From the NCBI GenBank assembly GCA_973895155.1, contig OZ316897.1, positions 7,120,470-7,184,469 of the forward strand: DNA of 64,000 bases, given 5' to 3'. Each line of letters opens with the position of its first letter. The first letter of the stretch is position 1. This document shows positions 1 to 64,000 of this stretch, piece by piece. The notes beneath the pieces are model-generated. The model saw only the letters and a list, made by a program, of their open reading frames with translations. It did not search any database and was not told the DNA's origin. This DNA comes from Marsupella aquatica. Taxonomy: Eukaryota > Plantae > Marchantiophyta. Both the position numbers and the translations under genes were made by a program.

Positions 1-2731
1 ACAAGTTCACTGACACTGGTCTCAACGAAACAATGACGAGACGACTTGGCTTTAAAATCCCCAATATCACGTTGGAGCCCAGTGGCAGCTTGAGAATCCC
101 GTTCTGATTGTCCAACATCTCGAGTCCTTCTGCTTTTCTTTTTTGTACTCGTCGCATTGACTGGGACAATCGATTTCCCAGAATTAACTGATGTAAGTGG
201 ATTTGGCAAAGCGCCAGTATTTGCTTCTGAAGCTTCTGGAGTAGCCTTCGTATCATCTGTGCCATCTGCATCTGACTTCTTTTGACCTATGGACATATTG
301 CAAAGAATGTGGGATTAGGGCCTTCAAGCAAACACTGATGAAGATTGAATCACAAGAATGGTAGCGCCGGGCGCTAGCAAACATTTGAAAAAAGATGGAA
401 AACTTACGTTTCTTTCCGGATCTCGTGGAGGCACTTGGCAATGCAGTGTCTATTTTAACTTTCCCTCGTGGCTTGCGGCTCCTATCTACATGGACAACTA
501 CTGTCTCACAGATTGTCTGTAACTCCGTAGAAGACTTATCGACGTCGCTAAGGAGACCTTGCTTCATCTCAGAAACAATGTTGGGAAGGATCTGCGACTT
601 TGCAAGTTTCAGAAACCAATCCTTCTCCACTTCATCAAAGGGTGAATCCCACTTGTCTGTGTCAAGGTACCATGGGCAGTGAATTCTTTCCCAATCAGAC
701 ATTTCCCTTGGCGGTAGTTTACCCTCGGCAGGATACATCGAGTATAAGTCACAAACAAGATCTCCCTCCTTTACAGTAATCCACTTGTGAAATGCGGCTG
801 GATACGACCAAAGAGCATCTGGGGAATGAATTTCCATCCAAATGTAGAAACGATACAAATACCTCTTGGCCCTCTTCTGATTTTTCTCGGTATATACCTC
901 TTTATCAGGGTATTTTGATGGCCACATGGTGTTGAAGAACTTTGCCTTCACAAGATCCCCATACCTTCGGAATTCACTTGAAATTACTTCAATCAGATTT
1001 TCTACCGAGTCACACCCTGACTGGGCAAGCCTATCAACCGGTAGCGTTTCAATCGCTGCGGACATTGCCGAGTGTAGCATCCCAATTGCAATTCCCTTGA
1101 CGGTATTCCATGTTTGCCATGTGTGGCACCACTGCTTCACTGGATCATCATTCACACTCGAAGGGTGGAAGAATTGTTTTCTCAACTCTGGAGTACAGTG
1201 AGCAACGAGCAATGTACACCTCAATTTCGGATCAAGCGCCGAAACTGCAGTGAAGAGTCTGGCACGGTCCATAGTGCAAACAACCGAATCTGGTTTTTTC
1301 TCTCGCTTGTTTTTCTCTGTCAAAACATACATCTCTGCACAGGTACCTAGAAAATCTTCAAACTCAGGACTAAGAAGAGGAGTGATTTTGGACATTTTTG
1401 TGGACCAATCTTTAGTAGATTCTTTCAACATGAGCGATTGCCGCTTTGTGATGTCATCAGCCGACCAAGGATTGCCTTGACTTGCTGCCAGTGCCATGTC
1501 CATCTTGAACTGGTTAGTGTAAGCTTTGATTTTGTTTTCGCATAAAATATAGACTAGAGCTTCCAGAGGCATTTTTCTTGTGTACCAAGAATGTTTTTGA
1601 GTCTTCTGTTTGATATACTCAAACTTTGCATAATTGGCGCTGTCAATGATAGACTTGTAGTGCTCTAGATCGTGAGAAAGAATCCTCCGGATTCTGTCTG
1701 CGTCAAGTATCCACGACGGTTCAACAATGGCCTGCCCTAACCTGCAATAGGTCAGGTTTTCAATTATTAGCGCCGGGCGCTAGCTTAACTTAAACACTCA
1801 ATTAGCCTATAAACATTGTATTATTTTATAAACACTCCATAAACATTGTATTTATGTAATCAACAAGTATTGCGGAAATCATTAATTACAAGCTAGGGCA
1901 AAAAACGTACTGGTTCACAGTGTGCATAGCCGCCTCAATCTGAATTTGTGAAGCTTTGTCGCCCTTGAAAATGGTGTAGAGAACTCTGGGATGATACTTG
2001 ACGTTGTCAGGATTTTCCTTAGTGACCATCATCCACGAGTAAAGTCGATGATTCTCGTCGAACACTGAGAACATTTTGTCTTTCAAGATCATAAAGGCAG
2101 GATCTGCCTCGCACTCCAGCTCAAACTTCTCGTTCTCAACAACCCAAATTGGATCCCAACTCTCCCTGATCTCTTCATTGCAGATTTGCTCCACACCATC
2201 CGAATCGGTCGGCTGTACAAAAAACCGCATTCCTATCCTGGGATTGTATCCACTACTTCGGAATGAGTCTTTCAATTTCTCAATTGACGCACTCTCCTTC
2301 TATAACGTCCGAACAACCTCCATGTGGACCAGGCGACAAAGCAGAATCCGTGGAGGTTCCTTCTCATTACCCCGGAAATCTTTCCCAAATGACATAATGT
2401 GTTTGGAGATGACTTCATCCATTCCAAGTCCTACCTCGTTGCCCTCTCCCAAAGCGTAATCGGTCATGCCATCAGTCTCCATTCTGCCCCTTCTTGGCTT
2501 CTGGCTCAGGAGTGTTGTGTTCAACGAAGGAATCGCTCCGCTCGATCTTGTAACACGACGCGAATAGAATGCCCCAGAGAATGAAGATTGTGTACTCTCG
2601 CAATGACCCTGATCTCCCTCCGGAATCGTGGTATACCCTCTTGGAGAGCTTGGAGCACTTGAAGGTTGCATTGTGGAGCCCCAAAGTTTGCGAAGGTGCT
2701 TGTACGACACAGAGCCAGTGTCTATTCTCAC
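1..2731 (-). pseudogene. Transposon accessory gene, ParB/Srx-like N-terminus, copy 1 (spliced, runs off the left edge)
   Basis: Collinear with 46835-51049. Inferred GT-AG introns 1742-1910 and 287-407 give the continuous reading HTVNQ|LGQAIVEPSW and GKKR|QKKSD. In-frame TAG at 2300-2302 where copy 2 has Q. Motif VFDENHR (DGNHR in copy 2). Start codon uncertain. Confidence 0.8.
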
Positions 2732-5700
2732 GCTCTGAACAGATTACCGTACAAAAAGAACAACCAGGAAACCTTTAAAACTTGGGCGGTTGACATCATG
2801 GGAGGTAGATTGATGCGGAAGAAAAGGATCTCACTCACCAATCATGACAAGGACAAGTGGCCGATACTGTTTAGAATGAGTATATGTAACGCCTCTTTTT
2901 AACTGGGGTACGGGAGGAGCGATGATCCATAGGCTATTGTTAAGGAAGTCAACTACAAAAAGCGTGAAACAATGAGTACGTTCATGCACTTTACCGTTAG
3001 ATATAACCGTTGGGATAATACAAGTCATTCCTTTTGATACTAGCGCCAGGCGCTAGCATTCAAAAACCAACAAAATAACATCATTAACACTGATGTTAGC
3101 CATGAAATTATGTCAGCGCCCGGCGCTAACTATATTTGATACGTGTATATTTCCTACAAACAACAATTATATAAAACAAACTCAATGTCTTTTGACATTT
3201 CTGTTATTCCAATAAAATTAATAGAGTTTTGAACCATTAATTGGAAGTGGATTAATGATAGCGCCTGGCGCTAGCATATGAAGTTTGGTTTTAGGTTTTA
3301 ATTCCGTGACATATTTATGGTAGCGCCGGGCGCTAGTAAATATCTGATCGTGTTTCTCAAACTATATTATTGATGTTACCAGTACGTAGTGACGTTGGCA
3401 AAACGACAAACGACATTTATGTTTCTACATTTTACGACTAGTACCAGTTTTGTCGTTCACAAACGATAATCTTCTGGAGTTTGTTACGAATTCACTTAAC
3501 TTTAGTCGGGTTATGTTCTCCTCTTCTCTCATTTTCTCTGTTTTCCAATTCGGGATTATTGTTCCGCAATGTCTAATTCAGTTGTGCTTCTGCGTTCTGG
3601 AACTGGAGAGATTGTACGCATTCCTTTAGGTTCTTCCGATACGTACAAACAGGTTAGTGAGAACTATCTTTGTGGAAGATTTGACATTGGCATCAATGAC
3701 ATTCTTTCCATCAAACCTGTTGATGCTTCTGGAGACGAGGCTGGTGACGCATTGTTTGATATCGACGATGGAGTCAGATTTTGGCACCTGACCGCTGGGA
3801 AGAGATACTATATCAATCTTCGAGATAATTCCGTTACGAATGAAATTCATCCGGTTCCCGTCATTCACCTTTCCGATAGTGATGAGGAGGATGTTGCCGT
3901 TCATTCGCAAAAATTGCCCAATCCGGGAACTTTGGTCAAGATGGAAGGTCAGTTTCCTTCCGAGGCACACATTGCGGGGGGTGTTGCGGAGACACACGTT
4001 GTGGGGGGTGTTGCGGGAGGTATTGTCTATCGTCGAAGCGTGATGGATGCTATTCTCAAATCAACTGGCCATAGTGAACTATCGCGATTCATCCGAACAT
4101 GTGATTTCAGGCATGAGCAGGTGAATTGCCTCCCAAGCAAATACAATGGAAACGTTGTATTTGAATTGCCCCCCGCAGAAGGTCTTCTTTCAAAAGGTTC
4201 AAGACTCCGTGACATGGATCGGCCGAAAGACTGCTACTTCTGGACATGAATATTTCCAACCTCTGCGAATGTACAACCGAAAAAGTTCTGGGAATTTGGT
4301 AAAGTGACGTGTACAGGAGCACTAGAATGTCAGAATCAAAAATGTCAGAATCAAACTTTTGACTAGGGTGAGAATTCTAGTGCCCGAACCCTCACCCCTA
4401 CTGAAGAACGCTATAACTGGATCTTTAAGGAAGGCTCTTTGTGTGTCCAACAATGACATTGGTGAATTGGAGGAAAGAGAAATTTGGGAGTCGTTAATGG
4501 TAGTTTCGACCCCTCAAAAGTTCGCATCTCTTTTTCGAAGCGTTCGGCAAGACCAAAAAGGCAAAGGTGAGTTGGAGTTTCTTGTTGAAATGCAAAAATG
4601 CATAATCTTTCCCTTTCTACAACGTTACATGCTCCCAGGTCAAGGCTGTAAAGAGGATAGGCCACATATTTTCAAAATGACTGTAAAAGGGCACGGATCT
4701 GGAGTTGATTTGTTGCGCCAAATGCAGCCTGGAGGTCCATTGGAAGGGGCATGGGTCAGTTTTGATGTGATGAGGAGGATGACAAAAGATTGGATAACTT
4801 TTAGTGCACATGTTTATGATCACAATTATCGTGCTCTTTGCACAATTTTCACATGTGAGTTGAAAGCAGAAGATTCAGAGTCTCTAGAGAAAGCCTGGAA
4901 ATTGATGATTGAGGTTTGCCATGAAAATGGGTTGGATAATGTTGTGATCCATGGACTCATGGCTGACAATGCCCAAGCTGGATGGAATGCTGTTCGGAAT
5001 GTATTTTTCGGAGGACATCCTAACCCAGAAAAGGAGCGATCGGATGCGTTTCACTTCTACCAATTGTTTCATCGTCACTCGATTGAAGGTGTATTGGAAG
5101 AAAAACGAGATGAGCATCGGAAGATGTGGGACTCTTTAAGGAACGCGTCCACATTTCTTGGAGCATACAGAATTTCAAGGGATATCGATGTATGGTGGAG
5201 ATCTGGGAATTGTGTTCCAGGGAAGCTTCGAATGCTCCAAGGTTGGTTGGCGTGGTGGGTGGTCCGATGGCGTCAATGGGGAAATTTCATTCGTTTGGTG
5301 AGTTTCAACATCCAGTAACCACTCGAACTCATACTAGCGCTTGGCGCTACCATTATTTTCAGTTAGTGTGGTCTCGTAGGTTTCGTTCATCATTATCTTG
5401 TTTTTGATACTAGCGCCCGGCGCTAGTATTAATGGACCACTTGTTTCTTAAATTTAGCAAAAATATAGTTTGAATGTTGCTAGCGCCAGGCGCTGTCATT
5501 GACTTTATGTACATGTGGCTAAGTCATATTTACTAAACTCTGCTGCTATGGTGGATGCAGAACAAAAGTGTGGAGGAAAGCGCTATGATTCCTAACTGTA
5601 CTACTTCAGAGGCGGCGCATTCCATAATGAAGGCTTGGCAAACTAAGAAAAAGGCTGGCCTATTCGAAGCATGTGAGATGGACCAAAACAGGGGTGTCTC

Positions 5701-7362
5701 ACAAGTTGCAGCATATACGGCGTATAAGAGAGGTCTTCACCGAGGAACCGGACCTACAATTTGGGAATTGGTATTCCGTTCGGCGGACCAAGCAGGTTCT
5801 TCCAAACTTTTCCAAGATGCTTCCAATATGCTTCTTTCCGGTGCGGCTGAATTCGACCTGGAAAGGAGTGGTCCACTCAATGGGGATGTTACAACAAAGT
5901 CTATGAAGAGGAAAGGTCAGGCCTCTGGGAACATCTCGGCACAAGACTCCCATCGGCATGACACTATTCTTGTAACATCACCAAATACTCGAGGTATGAA
6001 GAGGAAAAACTTAAACAAGACCGAATTCTCCCCGAATGCAGAGGGACCTGTTCACGATAACATTGGCGTTGTGGATCTGTCGGAAAGCGAAATCAAAGAA
6101 GGCTGTCATTGGAGTACTCCGCCGTGGAGGAGGGTGACAAGGTCTTCTGTAGCACCGCAAAGTGCACCTCCGAACCTCCAAAGGGTTGTCCATGACTCAT
6201 CTATGTTGGAGACTGACGTGCGACCAGGTGCTTGGCACCTGCGAAGAGTGACAAAACATGGTGCAGGGCCTCAATGTAATGGATCTCTTGGTGGTAAATC
6301 GGAACGAGATGACTATCAAAATTGTCTTAAAAAGGTTGGTTACCCGTCAACGGATGGTGTAGTTGGCATTGTTGTCAAAGGACACCGCATGTTCAGGGGA
6401 GAACCACATCCTGAGATGATTTGGTTCTGTCCCAATAATTCATGCTATAAGAGTCGGCCCCGGTGTAATGTGGTGAATCTTCCCCCGTTTCCTCATACCC
6501 TGCCCGTTTTGAAGGGCACGAATCTTTCGGAAGCTGAGGTCCAATTCCTATCTCAGCAAGGGATTGCGATCAATCCAGAGGCCGGACGTCAGGCTCCTCC
6601 ATCTCCATTTGACTTGCGAATCAATGTGAATGTTTTCCCTGAGAAAATCAATCTCCTGGAGCCAAATATCCGCCTTCGGAGTAGGAATGGTAAAAATACA
6701 GTTCCACGTTCAAATCTTTCATAAGGACACAACAAAAGAATTGAATCTGCAAACAACGAGCTGATGACACTTATTCAACAGTTTGATGTTTCAATCGAAA
6801 ACTCTTGGGGCAAACAATTTCAGATCCAGACCCAAGAGAAACTTTGTACGGCAAACACTTACTGGGTGCAGATTTGTATTTTCCCCTGCTGTTCTTGTGA
6901 GGACTTCTATCGTCGCCATTCTCATGGACGGCCTTTCATGCCTTGCAAGCATCTATATTGGGTTTATACCAACGTCCTCAAACTAGATGTCGTGGATTCA
7001 ACTTTGGCTAGTCAGCCAATTTTGACTGTAGGTGAGGTGAGGCTCATTCTAGCTAGGCAGAATTCTCTAAACTTATAGACTAGAGATTTAGTAACGTTGA
7101 ACGGCTCCAACCTCATTTGTCGCATTGCAACGTTTTATTTCTTTTCAACGATCACATTTGGTTAATATATATGGCTAGCGCCCGGCGCTAGCATAAGTTT
7201 GTCCCGTTCTGAGTGAACCTCTTTCATTTCATGGGCCGGATGGATTCTTTCATGGGCCGGATGGATTCTCATCTAAAGTCTTACACTAGTAGGTATTTTT
7301 GCAATAAGTTTATTTAAATGGGCTAGAAATCTTGGTTTGTTTTTTGTTAGCGCCTAGCGATA
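362..7362. repeat. Dispersed 15-bp palindrome TAGCGCCNGGCGCTA, MULE copy 1
   Basis: Copies start at 362, 1768, 3041, 3114, 3259, 3321, 5335, 5411, 5481, 7176 and (degenerate) 7348. All lie in inferred introns, intergenic or subterminal DNA. Confidence 0.95.
3569..7078 (+). pseudogene. MULE-type DDE transposase with C-terminal SWIM zinc finger, copy 1
   Basis: Candidate DDE residues in SFDVM, MADNAQAGWNAVRNVFF...DAFHFYQ (MULE D...CxxH-like block) and CTTSEAAH. SWIM-type CSCEDF-x-PCKH at 6890-6953. Intron 5298-5560. Stops at 4247 and 6722, and a ~300-bp deletion near 4380 relative to copy 2. Confidence 0.8.
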
Positions 7363-7637
7363 TTATAGAATACAGTTCCGATTCCGATGATATTTTTAAG
7401 ATAAGTAACATTTCGAGTGTGTTTCGTATCAGCAGCCAGTGTATGGTTGGACCCACTCGATGGTTTATGTATATTTGGTGGAGAAGTGACTGCATTTAGT
7501 TGTTGTAAGGAACCCGATCAAGTGTTACATTTCGCTAAAATGTGGGCTCAAAACTTCAAAACATTCATGGTATAGGTTCCTATTTTCCTGTTAACAGGAG
7601 TTCTGTTTTCCTGTTTCCTGTCTCGGTGGTGATGCCC

Positions 7638-7928
7638 TTATCTAATTGTAGGATTCGTTGGAAATTGCAATCTATGACTTGACTTGGGAAGTAAGTTATG
7701 TGGAAAGAGGATAGGCGGATTTGAGGCTTAGTGTGAGGAAACCGCTCATCGTAGAGTGGGATAAAGGTTGTGAGAGATATTTTAGAGGATAACGATGAGA
7801 GAAATTGATCGACAAAGGGGATCGCAAGGGTAATGTGAGGTGAGAAAAGACATATTTTGGAAAGGTTTCTTCCAAGATAGGAAAAACAAGAGCTCGGTGC
7901 TTCCCAAGAACTAAAGATTCCCCCGACA
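7638..7928 (+). repeat. 3' part of the 5' LTR of element A
   Basis: Near-identical direct repeat of 15044-15334. Confidence 0.92.
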
Positions 7929-7932
7929 TAAG

Positions 7933-7950
7933 TGGCGACCATACTGGAGA
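7933..7950 (+). promoter_or_regulatory. Primer-binding site of element A
   Basis: TGGCGACCATACTGGAGA lies 4 nt after the LTR end and begins with TGG (complement of tRNA CCA). Cognate tRNA not determined. Confidence 0.6.
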
Positions 7951-8095
7951 ACTCTTGGGGCCTATTTTTGGAAGAAAAAAGGAAGTATTGCATTACTAGA
8001 AGAGGCTAACTTGCTTTACTAGACAATTGGTCTAGAGACACCTAGGTGGTGGGCGCCTATTTATTGCGAGAGAGTAAACAAGTTGATATATAGCA

Positions 8096-9808
8096 ATGCC
8101 TAACAGTACTGACATGGGAGACTCAAGTATGTCCCCCAACACTATGGACATGGATACCATGTCTAGAATGTTGTTAACTTTGATGCAGAGTATGAAACAA
8201 ACCGATACAGCAAAAAATCAAAAGAGAGAGCAAGCACATTGTGCAACAAGGTGCTTGAGGAAGGTTCTTGAGAAGAATGGGCAATTTGATGGTCGTAATG
8301 TAACTCGTTACATGAAGACCTATTGGCAAGAGGCTACTATTGAGCAACTTTCAGAAGAGGTTGCAATTCGTCAATTTTCAACATTGGTGGAGCCAGAATT
8401 AAAAGGGATCGTTGATGCCATAGTTCTTGAGGCATCAAAAGACAAGACATGGAGGTGTTTTGAGAAATGCATGAAGGAAGAATTCCAATTGGAGGATGCT
8501 GATCGAATTACACAAGTGACATTTTGTGATTGGATCCATGAGAGGAACAAGAAATTGGGGCCACAAGAACTATTGCGAGAGTTCAACAAGAAGTTCAATC
8601 AACTTCCAGATTCAGAGGCACAAGTCATCCGAATGCAGAGGTGTATTCTATTTCTTAGAGCTGCAAATGAGAAGCTAAGGGATGAGTTGGAGAATGCTTT
8701 GGATCTAATTGATCCAGATCGTACTGACTCTTCTACAAATTGGGAGAACATTGAGAAGGCAGTGATGAAGGTAAGTCATCGACATAGAAGAAGAGACTTG
8801 GATCAAGAGGCTATCAGTGGAGTTCCAAGTCAAACCAAAACATCAATCACTACAAGGATGGATAATACTACTAGTGGGGGTGAGAAGAAGGAGATCAAGT
8901 CCATAGCACAAGAAGGCAAAGGAGGAGCAGTTGAAGAGCTTGCTGATTTGATGAGGAACTTGACCATTCTTACAACCCAAGTTCTAAACCAGACGCAAGC
9001 AACCAAGACTACAACAACAACAAATCGCACATGGAATTGCATGTGGTGTGACAGCAAGGAGCATAGAAGAAATGATTGCACTGAACTTTCTGCAGCACTT
9101 CGAAATCGACTTGTGAAGTTTGTTGGTGAGCAAGGACAAAAGAAGCTTGCATACTACAACACTGAGGAACTTATACCACTCAACAATAATCGTGGAGGGA
9201 TGAGAGCCTTAGTGGAGAAAAAGTTGGCAACAGAAGGAGTAAACACAGCAGCAACTGTAATCGAGCCTAACGTTTTTGCTGCAACAAGTTGTTTTTCAAA
9301 AAAGGTACTTGATGAGATAGGAAAGAAAAAGCTTGCTGACTACATTCGTCAACAAACTGGATGGGATGCTCCTGTGTTAATAGCCCCAATTACTGCAGAA
9401 GTTGGAGCTACATGGGAAGCAAGAGTGGAGGACAAGCGCAAAACTCCTTCAAGTGATGAGCCAAGAGGAAAGATGCCAAGAAGAGAAACTTCAGATTCAC
9501 CAATGGAGGAAGAGAAGAAGAATGAGAAGTCAACCAAAAAGGGACCTGGGTGGATACTAAGCCGTGATGTGGAACAAACAATTGAACCAGAGAGAATTGC
9601 TGATAAGTTTTGGAAGCAAGAAGCCCGTGGTTTTACAAATGAGGAGTTCTTTGGGAGTTTGAGGAAAGACATACAAGAAGCAATTCTTACAAGATCAAAG
9701 AAGAAACGTTTTTACAAAGAGGGTCCTCATGCTCTAGTTGGGGAGATGGAGGATTTAGACAATGAAGGAGAAACTAAGAGCGTGAGCATTTGTGCAGTAC
9801 AAGTTTAA
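8096..9808 (+). CDS. gag: Gag of element A
   Basis: 570-aa ORF after the PBS, with FDGRNVTRY and Zn knuckle CMWCDSKEHRRNDC. In frame with the protease ORF across a TAA. Confidence 0.85.
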   Translation: MPNSTDMGDSSMSPNTMDMDTMSRMLLTLMQSMKQTDTAKNQKREQAHCATRCLRKVLEKNGQFDGRNVTRYMKTYWQEATIEQLSEEVAIRQFSTLVEPELKGIVDAIVLEASKDKTWRCFEKCMKEEFQLEDADRITQVTFCDWIHERNKKLGPQELLREFNKKFNQLPDSEAQVIRMQRCILFLRAANEKLRDELENALDLIDPDRTDSSTNWENIEKAVMKVSHRHRRRDLDQEAISGVPSQTKTSITTRMDNTTSGGEKKEIKSIAQEGKGGAVEELADLMRNLTILTTQVLNQTQATKTTTTTNRTWNCMWCDSKEHRRNDCTELSAALRNRLVKFVGEQGQKKLAYYNTEELIPLNNNRGGMRALVEKKLATEGVNTAATVIEPNVFAATSCFSKKVLDEIGKKKLADYIRQQTGWDAPVLIAPITAEVGATWEARVEDKRKTPSSDEPRGKMPRRETSDSPMEEEKKNEKSTKKGPGWILSRDVEQTIEPERIADKFWKQEARGFTNEEFFGSLRKDIQEAILTRSKKKRFYKEGPHALVGEMEDLDNEGETKSVSICAVQV

Positions 9809-9856
9809 GACAACAAAGTTGAGGTAGATTCCTATCATGCTAAATCTATAAAAGAA

Positions 9857-10336
9857 ATGGAGTCATATTGGGCAAGAGCTTGTGATGAAGTTGAGGTGGA
9901 GCTAATTGGAGTCAAAGGTCCTATCAAGGCACTTATTGATTCAGGATCAGAGGTGAATCTAATGTCAAGGGAGCTCTACAACCAAGGAAGGTGGAAGGTG
10001 GATCGAGACATCCAATGGAAGGTGAAATCAGTGAATGCAAATCACAATTCTTTGTGGGGAGCTTGTCCTGATGTGAAGCTTAAGGTAGGAAATGTGCTTG
10101 AAGACATCAATGTCTTTGTTCATGATTCCTTACCTTATCCACTTCTTCTAGGACAACCTTTCATTATAGAATGGAGACTAGAGACTAAGGTTCTTGATGA
10201 TGGCACTCATATGGCCAAAGTCAAGAGTAAGGATAATCTTCGTGTTATCCAATTTCCAACAGTTCGCCCGGATCATGTGAGAAATAGGAAGGAGCTAAGA
10301 GCAAGTGAAGAGATGAAGGACCAAGAAAATTTCTGA
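9857..10336 (+). CDS. Retroviral-type aspartic protease of element A
   Basis: ALIDSGSEVNL catalytic motif and LLLGQPF. Confidence 0.88.
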   Translation: MESYWARACDEVEVELIGVKGPIKALIDSGSEVNLMSRELYNQGRWKVDRDIQWKVKSVNANHNSLWGACPDVKLKVGNVLEDINVFVHDSLPYPLLLGQPFIIEWRLETKVLDDGTHMAKVKSKDNLRVIQFPTVRPDHVRNRKELRASEEMKDQENF

Positions 10337-10391
10337 TTGGCATCCCGTTAATGAGGGTGAGCAGGCAGGATGCCAATGTGAGTGACTCACC
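10327..10391 (+). promoter_or_regulatory. Putative -1 ribosomal frameshift signal (pro to pol), element A
   Basis: In-frame slippery A AAT TTC (10327-10333). Stem ATTGGCATCC (10336-10345) pairs with GGATGCCAAT (10368-10377). Loop GGTGAG (10356-10361) is complementary to CTCACC (10386-10391). Pol is in the -1 frame. Confidence 0.7.
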
Positions 10392-13300
10392 AAACATAAG
10401 ATTTTCCTCGTCTTCGTTTGTAGCTATAGGGAGAGATAGAGAGGTTTCATATATGCAAGTTAGAGAGGCATCAAGAAAATTGAAAAAGAGAATTGAAAGA
10501 AGTAAGGCTATGTTAGTTAGTCAAGGTGTTATGGATTTAAGTGATATCATAGAGGGTGTGCTAGATGAACAAGGTTGTTGTCCCACTTTGCAGCAAGTTA
10601 TAGTAGATTTGAATGATGGAAAGGGTGAGATAGAAGTAGGCCCATTGCTATATCAGCATATATAAGAGTTGGTTGAGGTGAACACAAAGTACAAGACAAT
10701 AGATAAGAAGGTTAGACCAGCAGCCACACCTCTACCAGCTGATGCAAGAGATATTTTAAGAAGTGCTAGCAAGGAGCCTAGTTTGAGAGATAAAAGAAAA
10801 ATTGGACATACATTCACAGAAGATACTTTGAACCAATTGCAAATTGGTGATGATGGACTACTTACCATGATCGAGAAGGAGGCATTCAAAAAGATGATCA
10901 AAGAGCATGGGAGGGCATTTTCCTTTTCTATGGAGGAGATAGGATGTGTGGATCCACAGAAGGTAACACCAATGGTTATTTTTACAGTTCCACACATACC
11001 ATGGGATTTGAAGCCAATTTCAGTTCCAAGAGCACTAACACCAAAGTTGATAGCATTGTTGAAAGAGAAGTTAGATGCTAAGATACTTGAGAGATCAGAT
11101 GCACCATACTCCAATCGGTGGTTCACAGTGCAGAAGAAGAATGGGAAGCTACGTTTCATTCAAGACATGCAGCCACCAAACAAAGTCACAATTCGGAATG
11201 TTGGAGTTGGACCTATGGTAGACGAGTATGTTGAAGACTTTGCTGGGAGGGCCATCTATTCCATTGGAGACTTGTACTCAGGGTATGATCAATTCCAACT
11301 TTCTCAAAGTAATAGGGATATCACCACCATGAGAACTCCACTTGGACTTTTGCATATGTGCACCTTGCCACAAGGTGCTACTAATTCTGTCGCACATATG
11401 CAAAATGCTATGAACAAGATTTTGGAGTCTTTCATTCCACAGAAAACTAGACCATTCCTTGATGATATGCCAATCAAAGGATGTTTGGAAGAACTCAAGG
11501 ATGAGACACTTCGAAAGGATGGGATACGTCAATTTGTTTGGGAACACATGAAGGATGTAGGGGCTATACTAAAGAAGTTGATTGAGGTGGGAGTTACACT
11601 CTCAGGGGAAAAATCAGCATTTGGCTTGAGAGAAGTCAAAGTGGTTGGGCAGATGTGTGGGCCCTATGGAAGAAAGCCAAGTAAGGAGAAGGTGGAAGCA
11701 ATCAGCCAAATGGAGGATTGTCAAACAACTTCAGAGGTACGAAGGTTTCTAGGAGGTTATATCTTCTACAGAATATGGATACCATACTTTTCACATGTTT
11801 CACATCCATTATATGGCTTGCTTAAGAAGAATGTAAGATTTATATGGAAAAGTGAACATGTAGAAGCAATGCAGCACTTGAAAGAAGCTTTGTTAAGTCC
11901 ACCTGTGCTTCGCCCATTGAAGTATGATGGTGTACATCCAATAGTTCTTACAATAGATGCGAGTCCATATGGAGCAGGATGGGCATTGGGACAAGATGAT
12001 GATGATGGGCATAGAACAACTGCTCGTTTTGGAGCAAAGATCTTTAACGAAAGACAACAGAAGTATCCGCAGATAAAGAGAGAGCTTTGGGGAGCAAAAC
12101 TAGCACTTAGGCAAGAGAGAGATTACTTGATAGGAGCTAACATGATTCTAGAAACTGATTGCTTACCCTTACTTGGGATGATTATAAACTGTGATACTCC
12201 CGACATTGCTATGCTTAGGTGGATAGCTTTTATCTGAATGTTTAATCAAGAACTGAAGCACATAACTGGAAAAGATAATCCAGTGGCTGATATGTTGTCA
12301 AGAGCTAGATATAAATCAGGCAAGCATAGTATTGAGTGTTCACATGGTGAGATTGAGGGACAAATTAAGGAGTTGTTATTCTATGAAGATCTATATTCAG
12401 GAGAGTTGCTAGTTATAGGACGTTATTTGAGTACATTGGAGAGAGACACTAGATGGAGTGATGAAGAATTCAGCAAGATTCAAAAGAAGGCTTACAAGTT
12501 CTTGGTTCGAGATGGATACTTATGGAGGCGTCCAAAGGCAAGGAGTCAAGTACCTCTGAAAGTGCTTGATACTGAGGGAGAGAAAGTTCAAGTATTACAA
12601 GAGGCACATGATCTTGAAGCAACAGGGCATCGTGGAGTTTAGGCTACATATGAAAAGTTAAGAAGATTCTACTGGTGGGCTGGAATGTATGTGGATGTTC
12701 GAGAATATGTTGGATCTTGTGAGATTTGCCAATACTACTCAAAGATTCAACATAGAGATGGCTTGAACCCGACACATCCTCTATCTTTACATTTTCAATG
12801 GGGTATAGATATCGTTCATATGCCACCAGGGATTAGAGGTGCAAAATATTTAGTGTTAGCTAGAGAAGACTTGTCTTCGTATGTGGAAGGGAGGGCATTA
12901 TCTTCTAACAAGATTGAAGCCGTATGCAGGTTTGTGTTAGAAGATATCATTGCTAGACATGGATGTTTTAGGCGCATGAGAGCTGACCGTGGAGAGTTAG
13001 ATAGCAAAGAGGCAAAGGCATTCTTCAAGAAATTTTATATCCGCTTAAAGCTAACTACATCTTACAATCCAGAAGCAAACGGCAAGAGTGAGAGAGGTCA
13101 TCCACCAATTGTTAATGCCTTAGTCAAATCATGCAAGGGAAAGGCATCAAGATGGCCAGACTTACTACCTTTAGCTCTATTAGTAGATAGAATGACTTGT
13201 AGTTCGGTGACAGGATATGCACCGGCAGAATTAGTGAGTGGGCATCTACCTTTAATGCCATTAGAGGAGAATGTTTTTAGTTGGAGGATAGTTGACTGGG

Positions 13301-13713
13301 AAGATCAGATATCACATGAAGAGCTACTTGCAAGGAGGATGGAACATTTCCAAACAACTCCAGAAAAGATTGACATTGTAATGGAGAAAGTGAAGCAAGC
13401 ACGAGAGAAGAATAAGGTCAGATTTGATAAGACTCATCGATTGAGACCTATTCAAATCAAAGAAGGAGATTGGGTTCTTATTGCAGAAGGAGGGTTGGAG
13501 TAACAACATTCGATAAAAGCTAAGTTTATGAGAAGATGGAGAGGGCCATTTGTGGTTGTTACTATTCACCCAAATGCAACATACACAGTTCGAGAGTTAG
13601 ATGGAGCAATTCATCAAGTTCCTTATGCACGCAAGAGGGTTAAGCTTTTCAAACAACGTTTGAAATTTCATTTACAAGATGTGTATGATTTGAGTGATGT
13701 AGAGGACTTTTGA
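10351..13713 (+). pseudogene. pol: Pol (RT-RNaseH-integrase) of element A, with several in-frame stops
   Basis: DLYSGYDQ, LPQGATNS and FLDD (RT). IDASPYG and ETDC (RNase H). H..GH..C..C, WGIDIV, RADRGE and NGKSER (integrase). WRGPF motif. Confidence 0.92.
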
Positions 13714-13770
13714 AGCTGGGTCATAAGGTTGGTGCAGACTGGAGGCTGCACAAGTTTAGTGGGGGTGATA

Positions 13771-15334
13771 TATCGTGGGGATTCCTTTTAGAAGGCTAGA
13801 ATCCATATTGTGTTATTTGAGTTTATGTGAAGAGGGTTTTACTTAAAAGCTTCATAGTAGTACTATTAGAGCATATATGTTACATTCTATATGTAGTGTG
13901 TACATTCTACAATGGTACACAGTAGTTCCACCATTTACGCATAGTAGTTTTACAAACTAGATGCATAGTAATTCCACCAAATACGCATAGTAGTTGCACC
14001 AATTACGCATAGTAGTTTCACCAACTACGCATAGTAGTTGCACCAATTATGCATAGTAGTTTCACCAACTATGCATAGTAGTTGCACCAATTATGCATAG
14101 TAGTTTCATCAACTATGCATAGTAGTTGCACCAACTACGCATAGTAGTTTCACCAACTACGCATAGTAGTTTCACCAACTACGCATAGTAGTTTCACCAA
14201 TTACGCGTAATAATTCCACCAACTACGCACAGTAGTTCCACCAACTATGAATAGTACTAGCACACTTATAGATGCTTGATGCTTGCCACTTGGCTTCCAT
14301 CCAAGGGTCAAGGCATCAATCCATGCCCTCTTGGAAAACACAAAGGGGCACTATAAATAAAGTGAAGAGGAACACACTCTCCTCATTTGCATTGTTTGAT
14401 CTATCGTGTTGGACTTGCAACACTGTAAGGAACTCTTCCCCTCTTGTGCACATGTCTTGTTTATTATTTACCTCCATGCTTGGGTACTAACTTGATTGTT
14501 AGCCTTAGAACTATTTTATGTTTTATGTTTATTAGTCTTGAGATCAATTTAGTGTGTTTGTAATAAATAATATGATAAATGGAGTACCTAGAGTTTATCC
14601 CCCACCTGCTGTGCCATTCGTCAATCCTTTCTTAATTAGAATTCATTGTCTTAGCAAGCATACCATGAGAATGCATCTTCTTTATCATTTTGGGTTTGAG
14701 TTAATGGAAACAGTTATGAATAGCGATGCACCATTTGTATACCCGATCGTTGTTTATGGAAATGAATGGAATGTAATTATTTTTATTTTATATTAGATGG
14801 ATTTTAATAGACAATCCATAAATGTACCGGAGTTAGATTTGAATAGGCTTCCTAATAATGTGTCTGATTTTCCTTCATCTATTGACATTAGAGTGGTATG
14901 CCGTAAGAAGGTTGATTGTAGAGATGTTTTAGTTAGAAAGTATGGAGATGAAAGATACAATGTTATGCTTAGGATGCTAGAGCCTGTGATTATATCATCT
15001 ATGGTAAATCTTAAGATCATAGTCTTTGTTTTCTATAATTGACTTATCTAATTGTAGGATTCGTTGGAAATTGCAATCTATGACTTGACTTGGGAAGTAA
15101 GTTATGTGGAAAGAGAATAGGCCGATTCGAGGCTTAGTGTGAGGAAGCCGCTCATCGTAGAGTGGGACAAAGGCTGTGAGAGATATTTTAGAGGATAACG
15201 GTGAGAGAAATTGATCGACAAAGGGGATCGCAAGGGTAATGTGAGGTGAGAAAAGGCATATTTTGGAAAGGTTTCTTCCAAGATAGGAAAAACAAGAGCT
15301 CGGTGCTTCCCAAGAACTAAAGATTTCCCCGACA
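13771..15334 (+). repeat. 3' LTR of element A (~1.56 kb)
   Basis: Follows AGTGGGGGTGATA. The start TATCGTGGGGATTCCTTTTAG is a degenerate inverted match to the end CTAAAGATTTCCCCGACA. Confidence 0.78.
13918..14258 (+). repeat. 22-bp tandem minisatellite (GCATAGTAGTT[T/G]CACCAA[C/T]TA[C/T]), about 15 units, inside the LTR
   Basis: Direct 22-bp periodicity, e.g. units at 14051, 14073, 14095, 14161, 14183. Confidence 0.95.
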
Positions 15335-16176
15335 ACGCTCGAAGGATAGTTTTTATTCATTTTAAACTAATAATTATAATTATTACCGGTAATAAGGGAA
15401 CTTTTAATGGTAAAATGGAAATAACAAGGGGTAAACACGAAAAGGGCCCGATCGTAGGGGGTCCACTTCTTTTACATGGAGTGAGGGCCCAGGGATTGGA
15501 TCGGACAGGATTGAGCGCGTATTGTTGGCATCGATCGTTGTTCCGATTGTTGTGAAGATTATGTTGAAAGATTGACAGAACTCTGCTGCCGGACGGACTG
15601 TTGGACAGAGATTCGATTTTCAGTTTGATGGTGTTTGGCGACACTTCGTGGTATCTTGGATTGTGCATCGTATTGTTTGATTGGATCGCCGGTATGTGGA
15701 TCCAAGTTAAGATCGTGTGAGTTTGATTATTGAGCGGATCTGGAGTTGGAGATTCAACAGATCTGTAGCCTGTATGCACAAATTTGTTGACAATGTGTAG
15801 ATCGTTTGTGTTCCTTGGTTGTAGATCGACGTGTTTGAGTTGTATCAATTGGCTGCAAGCAGATCGGGTGTGGAAACGTTCTATCTTGTGAAGCAGTGGC
15901 TATTTTTATGAAGGAAATGAGGACCAATGTTGTTGAATCGAGCTTCAACATTTCCGCAAAGGAACGACATTGAGGGCGCAACCAAGCCAACCGTCTAGCA
16001 AAAGTGACAATTGCATTTTTTGCGAAGGAAATGACCCGGCACATGTTGCTATTTTGATGGTGCTATCGGATGCAAATTTGCGAGTGCGCGGCGATATTGC
16101 TGTCTAGTTCTTTCATATGCAGATTTGCAAGGCGCGGCCGTATTGTTGTCTAGTTCTTCCATACGCAGATCTGCAA

Positions 16177-16515
16177 GCCGTGGACATTGCATTTTCTGTG
16201 AAGAAATAGATATGCAAATGTCACCAAATTTGATGGCGTCTCGGCATAGCGAAGCATTGCGGGCTCACTCTTAGCTCATCTTGGCGTATCTACAAGCCGT
16301 GGACATCGCATTTTCTATGAAGAAACAAAGACGCATATGTCACCAAATTTGATGGCGTCTCGGCATAGTGAAGCATTGCGGGATCACTCTTAGCTCATCT
16401 TGGCGTATCTACGAGCCGTGGACATCGCATTTTCTGTGAAGAAACAAAGACGCATATGTCACCAAATCTGAATGGAGTCTTGGCGTAGCGGGCTCACTCT
16501 TAGCTCATCTCGGCA
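16177..16515 (+). repeat. 119-bp tandem repeat, about 3 units
   Basis: GCCGTGGACAT at 16177, 16296 and 16415. Confidence 0.9.
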
Positions 16516-16883
16516 TTTAGAGGGGACGACTACCATCCTTTCATGGCATGGAAGGGATTGTTTTAGCATTTGGAGGGGCCATCCATGGATGACTACCATG
16601 AGTTGAAATTAAGGCATGGAGGCAACATTGATCGCCTACTTACGTGTCCATCACCTAGGGCACTAGTGCGGCTGCCCAACCCATTGCCACAGCTGCTGCT
16701 TCTTCTAGCAGCACTAGCCAGAGTGGCACACCATCCACCAATAGCACTCCAGCAACATCCACCGCTACTCCTACCGGTGTGATTGTGATAGGGACTGGAG
16801 TTGCGCCAACATTTAATCCTATGGTGGAATTCTTTGAGGTACTGAAGCAGAACTTTCATGGTGTGAGAACTGATAAGTTGAAG

Positions 16884-19792
16884 TGTGACACGGGCAGCGT
16901 GTCACTTAATCGAACGCAAGTCATAGATTAGGATTTAATGACCGTAGCCGTAGCATAGAATAGCACCAATAGCTGTATTTACCATTATGAATAGATTAGG
17001 AGTAGGTTAGTTGACCAAATGATTATGAATTAAGGAAGATGATTATTACGCTTGACCGAGGTACGGTAACGGCGGCGGACTAAAAATCCGTTAGGAGAAT
17101 CACGCTTGGACCGAGACGCCGACTTCGGCTCATTATCAACGTCCAAAATGGCCTTGCCCTCTCACGCTCGAGCTCACCCTGGCACCTCCATAAGAGCGGA
17201 GTCAATGGTGCTGCGGGCCATTTGCTCATTCCTACCTTTTGGAATTTGCGGATGCTGCCATTCACTCTCGCCTTTTGCTCGAATCAAGCTGACCTTTACG
17301 AGATTATCGAGGGATAAGAGCGGATTGTGGCAAGATTTAGTCAGGGCGAGTAAGGCCTCCACCAGCAAGCGGACCGGTCGGGCGAGAATACGGACTCGAC
17401 GAACCAGACTACAAAGGTTAGTATGACCCTTACAGCCTTGGGATTTTGGACCTTGTTTGGCGAGGTTGGTGCTAAGTTCTCCGAGACTTATTGGTACTCT
17501 TGCCCCGAGAAAGCCGCGTACGAACAAAGATACGCGAAGCTGGTGGCCAAAGTAGCACAGGTTAACTATGAGAAGATGACCATCACCAAGGATTCCAGTT
17601 ACAATGAGCTGCGGGATTACATCACCGAGCTATATATCAGCGAGGAAGGGTTCAGATCGGTGGCAGAGGCAATTCTTGAAGTTCCCGCAAAGTTCTTTAG
17701 GCTAAGGGGCAGCCAGAGATTGACTCTAGTGGAGTTCGACAAGATTCTGGGATATATCGACCAGCAGATTGCAGTCGAGAAGCGTGAAGAAGACATCAAC
17801 AGACAACGGGAAGCGGCGCGTAACCTACGCTCCTCGGGGAAAGCTCCAACGCCTTCAACTGGGATATGGCTACCCCGACACCACCCCCAGCCCCTCAACC
17901 GATGACCACCGGCGTACCACCAAACCGGGCCCACGTCCATCCCGTGAACAACATCGAGTGTTCCTCGGGTTCCAAGCGTGTTAGTCCGCAGCTTGAGCAG
18001 CGTTCTCAGAAGCGGTCAAGGACAACGCCGGCCCCCGAACCAACAATGCAAACCAACGCCACCCCTGCACCTGCCCGAGGAACCGCCGGTACCCGAGAGG
18101 ATGGAGGACTACCAAGTAGCTCTAGGGACCATGGCCTATGACCTGGTCCGTCCAGAAGTTTAGTCAGACTCTATCAGGGGAGCTGGCGACGTACATCGGA
18201 CAACAAGTCTCGGTGTACTTTCAACCAGCCTTCTTCATGTTAGAGCACCAACCACGGATTGTAAGCCGCTTGGAGGAATAACTCATGGCAAAGGGGAACG
18301 AGATTGGGCGCCTCCAAATGCTGGTAGAACACCTCAAGGAGGAGGCCACTACCCGCCGTGAGGAGTTAGTCCGCACCGTCAAACAGCGGGATGGACTAAC
18401 CCCAAGAGTTGAGCGAGGTGCAAGCGGATCTCAAGAAGCAGGACGACACCGTGCTTCAATTGCGCTCAGAATCCTCGCTCGGGTTACCAGCCTGACCGAC
18501 CTCAACAACCAATTCCTGCAGGCAGCTCAGCAGGTGGCTAGTCTCTCCGTTGAATGGGATAAATTGCTGGCGCAGGACCAGGCCCACCGTAACTCCTTTA
18601 ACCAGCTCAACCTGGAGGTAGCACGGCTCCAAGCAGAGGCCGATGAGGCGGCAAACAAGGCAGAGGAGGCGGTATGGGATAACAAGGCCTTGCAGGATCG
18701 CGTTACTTTGCTCGTCCTCCAGCGGGCAAGACCTGGGCCCATCTCTGATCAAGGCGGCTCAAGGTCTCACCCCGACAAGGGAACAAACCCTGGCCCGACC
18801 ACAGCACACACGTAAGGGGTGGTTAGCGGAGGGTCTGCGCAGGCGCCGCGCGAGGCAGTTGAGTCAGCAGTATCTTTTTGATTAGGCTTAACCACAGAAT
18901 AGCTATCATTAGGCGCCGATTAGCGGCACAATAGGAAGAATTAGGACAAGATCAACCAACGTAGGATAGAGTCCATCAACGGACTATATTTTGGTCAGTA
19001 GACTTAGCTACTGCCATCCCGATCAACGCCCTTGCCGCCGACAGTCAATCGATCAGAGGAATGCGGCCGGTTAGTCAGAAGGTAGTTAGTTAGTAGGCAT
19101 TACCCCGGAAGGTAGTATCTTCTAGTTTCTTTCCGCAACCGTAGTATTTAGGCTTCCCCTTCCGCTGTGGGAGGGGGAGAAGGCTTAGTTATCTTAGCGC
19201 AAGAAAAGGCGAGGCACGGGGAGTCCCGGCCTGAGCAGGGTCAAGAGTGCACTAAGGAGTGAGAGCCAAAGTCGAGCTTGCTGGGCAAGCGCGGGGCAGG
19301 GCCTCGTAGAGACTAGGCATCGACTACAGTTGGGCCTGCTGACCCCCTTAGAAGTTGAGTCAACTATGTAAATTGATTCTTTGCTAAGTAAATGTAGTCT
19401 TTTCCCTCTGATTCTATCGCATGTAGCTGGTGTTGTGTATGTATTGTCTGGGCAAAGGCGCCATTTCAAGGGACGTACTGGGTGCGGACTAATGGTAGGG
19501 ATTGCCACCCATTGCATACTACAAGGTTCTATCGCATCGATGGCTTGAAAGCCCCAAGCCGGGAGTTAGTCCGAGTCACTAATTGTGGGAATATTCCAGC
19601 GGTGGAAAACAAATATACCTATGACCAGTACGAGTTGCGTAAGTATTATACCGGTAAGTATATTGACTTAGCCCAACTTAGGGCTAATCGAGGCCACTAC
19701 ACACCTCCTTGCCCGAACCCTCACCCCTACTGGTGGCCGAGGTCGCCCCATGGAACTAAACTGGATTTAAGGCTCGGGTTAGGGGCACGACA
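16884..19792 (+). mobile_element. Solo LTR C (2.9 kb) containing decayed ORF remnants
   Basis: TGT...ACA ends and 5-bp TSD TGAAG (16879-16883, 19793-19797). The empty site GATAAGTTGAAGGGTCTTC is seen in the inverted paralog near 58260-58280. No gag/pol. ORF pieces at 17423-18815, partly coiled-coil-like. Orientation inferred from those ORFs. Confidence 0.82.
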
Positions 19793-21180
19793 TGAAGGGT
19801 CTCCAAGAGTTTCAGCGCAAGGTTGGAGAAAGTCTACGTGAGGCATACACTCGTATGCACAGATTGATCATTGTCACCAAGGGAGTGACAGAGGCTCAGG
19901 GAGTCCAATTTTGGTATGCAATTATGGACAGAGAATTGTGACGCAAAGTGAGAGATGTCACTCTGCTTAGGGATGCAGATCCCACATTAGCAGTTGTTTT
20001 TACCCTTTCTGAGCGCATTGAGCTCAATATGATGAATGAGAAGGTGGTGACTTCCGGATTTGTCAAGGAAGCACCGAAGCCTGCATCTACATCCACACCA
20101 CAGCTTATTGCACGGAAGAGCCAAAGGGAGAAGCCTACTGCATGAGAGTCTACCAACCAGAGACATGTGCCCTCTTATGCTAGATAGCAGTCAGGATGTT
20201 GGACCTGTGGTGGGGATCATGCATAGAGATATTGCCCAGATCATAGAGGATCAGGGGGAGCATCAACGTCTGATCAGCAATAGTGTGATCATTGTGGAGC
20301 TCCTGGACACACCAAGGATAGGTGTTTCTCACTCCATCCTGAGTTACGGAGAGGAGTACCCTGTACATATGATCAGGGAAGAGGAGGAGGTAGAGGTGGT
20401 GGATGTGATCGTGGCATGCCACATGCAGGGAGACAAGGAGGTGACACTGCCCATGCTGTAACCATAGATCCAATTGAAAGAATGCTAAGATTGCTCAATT
20501 GGAGCAACAACTAGCTGCCATGGCTAGTTCCCAGGTGAGACCTACTTCTGGTGTGGTGCGTCCCATGGCTCCCTAAACCCAAGAAACCCCCTTGCACAAG
20601 CCGATTCCCGCAGGTTTTGCGGCTTAGTGGCATGGGACGCTGCTAATTTCTACTAACATTTTACACACATATACTGGACAGATCCTTCATCGGGTCATGA
20701 GATACGTAGCCGGCCTCTTCTATGTCTTCCCTTGGTCTCCTCTCTTGGTCTTCCTTCAGGTGTGTTTGGATTCCGCCGCCGGAATGATCCCCAACTGGCT
20801 TGGGTAAGCTGCTAAGACCTCTCTCAGCTTGACACATCCAACTCTTACTACCTTGCTTACTCCCTTCTCTTGGTTGATGTGGGCAATCTTCAAACAAGTT
20901 AATGCGACACACAAATAGCAAAATGACTCCTTCTGACTGAGTTAATAGTACTTCTCATACACAAGATCTACGAACTAAGCTGTGAGGCCAACTCTGTTCA
21001 TCTCTTAGGCATGAGGAAACGTGAATATACACAAGGGTCACAGTATAACTAACCGAGAGCTTCTTTTACTACCTGATCCCAGTCCTGCTGGTGCACTAAA
21101 ATCCTGCTAAGAAGAAGGCCCTCAACTCCCTGCAGCCCAGGTACTTATCTTGGCAATGGATCCGCCTAATTCTTTGCAGC

Positions 21181-24100
21181 TGTGATGCCTAGACAGGAAT
21201 CACTCGGCCGGTTAAGTGGGTAAAGCAGGAAGGCACCCTAGGAACACCTTAGTATAGTGACAAAACAAGGAAAATATAAACAATTAGGGGCAACCATGGA
21301 ACCCGGGCCGAGGCTGGAGGTAAGACTAAGGGTGAAAACCCGATTAGGGTTAGGGCGCGTTAAGCGTCGGCGGCTAGGAAGGATCAACGGGAAGAAGGAC
21401 CGGCAGAGGAGAGGGGTAAGGAGCGCTTGCAGGAGATGGTGGCTCATTTGCGAGCACGAACTAGGCAGACGACTACGGGAGGCCAACTACTGTCAGCTGC
21501 TTAGGCAAGCACTCGGGGAGAGAGTAGATACCGACGATCGACCTAAGGAGGGTATGAGCAACGTCAATCAAGCGGCACATTTCTGGGGATGCCTGTTCGA
21601 ACGGGCAACTGAGTACATCAAGACTTACGAGGACAAGGAGTCAGAAAGGGCAGCTCGAGAACGGCAAGAGCTCGCTCGATTGTGGGAGCTGCAGAAGACG
21701 GCTTTCTTAGGAGGCGAACTCATCAAGGACGAGTTCCTGTGGACGCCTACTTCCAATCAACTCGACGATCTTCTGTTTTGCAAAGACAGCGTCGTCGGCA
21801 TCCGAGAGGCCATCAAGAACTGCAACGACATACATTGGGAATTAAAGGGTAGCACGGAAAGGTGGACCCAGGCAACGGTGCTAGGAGAAACCTCCACGGC
21901 AGCAGAGATGAAGAGGAAGGGAGCCGTCAACGATGAAGCCACCCCGGCAAAAAGAACGAGGTCGGCGGCACCAAAGAAGCCAGCCGAGCAGCAGAGCAGG
22001 AGGCAGGGAGAAGCCGAAGAGGAGGAGGTCGATCCCATCAAGGCCATTCCAACCAGGGATGACACCTGGAAGGGCTGGGCGGCAACCCTACCGGTGGAGG
22101 TGCAACTACATTTTGCACGGGAGGAGGATGCATGCTTTACGGCCATGCAGACCAAGAAGTACCAAGGCTTCATGGCCGGATCCGGCTTGGAGGCCTTTGT
22201 AAGATTACCATGGCTGAAGCCGGAGGTACCGGAGTCAGACCTATTAGAATTCGTGGGGTCATGGGAACCCGAGACCAATTGCACGAGGATATATGGGAAG
22301 GATTTCTATCTTACTCCCAAGGTAATTGCCGAAGTGTTTGGCCTGCCGATAGGCAATAAGACCAAAGTTGATACCAGGAAGACCTTGCCTGACAAGGAGT
22401 TCCGGTCGTTCCCCGGGCCATCAACGAAGAATGGCTTCTTCCGGAACACCTGCACCAACCCGCACATAGGAGAGATGATCGACTTCTTGCGGGTGACCAT
22501 GCATTGTAACTTGCCGAGGGTAGAGATCGGCAAGGCACAGGTCTATCTGGCAGAAAGGCCAGACCCAAGCCGGGACTACAACGGGTACCTCCTCAACCAA
22601 TTGAAGAAGATCTTAAAGGAGGAGCAGCAGGTAATCGGCATGGGGAGCGTGTCGCGGCTTGGCTATCACATGCCGCTGTTGTGCCGGTATGCCAGAAGTC
22701 AGACTTTTGCCCCGGTACTTCCCCTGTAGGTAAGGGCACCCGAGGAAGCTCCAACGCCGAGGCCGTTGGCTGAGAAGCCTCAACCACCTATTAGTCCTAT
22801 GATCGAGCAGGTGTTTAGGCCCAGGAAGGAAGACTTGCCGATGCAGCAACCAGGCATGCAGAGTCTGCTGAAACTACTGGAGAAAGAAAAGAAATTGGCA
22901 TCGGCAACAACAACGGCAACGGCAACAATGCAGGACACTACTACAGAGGTAGGCCAACACCGGCTCACAAGAGAAAACCCCTTTGCTGGAGACAAGGAGA
23001 GAATCAGGCCGGAATCCAAGCCATGTGTTCGAATGTACGTGGGAACCTCAAGCTCCGAATCTGAGGCAGAATTGCCTGAAGCTCCTACCGAGGAAGAGGA
23101 GAGGGAGAAGCCGGACGTCCAAGAGGTAGAGGAGGCAGTGGAGGACTGCAGCCATGATAATTCCGGCTATGGGTCGGACCATCACGTTCCAGGAGTAAGG
23201 ACCTGTGGCCGGTTTGTCCCCACACTTCCAAGGGTAGTGCGAGGGGACCCCAACCAGCAGAGTAGCCCTGAGTCTCCCCCACCAGATGTTGCTCCCCCGA
23301 GCTTCGACGGCATAAAACAGACGGTGCAGGAATTTCAGGAGCGAATCAAGCAGGAGGAAGAGGCCGCCCTGGCTAAGGAAAAGGATTTACCAGGGGGAGA
23401 TTGGCCGGAGGACATCAGGCGGCTAGCCGAAAAAGGAAGCAAACCTCTAGCCACGATTGAAGAGATCCGCATGACGGCTTGGGAGCAGAGGCCACGATGG
23501 GCGATGCCGATCACTTCTACTTACTCCACCTACGCTAAGAATAGAGCCATGGAGTATGGTGAGATGTGTGGGGAACTTGCGCTCGGCATCTTTGGAGAGG
23601 AGTTGGAGGTAGGACCCTTTTTCCATAGGGAGCAGTTGGAGAAGCACCAATTAGAAGAAGCGGTGGCTTTAGAGAGAAGCAAGAAGGACGAGGTCATTCG
23701 GCGGCTTAGGAGGATGGAAGCCGAGATTGAAGATCTAAGGGCGGCCAAGAAAGCCCAAGATGAACTGCGGATTAAACGACATGAGTTGAACATCATGCAG
23801 GGGCAGTTGGACGCCGCGCAGGCTGATAATCAGAATATCAAGGATAAACTGACTCAGACGCAGGAAGAGTTGGCCGACACGATCAAAGAGAGGGAGAAGT
23901 GGAAGCAAGAGCTGAAGAATACAGAGGAGGCCCACATAACAGCCAACAGCCGGGCCATGGCGGAGACCCAAAGAAAGGAATGGGCGTTGAAAGGGGAGCT
24001 CGAGAAAATCCACGGAGCCCTTGAGCAGAAGGAGGTCGAGTTAGGGAAATCCTATCAAGGGATTATGGCGCTGCAGCAGGAGCTTGCGTCCCTGACGGCC

Positions 24101-25826
24101 AGCTTCAAGGCCGACCTAAGGGAGAAGGACGAGATGCTCGAACAGACTTACGCCAAGATGAACCAGATGGAGTCTGTCATCATTGCAGAGCTCGACAAGG
24201 AGCTAAGAGCAACCCAGGAGGAGAGGGCTACCTTGAAGAAGGAATTGGAGGAAGCCCACAGGGAGCAGGAGGAGGCCAAAAACGAGCTGGAGGGGGCACG
24301 TAAGGACCTGGATGAAACCCAAGAGGAGTTGGAGGAAATCACGAGGAAGATGGAGAACCTACAACCAAACAGAGCGGCTGAAGAAACAAGCCGCAGTATT
24401 TAAATGCTTAGCTGCAGCAGGTCCATCTCCCGTTGGGACAAACCAGTTACCAGGGGTGGTAATTGCCGAAGGACAAGCCGCGCCACCTACACCAGTGCCG
24501 GAAGTAAGTGGGAAGGGGAAGGGACCAGCTGCCGAGCCACCAACGAAGAAGAAGCGGACACCTTCAGGGTCAAGGAGTAATACGACTTCACAGGCCGTGG
24601 TGATCAAGGAGGTAGACCCAGCACCGACCCCAGACAGGGTCACGGCTAAGGATCCAACTACCCTAGGGGAAGGGGAGGCCGAAGCCGAGGGAGTGGCTGA
24701 AGCCGAAGCCGTTGGAGTGGCTGAGGCCGAAGCCGTGGGTATTGCCGAGGCCGGTGTCGAGGCTGAAGCCGAAGGTGGACCCAGTCAGGCCGATGGAGAG
24801 TTGACTCGGTCAAGGGCAGGTAATCTGTCAGTAGGCGGGCCAACGGCAGTGGCTGAGGAGGAAGTGTTGGGGGCGTCCATTGAGGATCCACCACCGGTGT
24901 CGTGACGGTGCAAGGGCGCCGTTCCTTTTAGGGAGGGCGGACGTGGAGGGAGGAGGCGTGAGTGGGCAGGGCGGGCGCGGATCTCCACGTTTAGGATTAG
25001 GATCAGAACCAGGAGCGGCCCTGACACTTAGCTTAGTGGGATTGCGGTCCCACTGGTAGGAGCAACACTTGTGCTCCTGCCTTGCTGTACATAGGTAGAT
25101 TCGGGCAAGTAGATTACTGTCAGGTAGATTAGGCTTACGATGCAAAGAATGGCGGATCCACTACCAGGATAAGTACCTGGGCAGCGGGGAGCTCAGGGCC
25201 TCTTCTTTAGCAAGTTTTTAGTTTGCACCAGCCGGGCTGGGATCAAGTAGTACAAGAAGCTCTCGGTTAGTCATACAGTGACCCTTGTGTATATTCATGT
25301 TTCCTCATGCCTAAGAGCTGAATAGAGTTGGCCTCACGGCTTAGTTCGCAGAACTTGTGTATGAGATGTACTGTTTGTATGGCAAGTGCATGGTATGACT
25401 CAGTCAGAATGAGTCATTTTGCTATTTGTGTGTCGCATTAACTTGTGTGAAGAGTGCCCACATCAACAGAAGGAAGGAAAGTAAGCAGGGGAGTGAGAGT
25501 TGGATGTGTCGAGCTGAGAGAGGTCTTAGCGGCTTAACCAAGCCTATTGGGGATCATTCCGGCGGCGGAATCCAAACATACCTAACAAGACGGAGGGGAA
25601 GACAGGGGAAGACAGGGGAAGGCCTATATTAGGCCGGCTACGTATCTCATGACCCGATGAAGGATCTGTCCAGTATATGTGTGTAAAATGTTAATAGTAG
25701 TAGTAGAAGGTTAGCAGCGTCCCATGCCGCTAAGCCGCGGAAACGGCCTCGCCAAGCACGAAACCTGCGGGAATCGGCTTGAGCTGGGGGGTTTCTTGGG
25801 TTTAGGGAGCCATGGGACGCACCACA
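21181..25826 (+). repeat. 5' LTR of element D (4646 bp)
   Basis: Direct repeat of 32051-36710. Differs by roughly twenty substitutions (counted by eye) and a 14-bp deletion near 24362. Confidence 0.97.
21257..24905 (+). pseudogene. LTR-encoded ORF, disrupted copy
   Basis: Same as 32127-35789 but with CAG>TAG at 22727 and a 14-bp frameshifting deletion near 24362. Confidence 0.9.
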
Positions 25827-25895
25827 TTTTTGGCGCTAGATGGAGGGGGCATTTCTTAAGCCGTGAGATATGAAGTTAGAACGGAAGCGTAGGTA

Positions 25896-27959
25896 ATGAC
25901 TGACCTTACGCCGAGGGAAGAAAGAGTGATTCAACGGGAGAGAGCTCGACTGCAGCAGCTCGCCGGGTGGCATGATACACAGCGACTGAGAGGGGCAGAA
26001 AGAGCTGGTAGCTCCGAAACTGGAAGTGGCGTCGAAGAAGACATACCAGAAGAAGAGTCGGTAAGGAGAAGTGAGTCTCCAACCGACATGGGGGAACCAG
26101 AGGCACGGCCAGACGAGAGGCCAGGGACCAGATTGAGCCAGCGGTCGCGCATACATTACAAGGCATTTCATGGGAGAGGAGATGAGGATCCGGACGAATG
26201 GTTGGATGATTTCGAGGGAACCGTTGCAGCAAATGGAGAATCGGCCATCAAGATGCAGATTCTTCCCGGCCTGTTCAAGGGTGAGGCTAGGCCTTGGTAC
26301 AGAGCATTAGATGTGGAAGATCAAGCCATCTGGGATATCTTCAAAACACTCTTTGTTAAGGAGTTTCGACCCATTGGAACCTCAGAACTAGCAGTGCTGA
26401 AGTTGGGACAACTTCGGTTCAAGGAGAACAAATCCTTCAGGAAGTTCTTGCAACGCTTTCAGAAACTGGTAAGACGTACAAAGACCAATGCATCTGAAGG
26501 TATGCAACTTCAATGGTTGGTGAATGCTTTGCCACAGAAGATGAGTTTTGCAATTAGGAAGGAGAACCCGGAGACTTTAGCCGAAGCAATTAAGGATATT
26601 CAATTATACATTAATGCAGATATCACAAGCCGGAAGAAACAGCTTAAGTCTGAGAGTTCCTCATCAGAGGAGGGATCACCCCATAAGAAAAAAGATAAGA
26701 AGAAGAAACATTCCAAGAAGTCTAGAAGTGATAAGTCAAGCTCGGATAGTGGGAGTAGCAAGAGTGAGTCATCTTCTAGTTCTGAAGAAGAAAAAACTAG
26801 GAAAAGGAAGGGCAGAAGGAGAGGGAAGACGAAAGTCAAGATGGAGGCTAAGCCACCAGATAACATCGTAGCCCTTACCGAGCAACTTAAGGCTATCATT
26901 GCAGAGGTAAAACCAAAGAAGAAGGTAGTACAGGAGGATAGCTCTGTATGGTGTGCCTTATGTTATAAAACCGGACACCATAAAGATGCGTGTCCTAAGC
27001 TTAATACTAATCATGTTCGGCATGTGGCCGAGATCAGACCATGTCAGGGAGAAGTAGAGTACTTTTTGGGAGATGCCGCTGATAGTGTTTTCGGCATCAG
27101 TGAGACTGGAGCACGAGACCTATCCAACAGACCTGCATCTCTGTGGTCAGGGTTAAGGAACAATCCAGGAGAGATGTATCCTCGGATTATTCAGAACCCG
27201 TCAGTACCTCCTAGGCCGAATGTGCAAAGATTTGCGGCGTGCTATAATTGTGGTCAACCTGGCCATTTTGCTAGAGAATGCCCGAATGCACGCAAACAAG
27301 GTGATGGACAACCAGCTCAGCTATGTATGGGATGCCGACAGGAAGGTCATATGCTAGGGCAATGTCCTACTTGGTTGGCAGGCCTGGCCGCAAATCATAA
27401 GCTTTTGCCGATCAAGATCTTACCGCCAGGTACTACCCCCGGAGGAGTTCAAATCAACCACATCGAACTAGGATGGCAAGAGGATGCCGAGGCAGAGTTC
27501 GTACCATCTGATGATGAGGCCGAAGCCCTATCAACCTTCTCAGAGGAGGATTTAGATCATGATTGCTACCGGGTCTCTACTCGATCTACCAGAAGGAAGG
27601 AAAGGTGGGATGGGCTGGCCAAAAATAAAGGGAAGGTTACGGAGGAAAGGATCGACTCTTCGTCAACATCAACAGAAGGAGAAGGGAGGGCTCCGGCAAT
27701 ACAGGTAAGCCATGAGCCCACCAGTGAAACCAATCCTTCACAAGATAGCGACTTCAATCGAGATCATCCTAAGTTGTTCTACCCCTCTGTTACGGCTAGT
27801 GTTAAGGAACAACTAAGAGAATTAGAAACCCTGGAGAATACCGAAGCCATTGCCAAGGATGTAAAACGAGCAAAAGCATTGTTTGCTTCGGAAGACCCAA
27901 CAGCTGTGGAGACTAGCGTGGCAAAACTGGCCGAATCCAAGACGGAAACACCACCATAA
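25896..27959 (+). CDS. gag: Gag of element D with three CCHC zinc knuckles
   Basis: FHGRGDEDPDEWL and FKGEARPWY (retrotransposon gag). Knuckles CALCYKTGHHKDAC, CYNCGQPGHFAREC and CMGCRQEGHMLGQC. Confidence 0.93.
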   Translation: MTDLTPREERVIQRERARLQQLAGWHDTQRLRGAERAGSSETGSGVEEDIPEEESVRRSESPTDMGEPEARPDERPGTRLSQRSRIHYKAFHGRGDEDPDEWLDDFEGTVAANGESAIKMQILPGLFKGEARPWYRALDVEDQAIWDIFKTLFVKEFRPIGTSELAVLKLGQLRFKENKSFRKFLQRFQKLVRRTKTNASEGMQLQWLVNALPQKMSFAIRKENPETLAEAIKDIQLYINADITSRKKQLKSESSSSEEGSPHKKKDKKKKHSKKSRSDKSSSDSGSSKSESSSSSEEEKTRKRKGRRRGKTKVKMEAKPPDNIVALTEQLKAIIAEVKPKKKVVQEDSSVWCALCYKTGHHKDACPKLNTNHVRHVAEIRPCQGEVEYFLGDAADSVFGISETGARDLSNRPASLWSGLRNNPGEMYPRIIQNPSVPPRPNVQRFAACYNCGQPGHFARECPNARKQGDGQPAQLCMGCRQEGHMLGQCPTWLAGLAANHKLLPIKILPPGTTPGGVQINHIELGWQEDAEAEFVPSDDEAEALSTFSEEDLDHDCYRVSTRSTRRKERWDGLAKNKGKVTEERIDSSSTSTEGEGRAPAIQVSHEPTSETNPSQDSDFNRDHPKLFYPSVTASVKEQLRELETLENTEAIAKDVKRAKALFASEDPTAVETSVAKLAESKTETPP

Positions 27960-28034
27960 GAGAAGCCGATTGTTCCCTATGACCTGGCTAAAGATGTACT
28001 AGAATCTAGAGTCTCGGCAACAGTAGGTCAACTA

Positions 28035-28889
28035 TTGAAAAATAGCCCGTACTTCCGGAAGCAATTAAGGAAGGCTATTCTCGGCAAGCCGAGATTACCC
28101 AAGGTAGCAACCAGATCCGACGTACTAATGATAGAAGAAGATCAAGGAGCCCCAGCATTACCATTAATGATTCAAGGAGAATTATTACTACGGGTACCCA
28201 TCGATGGAGGATCAGGGGTATGTATTATGATTGATTCAACAGCAAAAGGGTGGGGTCTAACACCGGAGATGACTGGAAGAGTGTTGAACATGGCCAATGG
28301 ATATCAGGTCATTCCGACGGGAGTGTTAACCGGCATCAAGACAGAGATAGGAGGTATCTTCTTTAGCATTAACTATGTAGTAATGAAGCCGGTAAATCCT
28401 ACGTCATTCCGGCTATTGATTGGTAGGCCATGGCTGTACCTAGCCGAGGTAATAGAAGATTGGGGTAAAAAGCAGTTCACTTTCGGGACCCCCTCTATCA
28501 CGGTATCCTGGGACACTAAGGATGACCGTAGGAAAAGCATAAGGGAAGTAGATGGGTACGACAGTGGACTGGAGTCAGCCGATGAAGTACGTTGGTTAGA
28601 ATGCCTCACTAACCTAACCGAAGAAGGTGTCTTTGGACCAGAGGTACCCCCTAGCGGATTATGGCAAGAACCAATGGAAGGTGACTTGGAAGAAGAAGAC
28701 GAAGAGGTCGAGGACTGCTTTACAATAGAATCCACCTTTTTAGCTGCAATTCCAGAGGAAGTAAAGGATGTAGACCAATTGGATGAAACGGCTAAGTGGG
28801 GAGCAGTAGTAGGGACAGTGGATTTTCTGCAGGCGTTGTGGCAGAGCCGACGGGGTCCACAACGCCATCGATCATCGGCAAGGAATTAA
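28035..28889 (+). CDS. Aspartic protease region of element D
   Basis: PIDGGSG and LLIGRPWL. In frame with gag across a TAA at 27957. Confidence 0.85.
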   Translation: MKNSPYFRKQLRKAILGKPRLPKVATRSDVLMIEEDQGAPALPLMIQGELLLRVPIDGGSGVCIMIDSTAKGWGLTPEMTGRVLNMANGYQVIPTGVLTGIKTEIGGIFFSINYVVMKPVNPTSFRLLIGRPWLYLAEVIEDWGKKQFTFGTPSITVSWDTKDDRRKSIREVDGYDSGLESADEVRWLECLTNLTEEGVFGPEVPPSGLWQEPMEGDLEEEDEEVEDCFTIESTFLAAIPEEVKDVDQLDETAKWGAVVGTVDFLQALWQSRRGPQRHRSSARN

Positions 28890-31882
28890 ATACCAAGGGA
28901 TCGGCATACAAGCCGATTACGAGGGCAGAACAAATTGAGGCCCTATTAGAAGCCGAGAGAGCACAGCGGCCTAACTCTCAGGAGCAAGAGGTGGATGAGA
29001 TGGACAGACACGATCTAGAGCCAAGGCAGGAAGGGGAGCCGACCACTAATTCAAAACTGAATAGACCGGTAAGGGGACAATCTATGGACACCAAGGAAGG
29101 GACCGACTCGGCTAGTCCAGCCGAGATCCCAGTTTATGGAGGTATGAGATTAGAGAGACTGGAAGCCGAACTGGACCCGAATTTGAAGAAGCAGATTAAT
29201 ATGATCCAAGCATGGCAATACCGGAAGCTCGACTTAGGAGAGGGAAGAGAACTGAACTTAGGGAGAAACCTAGCACCTGAGCTCGAGAAAGAGATCAGTG
29301 ACTTATTGATTGAATTTCAGGATGTGTTTGCATGGAGTCACCAAGATCTAAAGGGAGTAGATCCAACACTAGGGGAACATCGAATTGATCTCATGTTAGG
29401 AGCCAAATCATTTCGACAACCAATTCGAAGGATGAACCCGAAGTATTCCCTGCTGGTCAAAACGGAAATCGACAAACTAGTGGAAGCTGGATTCATCACT
29501 CCAGTCCTGCATTCAGACTGGGTGTCTCCAATTGTGATAGTTCCCAAGAAAGCTGGACCCGATGGTAAACCCAAGATCCGGGTTTGTCAGGATTACAGGA
29601 AGCTGAATGAAGCAACATTAAAAGACCATTTTCCTTTACCGTTTACTGATATGGTACTAGACATGGTAGCCAGTCATGAACTATATTCATTCATGGATGG
29701 ATACTCTGGTTATAACCAAATCAGGATTCGGCAGGAAGACCAGATCAAGACGGCCTTCATCACGGAATGGGGGATCTATGTCTTCAATCGTATGCCGTTT
29801 GGACTCTGCAACGCACCAGCTATGTTCCAACGATTAATGGTGAACATTTTTCATGATTACTTGAGAAAGTTCATGGAAATCTTCATTGATGACTTTGCAG
29901 TATTTGGGAAGGCATCGAAACATGCTAAATACCTCAGGAAAACCTTCATGAGATGTAGAGAGGTGGGTCTCAAGTTACACCCAGATAAATGTTTTTTTGC
30001 AGTAACCGAGGGGGTGCTACTAGGTCACAAGGTATCAAGGAAGGGCATTGAGATTGACAAAGGTAAGCTAGCAGTATGGCTAGATATCATGCAGCCTAAG
30101 AACATAAAGGATGTAAGATCCTTCTTGGGATGCATTGGTTACTATCGCCGGTTCATCAAGGATTTTGCCAAGCTGGCTTTACCATTAACCAATATGCTCA
30201 AGGCAGGAGCAGACTTCGAACCCACACCCGAACGAGTCACAGCGGTGGTAGAATTGAAGCAGATGTTAGTAGAGGCCCCAGTCATGATAGCACCGGACTG
30301 GAACAAAGATTTTCATGTTTTTGTAGATGTCTCGGGCTTCTGTATTGGCTCAGTACTAAGTCAGTTGGATGAGAAAGGAAGGGACCATCCCATATACTTC
30401 GCAAGCCGTCAGCTTGCCGATGCCGAACGGAACTACTCTACCACGGAAAGAGAAGCATTAGGAGTCATTTATTCTTGTAAAAAGTTTAGGCATTATTTAC
30501 TAGGGTACAAGGTAATCTTTCATACTTATCATGAAAGTTTGAAGTACCTAGTCAATAAGCCGGACCTTACAGGCAGAGTAGCAAGATGGATTTTGCTATT
30601 ACAGGAGTTTGACTATGAGCTGAGGATCAAGCCGGGAAAGTTACATGCCAATGCCGACTTCTTTTCAAGGATCACAGGTAAACCTGCCACGGATTGCATC
30701 GATGATCGATTCCCCGACGAGGAGCTATTCGTTGTGGAAATAGCTGATACATGGTACCCTGAGATTTTACAATTTCTCAGCACTTCCAGATTACAGCCAG
30801 GATTAAGCCGAGAGCAAGCCGCAGTCTTTGTGCGGAAGGTCAGACAGTATCAGTGCATTAAAGGCATACTGCACAAGCATGGAATCAACGGCACGATTCA
30901 AAGATGTTTGGAAAAGAGAGAGGTAAAACGAGTCCTACGGGCCATGCATGGAGAGGAGGCCGGAGGACATTTTGCCCCAGTAACCACGTCTAAGAAGATA
31001 TTAAATGCCGGTTACTGGTGGCCCACCTTGCACAAAGATGTCTATCAGTTTATCAAACAATGCGATCCTTGTCAACGAGCGGGAGGACCAAGGGCGTCCA
31101 CCAGGCATCCACTGCACCCTATTCTACCTCTGGCACCATTCGAGAAGTGGGGTATTGATTACATTGGACCTCTGAAACCACTGACCCACCCTCGACGGAA
31201 CAAGTACATAATCCTGGCTACGGATTATGCAACTAAATGGCTAGAGGCCAGACCAACAACGAAGGATGATGCAATTACTACGGCTAGATTCATGTATGAG
31301 CAGATCTTCACCAGGTATGGAGCACCCCTAGAATTAGTTAGTGATAGAGGAACCCATTTTTTGAATGATATAATTAGTCGTTTAAATGAGCAGTATTTAG
31401 TTAAACATAGGCCTACTACTCCCTACCATCCAAAGGCAAACGGGTTGACAGAACGAGCAAACGGAATCATAGGAAAGATATTGAACAAGACAGTAGCTCA
31501 GAACAAACTCGATTGGGATGATAAATTGTTTGCTGCTGTTTTTGCTTACAATCTTGCCTATAAATCCACTACCGGTCATACACCCTTCTTCTTAACCTTT
31601 GGACAAGAAGCACTGGTACCCATGCAACTTGAGATACCGACATTTCAAGTTACAATTGAGGAAAGAGCCTCAGCGGAGGAGAGCCTAAAGGAGCGAGAAT
31701 ATAGGTTAGAAGCTTTAGAGGAAGCGAGAATGATTTCAGCTGAGAGAGTAGAATATAGACAGAATATCATGAAGCAGCAGTATGATAAAAGGTTAAAAGT
31801 AGTTAGTATTCATACCGGTGATCTTGTGCTACTTTATGACAGTAGGTATAGTAGGTTTCCAGGAAAGCTTTACACTCGCTAG
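28796..31882 (+). CDS. pol: Pol (RT-RNaseH-integrase) of element D
   Basis: DYRKLN, DGYSGYNQ, MPFGLCNAP, FIDD, NYSTTEREAL, WGIDYIGP, SDRGTHF, ANGLTER. Ends at a TAG that replaces W of the WLGPF motif. Confidence 0.96.
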   Translation: MGSSSRDSGFSAGVVAEPTGSTTPSIIGKELNTKGSAYKPITRAEQIEALLEAERAQRPNSQEQEVDEMDRHDLEPRQEGEPTTNSKLNRPVRGQSMDTKEGTDSASPAEIPVYGGMRLERLEAELDPNLKKQINMIQAWQYRKLDLGEGRELNLGRNLAPELEKEISDLLIEFQDVFAWSHQDLKGVDPTLGEHRIDLMLGAKSFRQPIRRMNPKYSLLVKTEIDKLVEAGFITPVLHSDWVSPIVIVPKKAGPDGKPKIRVCQDYRKLNEATLKDHFPLPFTDMVLDMVASHELYSFMDGYSGYNQIRIRQEDQIKTAFITEWGIYVFNRMPFGLCNAPAMFQRLMVNIFHDYLRKFMEIFIDDFAVFGKASKHAKYLRKTFMRCREVGLKLHPDKCFFAVTEGVLLGHKVSRKGIEIDKGKLAVWLDIMQPKNIKDVRSFLGCIGYYRRFIKDFAKLALPLTNMLKAGADFEPTPERVTAVVELKQMLVEAPVMIAPDWNKDFHVFVDVSGFCIGSVLSQLDEKGRDHPIYFASRQLADAERNYSTTEREALGVIYSCKKFRHYLLGYKVIFHTYHESLKYLVNKPDLTGRVARWILLLQEFDYELRIKPGKLHANADFFSRITGKPATDCIDDRFPDEELFVVEIADTWYPEILQFLSTSRLQPGLSREQAAVFVRKVRQYQCIKGILHKHGINGTIQRCLEKREVKRVLRAMHGEEAGGHFAPVTTSKKILNAGYWWPTLHKDVYQFIKQCDPCQRAGGPRASTRHPLHPILPLAPFEKWGIDYIGPLKPLTHPRRNKYIILATDYATKWLEARPTTKDDAITTARFMYEQIFTRYGAPLELVSDRGTHFLNDIISRLNEQYLVKHRPTTPYHPKANGLTERANGIIGKILNKTVAQNKLDWDDKLFAAVFAYNLAYKSTTGHTPFFLTFGQEALVPMQLEIPTFQVTIEERASAEESLKEREYRLEALEEARMISAERVEYRQNIMKQQYDKRLKVVSIHTGDLVLLYDSRYSRFPGKLYTR
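28820..28879 (+). promoter_or_regulatory. Putative -1 frameshift signal (pro to pol), element D
   Basis: In-frame G GAT TTT (28820-28826), 5-nt spacer, perfect 10-bp stem GGCGTTGTGG (28832-28841) / CCACAACGCC (28857-28866). Loop GCCGA pairs with TCGGC (28875-28879). Pol is in the -1 frame. Confidence 0.75.
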
Positions 31883-32050
31883 TTAGGACCCTTTAGAGTA
31901 ACCATGATGTTCCCCAATGGCTCCGTACAATTGACCAACATTACGGGAGAGGTATATCCAGTTTGCATCCATTATGACCGCCTCAAGAAATACTATATGG
32001 ACGAAGATGAAGTTGTTCGCGAGGACGCTTCACAATTAAGTGGGGAGCTA

Positions 32051-35000
32051 TGTGATGCCTAGACAGGAATCACTCGGCCGGTTAAGTGGGTAAAGCAGGA
32101 AGGCACCCTAGGAACACCTTAGTATAGTGACAAAACAAGGAAAATATAAACAATTAGGGGCAACCATGGAACCCGGGCCGAGGCCGAAGGTAAGACTAAG
32201 GATGAAAACCCGATTAGGGTTAGGGCGCGTTAAGCGTCGGCGGCTAGGAAGGATCAACGGGAAGAAGGACCGGCAGAGGAGAGGGGTAAGGAGCGCTTGC
32301 AGGAGATGGTGGCTCATTTGCGAGCACGAACTAGGCAGACGACTACGGGAGGCCAACTACTGTCAGCTGCTTAGGCAAGCACTCGGGGAGAGAGTAGATA
32401 CCGACGATCGACCTAAGGAGGGTATGAGCAACGTCAATCAAGCGGCACATTTCTGGGGATGCCTGTTCGAACGGGCAACTGAGTACATCAAGACTTACGA
32501 GGACGAGGAGTCAGAAAGGGCAGCTCGAGAACGGCAGGAGCTCGCTCGATTGTGGGAGCTGCAGAAGACGGCTTTCTTAGGAGGCGAACTCATCAAGGAC
32601 GAGTTCCTGTGGACGCCTACTTCCAATCAACTCGACGATCTTCTGTTTTGCAAAGACAGCGTCGTCGGCATCCGAGAGGCCATCAAGAACTGCAACGACA
32701 TACATTGGGAATTAAAGGGTAGCACGGAAAGGTGGACCCAGGCAACGGTGCTAGGAGAAACCTCCACGGCAGCAGAGATGAAGAGGAAGGGAGCCGTCAA
32801 CGATGAAGCCACCCCGGCAAAAAGAACGAGGTTGGCGGCACCAAAGAAGCCAGCCGAGCAGCAGAGCAGGAGGCAGGGAGAAGCCGAAGAGGAGGAGGTC
32901 GATCCCATCAAGGCCATTCCAACCAGGGATGACACCTGGAAGGGCTGGGCGGCAACCCTACCGGTGGAGGTGCAACTACATTTTGCACGGGAGGAGGATG
33001 CATGCTTTACGGCCATGCAGACCAAGAAGTACCAAGGCTTCATGGCCGGATCCGGCTTGGAGGCCTTTGTAAGATTACCATGGCTGAAGCCGGAGGTACC
33101 GGAGTCAGACCTATTAGAATTCGTGGGGTCATGGGAACCCGAGACCAATTGCACGAGGATATATGGGAAGGATTTCTATCTTACTCCCAAGGTAATTGCC
33201 GAAGTGTTTGGCCTGCCGATAGGCAATAAGACCAAAGTTGATACCAGGAAGACCTTGCCTGACAAGGAGTTCCGGTCGTTCCCCGGGCCATCAACGAAGA
33301 ATGGCTTCTTCCGGAACACCTGCACCAACCCGCACATAGGAGAGATGATCGACTTCTTGCGGGTGACCATGCATTGTAACTTGCCGAGGGTAGAGATCGG
33401 CAAGGCACAGGTCTATCTGGCAGAAAGGCCAGACCCAAGCCGGGACTACAACGGGTACCTCCTCAACCAATTGAAGAAGATCTTAAAGGAGGAGCAGCAG
33501 GTAATCGGCATGGGGAGCGTGTCGCGGCTTGGCTATCACATGCCGCTGTTGTGCCGGTATGCCAGAAGTCAGACTTTTGCCCCGGTACTTCCCCTGCAGG
33601 TAAGGGCACCTGAGGAAGCTCCAACGCCGAGGCCGTTGGCTGAGAAGCCTCAACCACCTATTAGTCCTATGATCGAGCAGGTGTTTAGGCCCAGGAAGGA
33701 AGACTTGCCGATGCAGCAACCAGGCATGCAGAGTCTGCTGAAACTACTGGAGAAAGAAAAGAAATCGGCATCGGCAACAACAACGGCAACGGCAACAATG
33801 CAGGACACTACTACAGAGGTAGGCCAACACCGGCTCACAAGAGAAAACCCCTTTGCTAGAGACAAGGAGAGAATCAGGCCGGAATCCAAGCCAGGTGTTC
33901 GAATGTACGTGGGAACCTCAAGCTCCGAATCTGAGGCAGAATTGCCTGAAGCTCCTACCGACGAAGAGGAGAGGGAGAAGCCGGACGTCCAAGAGGTAGA
34001 GGAGGCAGTGGAGGACTGCAGCCATGATAATTCCGGCTATGGGTCGGACCATCACGTTCCAGGAGTAAGGACCTGTGGCCGGTTTGTCCCCACACTTCCA
34101 AGGGTAGTGCGAGGGGACCCCAACCAGCAGAGTAGCCCTGAGTCTCCCCCACCAGATGTTGCTCCCCCGAGCTTCGACGGCATAAAACAGACGGTGCAGG
34201 AATTTCAGGAGCGAATCAAGCAGGAGGAAGAGGCCGCCCTGGCTAAGGAAAAGGATTTACCAGGGGGAGATTGGCCGGAGGACATCAGGCGGCTAGCCGA
34301 AAAAGGAAGCAAACCTCTAGCCACGATTGAAGAGATCCGCATGACGGCTTGGGAGCAGAGGCCACGATGGGCGATGCCGATCACTTCTACTTACTCCACC
34401 TACGCTAAGAATAGAGCCATGGAGTATGGTGAGATGTGTGGGGAACTTGCGCTCGGCATCTTTGGAGAGGAGTTGGAGGTAGGACCCTTTTTCCATAGGG
34501 AGCAGTTGGAGAAGCACCAATTAGAAGAAGCGGTGGCTTTAGAGAGAAGCAAGAAGGACGAGGTCATTCGGCGGCTTAGGAGGATGGAAGCCGAGATTGA
34601 AGATCTAAGGGCGGCCAAGAAAGCCCAAGATGAACTGCGGATTAAACGACATGAGCTGAACATCATGCAGGGGCAGTTGGACGCCGCGCAGGCTGATAAT
34701 CAGAATATCAAGGATAAACTGACTCAGACGCAGGAAGAGTTGGCCGACACAATCAAAGAGAGGGAGAAGTGGAAGCAAGAGCTGAAGAATACAGAGGAGG
34801 CCCACATAACAGCCAACAGTCGGGCCATGGCGGAGACCCAAAGAAAGGAATGGGCGTTGAAAGGGGAGCTCGAGAAAATCCGCGGAGCCCTTGAGCAGAA
34901 GGAGGTCGAGTTAGGGAAATCCTATCAAGGGATTATGGCGCTGCAGCAGGAGCTTGCGTCCCTGACGGCCAGCTTCAAGGCTGACCTAAGGGAGAAGGAC

Positions 35001-36710
35001 GAGATGCTCGAACAGACTTACGCCAAGATGAACCAGATGGAGTCTGTCATCATTGCAGAGCTCGACAAGGAGCTAAGAGCAACCCAGGAGGAGAGGGCTA
35101 CCTTGAAGAAGGAATTGGAGGAAGCCCACAGGGAGCAGGAGGAGGCCAAAAACGAGCTGGAGGGGGCACGTAAGGACCTGGATGAAACCCAAGAGGAGTT
35201 GGAGGAAATCACGAGGAAGATGGAGAACCTACAGCGGCGGGCCGACAACCAAACAGAGCGGTTGAAGAAACAAGCCGCAGTATTTAAATGCTTAGCTGCA
35301 GCAGGTCCATCTCCCGTTGGGACAAACCAGTTACCAGGGGTGGTAATTGCCGAAGGACAAGCCGCGCCACCTGCACCAGTGCCGGAAGTAAGTGGGAAGG
35401 GGAAGGGACCAGCTGCCGAGCCACCAACGAAGAAGAAGCGGACACCTTCAGGGTCAAGGAGTAATACGACTTCACAGGCCGTGGTGATCAAGGAGGTAGA
35501 CCCAGCACCGACCCCAGACAGGGTCACGGCTAAGGATCCAACTACCCTAGGGGAAGGGGAGGCCGAAGCCGAGGGAGTGGCTGAAGCCGAAGCCGTTGGA
35601 GTGGCTGAGGCCGAAGCCGTGGGTATTGCCGAGGCCGGTGTCGAGGCTGAAGCCGAAGGTGGACCCAGTCAGGCCGATGGAGAGTTGACTCGGTCAAGGG
35701 CAGGTAATCTGTCAGTAGGCGGGCCAACGGCAGTGGCTGAGGAGGAAGTGTTGGGGGCGTCCATTGAGGATCCACCACCGGTGTCGTGACGGTGCAAGGG
35801 CGCCGTTCCTTTTAGGGAGGGCGGACGTGGAGGGAGGAGGCGTGAGTGGGCAGGGCGGGCGCGGATCTCCACGTTTAGGATTAGGATCAGAACCAGGAGC
35901 GGCCCTGACACTTAGCTTAGTGGGATTGCGGTCCCACTGGTAGGAGCAACACTTGTGCTCCTGCCTTGCTGTACATAGGTAGATTCGGGCAAGTAGATTA
36001 CTGTCAGGTAGATTAGGCTTACGATGCAAAGAATGGCGGATCCACTACCAGGATAAGTACCTGGGCAGCGGGGAGCTCAGGGCCTCTTCTTTAGCAAGTT
36101 TTTAGTTTGCACCAGCCGGGCTGGGATCAAGTAGTACAAGAAGCTCTCGGTTAGTCATACAGTGACCCTTGTGTATATTCATGTTTCCTCATGCCTAAGA
36201 GCTGAATAGAGTTGGCCTCACGGCTTAGTTCGCAGAACTTGTGTATGAGATGTACTATTTGTATGGCAAGTGCATGGTATGACTCAGTCAGAATGAGTCA
36301 TTTTGCTATTTGTGTGTCGCATTAACTTGTGTGAAGAGTGCCCACATCAACAGAAGGAAGGAAAGTAAGCAGGGGAGTGAGAGTTGGATGTGTCGAGCTG
36401 AGAGAGGTCTTAGCGGCTTAACCAAGCCTATTGGGGATCATTCCGGCGGCGGAATCCAAACATACCTAACAAGACGGAGGGGAAGACAGGGGAAGACAGG
36501 GGAAGGCCTATATTAGGCCGGCTACGTATCTCATGACCCGATGAAGGATCTGTCCAGTATATGTGTGTAAAATGTTAATAGTAGTAGTAGAAGGTTAGCA
36601 GCGTCCCATGCCGCTAAGCCGCGGAAACGGCCTCGCCAAGCACGAAACCTGCGGGAATCGGCTTGAGCTGGGGGGTTTCTTGGGTTTAGGGAGCCATGGG
36701 ACGCACCACA
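32051..36710 (+). repeat. 3' LTR of element D (4660 bp)
   Basis: Direct repeat of 21181-25826. Confidence 0.97.
32127..35789 (+). CDS. LTR-encoded protein (up to 1220 aa): plant-transposon accessory-type domain plus long coiled coil
   Basis: Uninterrupted ORF wholly inside the LTR. LLEFVGSW...IYGKDFYLTPKVIAEVFGLP resembles PMD/Transposase_32-type plant TE domains. E/K/L-rich heptad region. Likely start is MSNVNQ at 32424, which is conserved in the solo LTR. Confidence 0.8.
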   Translation: MTKQGKYKQLGATMEPGPRPKVRLRMKTRLGLGRVKRRRLGRINGKKDRQRRGVRSACRRWWLICEHELGRRLREANYCQLLRQALGERVDTDDRPKEGMSNVNQAAHFWGCLFERATEYIKTYEDEESERAARERQELARLWELQKTAFLGGELIKDEFLWTPTSNQLDDLLFCKDSVVGIREAIKNCNDIHWELKGSTERWTQATVLGETSTAAEMKRKGAVNDEATPAKRTRLAAPKKPAEQQSRRQGEAEEEEVDPIKAIPTRDDTWKGWAATLPVEVQLHFAREEDACFTAMQTKKYQGFMAGSGLEAFVRLPWLKPEVPESDLLEFVGSWEPETNCTRIYGKDFYLTPKVIAEVFGLPIGNKTKVDTRKTLPDKEFRSFPGPSTKNGFFRNTCTNPHIGEMIDFLRVTMHCNLPRVEIGKAQVYLAERPDPSRDYNGYLLNQLKKILKEEQQVIGMGSVSRLGYHMPLLCRYARSQTFAPVLPLQVRAPEEAPTPRPLAEKPQPPISPMIEQVFRPRKEDLPMQQPGMQSLLKLLEKEKKSASATTTATATMQDTTTEVGQHRLTRENPFARDKERIRPESKPGVRMYVGTSSSESEAELPEAPTDEEEREKPDVQEVEEAVEDCSHDNSGYGSDHHVPGVRTCGRFVPTLPRVVRGDPNQQSSPESPPPDVAPPSFDGIKQTVQEFQERIKQEEEAALAKEKDLPGGDWPEDIRRLAEKGSKPLATIEEIRMTAWEQRPRWAMPITSTYSTYAKNRAMEYGEMCGELALGIFGEELEVGPFFHREQLEKHQLEEAVALERSKKDEVIRRLRRMEAEIEDLRAAKKAQDELRIKRHELNIMQGQLDAAQADNQNIKDKLTQTQEELADTIKEREKWKQELKNTEEAHITANSRAMAETQRKEWALKGELEKIRGALEQKEVELGKSYQGIMALQQELASLTASFKADLREKDEMLEQTYAKMNQMESVIIAELDKELRATQEERATLKKELEEAHREQEEAKNELEGARKDLDETQEELEEITRKMENLQRRADNQTERLKKQAAVFKCLAAAGPSPVGTNQLPGVVIAEGQAAPPAPVPEVSGKGKGPAAEPPTKKKRTPSGSRSNTTSQAVVIKEVDPAPTPDRVTAKDPTTLGEGEAEAEGVAEAEAVGVAEAEAVGIAEAGVEAEAEGGPSQADGELTRSRAGNLSVGGPTAVAEEEVLGASIEDPPPVS

Positions 36711-36929
36711 GCAGCGTAAGCCTAATCTACCTAACTATAATCTACCTATGTACAGCGAGGTAGGAGCACAAGTGCTGCTCTTACCAGTAGATCCGCAATC
36801 CCACTAATAAGTGTCAGGGCCGCCTCCTGGTCCTGATCCTAATTCTAAACTTGGAGATCTGAGCCCACCCTGCCCACTCACGCCTCCTCCCTCCACGTCC
36901 GCCCTCCTTAAAAGGAGCAGCCCTCCACC

Positions 36930-39900
36930 ACCATCATGGTAGCGGTGGCTGATCCTCAATGGACGCCCCCAATGCTTCTTCCGTAGCCACTGCCATAGGT
37001 CCATCCTCTGACAGATTACCTGCCCCGGACCAAGTCAACTCTCCATCGGCCTGACTGGGTCCACCCTCGGCTTCGGTCTCAACATCGACCACGACCTCTA
37101 ATATGGCTACGGCCTCCCCGGCATGCTCTAGTGGAGAATCCGATACCCCGGCTTCATCACTGATTGTTCCGGCCTCGGCCTTGCCATCCCCGCCTTCTAG
37201 GGTGGATCTACCGTGATCCTGCCTGAGGTTGGTGCCGGTTGTACCTCCTCTGTCACGACGGCTTGAGAAGCCGCATTACTACCTAACCCTGAAGGTTTCC
37301 GCTTCTTCTTCTTCCCTATTTTGGCAGCTGGTCCCTTCCCCTTGCCACTTATCTCCGGCACCGGTGCGAGTGTTGCGGCTTGTCCTTTGGCCAGTACTAC
37401 TCCTGGCAACTTGGTTGCCCCAATTGGACTTGATGAAGCTAAGCACTTAAATACTGCGGCTTGTTTCTTTAGCCGCTCCGTTTGGTTGTCGGCTCGCCGC
37501 TGTAAGTTCTCCATCTTCCTCGTGCTTTCCTCCAACTCCTCCTGCACTTTGTCTAGGTCCTTGCGCGCCTCCTCCAGCTCCTTCTGGGCTTCCTCCAATT
37601 CCTTCTTTAAGGTAGCCCTCTCCTCCTGGGTTGCTCTTAGCTCCTTGTCAAGCTCCGCTACGACCTCAGACTCCATTTTCTTCATCTTGGCATAAGTCTG
37701 ATCAAGCTGGTCGTCTTTCTCATGCAGGTCGGCCTTGAAGCTGGCCGTCAGGGATGCAAGCTCTTGCCGCAGCACAATAATCCCTTGATAGGATTTCCCT
37801 AACTCGGCCTCCTTCTACTCAAGGGCTCCGCGGATATCCTTGAGTTCCCCCTTCAATGCCCTTTCCCTTCTCTGAGTCTCCGCCATGGCCCGATTGTTGG
37901 CTGCTATGTGGGCCTCCTGTGCGTCCCTCAGCTCCCGCTTCCACTTCTCCCTTTTCTTGACCGCATCAGCCAACTCCCCCTGGGTCCGAGTCAGTTTATC
38001 CTTGATAATCTGATTATCAGACTGAGCGATATCCAATTGCCCCTGCATGATGTTTAGCTCATGCCGTTTAATTTGCAGCTCATCTTGGGCTTTCTTGGCC
38101 GCCTTCAGGTCTTCCACCTCGGCTTCCCTTGCCCTAAGTTGACGGATGACCTTGTCTTTCTTTCTTCTCTCCAAAGCCACCGCTTCTTCTAATTGGCATT
38201 TTTCCAACGTCTCCCTCTGGGAAAAAGGTCCCTGCTCCAACTCCTCCCCAAAGATGTTGAGCGCAAGTTCCCCACACATCTCCCCGTACTCCATGGCTCT
38301 TTCTTTAGCATAGGTGGAGTGAGTAGAAGCCATCGGCATCAACCACCGTGGCCTAGCTTTGTTCCCAAGCCGCCTTGCGGATTTCTTCTATCGTGGCTGG
38401 AGGGCTGCTTTGTTTTTCTGCAAGCCGCCTGATGTCCTCTGGCCATTCTCCCCCTGGTAAATCTTTCTCCCTAGCCAAGGCTGCCCTCTCTTCCTCCCTG
38501 AGTCGCTCCTGAAACTCTTGTGCCATCTATTTTACGCCGTCAAAGCTTGGGGGAGTGACATCTGGCAGGGGGGACTCGAGGCTGTTCTGCTGGGTGGGGT
38601 CCACTCAAACTACTCTTGGAAGCATGGGGATGAAACGGCCACAGGTCCTTATTCCTGGGACATGATGGTCCGACCCGTAGCCAGAGTCATCATTGCCGTA
38701 GTCCTCCACCGCCTCCTCCACTGCTTGGACTACCGGCTCCCCCCGCTGCTCCCCTGGTCTTGCCATGAACACGGCCTCTTGCCGATCATAGCTAGCAGGT
38801 CCTAGTTCCTCCTCTAGCTTCCAGGCTGTCTTCTCCCTCTGTTTCCCCTGAACAGGAGCCTTAGGGTGCCTTCCCTTGGCTACAGGACTCGAGGCTCCTT
38901 CATACTTTTGAACCCCCGACTTGTGTTCCGGCCTCCTTCTTTCCTTGGCTCCGGTAAAGGGGTTTTCCTTCATGAGTTGGCTTAGGCCAACCTCTGAAGG
39001 AGTGTCCTGTACTTGTGTCGTTCTCTTTTCCTTCTCCAGCAATTTCAGCAGATTCTGCATGCCTGGTCGTTCCATCAACAAGTCCTCCATCCTCGGCCTA
39101 AACACCTGCTCGATTGTAGGACTGTCGGGCTGGTTTGGTTTCTCTATTGCTGGCCTCTGTTCCGGAACCTTCTCTGGTGCCCTTGCTTGTAGTGGAAGTA
39201 CCGGGGCAAAGATCTGATTTGGGGCATACCGGCACAACAGCGGTATGTGATAGCCAAGCCGAGACACACTTCCCATGCCGATTGCCTGCTGTTCCTCCTT
39301 CAAGATCTTCTTTAGTTGGGTGAGGAGGTACCCGTTGTAGTCTCGGCTTGGGTCTGGCCTTTCCGCTAGGTAGACCTGTGCCTTGCTGATCTCTGGCCTC
39401 GGCAAGTTGCAGTGCATGGTTACCCGCAAGAAATTGATGATCTCTTCTATGTGCGGGTTGGTGCAGGTGTTCCGAAAGAAGCCATTCTTTGTTGATGGCC
39501 CTGGGAACGATCGGAACTCCTTATCTGGCAAGGTCTTCTGGGTATCTACTTTGGTCTTATTGCCCATCGACAAGCCAAACACTTTGACAATCACCCGGGG
39601 AGTGAGATAGAAATCCTTCCCATACACCCTTGTGGAATTGGTCTCGGGTTCCCATGATTCCACAAATTCTAATAAGTCTGAATCCGACACCTTCGGCTTC
39701 AGCCATGGTAATTTCACTAAAGCTTCCAAGCCGGATCCGGCCATGAAGCCTTGGTACTTTTGAGTCTGCATAGCCGTAAAGCATGCATCCTCTTCACGTG
39801 CAAAGTGTAATTGCACTTCCTTGGGGAGGATCGCCGCCCAGCCTTTCCAGGTGTCATCTCTTGTTGGAACAAGATTGATGGGGTCAACCTCCTCTTCTTT

Positions 39901-40404
39901 GGCTTCATCCTGCGCCCTGGTCCCTTGCTCGGCTGGCTTCCTTGGTGCCGCCGACCTCGTTCTCTTCGCAGGGGTGGTCACTTTGTTGGCGTTCCCTTTC
40001 CTCTTAATAGCTGCTGCCATGGATGTTTCTCCTAGCACGGTTGCCTTTGTCCACCCCTCCGTGCTACCCTTCAACTCCCAGTGTATGTTGTTGCAGCGGT
40101 TGATGGCTTCCCGGATGCCAACTATTCTGTTCTCACAAAACAGAAGATTGTCGAGTTCGTCGCCAGTAGGTATCCACAAGAATTCAGCCGTGATGAGTTC
40201 TCCTCCTAAGAAGGTAGACTTCTGCAGCTCCCACAGTCGAGCGAGCTCCTGCCATTCTTGAGCGGCTCTCTCCGATTCTTCGTCCTCATAGGTCCCAATG
40301 TACTCAGTTGCCCGTTCTAACAGGCATCCCCAAAAAAGAGCAACCTGATTGACGTTGCTCATACCCTTCCTTGAATTGATAGTTGGTATCTGCTCCCTCC
40401 CCAA
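36930..40404 (-). pseudogene. Diverged, disrupted copy of the LTR-encoded ORF in the solo LTR
   Basis: ORF pieces 38605-40404, 37815-38342 and 37197-37775 align with the 1220-aa protein. Confidence 0.88.
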
Positions 40405-40737
40405 GTGCTTGCCTAAGCAGCTGACAGTAGTTGCTTCATGTAGTCGTCTGCTTAGTTTGTGCTTGCAAATGAGCCACCATTCCTTGCGATCGATCCTTAC
40501 CCCCTGCCTGGTCTTCCTTCCCGTTAGTTACCTATAGCCGCCGGTACTTAGCGCGTCCTAACCCTAATCGTGTTCCCTCTCCTGACGTCCTTACTTATGG
40601 CCTCAGCTCGGTTTCCATAGTCACCCTTAATTGTTTATATTTTCCTTGTTTTTGTTACTATACTAATGTGTTTCCACGTACACCTGATTTTACCATTTAA
40701 ACTGGCCTAGTGATTCTTGGCTAGGCATCACATCTGG

Positions 40738-41771
40738 TGATGGGGCATCTACATCCCTATGGACCTTCCACATCCCATGGTCCTTCCACATCTTATGGAG
40801 CTGATAGAGACCTTGCCACCATGGGATTCATGTGTGGCACTGCACATATTGATGCATCAGTAGCTTTGACACGTGGGGCAGCCAAAGCTCTTGAGCCCCG
40901 AGGAGCAGTAGTGGAGCTAGATCCACAGAGGGGGGATGCACGTTGGAAGACAAAACTTCCCCAATCTTTCACATTGTCAAAGATAGTGCAGACTGCCTCT
41001 TTGAACCCGGTTCTGACAAACCCTAGTTGGGGTAAGTTGGCAGAATCAGGTACTGATGCAACAGGGATGACAGGTACCCTGCTGGGGGCAGCTACTGCCA
41101 TAGTACGCACCCCATTATTTTCAGCGATAGACATGCTGAACTTGGGAGTTGGTCCTATAGAAGTGTTTAGATTGGCAACTACACTCTATGAGGACACTCC
41201 AATTATTGCTTCCCATGCACAAACAGCTTGCAATGTTGAAGCAGTGAAGACCATGCCACCTACTGCTACTAGTGAGACATGGCATGCAGCAACAGAGAGG
41301 TTGGTAGATTTACCAGCACGTCCTGCATTTGAGAGGACTAGGTTCAAACCTAGTGTTGTATCATTGGATAATCGGAGTGGTATCTTCCAATTAGTTGGGC
41401 CATCTGGAATAGTATACCAGCCAGAGAGAGTGTTACTAGATACTGGTGCTCAACCCTTGATGTTGGGGCAGTCTGCCATATGTGGATTGGGATTGTGTTT
41501 AGAGGATTTGGAGGATTGTCCCTTTCCCATCCAGACTTCATTGGGGGGACCTACACCTACATAGCATATAACCAAGAGACCACTTGATTTGAGGATTCAA
41601 GAAGGTCATGCGATAGATAGCTCACAGATACAAGCGCGAGCTATTTTGACTAAGGTAGAGTCATATGATGTGTTGGTGGGATGTACAGTGCTCTACCCCA
41701 TGGGATTTATTCTTGATTTTTGGGATGAATCAGTGTCATATAGACCTGCTTGGGAGTCAGGAGATGCTTGA
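40738..41771 (+). pseudogene. Gag-protease junction and aspartic protease of element B
   Basis: VLLDTGAQPL and YDVLVG motifs. Confidence 0.75.
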
Positions 41772-42138
41772 TTGAGCAGGTTGCCAGTGCAATTTAGTGG
41801 ACCTGTGGGAGGCCCTAAATCCACACTATTGTCTTTGGCAGCATTCAATGGTGTAATTACTGGACCTGATGATTTAATTGAGGGTAATGCGCATGCAGCA
41901 GATGTTCCACCATTGGAGGAGTCACATGAGGAGCAGATCATGCGGGGATTATCTGTTGGCAATGTGACGCCACCGGTGTGGGGCACTGGACAGGCCTTGC
42001 CACAGGCAACAGCACGATTGGTACATGACGCATGCTTTTACTCCATAGTCAAGAGCAAAGCAGTCTCGTGCAGATGGACCGGTGACTCTTTCACCATTGG
42101 ATACCACTCCTATTGCTTGGTAGTATCCACCAGAGGGT

Positions 42139-42408
42139 ATTTGCTTGTTGGATCTATTTGGTGGGATTAGCACTGGATTGGCTATTGTTCTTTAGGCAGG
42201 AATACCTATGCGTTGCTATTTGTATGTGGAGACAAATGAGGCAGCACAGAAGGTCTCATTGCGGCATTTGGCTATGTTGGTGGATAGATATCCATAGTTG
42301 CTACCAGTGGATGTTGTTTGTGGTTATCAGCATGCACTACCTACTGATATTTCATTGTTGGGGGCGGAACATTTGCATTGTGTTGGCCCCATTGATTTGG
42401 TGATTGCT
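42139..42408 (+). pseudogene. N-terminal fragment of a C5-cytosine DNA methyltransferase (DNMT3/Dcm-like) inside element B
   Basis: One frame reads ICLLDLFGGISTGLAIVL*AGIPMRCYLYVETNE...LPTDISLLGAEHLHCVGPIDLVIA, giving motifs I (FxG), II (E), III (DI) and the lead-in to motif IV. The catalytic PC is absent. Confidence 0.78.
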
Positions 42409-42786
42409 GAACATTTGTGGATGCGCTTTGCTGGTGTTACTAATTGTCCATTAGTGAGCTTGCGGTCCATTGAGACAATGATGACCACAGTTGGGGGTGA
42501 GCAGACAGTCCATGGACCTATGGCAGGATTGGCCAAGGTTGGACAGATTGTTGAACAGGAAGGGACTGCTCAATCTACTGCTAATTAGCAATCATCGGCT
42601 ATCTCTTCTACCTTACAAAAGATATTAGGGATCTGGTGGAGAGTTGGGAGCCACAGATTGGTCCTAAGTTGACAAGGGAGGAGATCGAGATGTTGCATGC
42701 ATCCATTCCTGAAGGGTTATTGAAATTGTTTTGCATTCAGCATGAAGGATTTGGGGACATTGAAGGGTCCTGGTATTTAGATTGAA

Positions 42787-45049
42787 TTGGCTAGTGATGC
42801 GCCAATCTTTTGTAGACCATACCGTTATAGTGACATGGAGAGAGCTCTGATTCAAAGCAAAACTCAAGATTTGTTGGAGGTTGGATTGGTGGAGATTTCA
42901 TATGGGGAGTATGCATCTGCCACAGTGATGCCAGCCAAGAAAGATGTGCATGGCAATTACACAGATAGGCGCATGTGTGATGATTACAGACCTATTAATT
43001 GCCAGACAAAATCTGATTGATATGCCATGCCCACACTTGAGGAGATCTTTGATGTTGTGGGGCATGCAAAGGTTTTCAGTTCATTGGATCTGAGGGCAGG
43101 GTACCATCAGCTTCCAATTAGGCATGCTGACAGGTCCAAGACAACATTCTAGGGGATTGTTCTTATGACAAAGATCATTTGTATCAGTGGTTGTTCTTAC
43201 CATTTGGATTGAAGAATGCACCAGCTGAGTTCCAGAGAGTCGTGGTCAAATCCTTGCAGGTTCGGATTTTGTCAGATGTTATATTGATGATATTTTGGTC
43301 TATTCTTCTATTGTGGAAGAACATCAATAGCACTTGCAGATTGTGTTGGAGAGATTGAGAGCACATGGGTTGAATCTCCATCCTAGCAAGTGTAAGTTCT
43401 TCCAAGACCAGATTGAGTATTTGGGCCACACTATATACCCAGGGGTGTACAACAGACTAAAGTGGAGGTCATTACACAGATTCCTTGTCCTACTGATGTG
43501 AGCAAAGTTCGTGCATTCTTGGGATTGGTGAGCTACTATAGGAAGTATGTTAAAGGATTTAGCCAGCTTGCTAAACCTTTAACCATACTCACTAAGTTGG
43601 ATCAGGAATGGACTTGGGGTGATGACTAGGAGCATGCCTTTCAGGACTTGAAGCAAAGGTTGGCATCATCCCCTATTTTGAGAAGACCCATTTCAGGCAT
43701 ACCATTTCAGCTACACACTGATTGGAGTGGAGTAGGACTTGGAGCAGTGCTGACTAAGAAAAATGATGATGGGCATGAGTTTGTTGTGGCATATGCCAAT
43801 AGATCAAACAATTCAGCAGAGGCTAAGTATAGCTCTTATGAGGGAGAGTGTTTGGCAGCAGTGTGGGCTGTGGTACACTTCCGTTGTTACTTGTTTGGTA
43901 ATTCTTTCACTTTGATCACTAATCATCAGCCTCTCAAGTGGTTAATGGAGTCTGACAAGCTTACTAGGAAGCTTGCAAGATGGACATTGTTGTTGCAAGA
44001 GTATGATTTCCAGGTTGTACATAGACCTGGAAAGGTGAACTTGAATGCAGATGGGTTGAGCCGCAACCCATGTACCAGTTAGTAGGATGAGACTGGAGCC
44101 AGATGGCATGATGAGTCAGATAAGGAGATGGTGCCAGTATGGCATGCATCTGCCTTTCTTTGTTGGGTGCCAACATACAATGGATCTGTGGACCCTACCT
44201 CATTGGATGGAGTGGATGAGGAGTATTCAGATGTGGATGTTGGTGAGGTAACTTCTGGACAGCAAGATATTCACAATGATGTGAGAGTGTTGAAATATCT
44301 ACGTTGTAGTTCTATTGTTGGCAGTGTTGATGCCAAGGAACGTGACAGGGTTCTACAGAGAGCCAAGAGGTTTCAATGGGAGGGAAACCATCTTCTAAGA
44401 GTACTACATGATGGTAGGGTGTTGGTGGTACCAAAACCATCACAACTAGTACATTTGGTGCAACATGCGCACGAGGAGTTGGGTCACTTTGGTGTGAAGC
44501 GCACTTACAGCTTGCTACAGACATAGTATTGGTGGCGTGGAATGCACACTCATGTCAAGCAATTGATAGCTAAGTGTGTGGTATGTGATAGAGTGAGAGC
44601 ATCATTTAATGCTCACACTCCCCAGTTGCACCCGTTGCCGATCATGGGTTTGGGATATCATTGGAGTTTGGATTTTGCTGGTCCATTACCTCTTACCCAA
44701 CATCATAATTGGTATATTTTGGTCATGGTGGAGCACTTCTCCAAGTGGATTGAGCTAGTGGCGTTGCCAGATAAAGCCAGTGGAGGAGTTGCTGCTACAT
44801 TTTTGGATCATGTACGCAGTCATTTTGGAGCACCAGCTGAGGTGTTGACTGATCAGGGAACTGAGTTCCGTGGAGAGTTTGAGAATTTGTGTGAGCAAGC
44901 TCTGATTGATCATCGTACTACCTCTTGTGATCATCCTGAGACAGATGGATTAGCTGAGAGAGTTGTGCAAACTTTGAAGAGAGGATTGCGTAAGTATGGC
45001 TTGCAGGTTGGTCATCTGGGAGATTGGGATCTCCAGCTACCTTGGTTAG
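42787..45049 (+). pseudogene. pol: RT-RNaseH-integrase of element B (continues at 56702)
   Basis: RPYRYS, LDLRAGYHQ, PFGLKNAP, YIDD, LHTDWS, SSYEGECLA, WSLDFAGP, TDQGTEF, DGLAER. Many stops and frameshifts. Confidence 0.92.
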
Positions 45050-46409
45050 GAGGTTTTTCCCCGTGACAGGAAACAGAAAACAGTAACAATCATAACAGGA
45101 AAAAGATAGGAACAAAATAGGAGATTTGGTACTAGCATACACAAAAGATGACATAATTACGGACAAAAAAGGAGACCAATTTCAATAGGAACTCCAATAT
45201 GTTTAGAATTCTATAGAGCAATTATGGAAAGACAAGTTTTACTAGCGCCGAGCGCTAACCAAGAGTTTGTTGCTGTTCAAAACAACATTAACAAAATGTC
45301 CGTTCAACGTATCGTCGAATGATCAAAATTCCTATAAACCATGCAGATTCTCCCTTCCTACGATGAACTGGAGTTCTCCGACATTCAAAATTGGCTGGCT
45401 CGGTAAGACCGAATCCATTGGATCAAGCTTAAAGATCGTTTTGTCAGAGGGTTTCCAACTGACAGGAACCAGATTCCAATAACAGGAAACAACCAATTTC
45501 AACAATAAAATAACCACTAATAGTATTCGCAGCATATTTGGAGGACACTAGAAAAAAGAGAGTTGAAAGACACAATTTTACAGAGGCGGGTTTACATAAT
45601 TGTGGAGGAGAATAGAACATATATTAGTAGCGCCAGGCGCTAGCGACACGCGCTACTTGAAAAAGAAATTACATTGATATCCAGAAGGTAATAAAAGTCC
45701 ATAACCTTCGAGAAAAATTAATAACCTAATAACATACTCAAAAAACCTAATGCGATAATAAAACGGAAGGAGCAATAAAGCTAACTCGGCCAAACCGGAG
45801 CCCCCATTCAAAAAGATGACATGAATCAAACTCACGAACGACTCCAACAATGAGATGAAAGCTAGCGCCAGGCGCTAGTGTTGAAGAAGAAATCCACACT
45901 CTCTAGGACGTAGAAGACATGCAGTCGTCGTCCAATCCAGCTTTGAACCTATCCTCATCCTGTCGAAACCCATCCTCTCAATCCAGAAAAAAACGAGGTC
46001 CAAGATAGCAACTCCGACTCCGGTCGTTCGGGATGTTCGAATCTGAAAAGCTCACACGTCCGGTGTCTGCTTGGATGTCTCTAAAAAAAGCTGTCCTTTC
46101 CACCCGATACACATTGGAAGGATCCGGGTCGTGAACAGAGAACCTCTCTCAGAAAGGAAGTGGAGGCGAAGGATCACATGACGGAAGGTGTCCAGTTATG
46201 TGGCTAATACCCTCATCCGGGGCCAGCCACAACCTGTTCCTCTCGGTCGACGTCTCTGGGCACTGCATAAAAGACGGAGTCAAATCTAAACCCGGATCTC
46301 TAATCGACCTCCAAACCATCGCCTTTGGCGGATTGTGGCTCTCTGATTTTGCTATTTTCTTCCCCTTATCCATGGAGTTGATGGAAACAACGGATGCAAA
46401 ACTCAGGGA

Positions 46410-46530
46410 GAAGAGAAGAGGTGAGTCCGGGCAGACCAGAAACGAAACGAAGGGAAGAGGTGAGTTTGGGTAGTCCACAAACAAAACGAAGGGAAGAGGT
46501 GAGTCGGCCACTCACAGAAATGAAAGGGAG
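46410..46530. repeat. 39-bp tandem repeat, about 3 units (GAAGGGAAGAGGTGAGT...)
   Basis: Units at 46410, 46449 and 46488. Confidence 0.85.
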
Positions 46531-46834
46531 AAATGCGTTTAGGGTTGAACAAACACGAAGTTCAACAAACCCGAAGTTGAACAAACACTACACTTTGAGA
46601 GAGTCCAAATGATCATATCAACCACAAACAAAAATATGTACAGACAAAAGGTATAATTATTCACCGTACAACTGTACGAGTACATGCATTTCTGATATCT
46701 GCACATATATGCACTCAGGAAAGAGACTTCGGGTGCGTCTATCTCCTTTAAAGGCTCAGATCCAAACATCCAGTTTAATAGCGTCAGGCGCTAGTACAAG
46801 GTTCCGAAGAAAACCTTAGAAATTCACACTCAAC

Positions 46835-49800
46835 CTACTCCAAGTCAGAAGACTCGGACTCGCTACTGCCAGACCTATCGGTAGACTCGGCTTCATCATC
46901 TATAAATTTGCTTCTAGGTCCATCATTGAGTAAATGCTGATGGATGAATTTCCTATCTGAACCTCTCCTTAACCTTAAGTCCTTACTCTCCCAGGTAAGT
47001 GTTCTCCTCTGTTCTTCTTTGCGTGCAGCATATTCTGCATACGAGGGCAACACGAAAGGCTTCTGAGGAGAAACGAGAACCTTTTTTGAGTATTTCCTCC
47101 AAAGATTAAAACGTTCTTGAAGATTCCACTCCGATTTGGAAGAGGAACGGAACCACATTAGAATTGAAAATGAAAATGGGACAATTCCAGAATTGATAAT
47201 GTAAAGTGAAGTAGCTTACGGGCATTACTCAAAAGAATCCGAATCTTCTATTTCTTCCGTCGTATGCCTCTCCTTCTTGTTTCCTTCATTTTCCTCTCCT
47301 TGTCCTCCTGAAGCATCATTTCCAACATCATCTCCCTCCTCTTCATCTTCAGAGTCAAAATTTAAGACAGAGTGAACTTTATCTTTTTGTTTTCTTCCCA
47401 CATCTTTAGCGGGAGATGAGGAACTGACATCTTTTGGAATCAATAACTCCATCCATGTCTTTTCCGTAATCTCAACAAACTGTTTTTCGGTTTTCTATAC
47501 CAAGAATAAAACGACCACAATAGTCACCAACAACAAATGTACTTCCCGAACCCACATTCCAGTCCATGACAATGTCACCCGGCCAAGTGATTAACTCTAA
47601 CACAGATTGCATGAACCCAATGGACAAGCGTCCATTGCCAGCAAACGCTGCTAAATGAGTTGGATCCTTCCTCACACTTGGGAGACCAATAAGGTTAGTG
47701 ATAGAAGGATCTTCAGTTGCAGAGAGGGGTCGAAACTTGGGGTCCTTTGGAACCTTAACCTTTGACGAAACACGACTGAACAGATCCAATCTCAATGTGA
47801 AAACCTGTGAAATCCCAACAAAGTCCTTTGTTAAGATGCCGACGATCCAACCAGAAAATCATTACAATCACGGCATAACAATGAATTTTGGATAGCGCCA
47901 GGCGCTAACAAAGAATATCCCCTTAACCGAAGGGTATATGAAAACATTTTTAGCTAGCGCTCGGCGCTAACAAAGGACAGCACGAAGAGTGAGAGAATTT
48001 ACTTGACAGTCACTTCGGGCCATGTACATTGGAACTCCCATAACCACGTTCAGGGTTTTCACACACTGAAACTTTTGAGAGTCTTGGCTCGCGGCGATGA
48101 TCTATGAGATCTGATCATACTCGTCGGTATGCAAAATGGCCAATATACCATCATCTGCTAGAAAGGGGTCCATTGCGCGAAAGAATGAACCAACAATTTT
48201 GTGATCTAGGGAATTCCATTTTGGAGACTTCTTCTCTAAAAGGGAAGGGCGCAGTCCAGTTGGGAGGTAAACGAATCCAGCATCAACTCCAAATGATCTT
48301 ATCTTTCCTCCTCTTATGACTCCTTTCTCCCTTAGACCAAGCAAGACTAGGTCTTTCACCCACTTCTCCACATTTGACACCCAAGCCGGTTTTTGCTCTT
48401 TTGTGAACACACTCTCAAAGAAGTCCATTACGCTGGACTCAACAAAAACATGCCTAGAAGTCTTAGACTTGAACTGTACAACATCTTGTTGAACACCAGT
48501 AGAAGCGACCGAATCCCGAGAGGAAAATCCATGATCTGAATATTTCTTTTTCTTTTTCTTCGTGCTGGTGGCATCTGCTGGTTGCACCATCTTCTCCATG
48601 TTGGGAGGAGTCTGTTCATCAGGGACATCTTGTTCCCCCGTATTAGCTTCAGAGATGCCAGGAGTGACAGTCGTCTTTGCATCTTGTGTTTCTTCTCCAT
48701 CCGATTTCCGTCCACCTAGAAAAAGATACAAAAGTTTCCAAGATTACGGTCCACATAACACCAGCGCCGGGCGCTAACCAAACTGCCCAAAAAATCAACC
48801 AATAAATAGACAACTTGATCTGCAGCGCTCATCAAAAGTCACTGATATAATCAAGCTGGTGGAGAGAGAATACATAATGCCAATGGAAAATAGAAGAATC
48901 TCACGTTTCTTCCCGGATCTCATTGACGGGTTGGTTACTCCAGTGTCTACTTTTACTTTCGCCTGGGGTTTTTGACTCCTGTCTACATGCAAAACTTTTG
49001 TTTCGCAATGTTTCTGCAGCTCGCTCGCCGAGGCATCTACATCTTCCGATAAACCTTGTTTCATTTTAGAGAGAACTTTCCAAGGCACTAAAGACTTTGA
49101 TAATTTCAGAAATGCATCCTTTTCAGCTTCATCGAAAGGGGTGTCCCACTTATCTGTGTCAAGATACCATGGACAGTGGGTTATCTCCCACAATGAAATG
49201 TCACGTGGTGGAACATCCACTTCGGCAGGGTACATTGAGTAAACTTTGCTAAAAGCATCCCCCTCTAGAACGGACCATTTCTGGAATGCAGGAGGGTAAG
49301 CCCAAAAATACTCTGGAGAACTGGTCTCCATCGCCATGTAGAAGCGATACAGATATCTCTTGGCTCGCTTCTGGTTGCGAATTGTATAGTCTTCCTTGTC
49401 TCCGTACTTGGACTGCCAAATTGTGCTAAAAAACTTTGCCTTCACTGTTTCACCGTAAGTCTTGAAATCATTGGTGATGTTCAAGACCAAAGCTTCAAAC
49501 GTCTCCACTCCTGGCGTCAAACGATCAACAAGTAGGATTGACTGGACTTGCGAAAGAGATGTCTGTAACATTGCAATTGCAATTCCTTCCACCAAACTCC
49601 ACATGTGCCATGTATGACACCACTGTTTAACAAGATCATCATTCACACTTGGGGGATGGTAAAATTGTTTTCAGAGCTCGGGTGTACAGTGAGCGACAAG
49701 AAGAGTACAGTATAGTTGTGGATCCAAGTAGGAGACAGTAGTGAACAGATGCGCACGGTCCATTGTACAGACTACAGAGTCCAGCTTCTTTTCTCGTTTG

Positions 49801-51049
49801 TTCCTCTCCGTAAGAATGTCCATTTCTGCACAAGTTGACAAAAAATCACCAAACTTTGGGCTTATCAGGGGGGTAATCTTGGATGTCTTTATGCTCCACT
49901 CCTTTGTTGCCTCCTTCATCATGGCAGCATACCGCTTACCAGTCTCTTCAGATGACCACGGGCGACCTTGACTTGTCGCAGCAGCCAAGTCAAGCTTAAT
50001 TGAAGTGAATGCGACTTAATCTTGTTTTCACACAAGATGTAAACCAATGCTTCCAATGGCATCTGCTTGGTATACCAAGACCCCTTTCTTGTCTTGGCAC
50101 AAACAGTTTGGAATTGCTTGAAGCTGCCGGGGTCGATGATCGGCTTGTAGGCCTCCAAGTCATGAGCTAAAATCCGATTGATTCTATCGGCATCGAGAAT
50201 CCACGATGGTTCCACCACAGCTTGCCCTAACCTGTAAGATATAATGGCAAATATTAGCGCCTGGCGCTAACTAACCTTGCAAAAATCAAGTGCAATCGAC
50301 CAAATTCAATAGCGTTTATGCAACTTGAGGAATACTTACTGGTTCACCGTGTGCATAGCTGCTTCAAGCTCAACTAGAGAACCTCGATCTCCCTTAAAAA
50401 TAGTGCATTGAACATGCGGATGGTACTTGATATTGTCTGGATTCTCATTTGTTACTTGGGTCCACGAGTAGAGTCGATGATTCCCGTCAAAAACACAGAA
50501 CATCTTATCCTTCAGAATGTGGAAATCTGGATCAGTAGCACATTCTGCTTCAAACAAGTCGTTCTGGGCAACCCAAACAGCATCCCAGGTCTCCCAAATT
50601 TCAGGCGTGCAGAATTGAACGACTCCTTCTGAATTCGTGGGCTGAACGTAAAACCGCATCCCAATTGAAGAGTTGTACCCAGAGCTTCGAAACGAATCCT
50701 TGAGCTTGTCGATAGATGCACTATTTTTTTGTAGAGTCCGAACAATTTCCATGTGAACAAGCCGACAAAGAGGGATACACGGCGGCTCTTTCTTCTCCCC
50801 TCTGAAATCAACTCCAAACGACATTGCGTATTTCTCGATCACACCATCCATGGACAAAACTCCCTCGCCCCCGTCCTCCATCGCAAAATCTCTGTAAGAG
50901 TCCATGATGCCTCGTTTTGGCTTTGGAATTGCCTGACTAATGTTTCGCAAAGAGTTCGATGCAGACAAACGAGTGACTCTTCGAGTATAAACTGATCCCG
51001 AGAATGAGGACTCGGATGTTTCAGAATGGCCAAGAAAATGATTCTCCAT
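46835..51049 (-). pseudogene. Transposon accessory gene: ParB/Srx-like domain, helical middle region, beta-class N4C/N6A DNA methyltransferase-like domain, acidic tail
   Basis: VFDGNHRLYSW near 50460-50495. VDAGFVYLPTG...FLADDGILAILH (motif IV-VI position) and ITWPGDIVMDWNVGSGSTFVVGDYCGRFILGIE (motifs I-II). Inferred introns 50232-50339, 48716-48904, 47805-48002 and probably ~47158-47219. Several stops and frameshifts. Confidence 0.75.
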
Positions 51050-52292
51050 GTTTGTTTAAGATGCACACACACGAGGAACCCGCACCGCAACGTGCTTCTC
51101 GCGTGATGCAACATTTCTTGTGGTGCTATACCGATATGGACGAATGATTGACGACGACCCTAAACGGGCGTAGAGGTCATTCTAACGATCAAGGAAGACA
51201 CTATCGCAAAAAGATCTTATCTGATATACCCTGTGGCAGACCGACATGTATGACAAGTACACATCAAAAAGCACAAGCATCCAAAAGCAGACCTACTAAA
51301 GGTTGACACTTGTCACATTTTAACTCATTTATAGGTACTCGTGAATATATTTATCCAGGAATTTGTTATAAATTGTAACGATAAACGATCAAAGTTACCG
51401 TTTAAAAAGACCATTTATGTCAATATTCTACTTTGATCTAATATTAGCGTCTGGCGCTATTATAATGCTAGACTAAAATATATCTTGAGATGAAGGATTT
51501 TAATAATAGCACTTGGCGCTAGTAACATTGTACTAAAAAATCATGCGAATGATTGGACTGAAGCGAGAATTTTTTTGTAATAAACGGCTTCTATTTCTAT
51601 CAATTTTATGAAAGTGCCAGGTGCTATTTTCTTTTAGTCTCAAATAGGGCTTAAATGTGTAGATTTCAATAATAGCGCCCGACGCTAGTAACGAGACACT
51701 TCAAAATGGCTTAGATGTTTGGACCCAAAATGTGCGAGTTTCTATAAATAATGACCGTTAGATCTTGACATTTTTATCAATTTTATGATAGCACCTGGCA
51801 CTAGTATTATGATAACTTCTACTCGAGCTCAAATGGATCAATTTTAATATTAGAAGAGGGTAATATTGTCGTCGGCCATAAATAAGACGCTATTTCCAAG
51901 GAAACCCGATACATTTCAGCTTAAATGTTGTCATAATGAGTAGCTGTCGTAGGATGTTAACATGTGGCAGTAACCAAAATGGCCGTTGATCTTTGCTTTT
52001 GTTGTTCATTTTTGGGCTCTTTCAGATGTGGAAAACGCTAGCGCCTGGCGCTACTATATTACCCCGTCGGTTACAACGTCAAAACAATTAATTCAACAGT
52101 AACTATCCGCCGAATTGATGGTTTTGTCGTTTCTTGAACGGTAAGAAAATCCGTACCCAACGGATCCTATAACCGCTCGACGGCTCTTTCCGTTTGAGAC
52201 TTGGATTAAGGAGAAACCCTCAACCATACAATCTAGCTTCATTTTACCATGTATCATTATTTTATGTTGTCGGTTATCTTTGGGGAGTTAGA

Positions 52293-55200
52293 ATGTCTCG
52301 CATTATTCGAATAACGTGTCCGAACACAAGTGACGTTGTGACAATCCCTGTGTCGATTTCCAAAACTAGGAAACGTGTTAGTGATAATTACCTGTGTGGA
52401 AGATTTGGGGTGATGAGAAAACATATTTTGAGTGTCAAAACTTTGAACGATGGGCCCGCTCATTTTGATACTGAAGCGGAGGATGTTGTTTGGAATCTCG
52501 AATATGGCATGGAGTACTTGATTTTCATTCAACTAAGGGACATCATTCAGGTCAAGGTGGAGAGGCCTCAGGTGGCTCACGATGTGATTGACCTTACGTC
52601 CGACGCTGAATTCTCTGAGGGTTCTCCACCAATCTCAAAGGGCGATGAGGTCAAGAAGGAGGGCGGGAGTACCAGTTTGTTGATGCCCCAGGTACCCCCC
52701 GTATTGATTGCATTGGAGGGGTCTGATGATGGAGACACTCTAACCTGTCCTATTCTGGTTGTGTACAGAAGAAGCACACTTGATGCCTTATTGAAGTCAA
52801 CTGGATAAAGTGAGTTATCGCGCTTTGTTAGGTCCGAGGCATTCATTCACAAACAGGTTGAATGCTTACCTGTAGAGTACAATGGGAATACCATATTGGA
52901 GCTTCCACGTGTTCAAGGTGTTGGCTCGAAAGGGGATCGTCTGTGAAACATGGATCGATCCAAGGCATGCTACCTCTGGACTAGAATCTTTCCTACTTCT
53001 GCTAATGTCGTTCCGAAGAAGATGTGGGAGTTTGGGAAAGTAAGCTGTAATGGTTCTCTCAAATGCCAAAATAGAGCATGTGAGTTTTACACCAGGACTC
53101 AAGTCAGAAACTGTAATGGATGGGATGGGACCCCCAAGCTCTCTGGTCAGCATTGTCCTGGGAGGTTGATCGATGCTGGAGGAATTGTTTGTTGCTATTG
53201 CCTTCAAGTTCCATTTTGTCTTGAGTCTTGTCCAGCAAAAATGTTTTATATGTACCCGCAAGTTTTGATCGAAATGACACTGCAAAACACATGTCATGAC
53301 TTGCAATCCATATGGGGGTGCACAACCATCCATGTTAGAAGGTCTGGTCTAGAAGTGCTGAGAAAATAGCAATAGAAGAAATACGGAGACAGCATGAGAA
53401 GTCTCCTTCTACACCGTGCGTTTTGAAAAATGAGATCACTAGATCTTTAATGGATGCCGTAGGTGAGTTTGTGGATGACATTTCAAAGCTAGAAGAATCA
53501 GAAATCTGGAAATCACTTATGCTCGTTTCAACGCCTCAAAAGTTTTTTGCGTTATTTAAGAGCGTTCGTAAAGATCAGGTTGGTCGAGGTGATTTGGAAT
53601 ATCTGGTTCGCATGCAGAAGAATGTTACGTTTCCTTTTCTCCAAAGATATCTTCTTCCTAGGCAGGGCTGTAAAGGTGATAGAGCACATATTTTCAAAAT
53701 GACTATCAAAGGTCATGGATCGGGAGTAGATTTACTGCGTCAGATGAAGAAAGGGGGGCCTCTAGAAGGAGCATGGGTGAGCTTTGACGTGATGAAAAGG
53801 ATGTCCAAAGAATGGAGTACTTTTAGTGCACATGTGTATGACCATAACTATCGAGCTTTGTGCACAATATTTACTTGTGAACTCAAAGCAGAGGACACTG
53901 CATTGCTTGAGAAAGCTTGGAGGTTGATGATCGAAGTCGCTTTGGAGAACGGTTTAAAGGGCGTGGAAATCCATGGTTTCATGGCGGATAATGCTCAGGC
54001 AGGATGGATAGCGGTTAGGAATGTCTTCTTTGACGGCCATCCAAACCCGGAGAGAGAGCAATCGGATGCATTCCACTTTTATCAGTCTTTGCATCGGCAC
54101 TCTATCGAAGGAGTACTTGAAGAAAAACGTGCTGAACATCAAATCCTTTGGGACAAGTTGCGCAATGCCGCTTCATTTGTGGAAGCCTACAGGGTTTCAC
54201 GAGAGATTGATTCATGGTGGAGATATGGAAATTGTATTCCTGGGAAACTTAGAATGTTGCAAGGATGGATCGCTTGGTGGGTTGTGAGGTGGCATCAATG
54301 GGGAAATTTCATACGTTTGGTGAGTCAATGTAGACTAGCGCCTGGCGCTAGTATTAATCTCCTTTTTCTAATTGTGCTCTTTACTCATGTTTTTTGCCAG
54401 CGCCGGGCGCTAACGTACGAATAGCTTGATAGCGTCTTCAATCTTCACAATCATAATGAAAAACATTCATACCTTTCGTCCGCCCATTTTGAAGTTCCAC
54501 TTTATTTTTTATTCGATATATTGTACTGAATTTGACAAAACTCTTTTTCAGAGCAAAAGTGCACTTGAAGGGGGGATGATTCCCAATTGCACTAGTTCTG
54601 AAGCTGTTCACGGAATCATGAAAGCATGGCAGGGAAAGAAAACAGTTGGTTTGTTCGAAGGATGTAAGACCAATCACAACAGAGCAATCTCACAAATAGC
54701 AGCCTATACAGCATATCGTGAAGGGCTCCATCGGGGTACCGGTCCAACAATGTTTGAATTGGCTTTTCGTTCGGCTCACCAGGAAGGGTCCCCAAAACTC
54801 TTCGAAGAAGCCTCTAATATGTTACTCGCAAATGCAGCAAAATTTAATTTGGAGGGATTCTCCGTTGAATGGGGATTTTGTGACAAAGTCTATGAAAAGT
54901 AAAGGTCCGGCGACCGGGAATGTCTCTCCACAAGACTTCCATCGACATGACACGGTTCTCATAACTACACCAAACACCCGAGGTTGCAAGAGGAGAAATT
55001 TGAACTCATCCGAGTTTGAGCACATTCCGATACTTAGCACTCCTCCTTCGAATCCAGTTATCGATTTTTCTGAAAGTGGCTCTCTAGTTCCCATCATGTC
55101 ACTCAATCTTCCAAAGTTCTAGAAAGTGCTCCGAACACCACTCCATTCATTCCTGTAGACACTTCGCTTTTTGAAGTGGACGTTGTACCCGGGTCTTGGC

Positions 55201-56043
55201 ATCTGTAGAGAGTTTCCAGACACAGTGTTGGACCACAGTGTAATGGGACGTTGTCTGGAAGTTGTGATCGAGATGAGTGTCGTAATCAAATTAAGAAGGT
55301 CGGATATCCTTCAAATGCAGGGGTTTTCGGAATAGTCGTCAAAGGTTACCGCTTATTCAGAGGTGAACACCATCCAGAGTTTGTCTGGTTCTACCCCACT
55401 TGTGATTGCTGGAAGAGCCGCCCTCATCGAGGTATTGTGAACCTCCCTACTTGCCCAAACTTTTTGCCAATACAGAAAGGCACTCATCTTTCAAGTCTGG
55501 AGTTGAATTTCCTTCAAGAGCAGGGCATTGAAGTCTTGAGAGGAGGTGTTGTTTCACGTTGTCCTTCTCCATTTGAATTGAGAATCAACATTGATGTTTT
55601 TTCTGAAAAGATCGATCTTGCACAAGTTAACATCCGTTTTCAAACGAGAAACGGGCGTGCGATGAGCTCCAGATCAAAACTCAGGAATATCATAAAAGGA
55701 TTGAATTAGTAACGAAAGAAACAATGACTTTGATCAAAACTATGGAAGTTTCATCGGGAAATTCTTACGGGAATCGATTCCAGATACGCACACATGCACA
55801 TTTACGAACTGCAAATACTTACTGGGTGCAGATTTGCATTTTCCCTTATTGCTCTTGTGAAGATTTCTTTCGTCGACATTCTCGAGGGAAACCTTTCATA
55901 CCATGTAAACACTTGTACTGGGTTTACAAAGTTATCTGCAAGCTTGATCTTGTGGACAATATCCTCCCAAGCCAACCGATTCTTACTATTGCGGATCGGA
56001 ATTGCGTTATATTCTAGGGAGGCAGAATGCCGATGGTTTATAG
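52293..56043 (+). pseudogene. MULE-type DDE transposase with N-terminal Cys/His finger and SWIM finger, copy 2
   Basis: Collinear with 3569-7078: SFDVM, MADNAQAG, DAFHFYQ, CTSSEAVH, CSCEDF..PCKH. Intron 54320-54551. Multiple stops and frameshifts. Confidence 0.8.
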
Positions 56044-56701
56044 TAAGGCTTAGTATTCTAGTTTACGTTCAACGGGTATGTAGGACTTGTCGTTTCGTAA
56101 CGGTAACTTTGTTTTGGTTAGCGCCCGGCGCTAGTAAACAACATTTGGTTTCTTTTCAACACGGCTCAATCTTTTGTGGGTTGCACATAAAACTTAATTT
56201 GTTTTTACAATTTTACGGATGTGTAAATTTCATTGTACGGGTAACGGAGATTTGTTTGTATTCAATCATCACTTGGCCTTCAGTTTTGTTAGCGCCCGAT
56301 GCTAGACTCCATTTCCTTACTTGGTTGCAGTTTGTAGTTTCTAGGTCTGAACGTGTGGATTTCTTTCGTTATGCATTCTCGAGGATGACCTTTTCTTGCC
56401 TTATAAACCATTATCCTCTGATCATTCCAGTAGATGGTTAGCGGGTATTTTGTTAATGATATTTTGTAACGGTATCAAACGCTTGGTTAGGACTAAAGCG
56501 CTAGTAAAGGCGTCTTCCGATAATTGTCGTTTTCCCCATCTTTTTGAGTTTATGTTGAATTTGACCTCTTTGGTTTGGTCCAAAATTAAGCCATTTTTTG
56601 TGAATGATAGTACCAAGTCTCCTGTTTTGTTCAACTATTTTTCCTTTTATGATCATCACTGTTTCCTGTTTCCTGTCACGGAGGTTGGGCCCCTTGGTTA
56701 G

Positions 56702-57359
56702 CTATGGGCTACCATTTCAGTCGGCAAGCATCACTTGCATCCTTCTCACCTTAGTTTTTTCTCTATGGTAGAGAGCCAAATTTGCCAGCAGCTATTCATC
56801 GTGATGCTGCACCAATTGTGAACTTGGATGATCCTGATGTTTGGGTCAAGGTGTGTTCAGAGAGAGCACAAGTATTTTAGAGAGTGATGCCCATGGCTTT
56901 TGACAACCTTGCCATTGCCCAACATCGTGATACTTTGAGGTATGCCACTATTCATGGAGGAGGTTACCGTGCAAGCATTCGACGATTTCATCCTGGTGAT
57001 TATGTTTATTTGTAGTAGACAACACCCACGACGCTTGATGTGACCGCAAGCCGGACAATCTTACGTGTGCATGAAGTGTTGTCTTCTGGTGTCCTGATGT
57101 TGGAGGGACGCAATGGTATGGTTTGGAAGGATCATGTGCGCAACTGTGCACCATGTCACCTTCCCAACATTGATGGTATAGTAGATCCAAGCCTGGCACA
57201 TGTTCGTGCTGGCTTGAAATGTATGTTGTGTGGATCTGCTCAGGGAGCAGCTACTATGTTGTTTGTGATAAGTGTTCTAGAGGATGGCACATGTCATGTT
57301 TGACACCACCATTGCAGGTGATTCCGAGTGGATCATGGTTGTGTCCTCAGTGTTGGTGA
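56702..57359 (+). pseudogene. Integrase C-terminus and PHD finger of element B
   Basis: LYGREP and GDYVYL. 57220-57359 reads CMLC...CDKCSRGWHMSCLTPPLQVIPSGSWLCPQC (C4HC3) across one frameshift. Confidence 0.85.
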
Positions 57360-57486
57360 AGCCAACTAGTTATCATTTGTGTTCTCTTGGCCGATATGGA
57401 TTGCAAGAAGGTGATTGATGGGGCTCACTTGCACCCGGCCTCTTGATCTAGAGTTAGGGGACCTTACTCCCAACTAGGATGGCGAT

Positions 57487-58086
57487 TGTGGGTTTTGGAC
57501 ATGTGTGGACATGAGTTCCACTTGTATTCCATTCTCTTGTCTTTGTGATGTTACATTGTGGATATGTTTGGATGTGTGTGACAAGAAATGTATGTTGTGT
57601 AGCAATTTGTATGCGCACGACAATTGTCACACCATTCTAGATGTTGTTGTAGTATATAGTGCTAGTTGAGTATGTACATTTTGGATGTGTGCTATTGGAG
57701 ATGATAGGGTTCCATTAGGTTGTGTGAGAGGGTAGTTCTCTCTTGTGAGGCATTGAAAGGTTATCTTTCAATGTTGAGCCTTGGAGAGGGGAGGTTGTGT
57801 GGTGGCTATGGTGGCTGAGAGCTCTCTCTATGTAGTGTGGATTCCTTGAGTGCAAGGTGCGTTGGCTTGACATACATGTGTGATTGGATCGAACAAGATT
57901 GAGCACGTATTGTTGGCATCGATCATTGTTCCGATTGTTATTCCGATTATTGTGGGTTTTGGACATGTGTGCACATGAGTTCCACTTGTATTCCATTCTC
58001 TTGTGTTTGTGATGTTGCATTGTGGATATGTTTAGATATGTGTGACAAGCGATGTATGTTGTGTAGCGATGTGTATGCGCACAACA
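57487..58086 (+). repeat. Probable 3' LTR region of element B, with a 136-bp direct repeat (57487-57622, 57951-58086)
   Basis: Direct repeat visible, ends ...ACAACA. A ~60-bp block at 57882-57940 also occurs at 15493-15551. Confidence 0.5.
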
Positions 58087-58716
58087 GAATCCCTCAATAG
58101 AGTGGCGTCTCTTACTCTACGTCGCAACTCTCTATCCAAAATTGCATACCAAAATTGAACTGCTTGGGCCTCTGTCACTCCCTTGGTAACTGTAATTAAT
58201 CTTTGCATACAAGTATATGCTTTGCGTAGACTCACTCTAGTCTTGCGCTAAAAATCTTGAAGACCCTTCAACTTATCAGTTCTCACACCCTGGTAGTTTT
58301 GCTTCAACACATCAAAGAACTTCACCACTGGGTTAAATTTGGCATAACTCCACTCCCACCCATAATTGCACCAGTAGGAGTAACGGTGGATGCTGGTGGA
58401 GTGCCACTTTGGCTAGTGCTACTAGAAGAAGCAACAGCCAGGGCAACAAGTTGAGAAACCATACTTGTGCCGTAAGTGATGGACACAAAGTTTGGTGACC
58501 AATGTTTTCTCCATATCTCAATATCAGCCAAATGGGTCTTTCAAATCTCATGGTAATCATCCATGGGTGGACCCTCCAAATGCTAAAATAACCCTTTCCA
58601 TGCCATGAAAGGTGTAAACAACATGGCATTATGCATTGTTTGCATATCACACCACATATCAAACTCTTGGATGAAATCATCCAAATCAATTGTGCCTATT
58701 GCACCAGAGTATCTCC
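58087..58716 (-). pseudogene. Inverted gag remnant of the element B family
   Basis: Reverse-complement homology to 16530-16883 plus 19798-19975 (EAQAVQFWYAILDRELRRRVRDATLLRD). Confidence 0.82.
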
Positions 58717-60726
58717 TAGCACTAGTACATTTTAGGGCCATTTACCGATGTTTACACCATCGAACGCCTTTGGGAAAATGCGACGCCATTTTTGAGGTTT
58801 CCAATCCTAACTGCATCGCTATGTCCGATACTCCCAGAATCGGATATGGACCATCGGACCTGTTTCAGAACACCCGATACCAAAACTATCGGACTTTGCA
58901 TATCTCCTCCAATCGGATACATTAGTTGTCCAATGTCCTAAGAGTCGGAAGAAGCCTCTCCTTGCACCAGGTGAAGATATGTTGTCCCCCCAAGAACCAC
59001 CCTCAACCCCAACAGAAAAAATCCCCACAAGAAACCAAATACAACATAGAGGGATTTGTCGAAGATGTTGAAGAGGTTATTTGAAAGACAATGCAAAGAG
59101 AAGTAATTAACACAAGAAGGATATATGGCCACAAAGGGTACTCAAACTCCAAAAGGGAAACATACACTGGTACATATTTCGGGTTTTTCCGATGCTCTTC
59201 TTTCGGTCGGCAACACTTTCCGATATAGAGAAGATCGGTACTCTCCGATTGTCCTCGCATCGGGGATTTACCATACATTCTACATCGGACACATACTGTC
59301 CCATACTATTAGAATCAAAAATAGTTTCCCATTTAAAAACTATCGGAGCATTTCCCATTCTACCTGCATCGAACAATGAGACTGCCGCGATGCAAGAGGC
59401 GTCCGATAAATAAAATATCGCATGTTGGTTCCGATGGACTGAGGGACAAAATGTTTCTGATATTTTTGGAATCGGAAATGTGTTCCGACTTGTGTCCGAA
59501 CCCATTACAAACGGACGTCGTTTCCAATGTGGTAAAGATGGAAAAGTTTCCCGATACCTGTAGTATGGCATATGAGTTCCGTTTCTTTTAATATCGGAAA
59601 TATCGGTTTTCAGTAGAGCCGGGGTTTTTTGAGGGTTTTATCATCTTCCTAGCATCTAATTAAGGCATGTTGTGTTTCCGATAGGTTTTTGACTCCATTT
59701 CCATTTGAAGTATGTGGGAACTCAACTAGGGTCAACTTGAAATGAATTGGAAGCTTTCATTTCATATATATTAAAAGCACAAATATATAGCCACAGCTAG
59801 AGCCCAAAGATTTAAGTGGTATATATAAATAAAGTAACATGCAACAAAAAAATGGTAATGACAATGTAGATAACATATATATGCCGAAAAAATCAATACA
59901 TGGAGGGAAGTGGTCATTAATTAGGTCTAGCTAGTGCTAGCTACCTAGCTTTTACCATGAAATTCCTAAGTAGCTAGTTGTTCTCATTTTCCAAATCTTC
60001 CACAATAACTACATTTGGCTGTTCTTGGATTATGGATCGGGATCGTGGAATGTAAGGCATTACAGTGGACCACTCAGGATCATCTGGATAAGGGAGATAG
60101 AATGCCTGCTCAAGATTATGAGGAAATGCAAAAGGATCTGAGGCCCTCCAATTTGAGCTGATGACAGCCCCTGTCTTCAGTCGTGTGAAGCCGCAAGCAT
60201 CCTCTTCACATGTTCGATTGTGGCCAACAAGATTCATCCGAAACCATTTGCACTTCAGCACCACCTCTTCCAATGTTGTATGCGCATGGTATTTTACAAC
60301 AAGGATCTCCTCTATCTTTCCATAGTGAGCTATAGTAGAACGGATGGGATTTGTGTCAGATCTGCTACTTACAGAATCCTGGGTGAACCAACCCATCACC
60401 CCACAATCTTGTGTAGCTGCCCTCTTGTCATCAAGTCGTTCCACATGAAAGTGTCTCCCCTTGGACCACATGGCAGTCCTGGTTGTAACTGTAAGTAGAG
60501 GTCCATGAACCAAGGTGCGCAACTTATCAGTCACCATTGGGAAGTGTGATACACTCTCCCCAGCAGCCACCAAGGCATCCACTTCTAACAACTTCCCCTT
60601 CATGTACATGTGGAATTTGGGAAATAAGCATGGTCGTCGACTATTGTGCTTATCCTCCTCATAAAATCCACTCCCCAACAATCTCTGGAGAGTTATACAA
60701 CATGAATGCAGTGAGTTTAGTGCGCT

Positions 60727-63147
60727 GAGGTTTTTCCCCGTGACAGGAAATAGTAAACAGGAATTATCATAACAGTAAAAATGGTGAAAGATAACAGGAG
60801 TTTTGTGCGCAATGCCAAAAGAAAATTCCCACTTTAGGGACCAAAATTACACTACAATTTGAACTGAGCAACTGTAATATATGTAACAGATACAATTATT
60901 ATAGACATAAATCTTTACTAGCGCCAAAGATTTTCTACACATGAAGGCTCAAAACTATCGTGCACGACGTCAAAACTATATAAAGATTATAACACAAAAT
61001 TTTATTCCCCTTTAAACACCCTAATTATCATGCTCAAACTAACTTAAATTATATTGAATCGTACTTTGATTTGGACGTCTAGTAGTGACAAACTATCGAT
61101 AAAAGAGCACATCATATCAAGGGTTCCATGCATCTTCCAAAGTACTACCTAGAAGATTGTAAATGTGTGGATTGATCAAAGGTTAACATCCTCACGTAGA
61201 GTGATGTGAGCAAAAAGATATACTCTTGCTATCAAATGCAATACACTCTGGTCATTGAATGCTCTAACCAATGATGAAGAGTTTGACATATTGTAAATTT
61301 TGATTGAACCGCCTTAGACCATTAGAGGATGCTATGTTCTTTTTTGCTAGTAACAAGGTCAGCAGCCGTGACATTGGATAATATTAGTGATAATATAGCC
61401 ATTAAAACATTACAAATGATGATATAATATAGTAGCACCACAAACTACTATAATAAATTTGATAATTAGAGCCATTGCTTTTGACCAAAAATTATAGCAG
61501 CACCTGGCGCTTATCAAAATATATCCTTTAGGCTATAGTCATTTTTGTTCATATTACCATAGTAGCACTCAATGCCAACAAAAAGTCCTCTTTGGTGAGG
61601 TCTCATTTACATAGATATTTCTTTATTACTTGCAAAATTACATGACCTTCTAAAATATCCTTTGGTGTATTTAACAACAATAGCAAACACAAGAGATAAA
61701 ACGGTAATACTACTAGTGAAATAGATGGTATATCAGTAAATAATTAAAGGTCACAGACTCAAAAAAATGTTTTTCTAGAGGGTTTGGGCCAAAGTCACAT
61801 TACTAGCTTTTGGCGCTAGTAATGTTCCTTTGTTTTCTACATTTTTTGCGAAAAATTTCTCTTAAAAATTTCTCAAAATGGTTCTATTATGGAGGGTCCA
61901 AGCAAGTGTGACATTACTAGCTCCCGGCGCTAGTAATGTTAATTTATTTTTATAGCCCAATTTTCAAAAAAAATTCTCATAAATATACTCAATATGATGT
62001 TATTTTAAAGGGTCTAAGCGAGTGTGACATTACTAGCTCCCGGCGCTAGTAATGTTAATTCATTTTTATAGCCCAATTTTCTAAAAAAATTCTCATAAAT
62101 ATACTAGATATTTCTATACTAGATATTTCTATACTAGATATTTTCTATACTAGATTTTCTATACTAGATATTTTGGGGTCACTAGAGAGCGTCAAACTCT
62201 AATCCTATTGTAGCCCAAAACTTTTCTCATTTTCTTAAGCACATCACCTTCTTATGAAAATAATTTAGAAGTAATTCTAAGAAATTTTATGAAAATAACA
62301 ACAACCCACATATATAGAATCAACAACTTGAAAAATATAATGATGTTTGTGGTTTGAAAAGACAATTTAAACACTAGTCAAATTAATATTGTCCCAGATT
62401 TTCTTGCGAAATAAAGATTCAAATCACACTTGATTTTATAATTTGATCCCATTTGTGTGTATATCCGTCACATGGGTTCATAAATTTTTGTTACCCATGT
62501 GAAATTATATCCATACATTGATATTTATGTTCAAGAAATTACAAAAACATCCATGAGATTTCCTATATTGAAGGTTTGATTTAATTAGAAATTAGATTAA
62601 AAAATCTTCCAAATGAAGATTTTTTGGCCAAGACTGTGCCCCTCACGTAAGCACTCTTTCAATAAACTTGATGATGATGTACACTTTAAGTCTCCTCCTT
62701 AGAATTTAAAGAGGATCAGATTTGGCCAAATACAAGAAATACGCACTTGGATTATAGGAGAAGTATATTGCATTTTTGTAAGCGTTCAACAAACATATGA
62801 ATTTGTTGTATATTAATTGTAAATCTTGTCACTATGTAAAGACTATGATGGTATTTTGGCTAGCATCGGGAGGGGGTGTTAATGATAACCCTTGCCAAAA
62901 TGTTAAGTATCCACTGAAAAAATATAAATTACATATTTTCCAATAAACCATGCACATTTTGTTTGCCTAACATGTGATGTAATTTGCTAATTGTAACCCT
63001 TGCAACTAATATGAAAACGTACCATTGTATTTTGGCTAGCGCCCGACGCTAGTAAACTTATCCCATTATGACAACGTGAGCGCAAAAACTCCTGTTATCT
63101 TCCTTGATTTTTCTTGTTTACTGTTTCCTGTCACGGAGGTCAGGCCC
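60727..63147. mobile_element. Non-autonomous derivative of the MULE family (2421 bp, AT-rich, no ORFs)
   Basis: Ends GAGGTTTTTCCCCGTGACAGGAAA...TTTCCTGTCACGGAGGTCAGGCCC. 8-bp TSD AGTGCGCT (60719-60726, 63148-63155). Palindrome variants near 61498, 61804, 61918, 62034 and 63037. Confidence 0.93.
61790..62175. repeat. ~115-bp tandem repeat (3 units, each with the palindrome) followed by a 15-bp tandem repeat ATACTAGATATTTCT (about 5 units)
   Basis: ACATTACTAGC at 61797, 61911 and 62027. 15-bp units at 62101, 62116, 62131, 62147 and 62161. Confidence 0.9.
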
Positions 63148-64000
63148 AGTGCGCTCACTAGGGTCAAGAAGCCGTTCTCCCTTTGCACCTGTCAAACGGT
63201 CATCCTCATAGTCTGCTTCTCTTGATGCCTCATCTATCCACCCCCTTGGAGCATTTGAATCAAGTGTAGCAATAATGTTTGTACAATAAAACATGCTCTC
63301 TGCTCCAAGATGACGCTCTGCAATGCTACCTTCCACCCTTGCGCGATTTGAAACATAGGACTTCATCACTCCCATGTACCGCTCTACCCAGTACATCCAA
63401 CGACAATGTACAGGGCCTGCAATACCAACCTCACGCACTAGATGTAGTAGAAAATGAACCTGACCATCAAAAAATGAAGGAGGAAGGGCCCTTTCAAGTT
63501 TGCCCAACAACCTCCACTCCAAACACCTCCACTCCAAACACCTCCATTGCTGCAACCTCGTCCTCGTTCACCTCCTTTTGACACACCCATCTCAACAACT
63601 TACCCAACGACCAAAGGGCATCACAAAGATCCTCACTACCCAATCCAATAATAGCAATTGGAATAATATGTTGCAATAAGCGATGATAATCATGGGTCTT
63701 CAAGAAAGCTGGCCATTTTGGAGAGTCAAGTCCACCAAATGCCTTGCGAAGATTGGCACCATACCTTGTAGGAAATCGCATAGACCCTATGCGTTTGCGA
63801 AACTCGGTCCGCTCACCTCGTGTCAAAACCCAAGGAGGATGAATAGTAAGGGGGCATTATCGGGATCCATAGATGGCCAAAAACCATGAGGGCCATGCAT
63901 CCCCATCTCTTCACAACTCTCTCTCCAGTTGTTGTCTTTCTCTCCATATAGGTGGCGAATCAAGGACCTCCCAACATTTCCCTCAATGTGCATAGGGTCA

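Follow-up and report, generated by a model that had tools for sequence, protein, structure and literature searches.

The locus analyzed here raises the question of why one short palindrome recurs throughout the non-coding DNA of a Mutator-like transposon in Marsupella and which protein might bind it. In the window, i.e. the whole 64-kb stretch of DNA that was analyzed, the word TAGCGCCNGGCGCTA was matched 32 times at up to two mismatches, against 0.05 matches expected, and none of 100 shuffled sequences reached this count. All 32 matches lie inside three copies (A, B and C) of one transposon. When three mismatches were allowed, 35 of 36 matches fell inside these copies and the remaining 42.3 kb contributed a single match, with three mismatches. 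None of the 29 palindromes (up to two mismatches) in the gene-bearing copies A and B overlaps an inferred exon (P ~5e-15 under uniform placement), introns having been placed by their GT-AG ends and by homology at the protein level. Element A belongs to a family that is multi-copy in public sequencing runs and is organized as follows:

1..7637, element A, Mutator-like transposon copy with 11 palindromes; its left part lies beyond the window, its right end is at 7637
1..2740, minus strand, accessory gene of A, broken; exons ~2740-1893, 1741-408 and 286 onward
362..376, palindrome in accessory intron 2 (~287-407)
1768..1782, palindrome in accessory intron 1 (~1742-1892), a gap across which the Riccia protein aligns
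3041..3335, four palindromes between the divergent genes (3041, 3114, 3259, 3321)
3570..7078, plus strand, transposase gene with a DDE-like core and a SWIM-like end, broken in A
5335..5495, three palindromes (5335, 5411, 5481) in the transposase intron 5298-5560
7176..7362, two palindromes (7176, 7348) 3' of the transposase gene

The accessory exon at ~2740-1893 is ParB/Srx-like but broken, and its arginine motif reads DENHR; the exon at 1741-408 encodes a helical middle domain. Two stops of the A transposase are absent from contigs of the family.

The first-pass annotation had described a palindrome with a free central base, fixed arms and mostly C>T/G>A variants that occurs in every well-supported intron and in no inferred exon. 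All 15 positions at which it had located the motif carry or bound it, and the exon avoidance given above agrees with its description. All four bases occur at the center (T11, C10, A7, G6; n=34 sites) and C>T/G>A accounts for 19 of the 30 changes in the arms. The arms are largely fixed, except that the outer T/A is altered in 7 of 68 half-sites and that at site 362 the window sequence is not that of most family contigs. The rule for introns holds generally, with one probable exception: a weakly supported intron of B near 47070-47227 (~100-150 bp) has no palindrome. A symmetric W-T-R-N preference beyond each arm indicates that the site is wider than its 15-bp core, which corresponds to the size of a ParB-like site (a palindrome of ~16 bp).

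The complete copy B and the derivative C allowed the placement of the palindromes to be compared with that of the terminal repeats:

45050..56692, element B, complete 11.6-kb copy; 19 palindromes at up to three mismatches
45050..45101, plus strand, left terminus of B, where ACAGGAA repeats point inward and form a motif class distinct from the palindrome
45243, 45628, 45641, 45863 and 46779, palindromes in the left arm of B
46838..51055, minus strand, accessory gene of B, broken; ParB/Srx-fold exon (predicted; 50340-51055, motif DGNHR), middle domain, N4/N6-methylase-like exons (48715-48003, 47853-47228) and C-terminal exon
50255 (intron 1), 48762 (intron 2), 47893 and 47955 (intron 3), palindromes in the accessory introns of B
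51445..52053, six palindromes in the spacer separating B's divergent genes
52294..56046, plus strand, transposase gene of B, broken; intron 54320-54551 holds palindromes 54336 and 54398
56119 and 56290, palindromes in the 3' region of B
60727..63147, element C, gene-less 2.4-kb derivative whose ends are common with A and B; five palindromes, all imperfect (61498, 61804, 61918, 62034, 63037)
56669-56692, 7591-7637, 60727-60763 and 63124-63147, mirrored terminal repeats

B also contains a small third frame besides its accessory and transposase genes. Within the elements, 13 of 14 ACAGGAA copies lie within ~430 bp of an end. Since the termini carry a repeat of their own, the transposase has candidate sites other than the palindrome. 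Among 19 aligned transposase sequences, D122 and D189 are invariant and DxxH is nearly so, residues which we take to be MULE signatures; none of the 19 family members gave a Pfam MULE match, and a CxC...CxH pattern was seen by inspection, with no Pfam SWIM match. The element ends are short, imperfect inverted repeats. Target-site duplications of 9 bp in B, which is inserted in a Gypsy-type integrase region, and of 8 bp in C fall within the 8-11 bp reported for MULEs (PMC6446971).

The annotation had further proposed that these are selected sites spaced along the whole element and conserved at orthologous positions while the surrounding sequence diverges. Placement throughout A and B supports the first part, as does constraint on the arms: only 78 of 209 four-fold sites (37%) are identical between A and B, yet the palindromes are retained. 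The position-specific comparison across family copies that it had called for gave 1 variable position of 56 in the arms versus 33 of 266 in the flanks (Fisher P=0.015); contigs from elsewhere that stack up on the motifs dilute the variants at these positions and may bias this test. The second part stands only for the word itself. Nine putatively orthologous site pairs of A and B were compared, namely the intron and 3' pairs of the annotation plus added promoter-end and 7348/56290 pairings. Their flank identity is 0.26-0.39, compared with 0.29+/-0.05 in 189 background pairs, and only 1768/50255 and 5335/54336 reach the 98th percentile. Numbers differ as well, with three palindromes in the transposase intron of A versus two in B and four versus six between the divergent genes. 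The claim should therefore read that the word is conserved and that its positions and numbers turn over. CpG observed/expected ratios are 0.74-0.75 in A and B versus 0.54-0.70 in younger LTR neighbors; as a sign of anti-silencing, CpG retention was not distinctive, and A and B showed no clear gradient toward the palindromes.

More distant relatives carry different words. The transposase core of A is 77% identical to that of B, and the cores of two metagenome relatives are 65-69% (L001) and 46-47% (L002) identical. The transposase intron of A and B contains the palindrome with an N1 spacer; the equivalent intron of L001 contains three palindromes with the A/B half-sites and no spacer, and that of L002 contains six copies of the wholly different word ATCTCGGC-N7-GCCGAGAT. 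Because the equivalent intron of two relatives holds different palindromes, these are family-specific and turning over; the subfamily difference for which the annotation had asked thus exists and follows transposase divergence. Neither contig contains the accessory gene, which means that the change of word can be matched to the transposase just as well. Locus searches of viral and metagenome contigs found no relative carrying the accessory gene, and those of viral contigs none carrying the transposase; in prokaryote genomes one stretch was confirmed and no locus was found. A phage tblastn search gave no match, and the ParB exon alone matched no long protein.

The first exon of the accessory gene is predicted to adopt a ParB/Srx nucleotide-binding fold. 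The structure model of B exon 1 (pLDDT 90) returned ParB, KorB, Noc and Srx as top Foldseek rows, with probabilities up to 0.99 and E-values of 0.045 or worse. In VIA, the top nine of 15 rows were ParB/Srx-fold proteins, the best having a Z of 6.4 (<8) with an rmsd of 3.4 over 97 aligned residues. DGNHR accounts for 52 of the 60 motif matches found in homologues. For the middle domain, which follows the ParB/Srx domain where a clamp protein would carry its site-binding HTH, residues 118-199 of Spo0J matched residues 184-363 of the Riccia-homologue model (Z 4.2, rmsd 2.7, 82 aligned, rank 48) in a tie with unrelated helical matches. The 906-aa model of the Riccia homologue (pLDDT 68) matched no fold clearly in either PDB or BFVD, and Atlas assigned the middle domain to no named family, with low recognition. 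None of the frames for the ParB part, the middle domain and the transposase had a Pfam match, PDB sequence searches returned nothing useful and none of 23 frames scanned had a ParA-like match.

Similarity to N6_N4_Mtase was seen in six of the seven long homologues from Riccia that were scanned (best E 1e-5) and also in B (E 0.007), with all scores below the curated Pfam cut-off. The catalytic motif of PF01555, (D/N/S)PP(Y/F/W), was not found: none of 21 motif-IV-like matches has PPY at the catalytic position, the sequence there being D-[LMIV]-P-[TS]-G or similar, and in B even the Asp of D-x-P-[TS]-G is lost. On the C-terminal side of this position, PF01555 positions 165-218 match a SAM-binding motif of the DxxxDxxxGxG type, again with a score under the curated cut-off. 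The methylase-like domain is retained across families, and D-x-P-[TS]-G is conserved.

These observations lead us to a tentative reading, held at a little below an even chance, in which the palindromes are selected, family-specific non-coding sites that likely serve as docking sites of the ParB/Srx-like accessory protein and likely shield the element from silencing. On the evidence of the modeled fold, the accessory protein, a ParB-fold candidate, is the likely binder, and the palindrome would be its own site. The accessory protein, rather than the transposase, would bind, presumably as a dimer, in line with the homodimer site that the annotation had proposed, and, like ParB and VirB, it may spread from there. 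The methylase-like domain, which has no PPY, could serve to bind DNA or SAM without catalysis, and the result would be anti-silencing, as with VANC. Palindromes would occur in introns and spacers because only these places are free to hold them, a placement that leaves intervals of ~1.4-2 kb or less between them along the genes. ParB is described as binding 16-bp palindromes and VirB as counteracting silencing by loading and sliding (PMC10770331), and VANC as binding family-specific motifs in introns and spacers (PMC5735166); the ParB fold is reported to serve non-clamp enzymes as well (10.1101/2025.10.10.680097).

Even if the accessory protein binds the palindromes, an active methylase could write 4mC or 6mA, or the role could lie in transposition instead of anti-silencing. 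We regard this as unlikely: the Pfam similarity in the Riccia homologues and B and the retained domain speak for it, as does the self-modification proposed for algal proteins (PMC12477816), but the sub-cut-off scores, the uniform lack of PPY and the Asp lost in B speak against it, and rotifer N4CMT is reported to require SPPY (PMC8885841). It is more unlikely still that the palindromes are binding sites of the transposase, of an extended subterminal type used in synapsis or self-activation. The motif does change along transposase divergence, the gene-less C retains five sites, and the AtMu1 transposase is reported to bind and itself activate its own copies (10.64898/2026.08.24.746577). However, the palindromes are not concentrated at the ends, which have a different repeat; the reported AtMu1 peaks are at TIRs (10.64898/2026.08.24.746577); and the sites of C are all imperfect although its ends are kept. 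Intron and promoter placement together with constraint would also suit enhancers for germ-line expression bound by a host transcription factor. This is improbable, as the other elements of the window (42 kb) lack the word apart from the one 3-mismatch match and a single factor would not easily follow the change of half-site and spacer between families, although the two metagenome relatives may belong to different hosts.

Function as RNA hairpins or DNA cruciforms is very improbable. Some copies do extend to 9-11-bp arms, but symmetric flanks show no covariation (74 pairs versus 73.3 expected), none of 28 altered arm pairs is compensated, G-U-tolerant changes are not favored (4 versus 6), and palindromes also occur outside transcribed regions, with no Rfam match in 1-8000. 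The absent covariation and compensation largely refute this reading, and a protein-binding site therefore fits better. Least probable of all is an origin as neutral footprints or as micro-insertions at TA sites, for which it can be said that the word starts and ends with TA; none of 34 sites has a 3-5-bp duplication outside the 15-mer, the word is confined to one family, and its CpG-rich arms are intact at near-saturated divergence.

A more far-reaching form of the docking reading, which we consider doubtful, is a eukaryotic parS/ParB-type system. In it, a sliding clamp that is encoded by the transposon and gated by a nucleotide would load at palindromes private to its family in introns and spacers, cover the entire element within plant chromatin by spreading and block silencing, while families would escape through changes of half-site or spacer together with the protein. 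If this were true, such co-change would let families escape each other and the host and would constitute a natural set of orthogonal protein-site pairs. The element's protein would recognize and shield its own copies, providing a second, independently evolved, sequence-specific route of transposon anti-silencing besides VANC, possibly the first DNA-sliding ParB clamp in eukaryotic chromatin, and possibly a targeted epigenome tool. As the candidate site is sharp and natural variants exist (spacer 1, spacer 0, other half-site), binding, specificity and nucleotide dependence are directly testable.

The idea is partly in print, in the form of algal ParB-methylase transposon cargo, red-algal ParB genes beside inverted-repeat arrays and the VANC sites of Arabidopsis. 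A literature search, largely of main texts and of papers available without subscription, found no paper describing these palindromes or this land-plant element. The closest likeness by domain make-up is Sola1-1_Ec32 of Ectocarpus, in which an accessory gene on the strand opposite the transposase encodes ~1100 aa with ParB-like and N4C/N6A methyltransferase domains, a protein for which binding and modification of its own element were proposed (PMC12477816); in Marsupella, ParB-like and N4/N6-methylase-like domains are likewise found in one gene opposite the transposase, with an altered methylase motif. Sola1-1_Ec32, however, is a brown-algal element of the Sola superfamily, and the main text contains no 'palindrom' and does not appear to describe a site (PMC12477816). 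PAG3 of the Bostrychia Plavaka element is also a ParB-like cargo protein, and inverted repeats carried by its element were proposed to be its sites, but it is described as fused to a 2OG oxygenase and the repeats as tandem arrays beside the gene (10.1101/2025.02.11.637652), whereas the sites described here are mostly single, dispersed over the full length of the element in introns and spacers, and change between families. VANDAL elements of Arabidopsis share a Mutator-like class, an accessory protein, degenerate termini and short motifs that are specific to each family and lie in introns, in spacers and in non-coding DNA at the ends (PMC5735166, PMC10398659), and such family-specific non-coding motifs were found here. 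VANC motifs are reported as asymmetric 8-9-mers in tandem repeats (PMC5735166, PMC10398659), in contrast to palindromes of 14-23 bp that are mostly dispersed (tandem in L002 and C) and accompany a predicted ParB/methylase make-up, of which Pfam scans gave only the methylase family. Finally, ParB-parS and the Shigella system VirB-virS have a ParB/Srx domain, as predicted here, and palindromic sites of ~16 bp, and VirB is reported to relieve silencing at a distance (PMC10770331); the Marsupella element differs from them in its eukaryotic chromatin, its apparent lack of a ParA among the frames scanned and its additional methylase-like domain.

The palindromes are real, selected and family-specific. 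The word TAGCGCCNGGCGCTA was found at, or bounding, each coordinate where the first-pass annotation had placed a palindrome. At up to two mismatches it has 32 matches in the window against 0.05 expected, a count reached in 0/100 shuffles; at up to three mismatches there are 36, of which 35 belong to a trio of related elements and a single one lies in the other 42.3 kb.

The three related elements of the window
Element A: right end 7637; its start lies before the window
Element B: 45050-56692; 9-bp target duplication; inserted within a Gypsy-type integrase region
Element C: 60727-63147; ends as in B; 8-bp target duplication

Across 34 sites the central base is free (T11, C10, A7, G6), as had been proposed, and most changes are C>T/G>A (19/30). 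The arms, described as fixed, are so at the second base of each arm (68/68 half-sites), whereas the outer base is altered in 7. Outside each arm a symmetric W-T-R-N preference reaches wider than the palindrome itself. In A, 7 of 11 sites are perfect, against 7 of 19 in B. In the gene-less C all 5/5 sites are imperfect and CpG o/e is 0.47; here a unit of about 115 bp that includes a palindrome has been multiplied (sites 61804, 61918 and 62034; region 61794-62111).

A and B carry two divergent genes apiece, both of them broken, and the family is multi-copy in public sequencing runs; two of the stops present in A are absent from the family contigs. Element C gave a protein match to 0 of 204 collected proteins. 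A possible small third gene of B (45900-46375, - strand), stop-broken and with palindromes at 46779 and 45863 on either side, likewise had 0 matches among these 204. The left arm of B holds an inverted fragment of a related transposase 3' end (45238-45547, - strand; 57% over 30 aa) and a second terminal-type repeat pair at 45462-45482. CpG o/e was considered as a sign of anti-silencing; the values of A (0.74) and B (0.75) lie above those of old Gypsy flanks (0.22-0.43) but hardly above those of younger LTR neighbours (0.54-0.70), and were therefore not counted as support. Among the neighbours, a 292-bp repeat (7637-7928 and 15043-15334; 97% identity) starts where A ends on the right and encloses gag/pol-like frames, which places A next to or inside an LTR. 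A 4.66-kb direct repeat (21181-25826 and 32051-36710; 99.3% identity) carries long ORFs and flanks gag/pol-like frames; it is probably an LTR element whose LTRs are very long, and an inverted copy, 80% identical, lies at 36711-40736. Element C splits a frame at 59977-60726 (- strand) that resembles an EnSpm/CACTA transposase tail.

Introns were assigned from GT-AG ends and homology. Riccia proteins align across the first intron of the left-facing accessory gene. For the intron of the right-facing transposase gene, homologue ends that carry a WGxxxR[LV] motif continue into V-S or V-R before stopping in 8 of the 10 listed; one of the 10 is uninformative, and in one annotated Calypogeia model a splice falls at this position. 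The expected exclusion from exons was borne out, as 0/29 sites of A and B overlap an assigned exon (P about 5e-15). Most introns contain a palindrome, although not every one, since a probable B intron near 47070-47227 is without a site.

The DNA around the sites has diverged as supposed, with site flanks near background identity and 78/209 (37%) of four-fold sites identical between A and B. When contigs of four runs were aligned over 3025-3350, 35 places were variable, comprising 1/56 arm positions vs 33/266 flank positions (Fisher P=0.015) and 1/4 centre positions, a comparison in which contig depth piles on the motifs and can mask variants there. One-to-one orthology of individual sites is not shown: of 9 pairs tested, just 2 score as high as the 98th percentile of the background set (189 pairs). 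Site numbers are unequal between A and B, and some family contigs connect one site to another at altered spacing. Judged from these alignments, the word is conserved and its positions turn over.

A metagenome scan reduced 112 pattern matches to two loci with a related transposase, both carrying the same transposase intron; the window's word is absent from both at up to two mismatches. L001, whose aligned part is 65-69% identical, has TAGCGCCGGCGCTA three times, with half-sites unchanged from the window's word and the spacer absent, and L002 (46-47%) has ATCTCGGC-N7-GCCGAGAT six times in a tandem array of 121 bp. All of these palindromes lie within the intron, and either count was reached in 0/200 shuffles. 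L002 also holds a coding tandem repeat of 63-66 bp in transposase exon 2 (1329-1523). The suggested co-variation of motif and protein thus holds for lineage, over two loci, and not yet for one particular protein, because neither contig reaches the accessory gene.

Readings of the palindromes as hairpins or cruciforms were rejected: symmetric flank pairs number 74 vs 73.3 by chance, compensated altered arm pairs 0/28, and G-U-tolerant changes are not favoured. Insertion footprints were discarded too, with a 3-5-bp flanking duplication in 0/34 sites.

The transposase encoded by the right-facing gene carries acidic residues that do not vary, a DxxH motif and, at its end, a SWIM-like region. It has 23 relatives among 539 candidates, and those with a name all come from the liverwort Calypogeia fissa (42-55%). 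It is recognised by no Pfam family; its motifs, which we take to be Mutator-like signatures, are part of the basis for the element's class. The label 'Mutator-like' is applied without Pfam recognition because of these presumed signatures and the target-duplication length (PMC6446971).

The left-facing gene has 105 relatives at E<=0.001, and of 10 clusters checked, 6 consist of Riccia sorocarpa models. From the relatives of its genes, the element's host is likely a seed-free land plant. Its exon 1 in B is linked by Atlas to DUF3723 and ParB_N clusters; the best Atlas look-alikes of the ParB-fold exon (50342-50878, - strand) are DUF3723 clusters from fungi (score 0.95, with 176-182 features in common), hinting that DUF3723 proteins carry a ParB/Srx domain. 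These proteins are presumably Starship cargo; a literature search combining DUF3723 and ParB returned nothing. The AlphaFold model of B exon 1 (pLDDT 90) retrieved ParB, KorB, Srx and Noc as top Foldseek rows (best E 0.045, probability 0.99), and ParB/Srx-fold proteins are the top 9 of 15 VIA rows (best Z 6.4, rmsd 3.4, 97 aligned). For this predicted fold, match scores are modest but apart from unrelated rows. DGNHR occurs in 52/60 motif matches, and fold comparison of the helical middle domain gave no clear match.

A dimer of the accessory protein would dock on the palindromes, may spread from there as ParB and VirB do from their sites (PMC10770331), and would sustain expression of the element, much as VANC acts through motifs in non-coding DNA (PMC5735166, PMC10398659); we give this reading slightly under an even chance. 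The main rivals are binding by the accessory protein with an active methylase and binding by the transposase. The C-terminal part is similar to PF01555 with a score below the cut-off, and PPY is present in 0/21 motif-IV-like matches, a motif on which the rotifer enzyme depends (PMC8885841); an active methylase appears unlikely. Binding by the transposase, a behaviour described for AtMu1 on its own copies (10.64898/2026.08.24.746577), seems improbable. An ACAGGAA repeat, distinct from the palindrome, lies at the termini (13/14 in-element matches near an end), which suggests two proteins in the element, each with its own class of site.

A literature search over main texts returned no description of these palindromic sites; the algal repeats may be treated in supplements. 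ParB-N6N4 fusions are known from phage (10.1101/2025.10.10.680097), and the available part of a report on other ParB-linked eukaryotic methylases does not include the present one (PMC4738411). Docking by the accessory protein has its parallels in Ectocarpus, where ParB and N4/N6 methylase cargo lies opposite a transposase (PMC12477816), and in red algae, where the ParB-like PAG3 adjoins inverted-repeat arrays (10.1101/2025.02.11.637652); in the accessible portions of both accounts, self-binding is put forward as a proposal.
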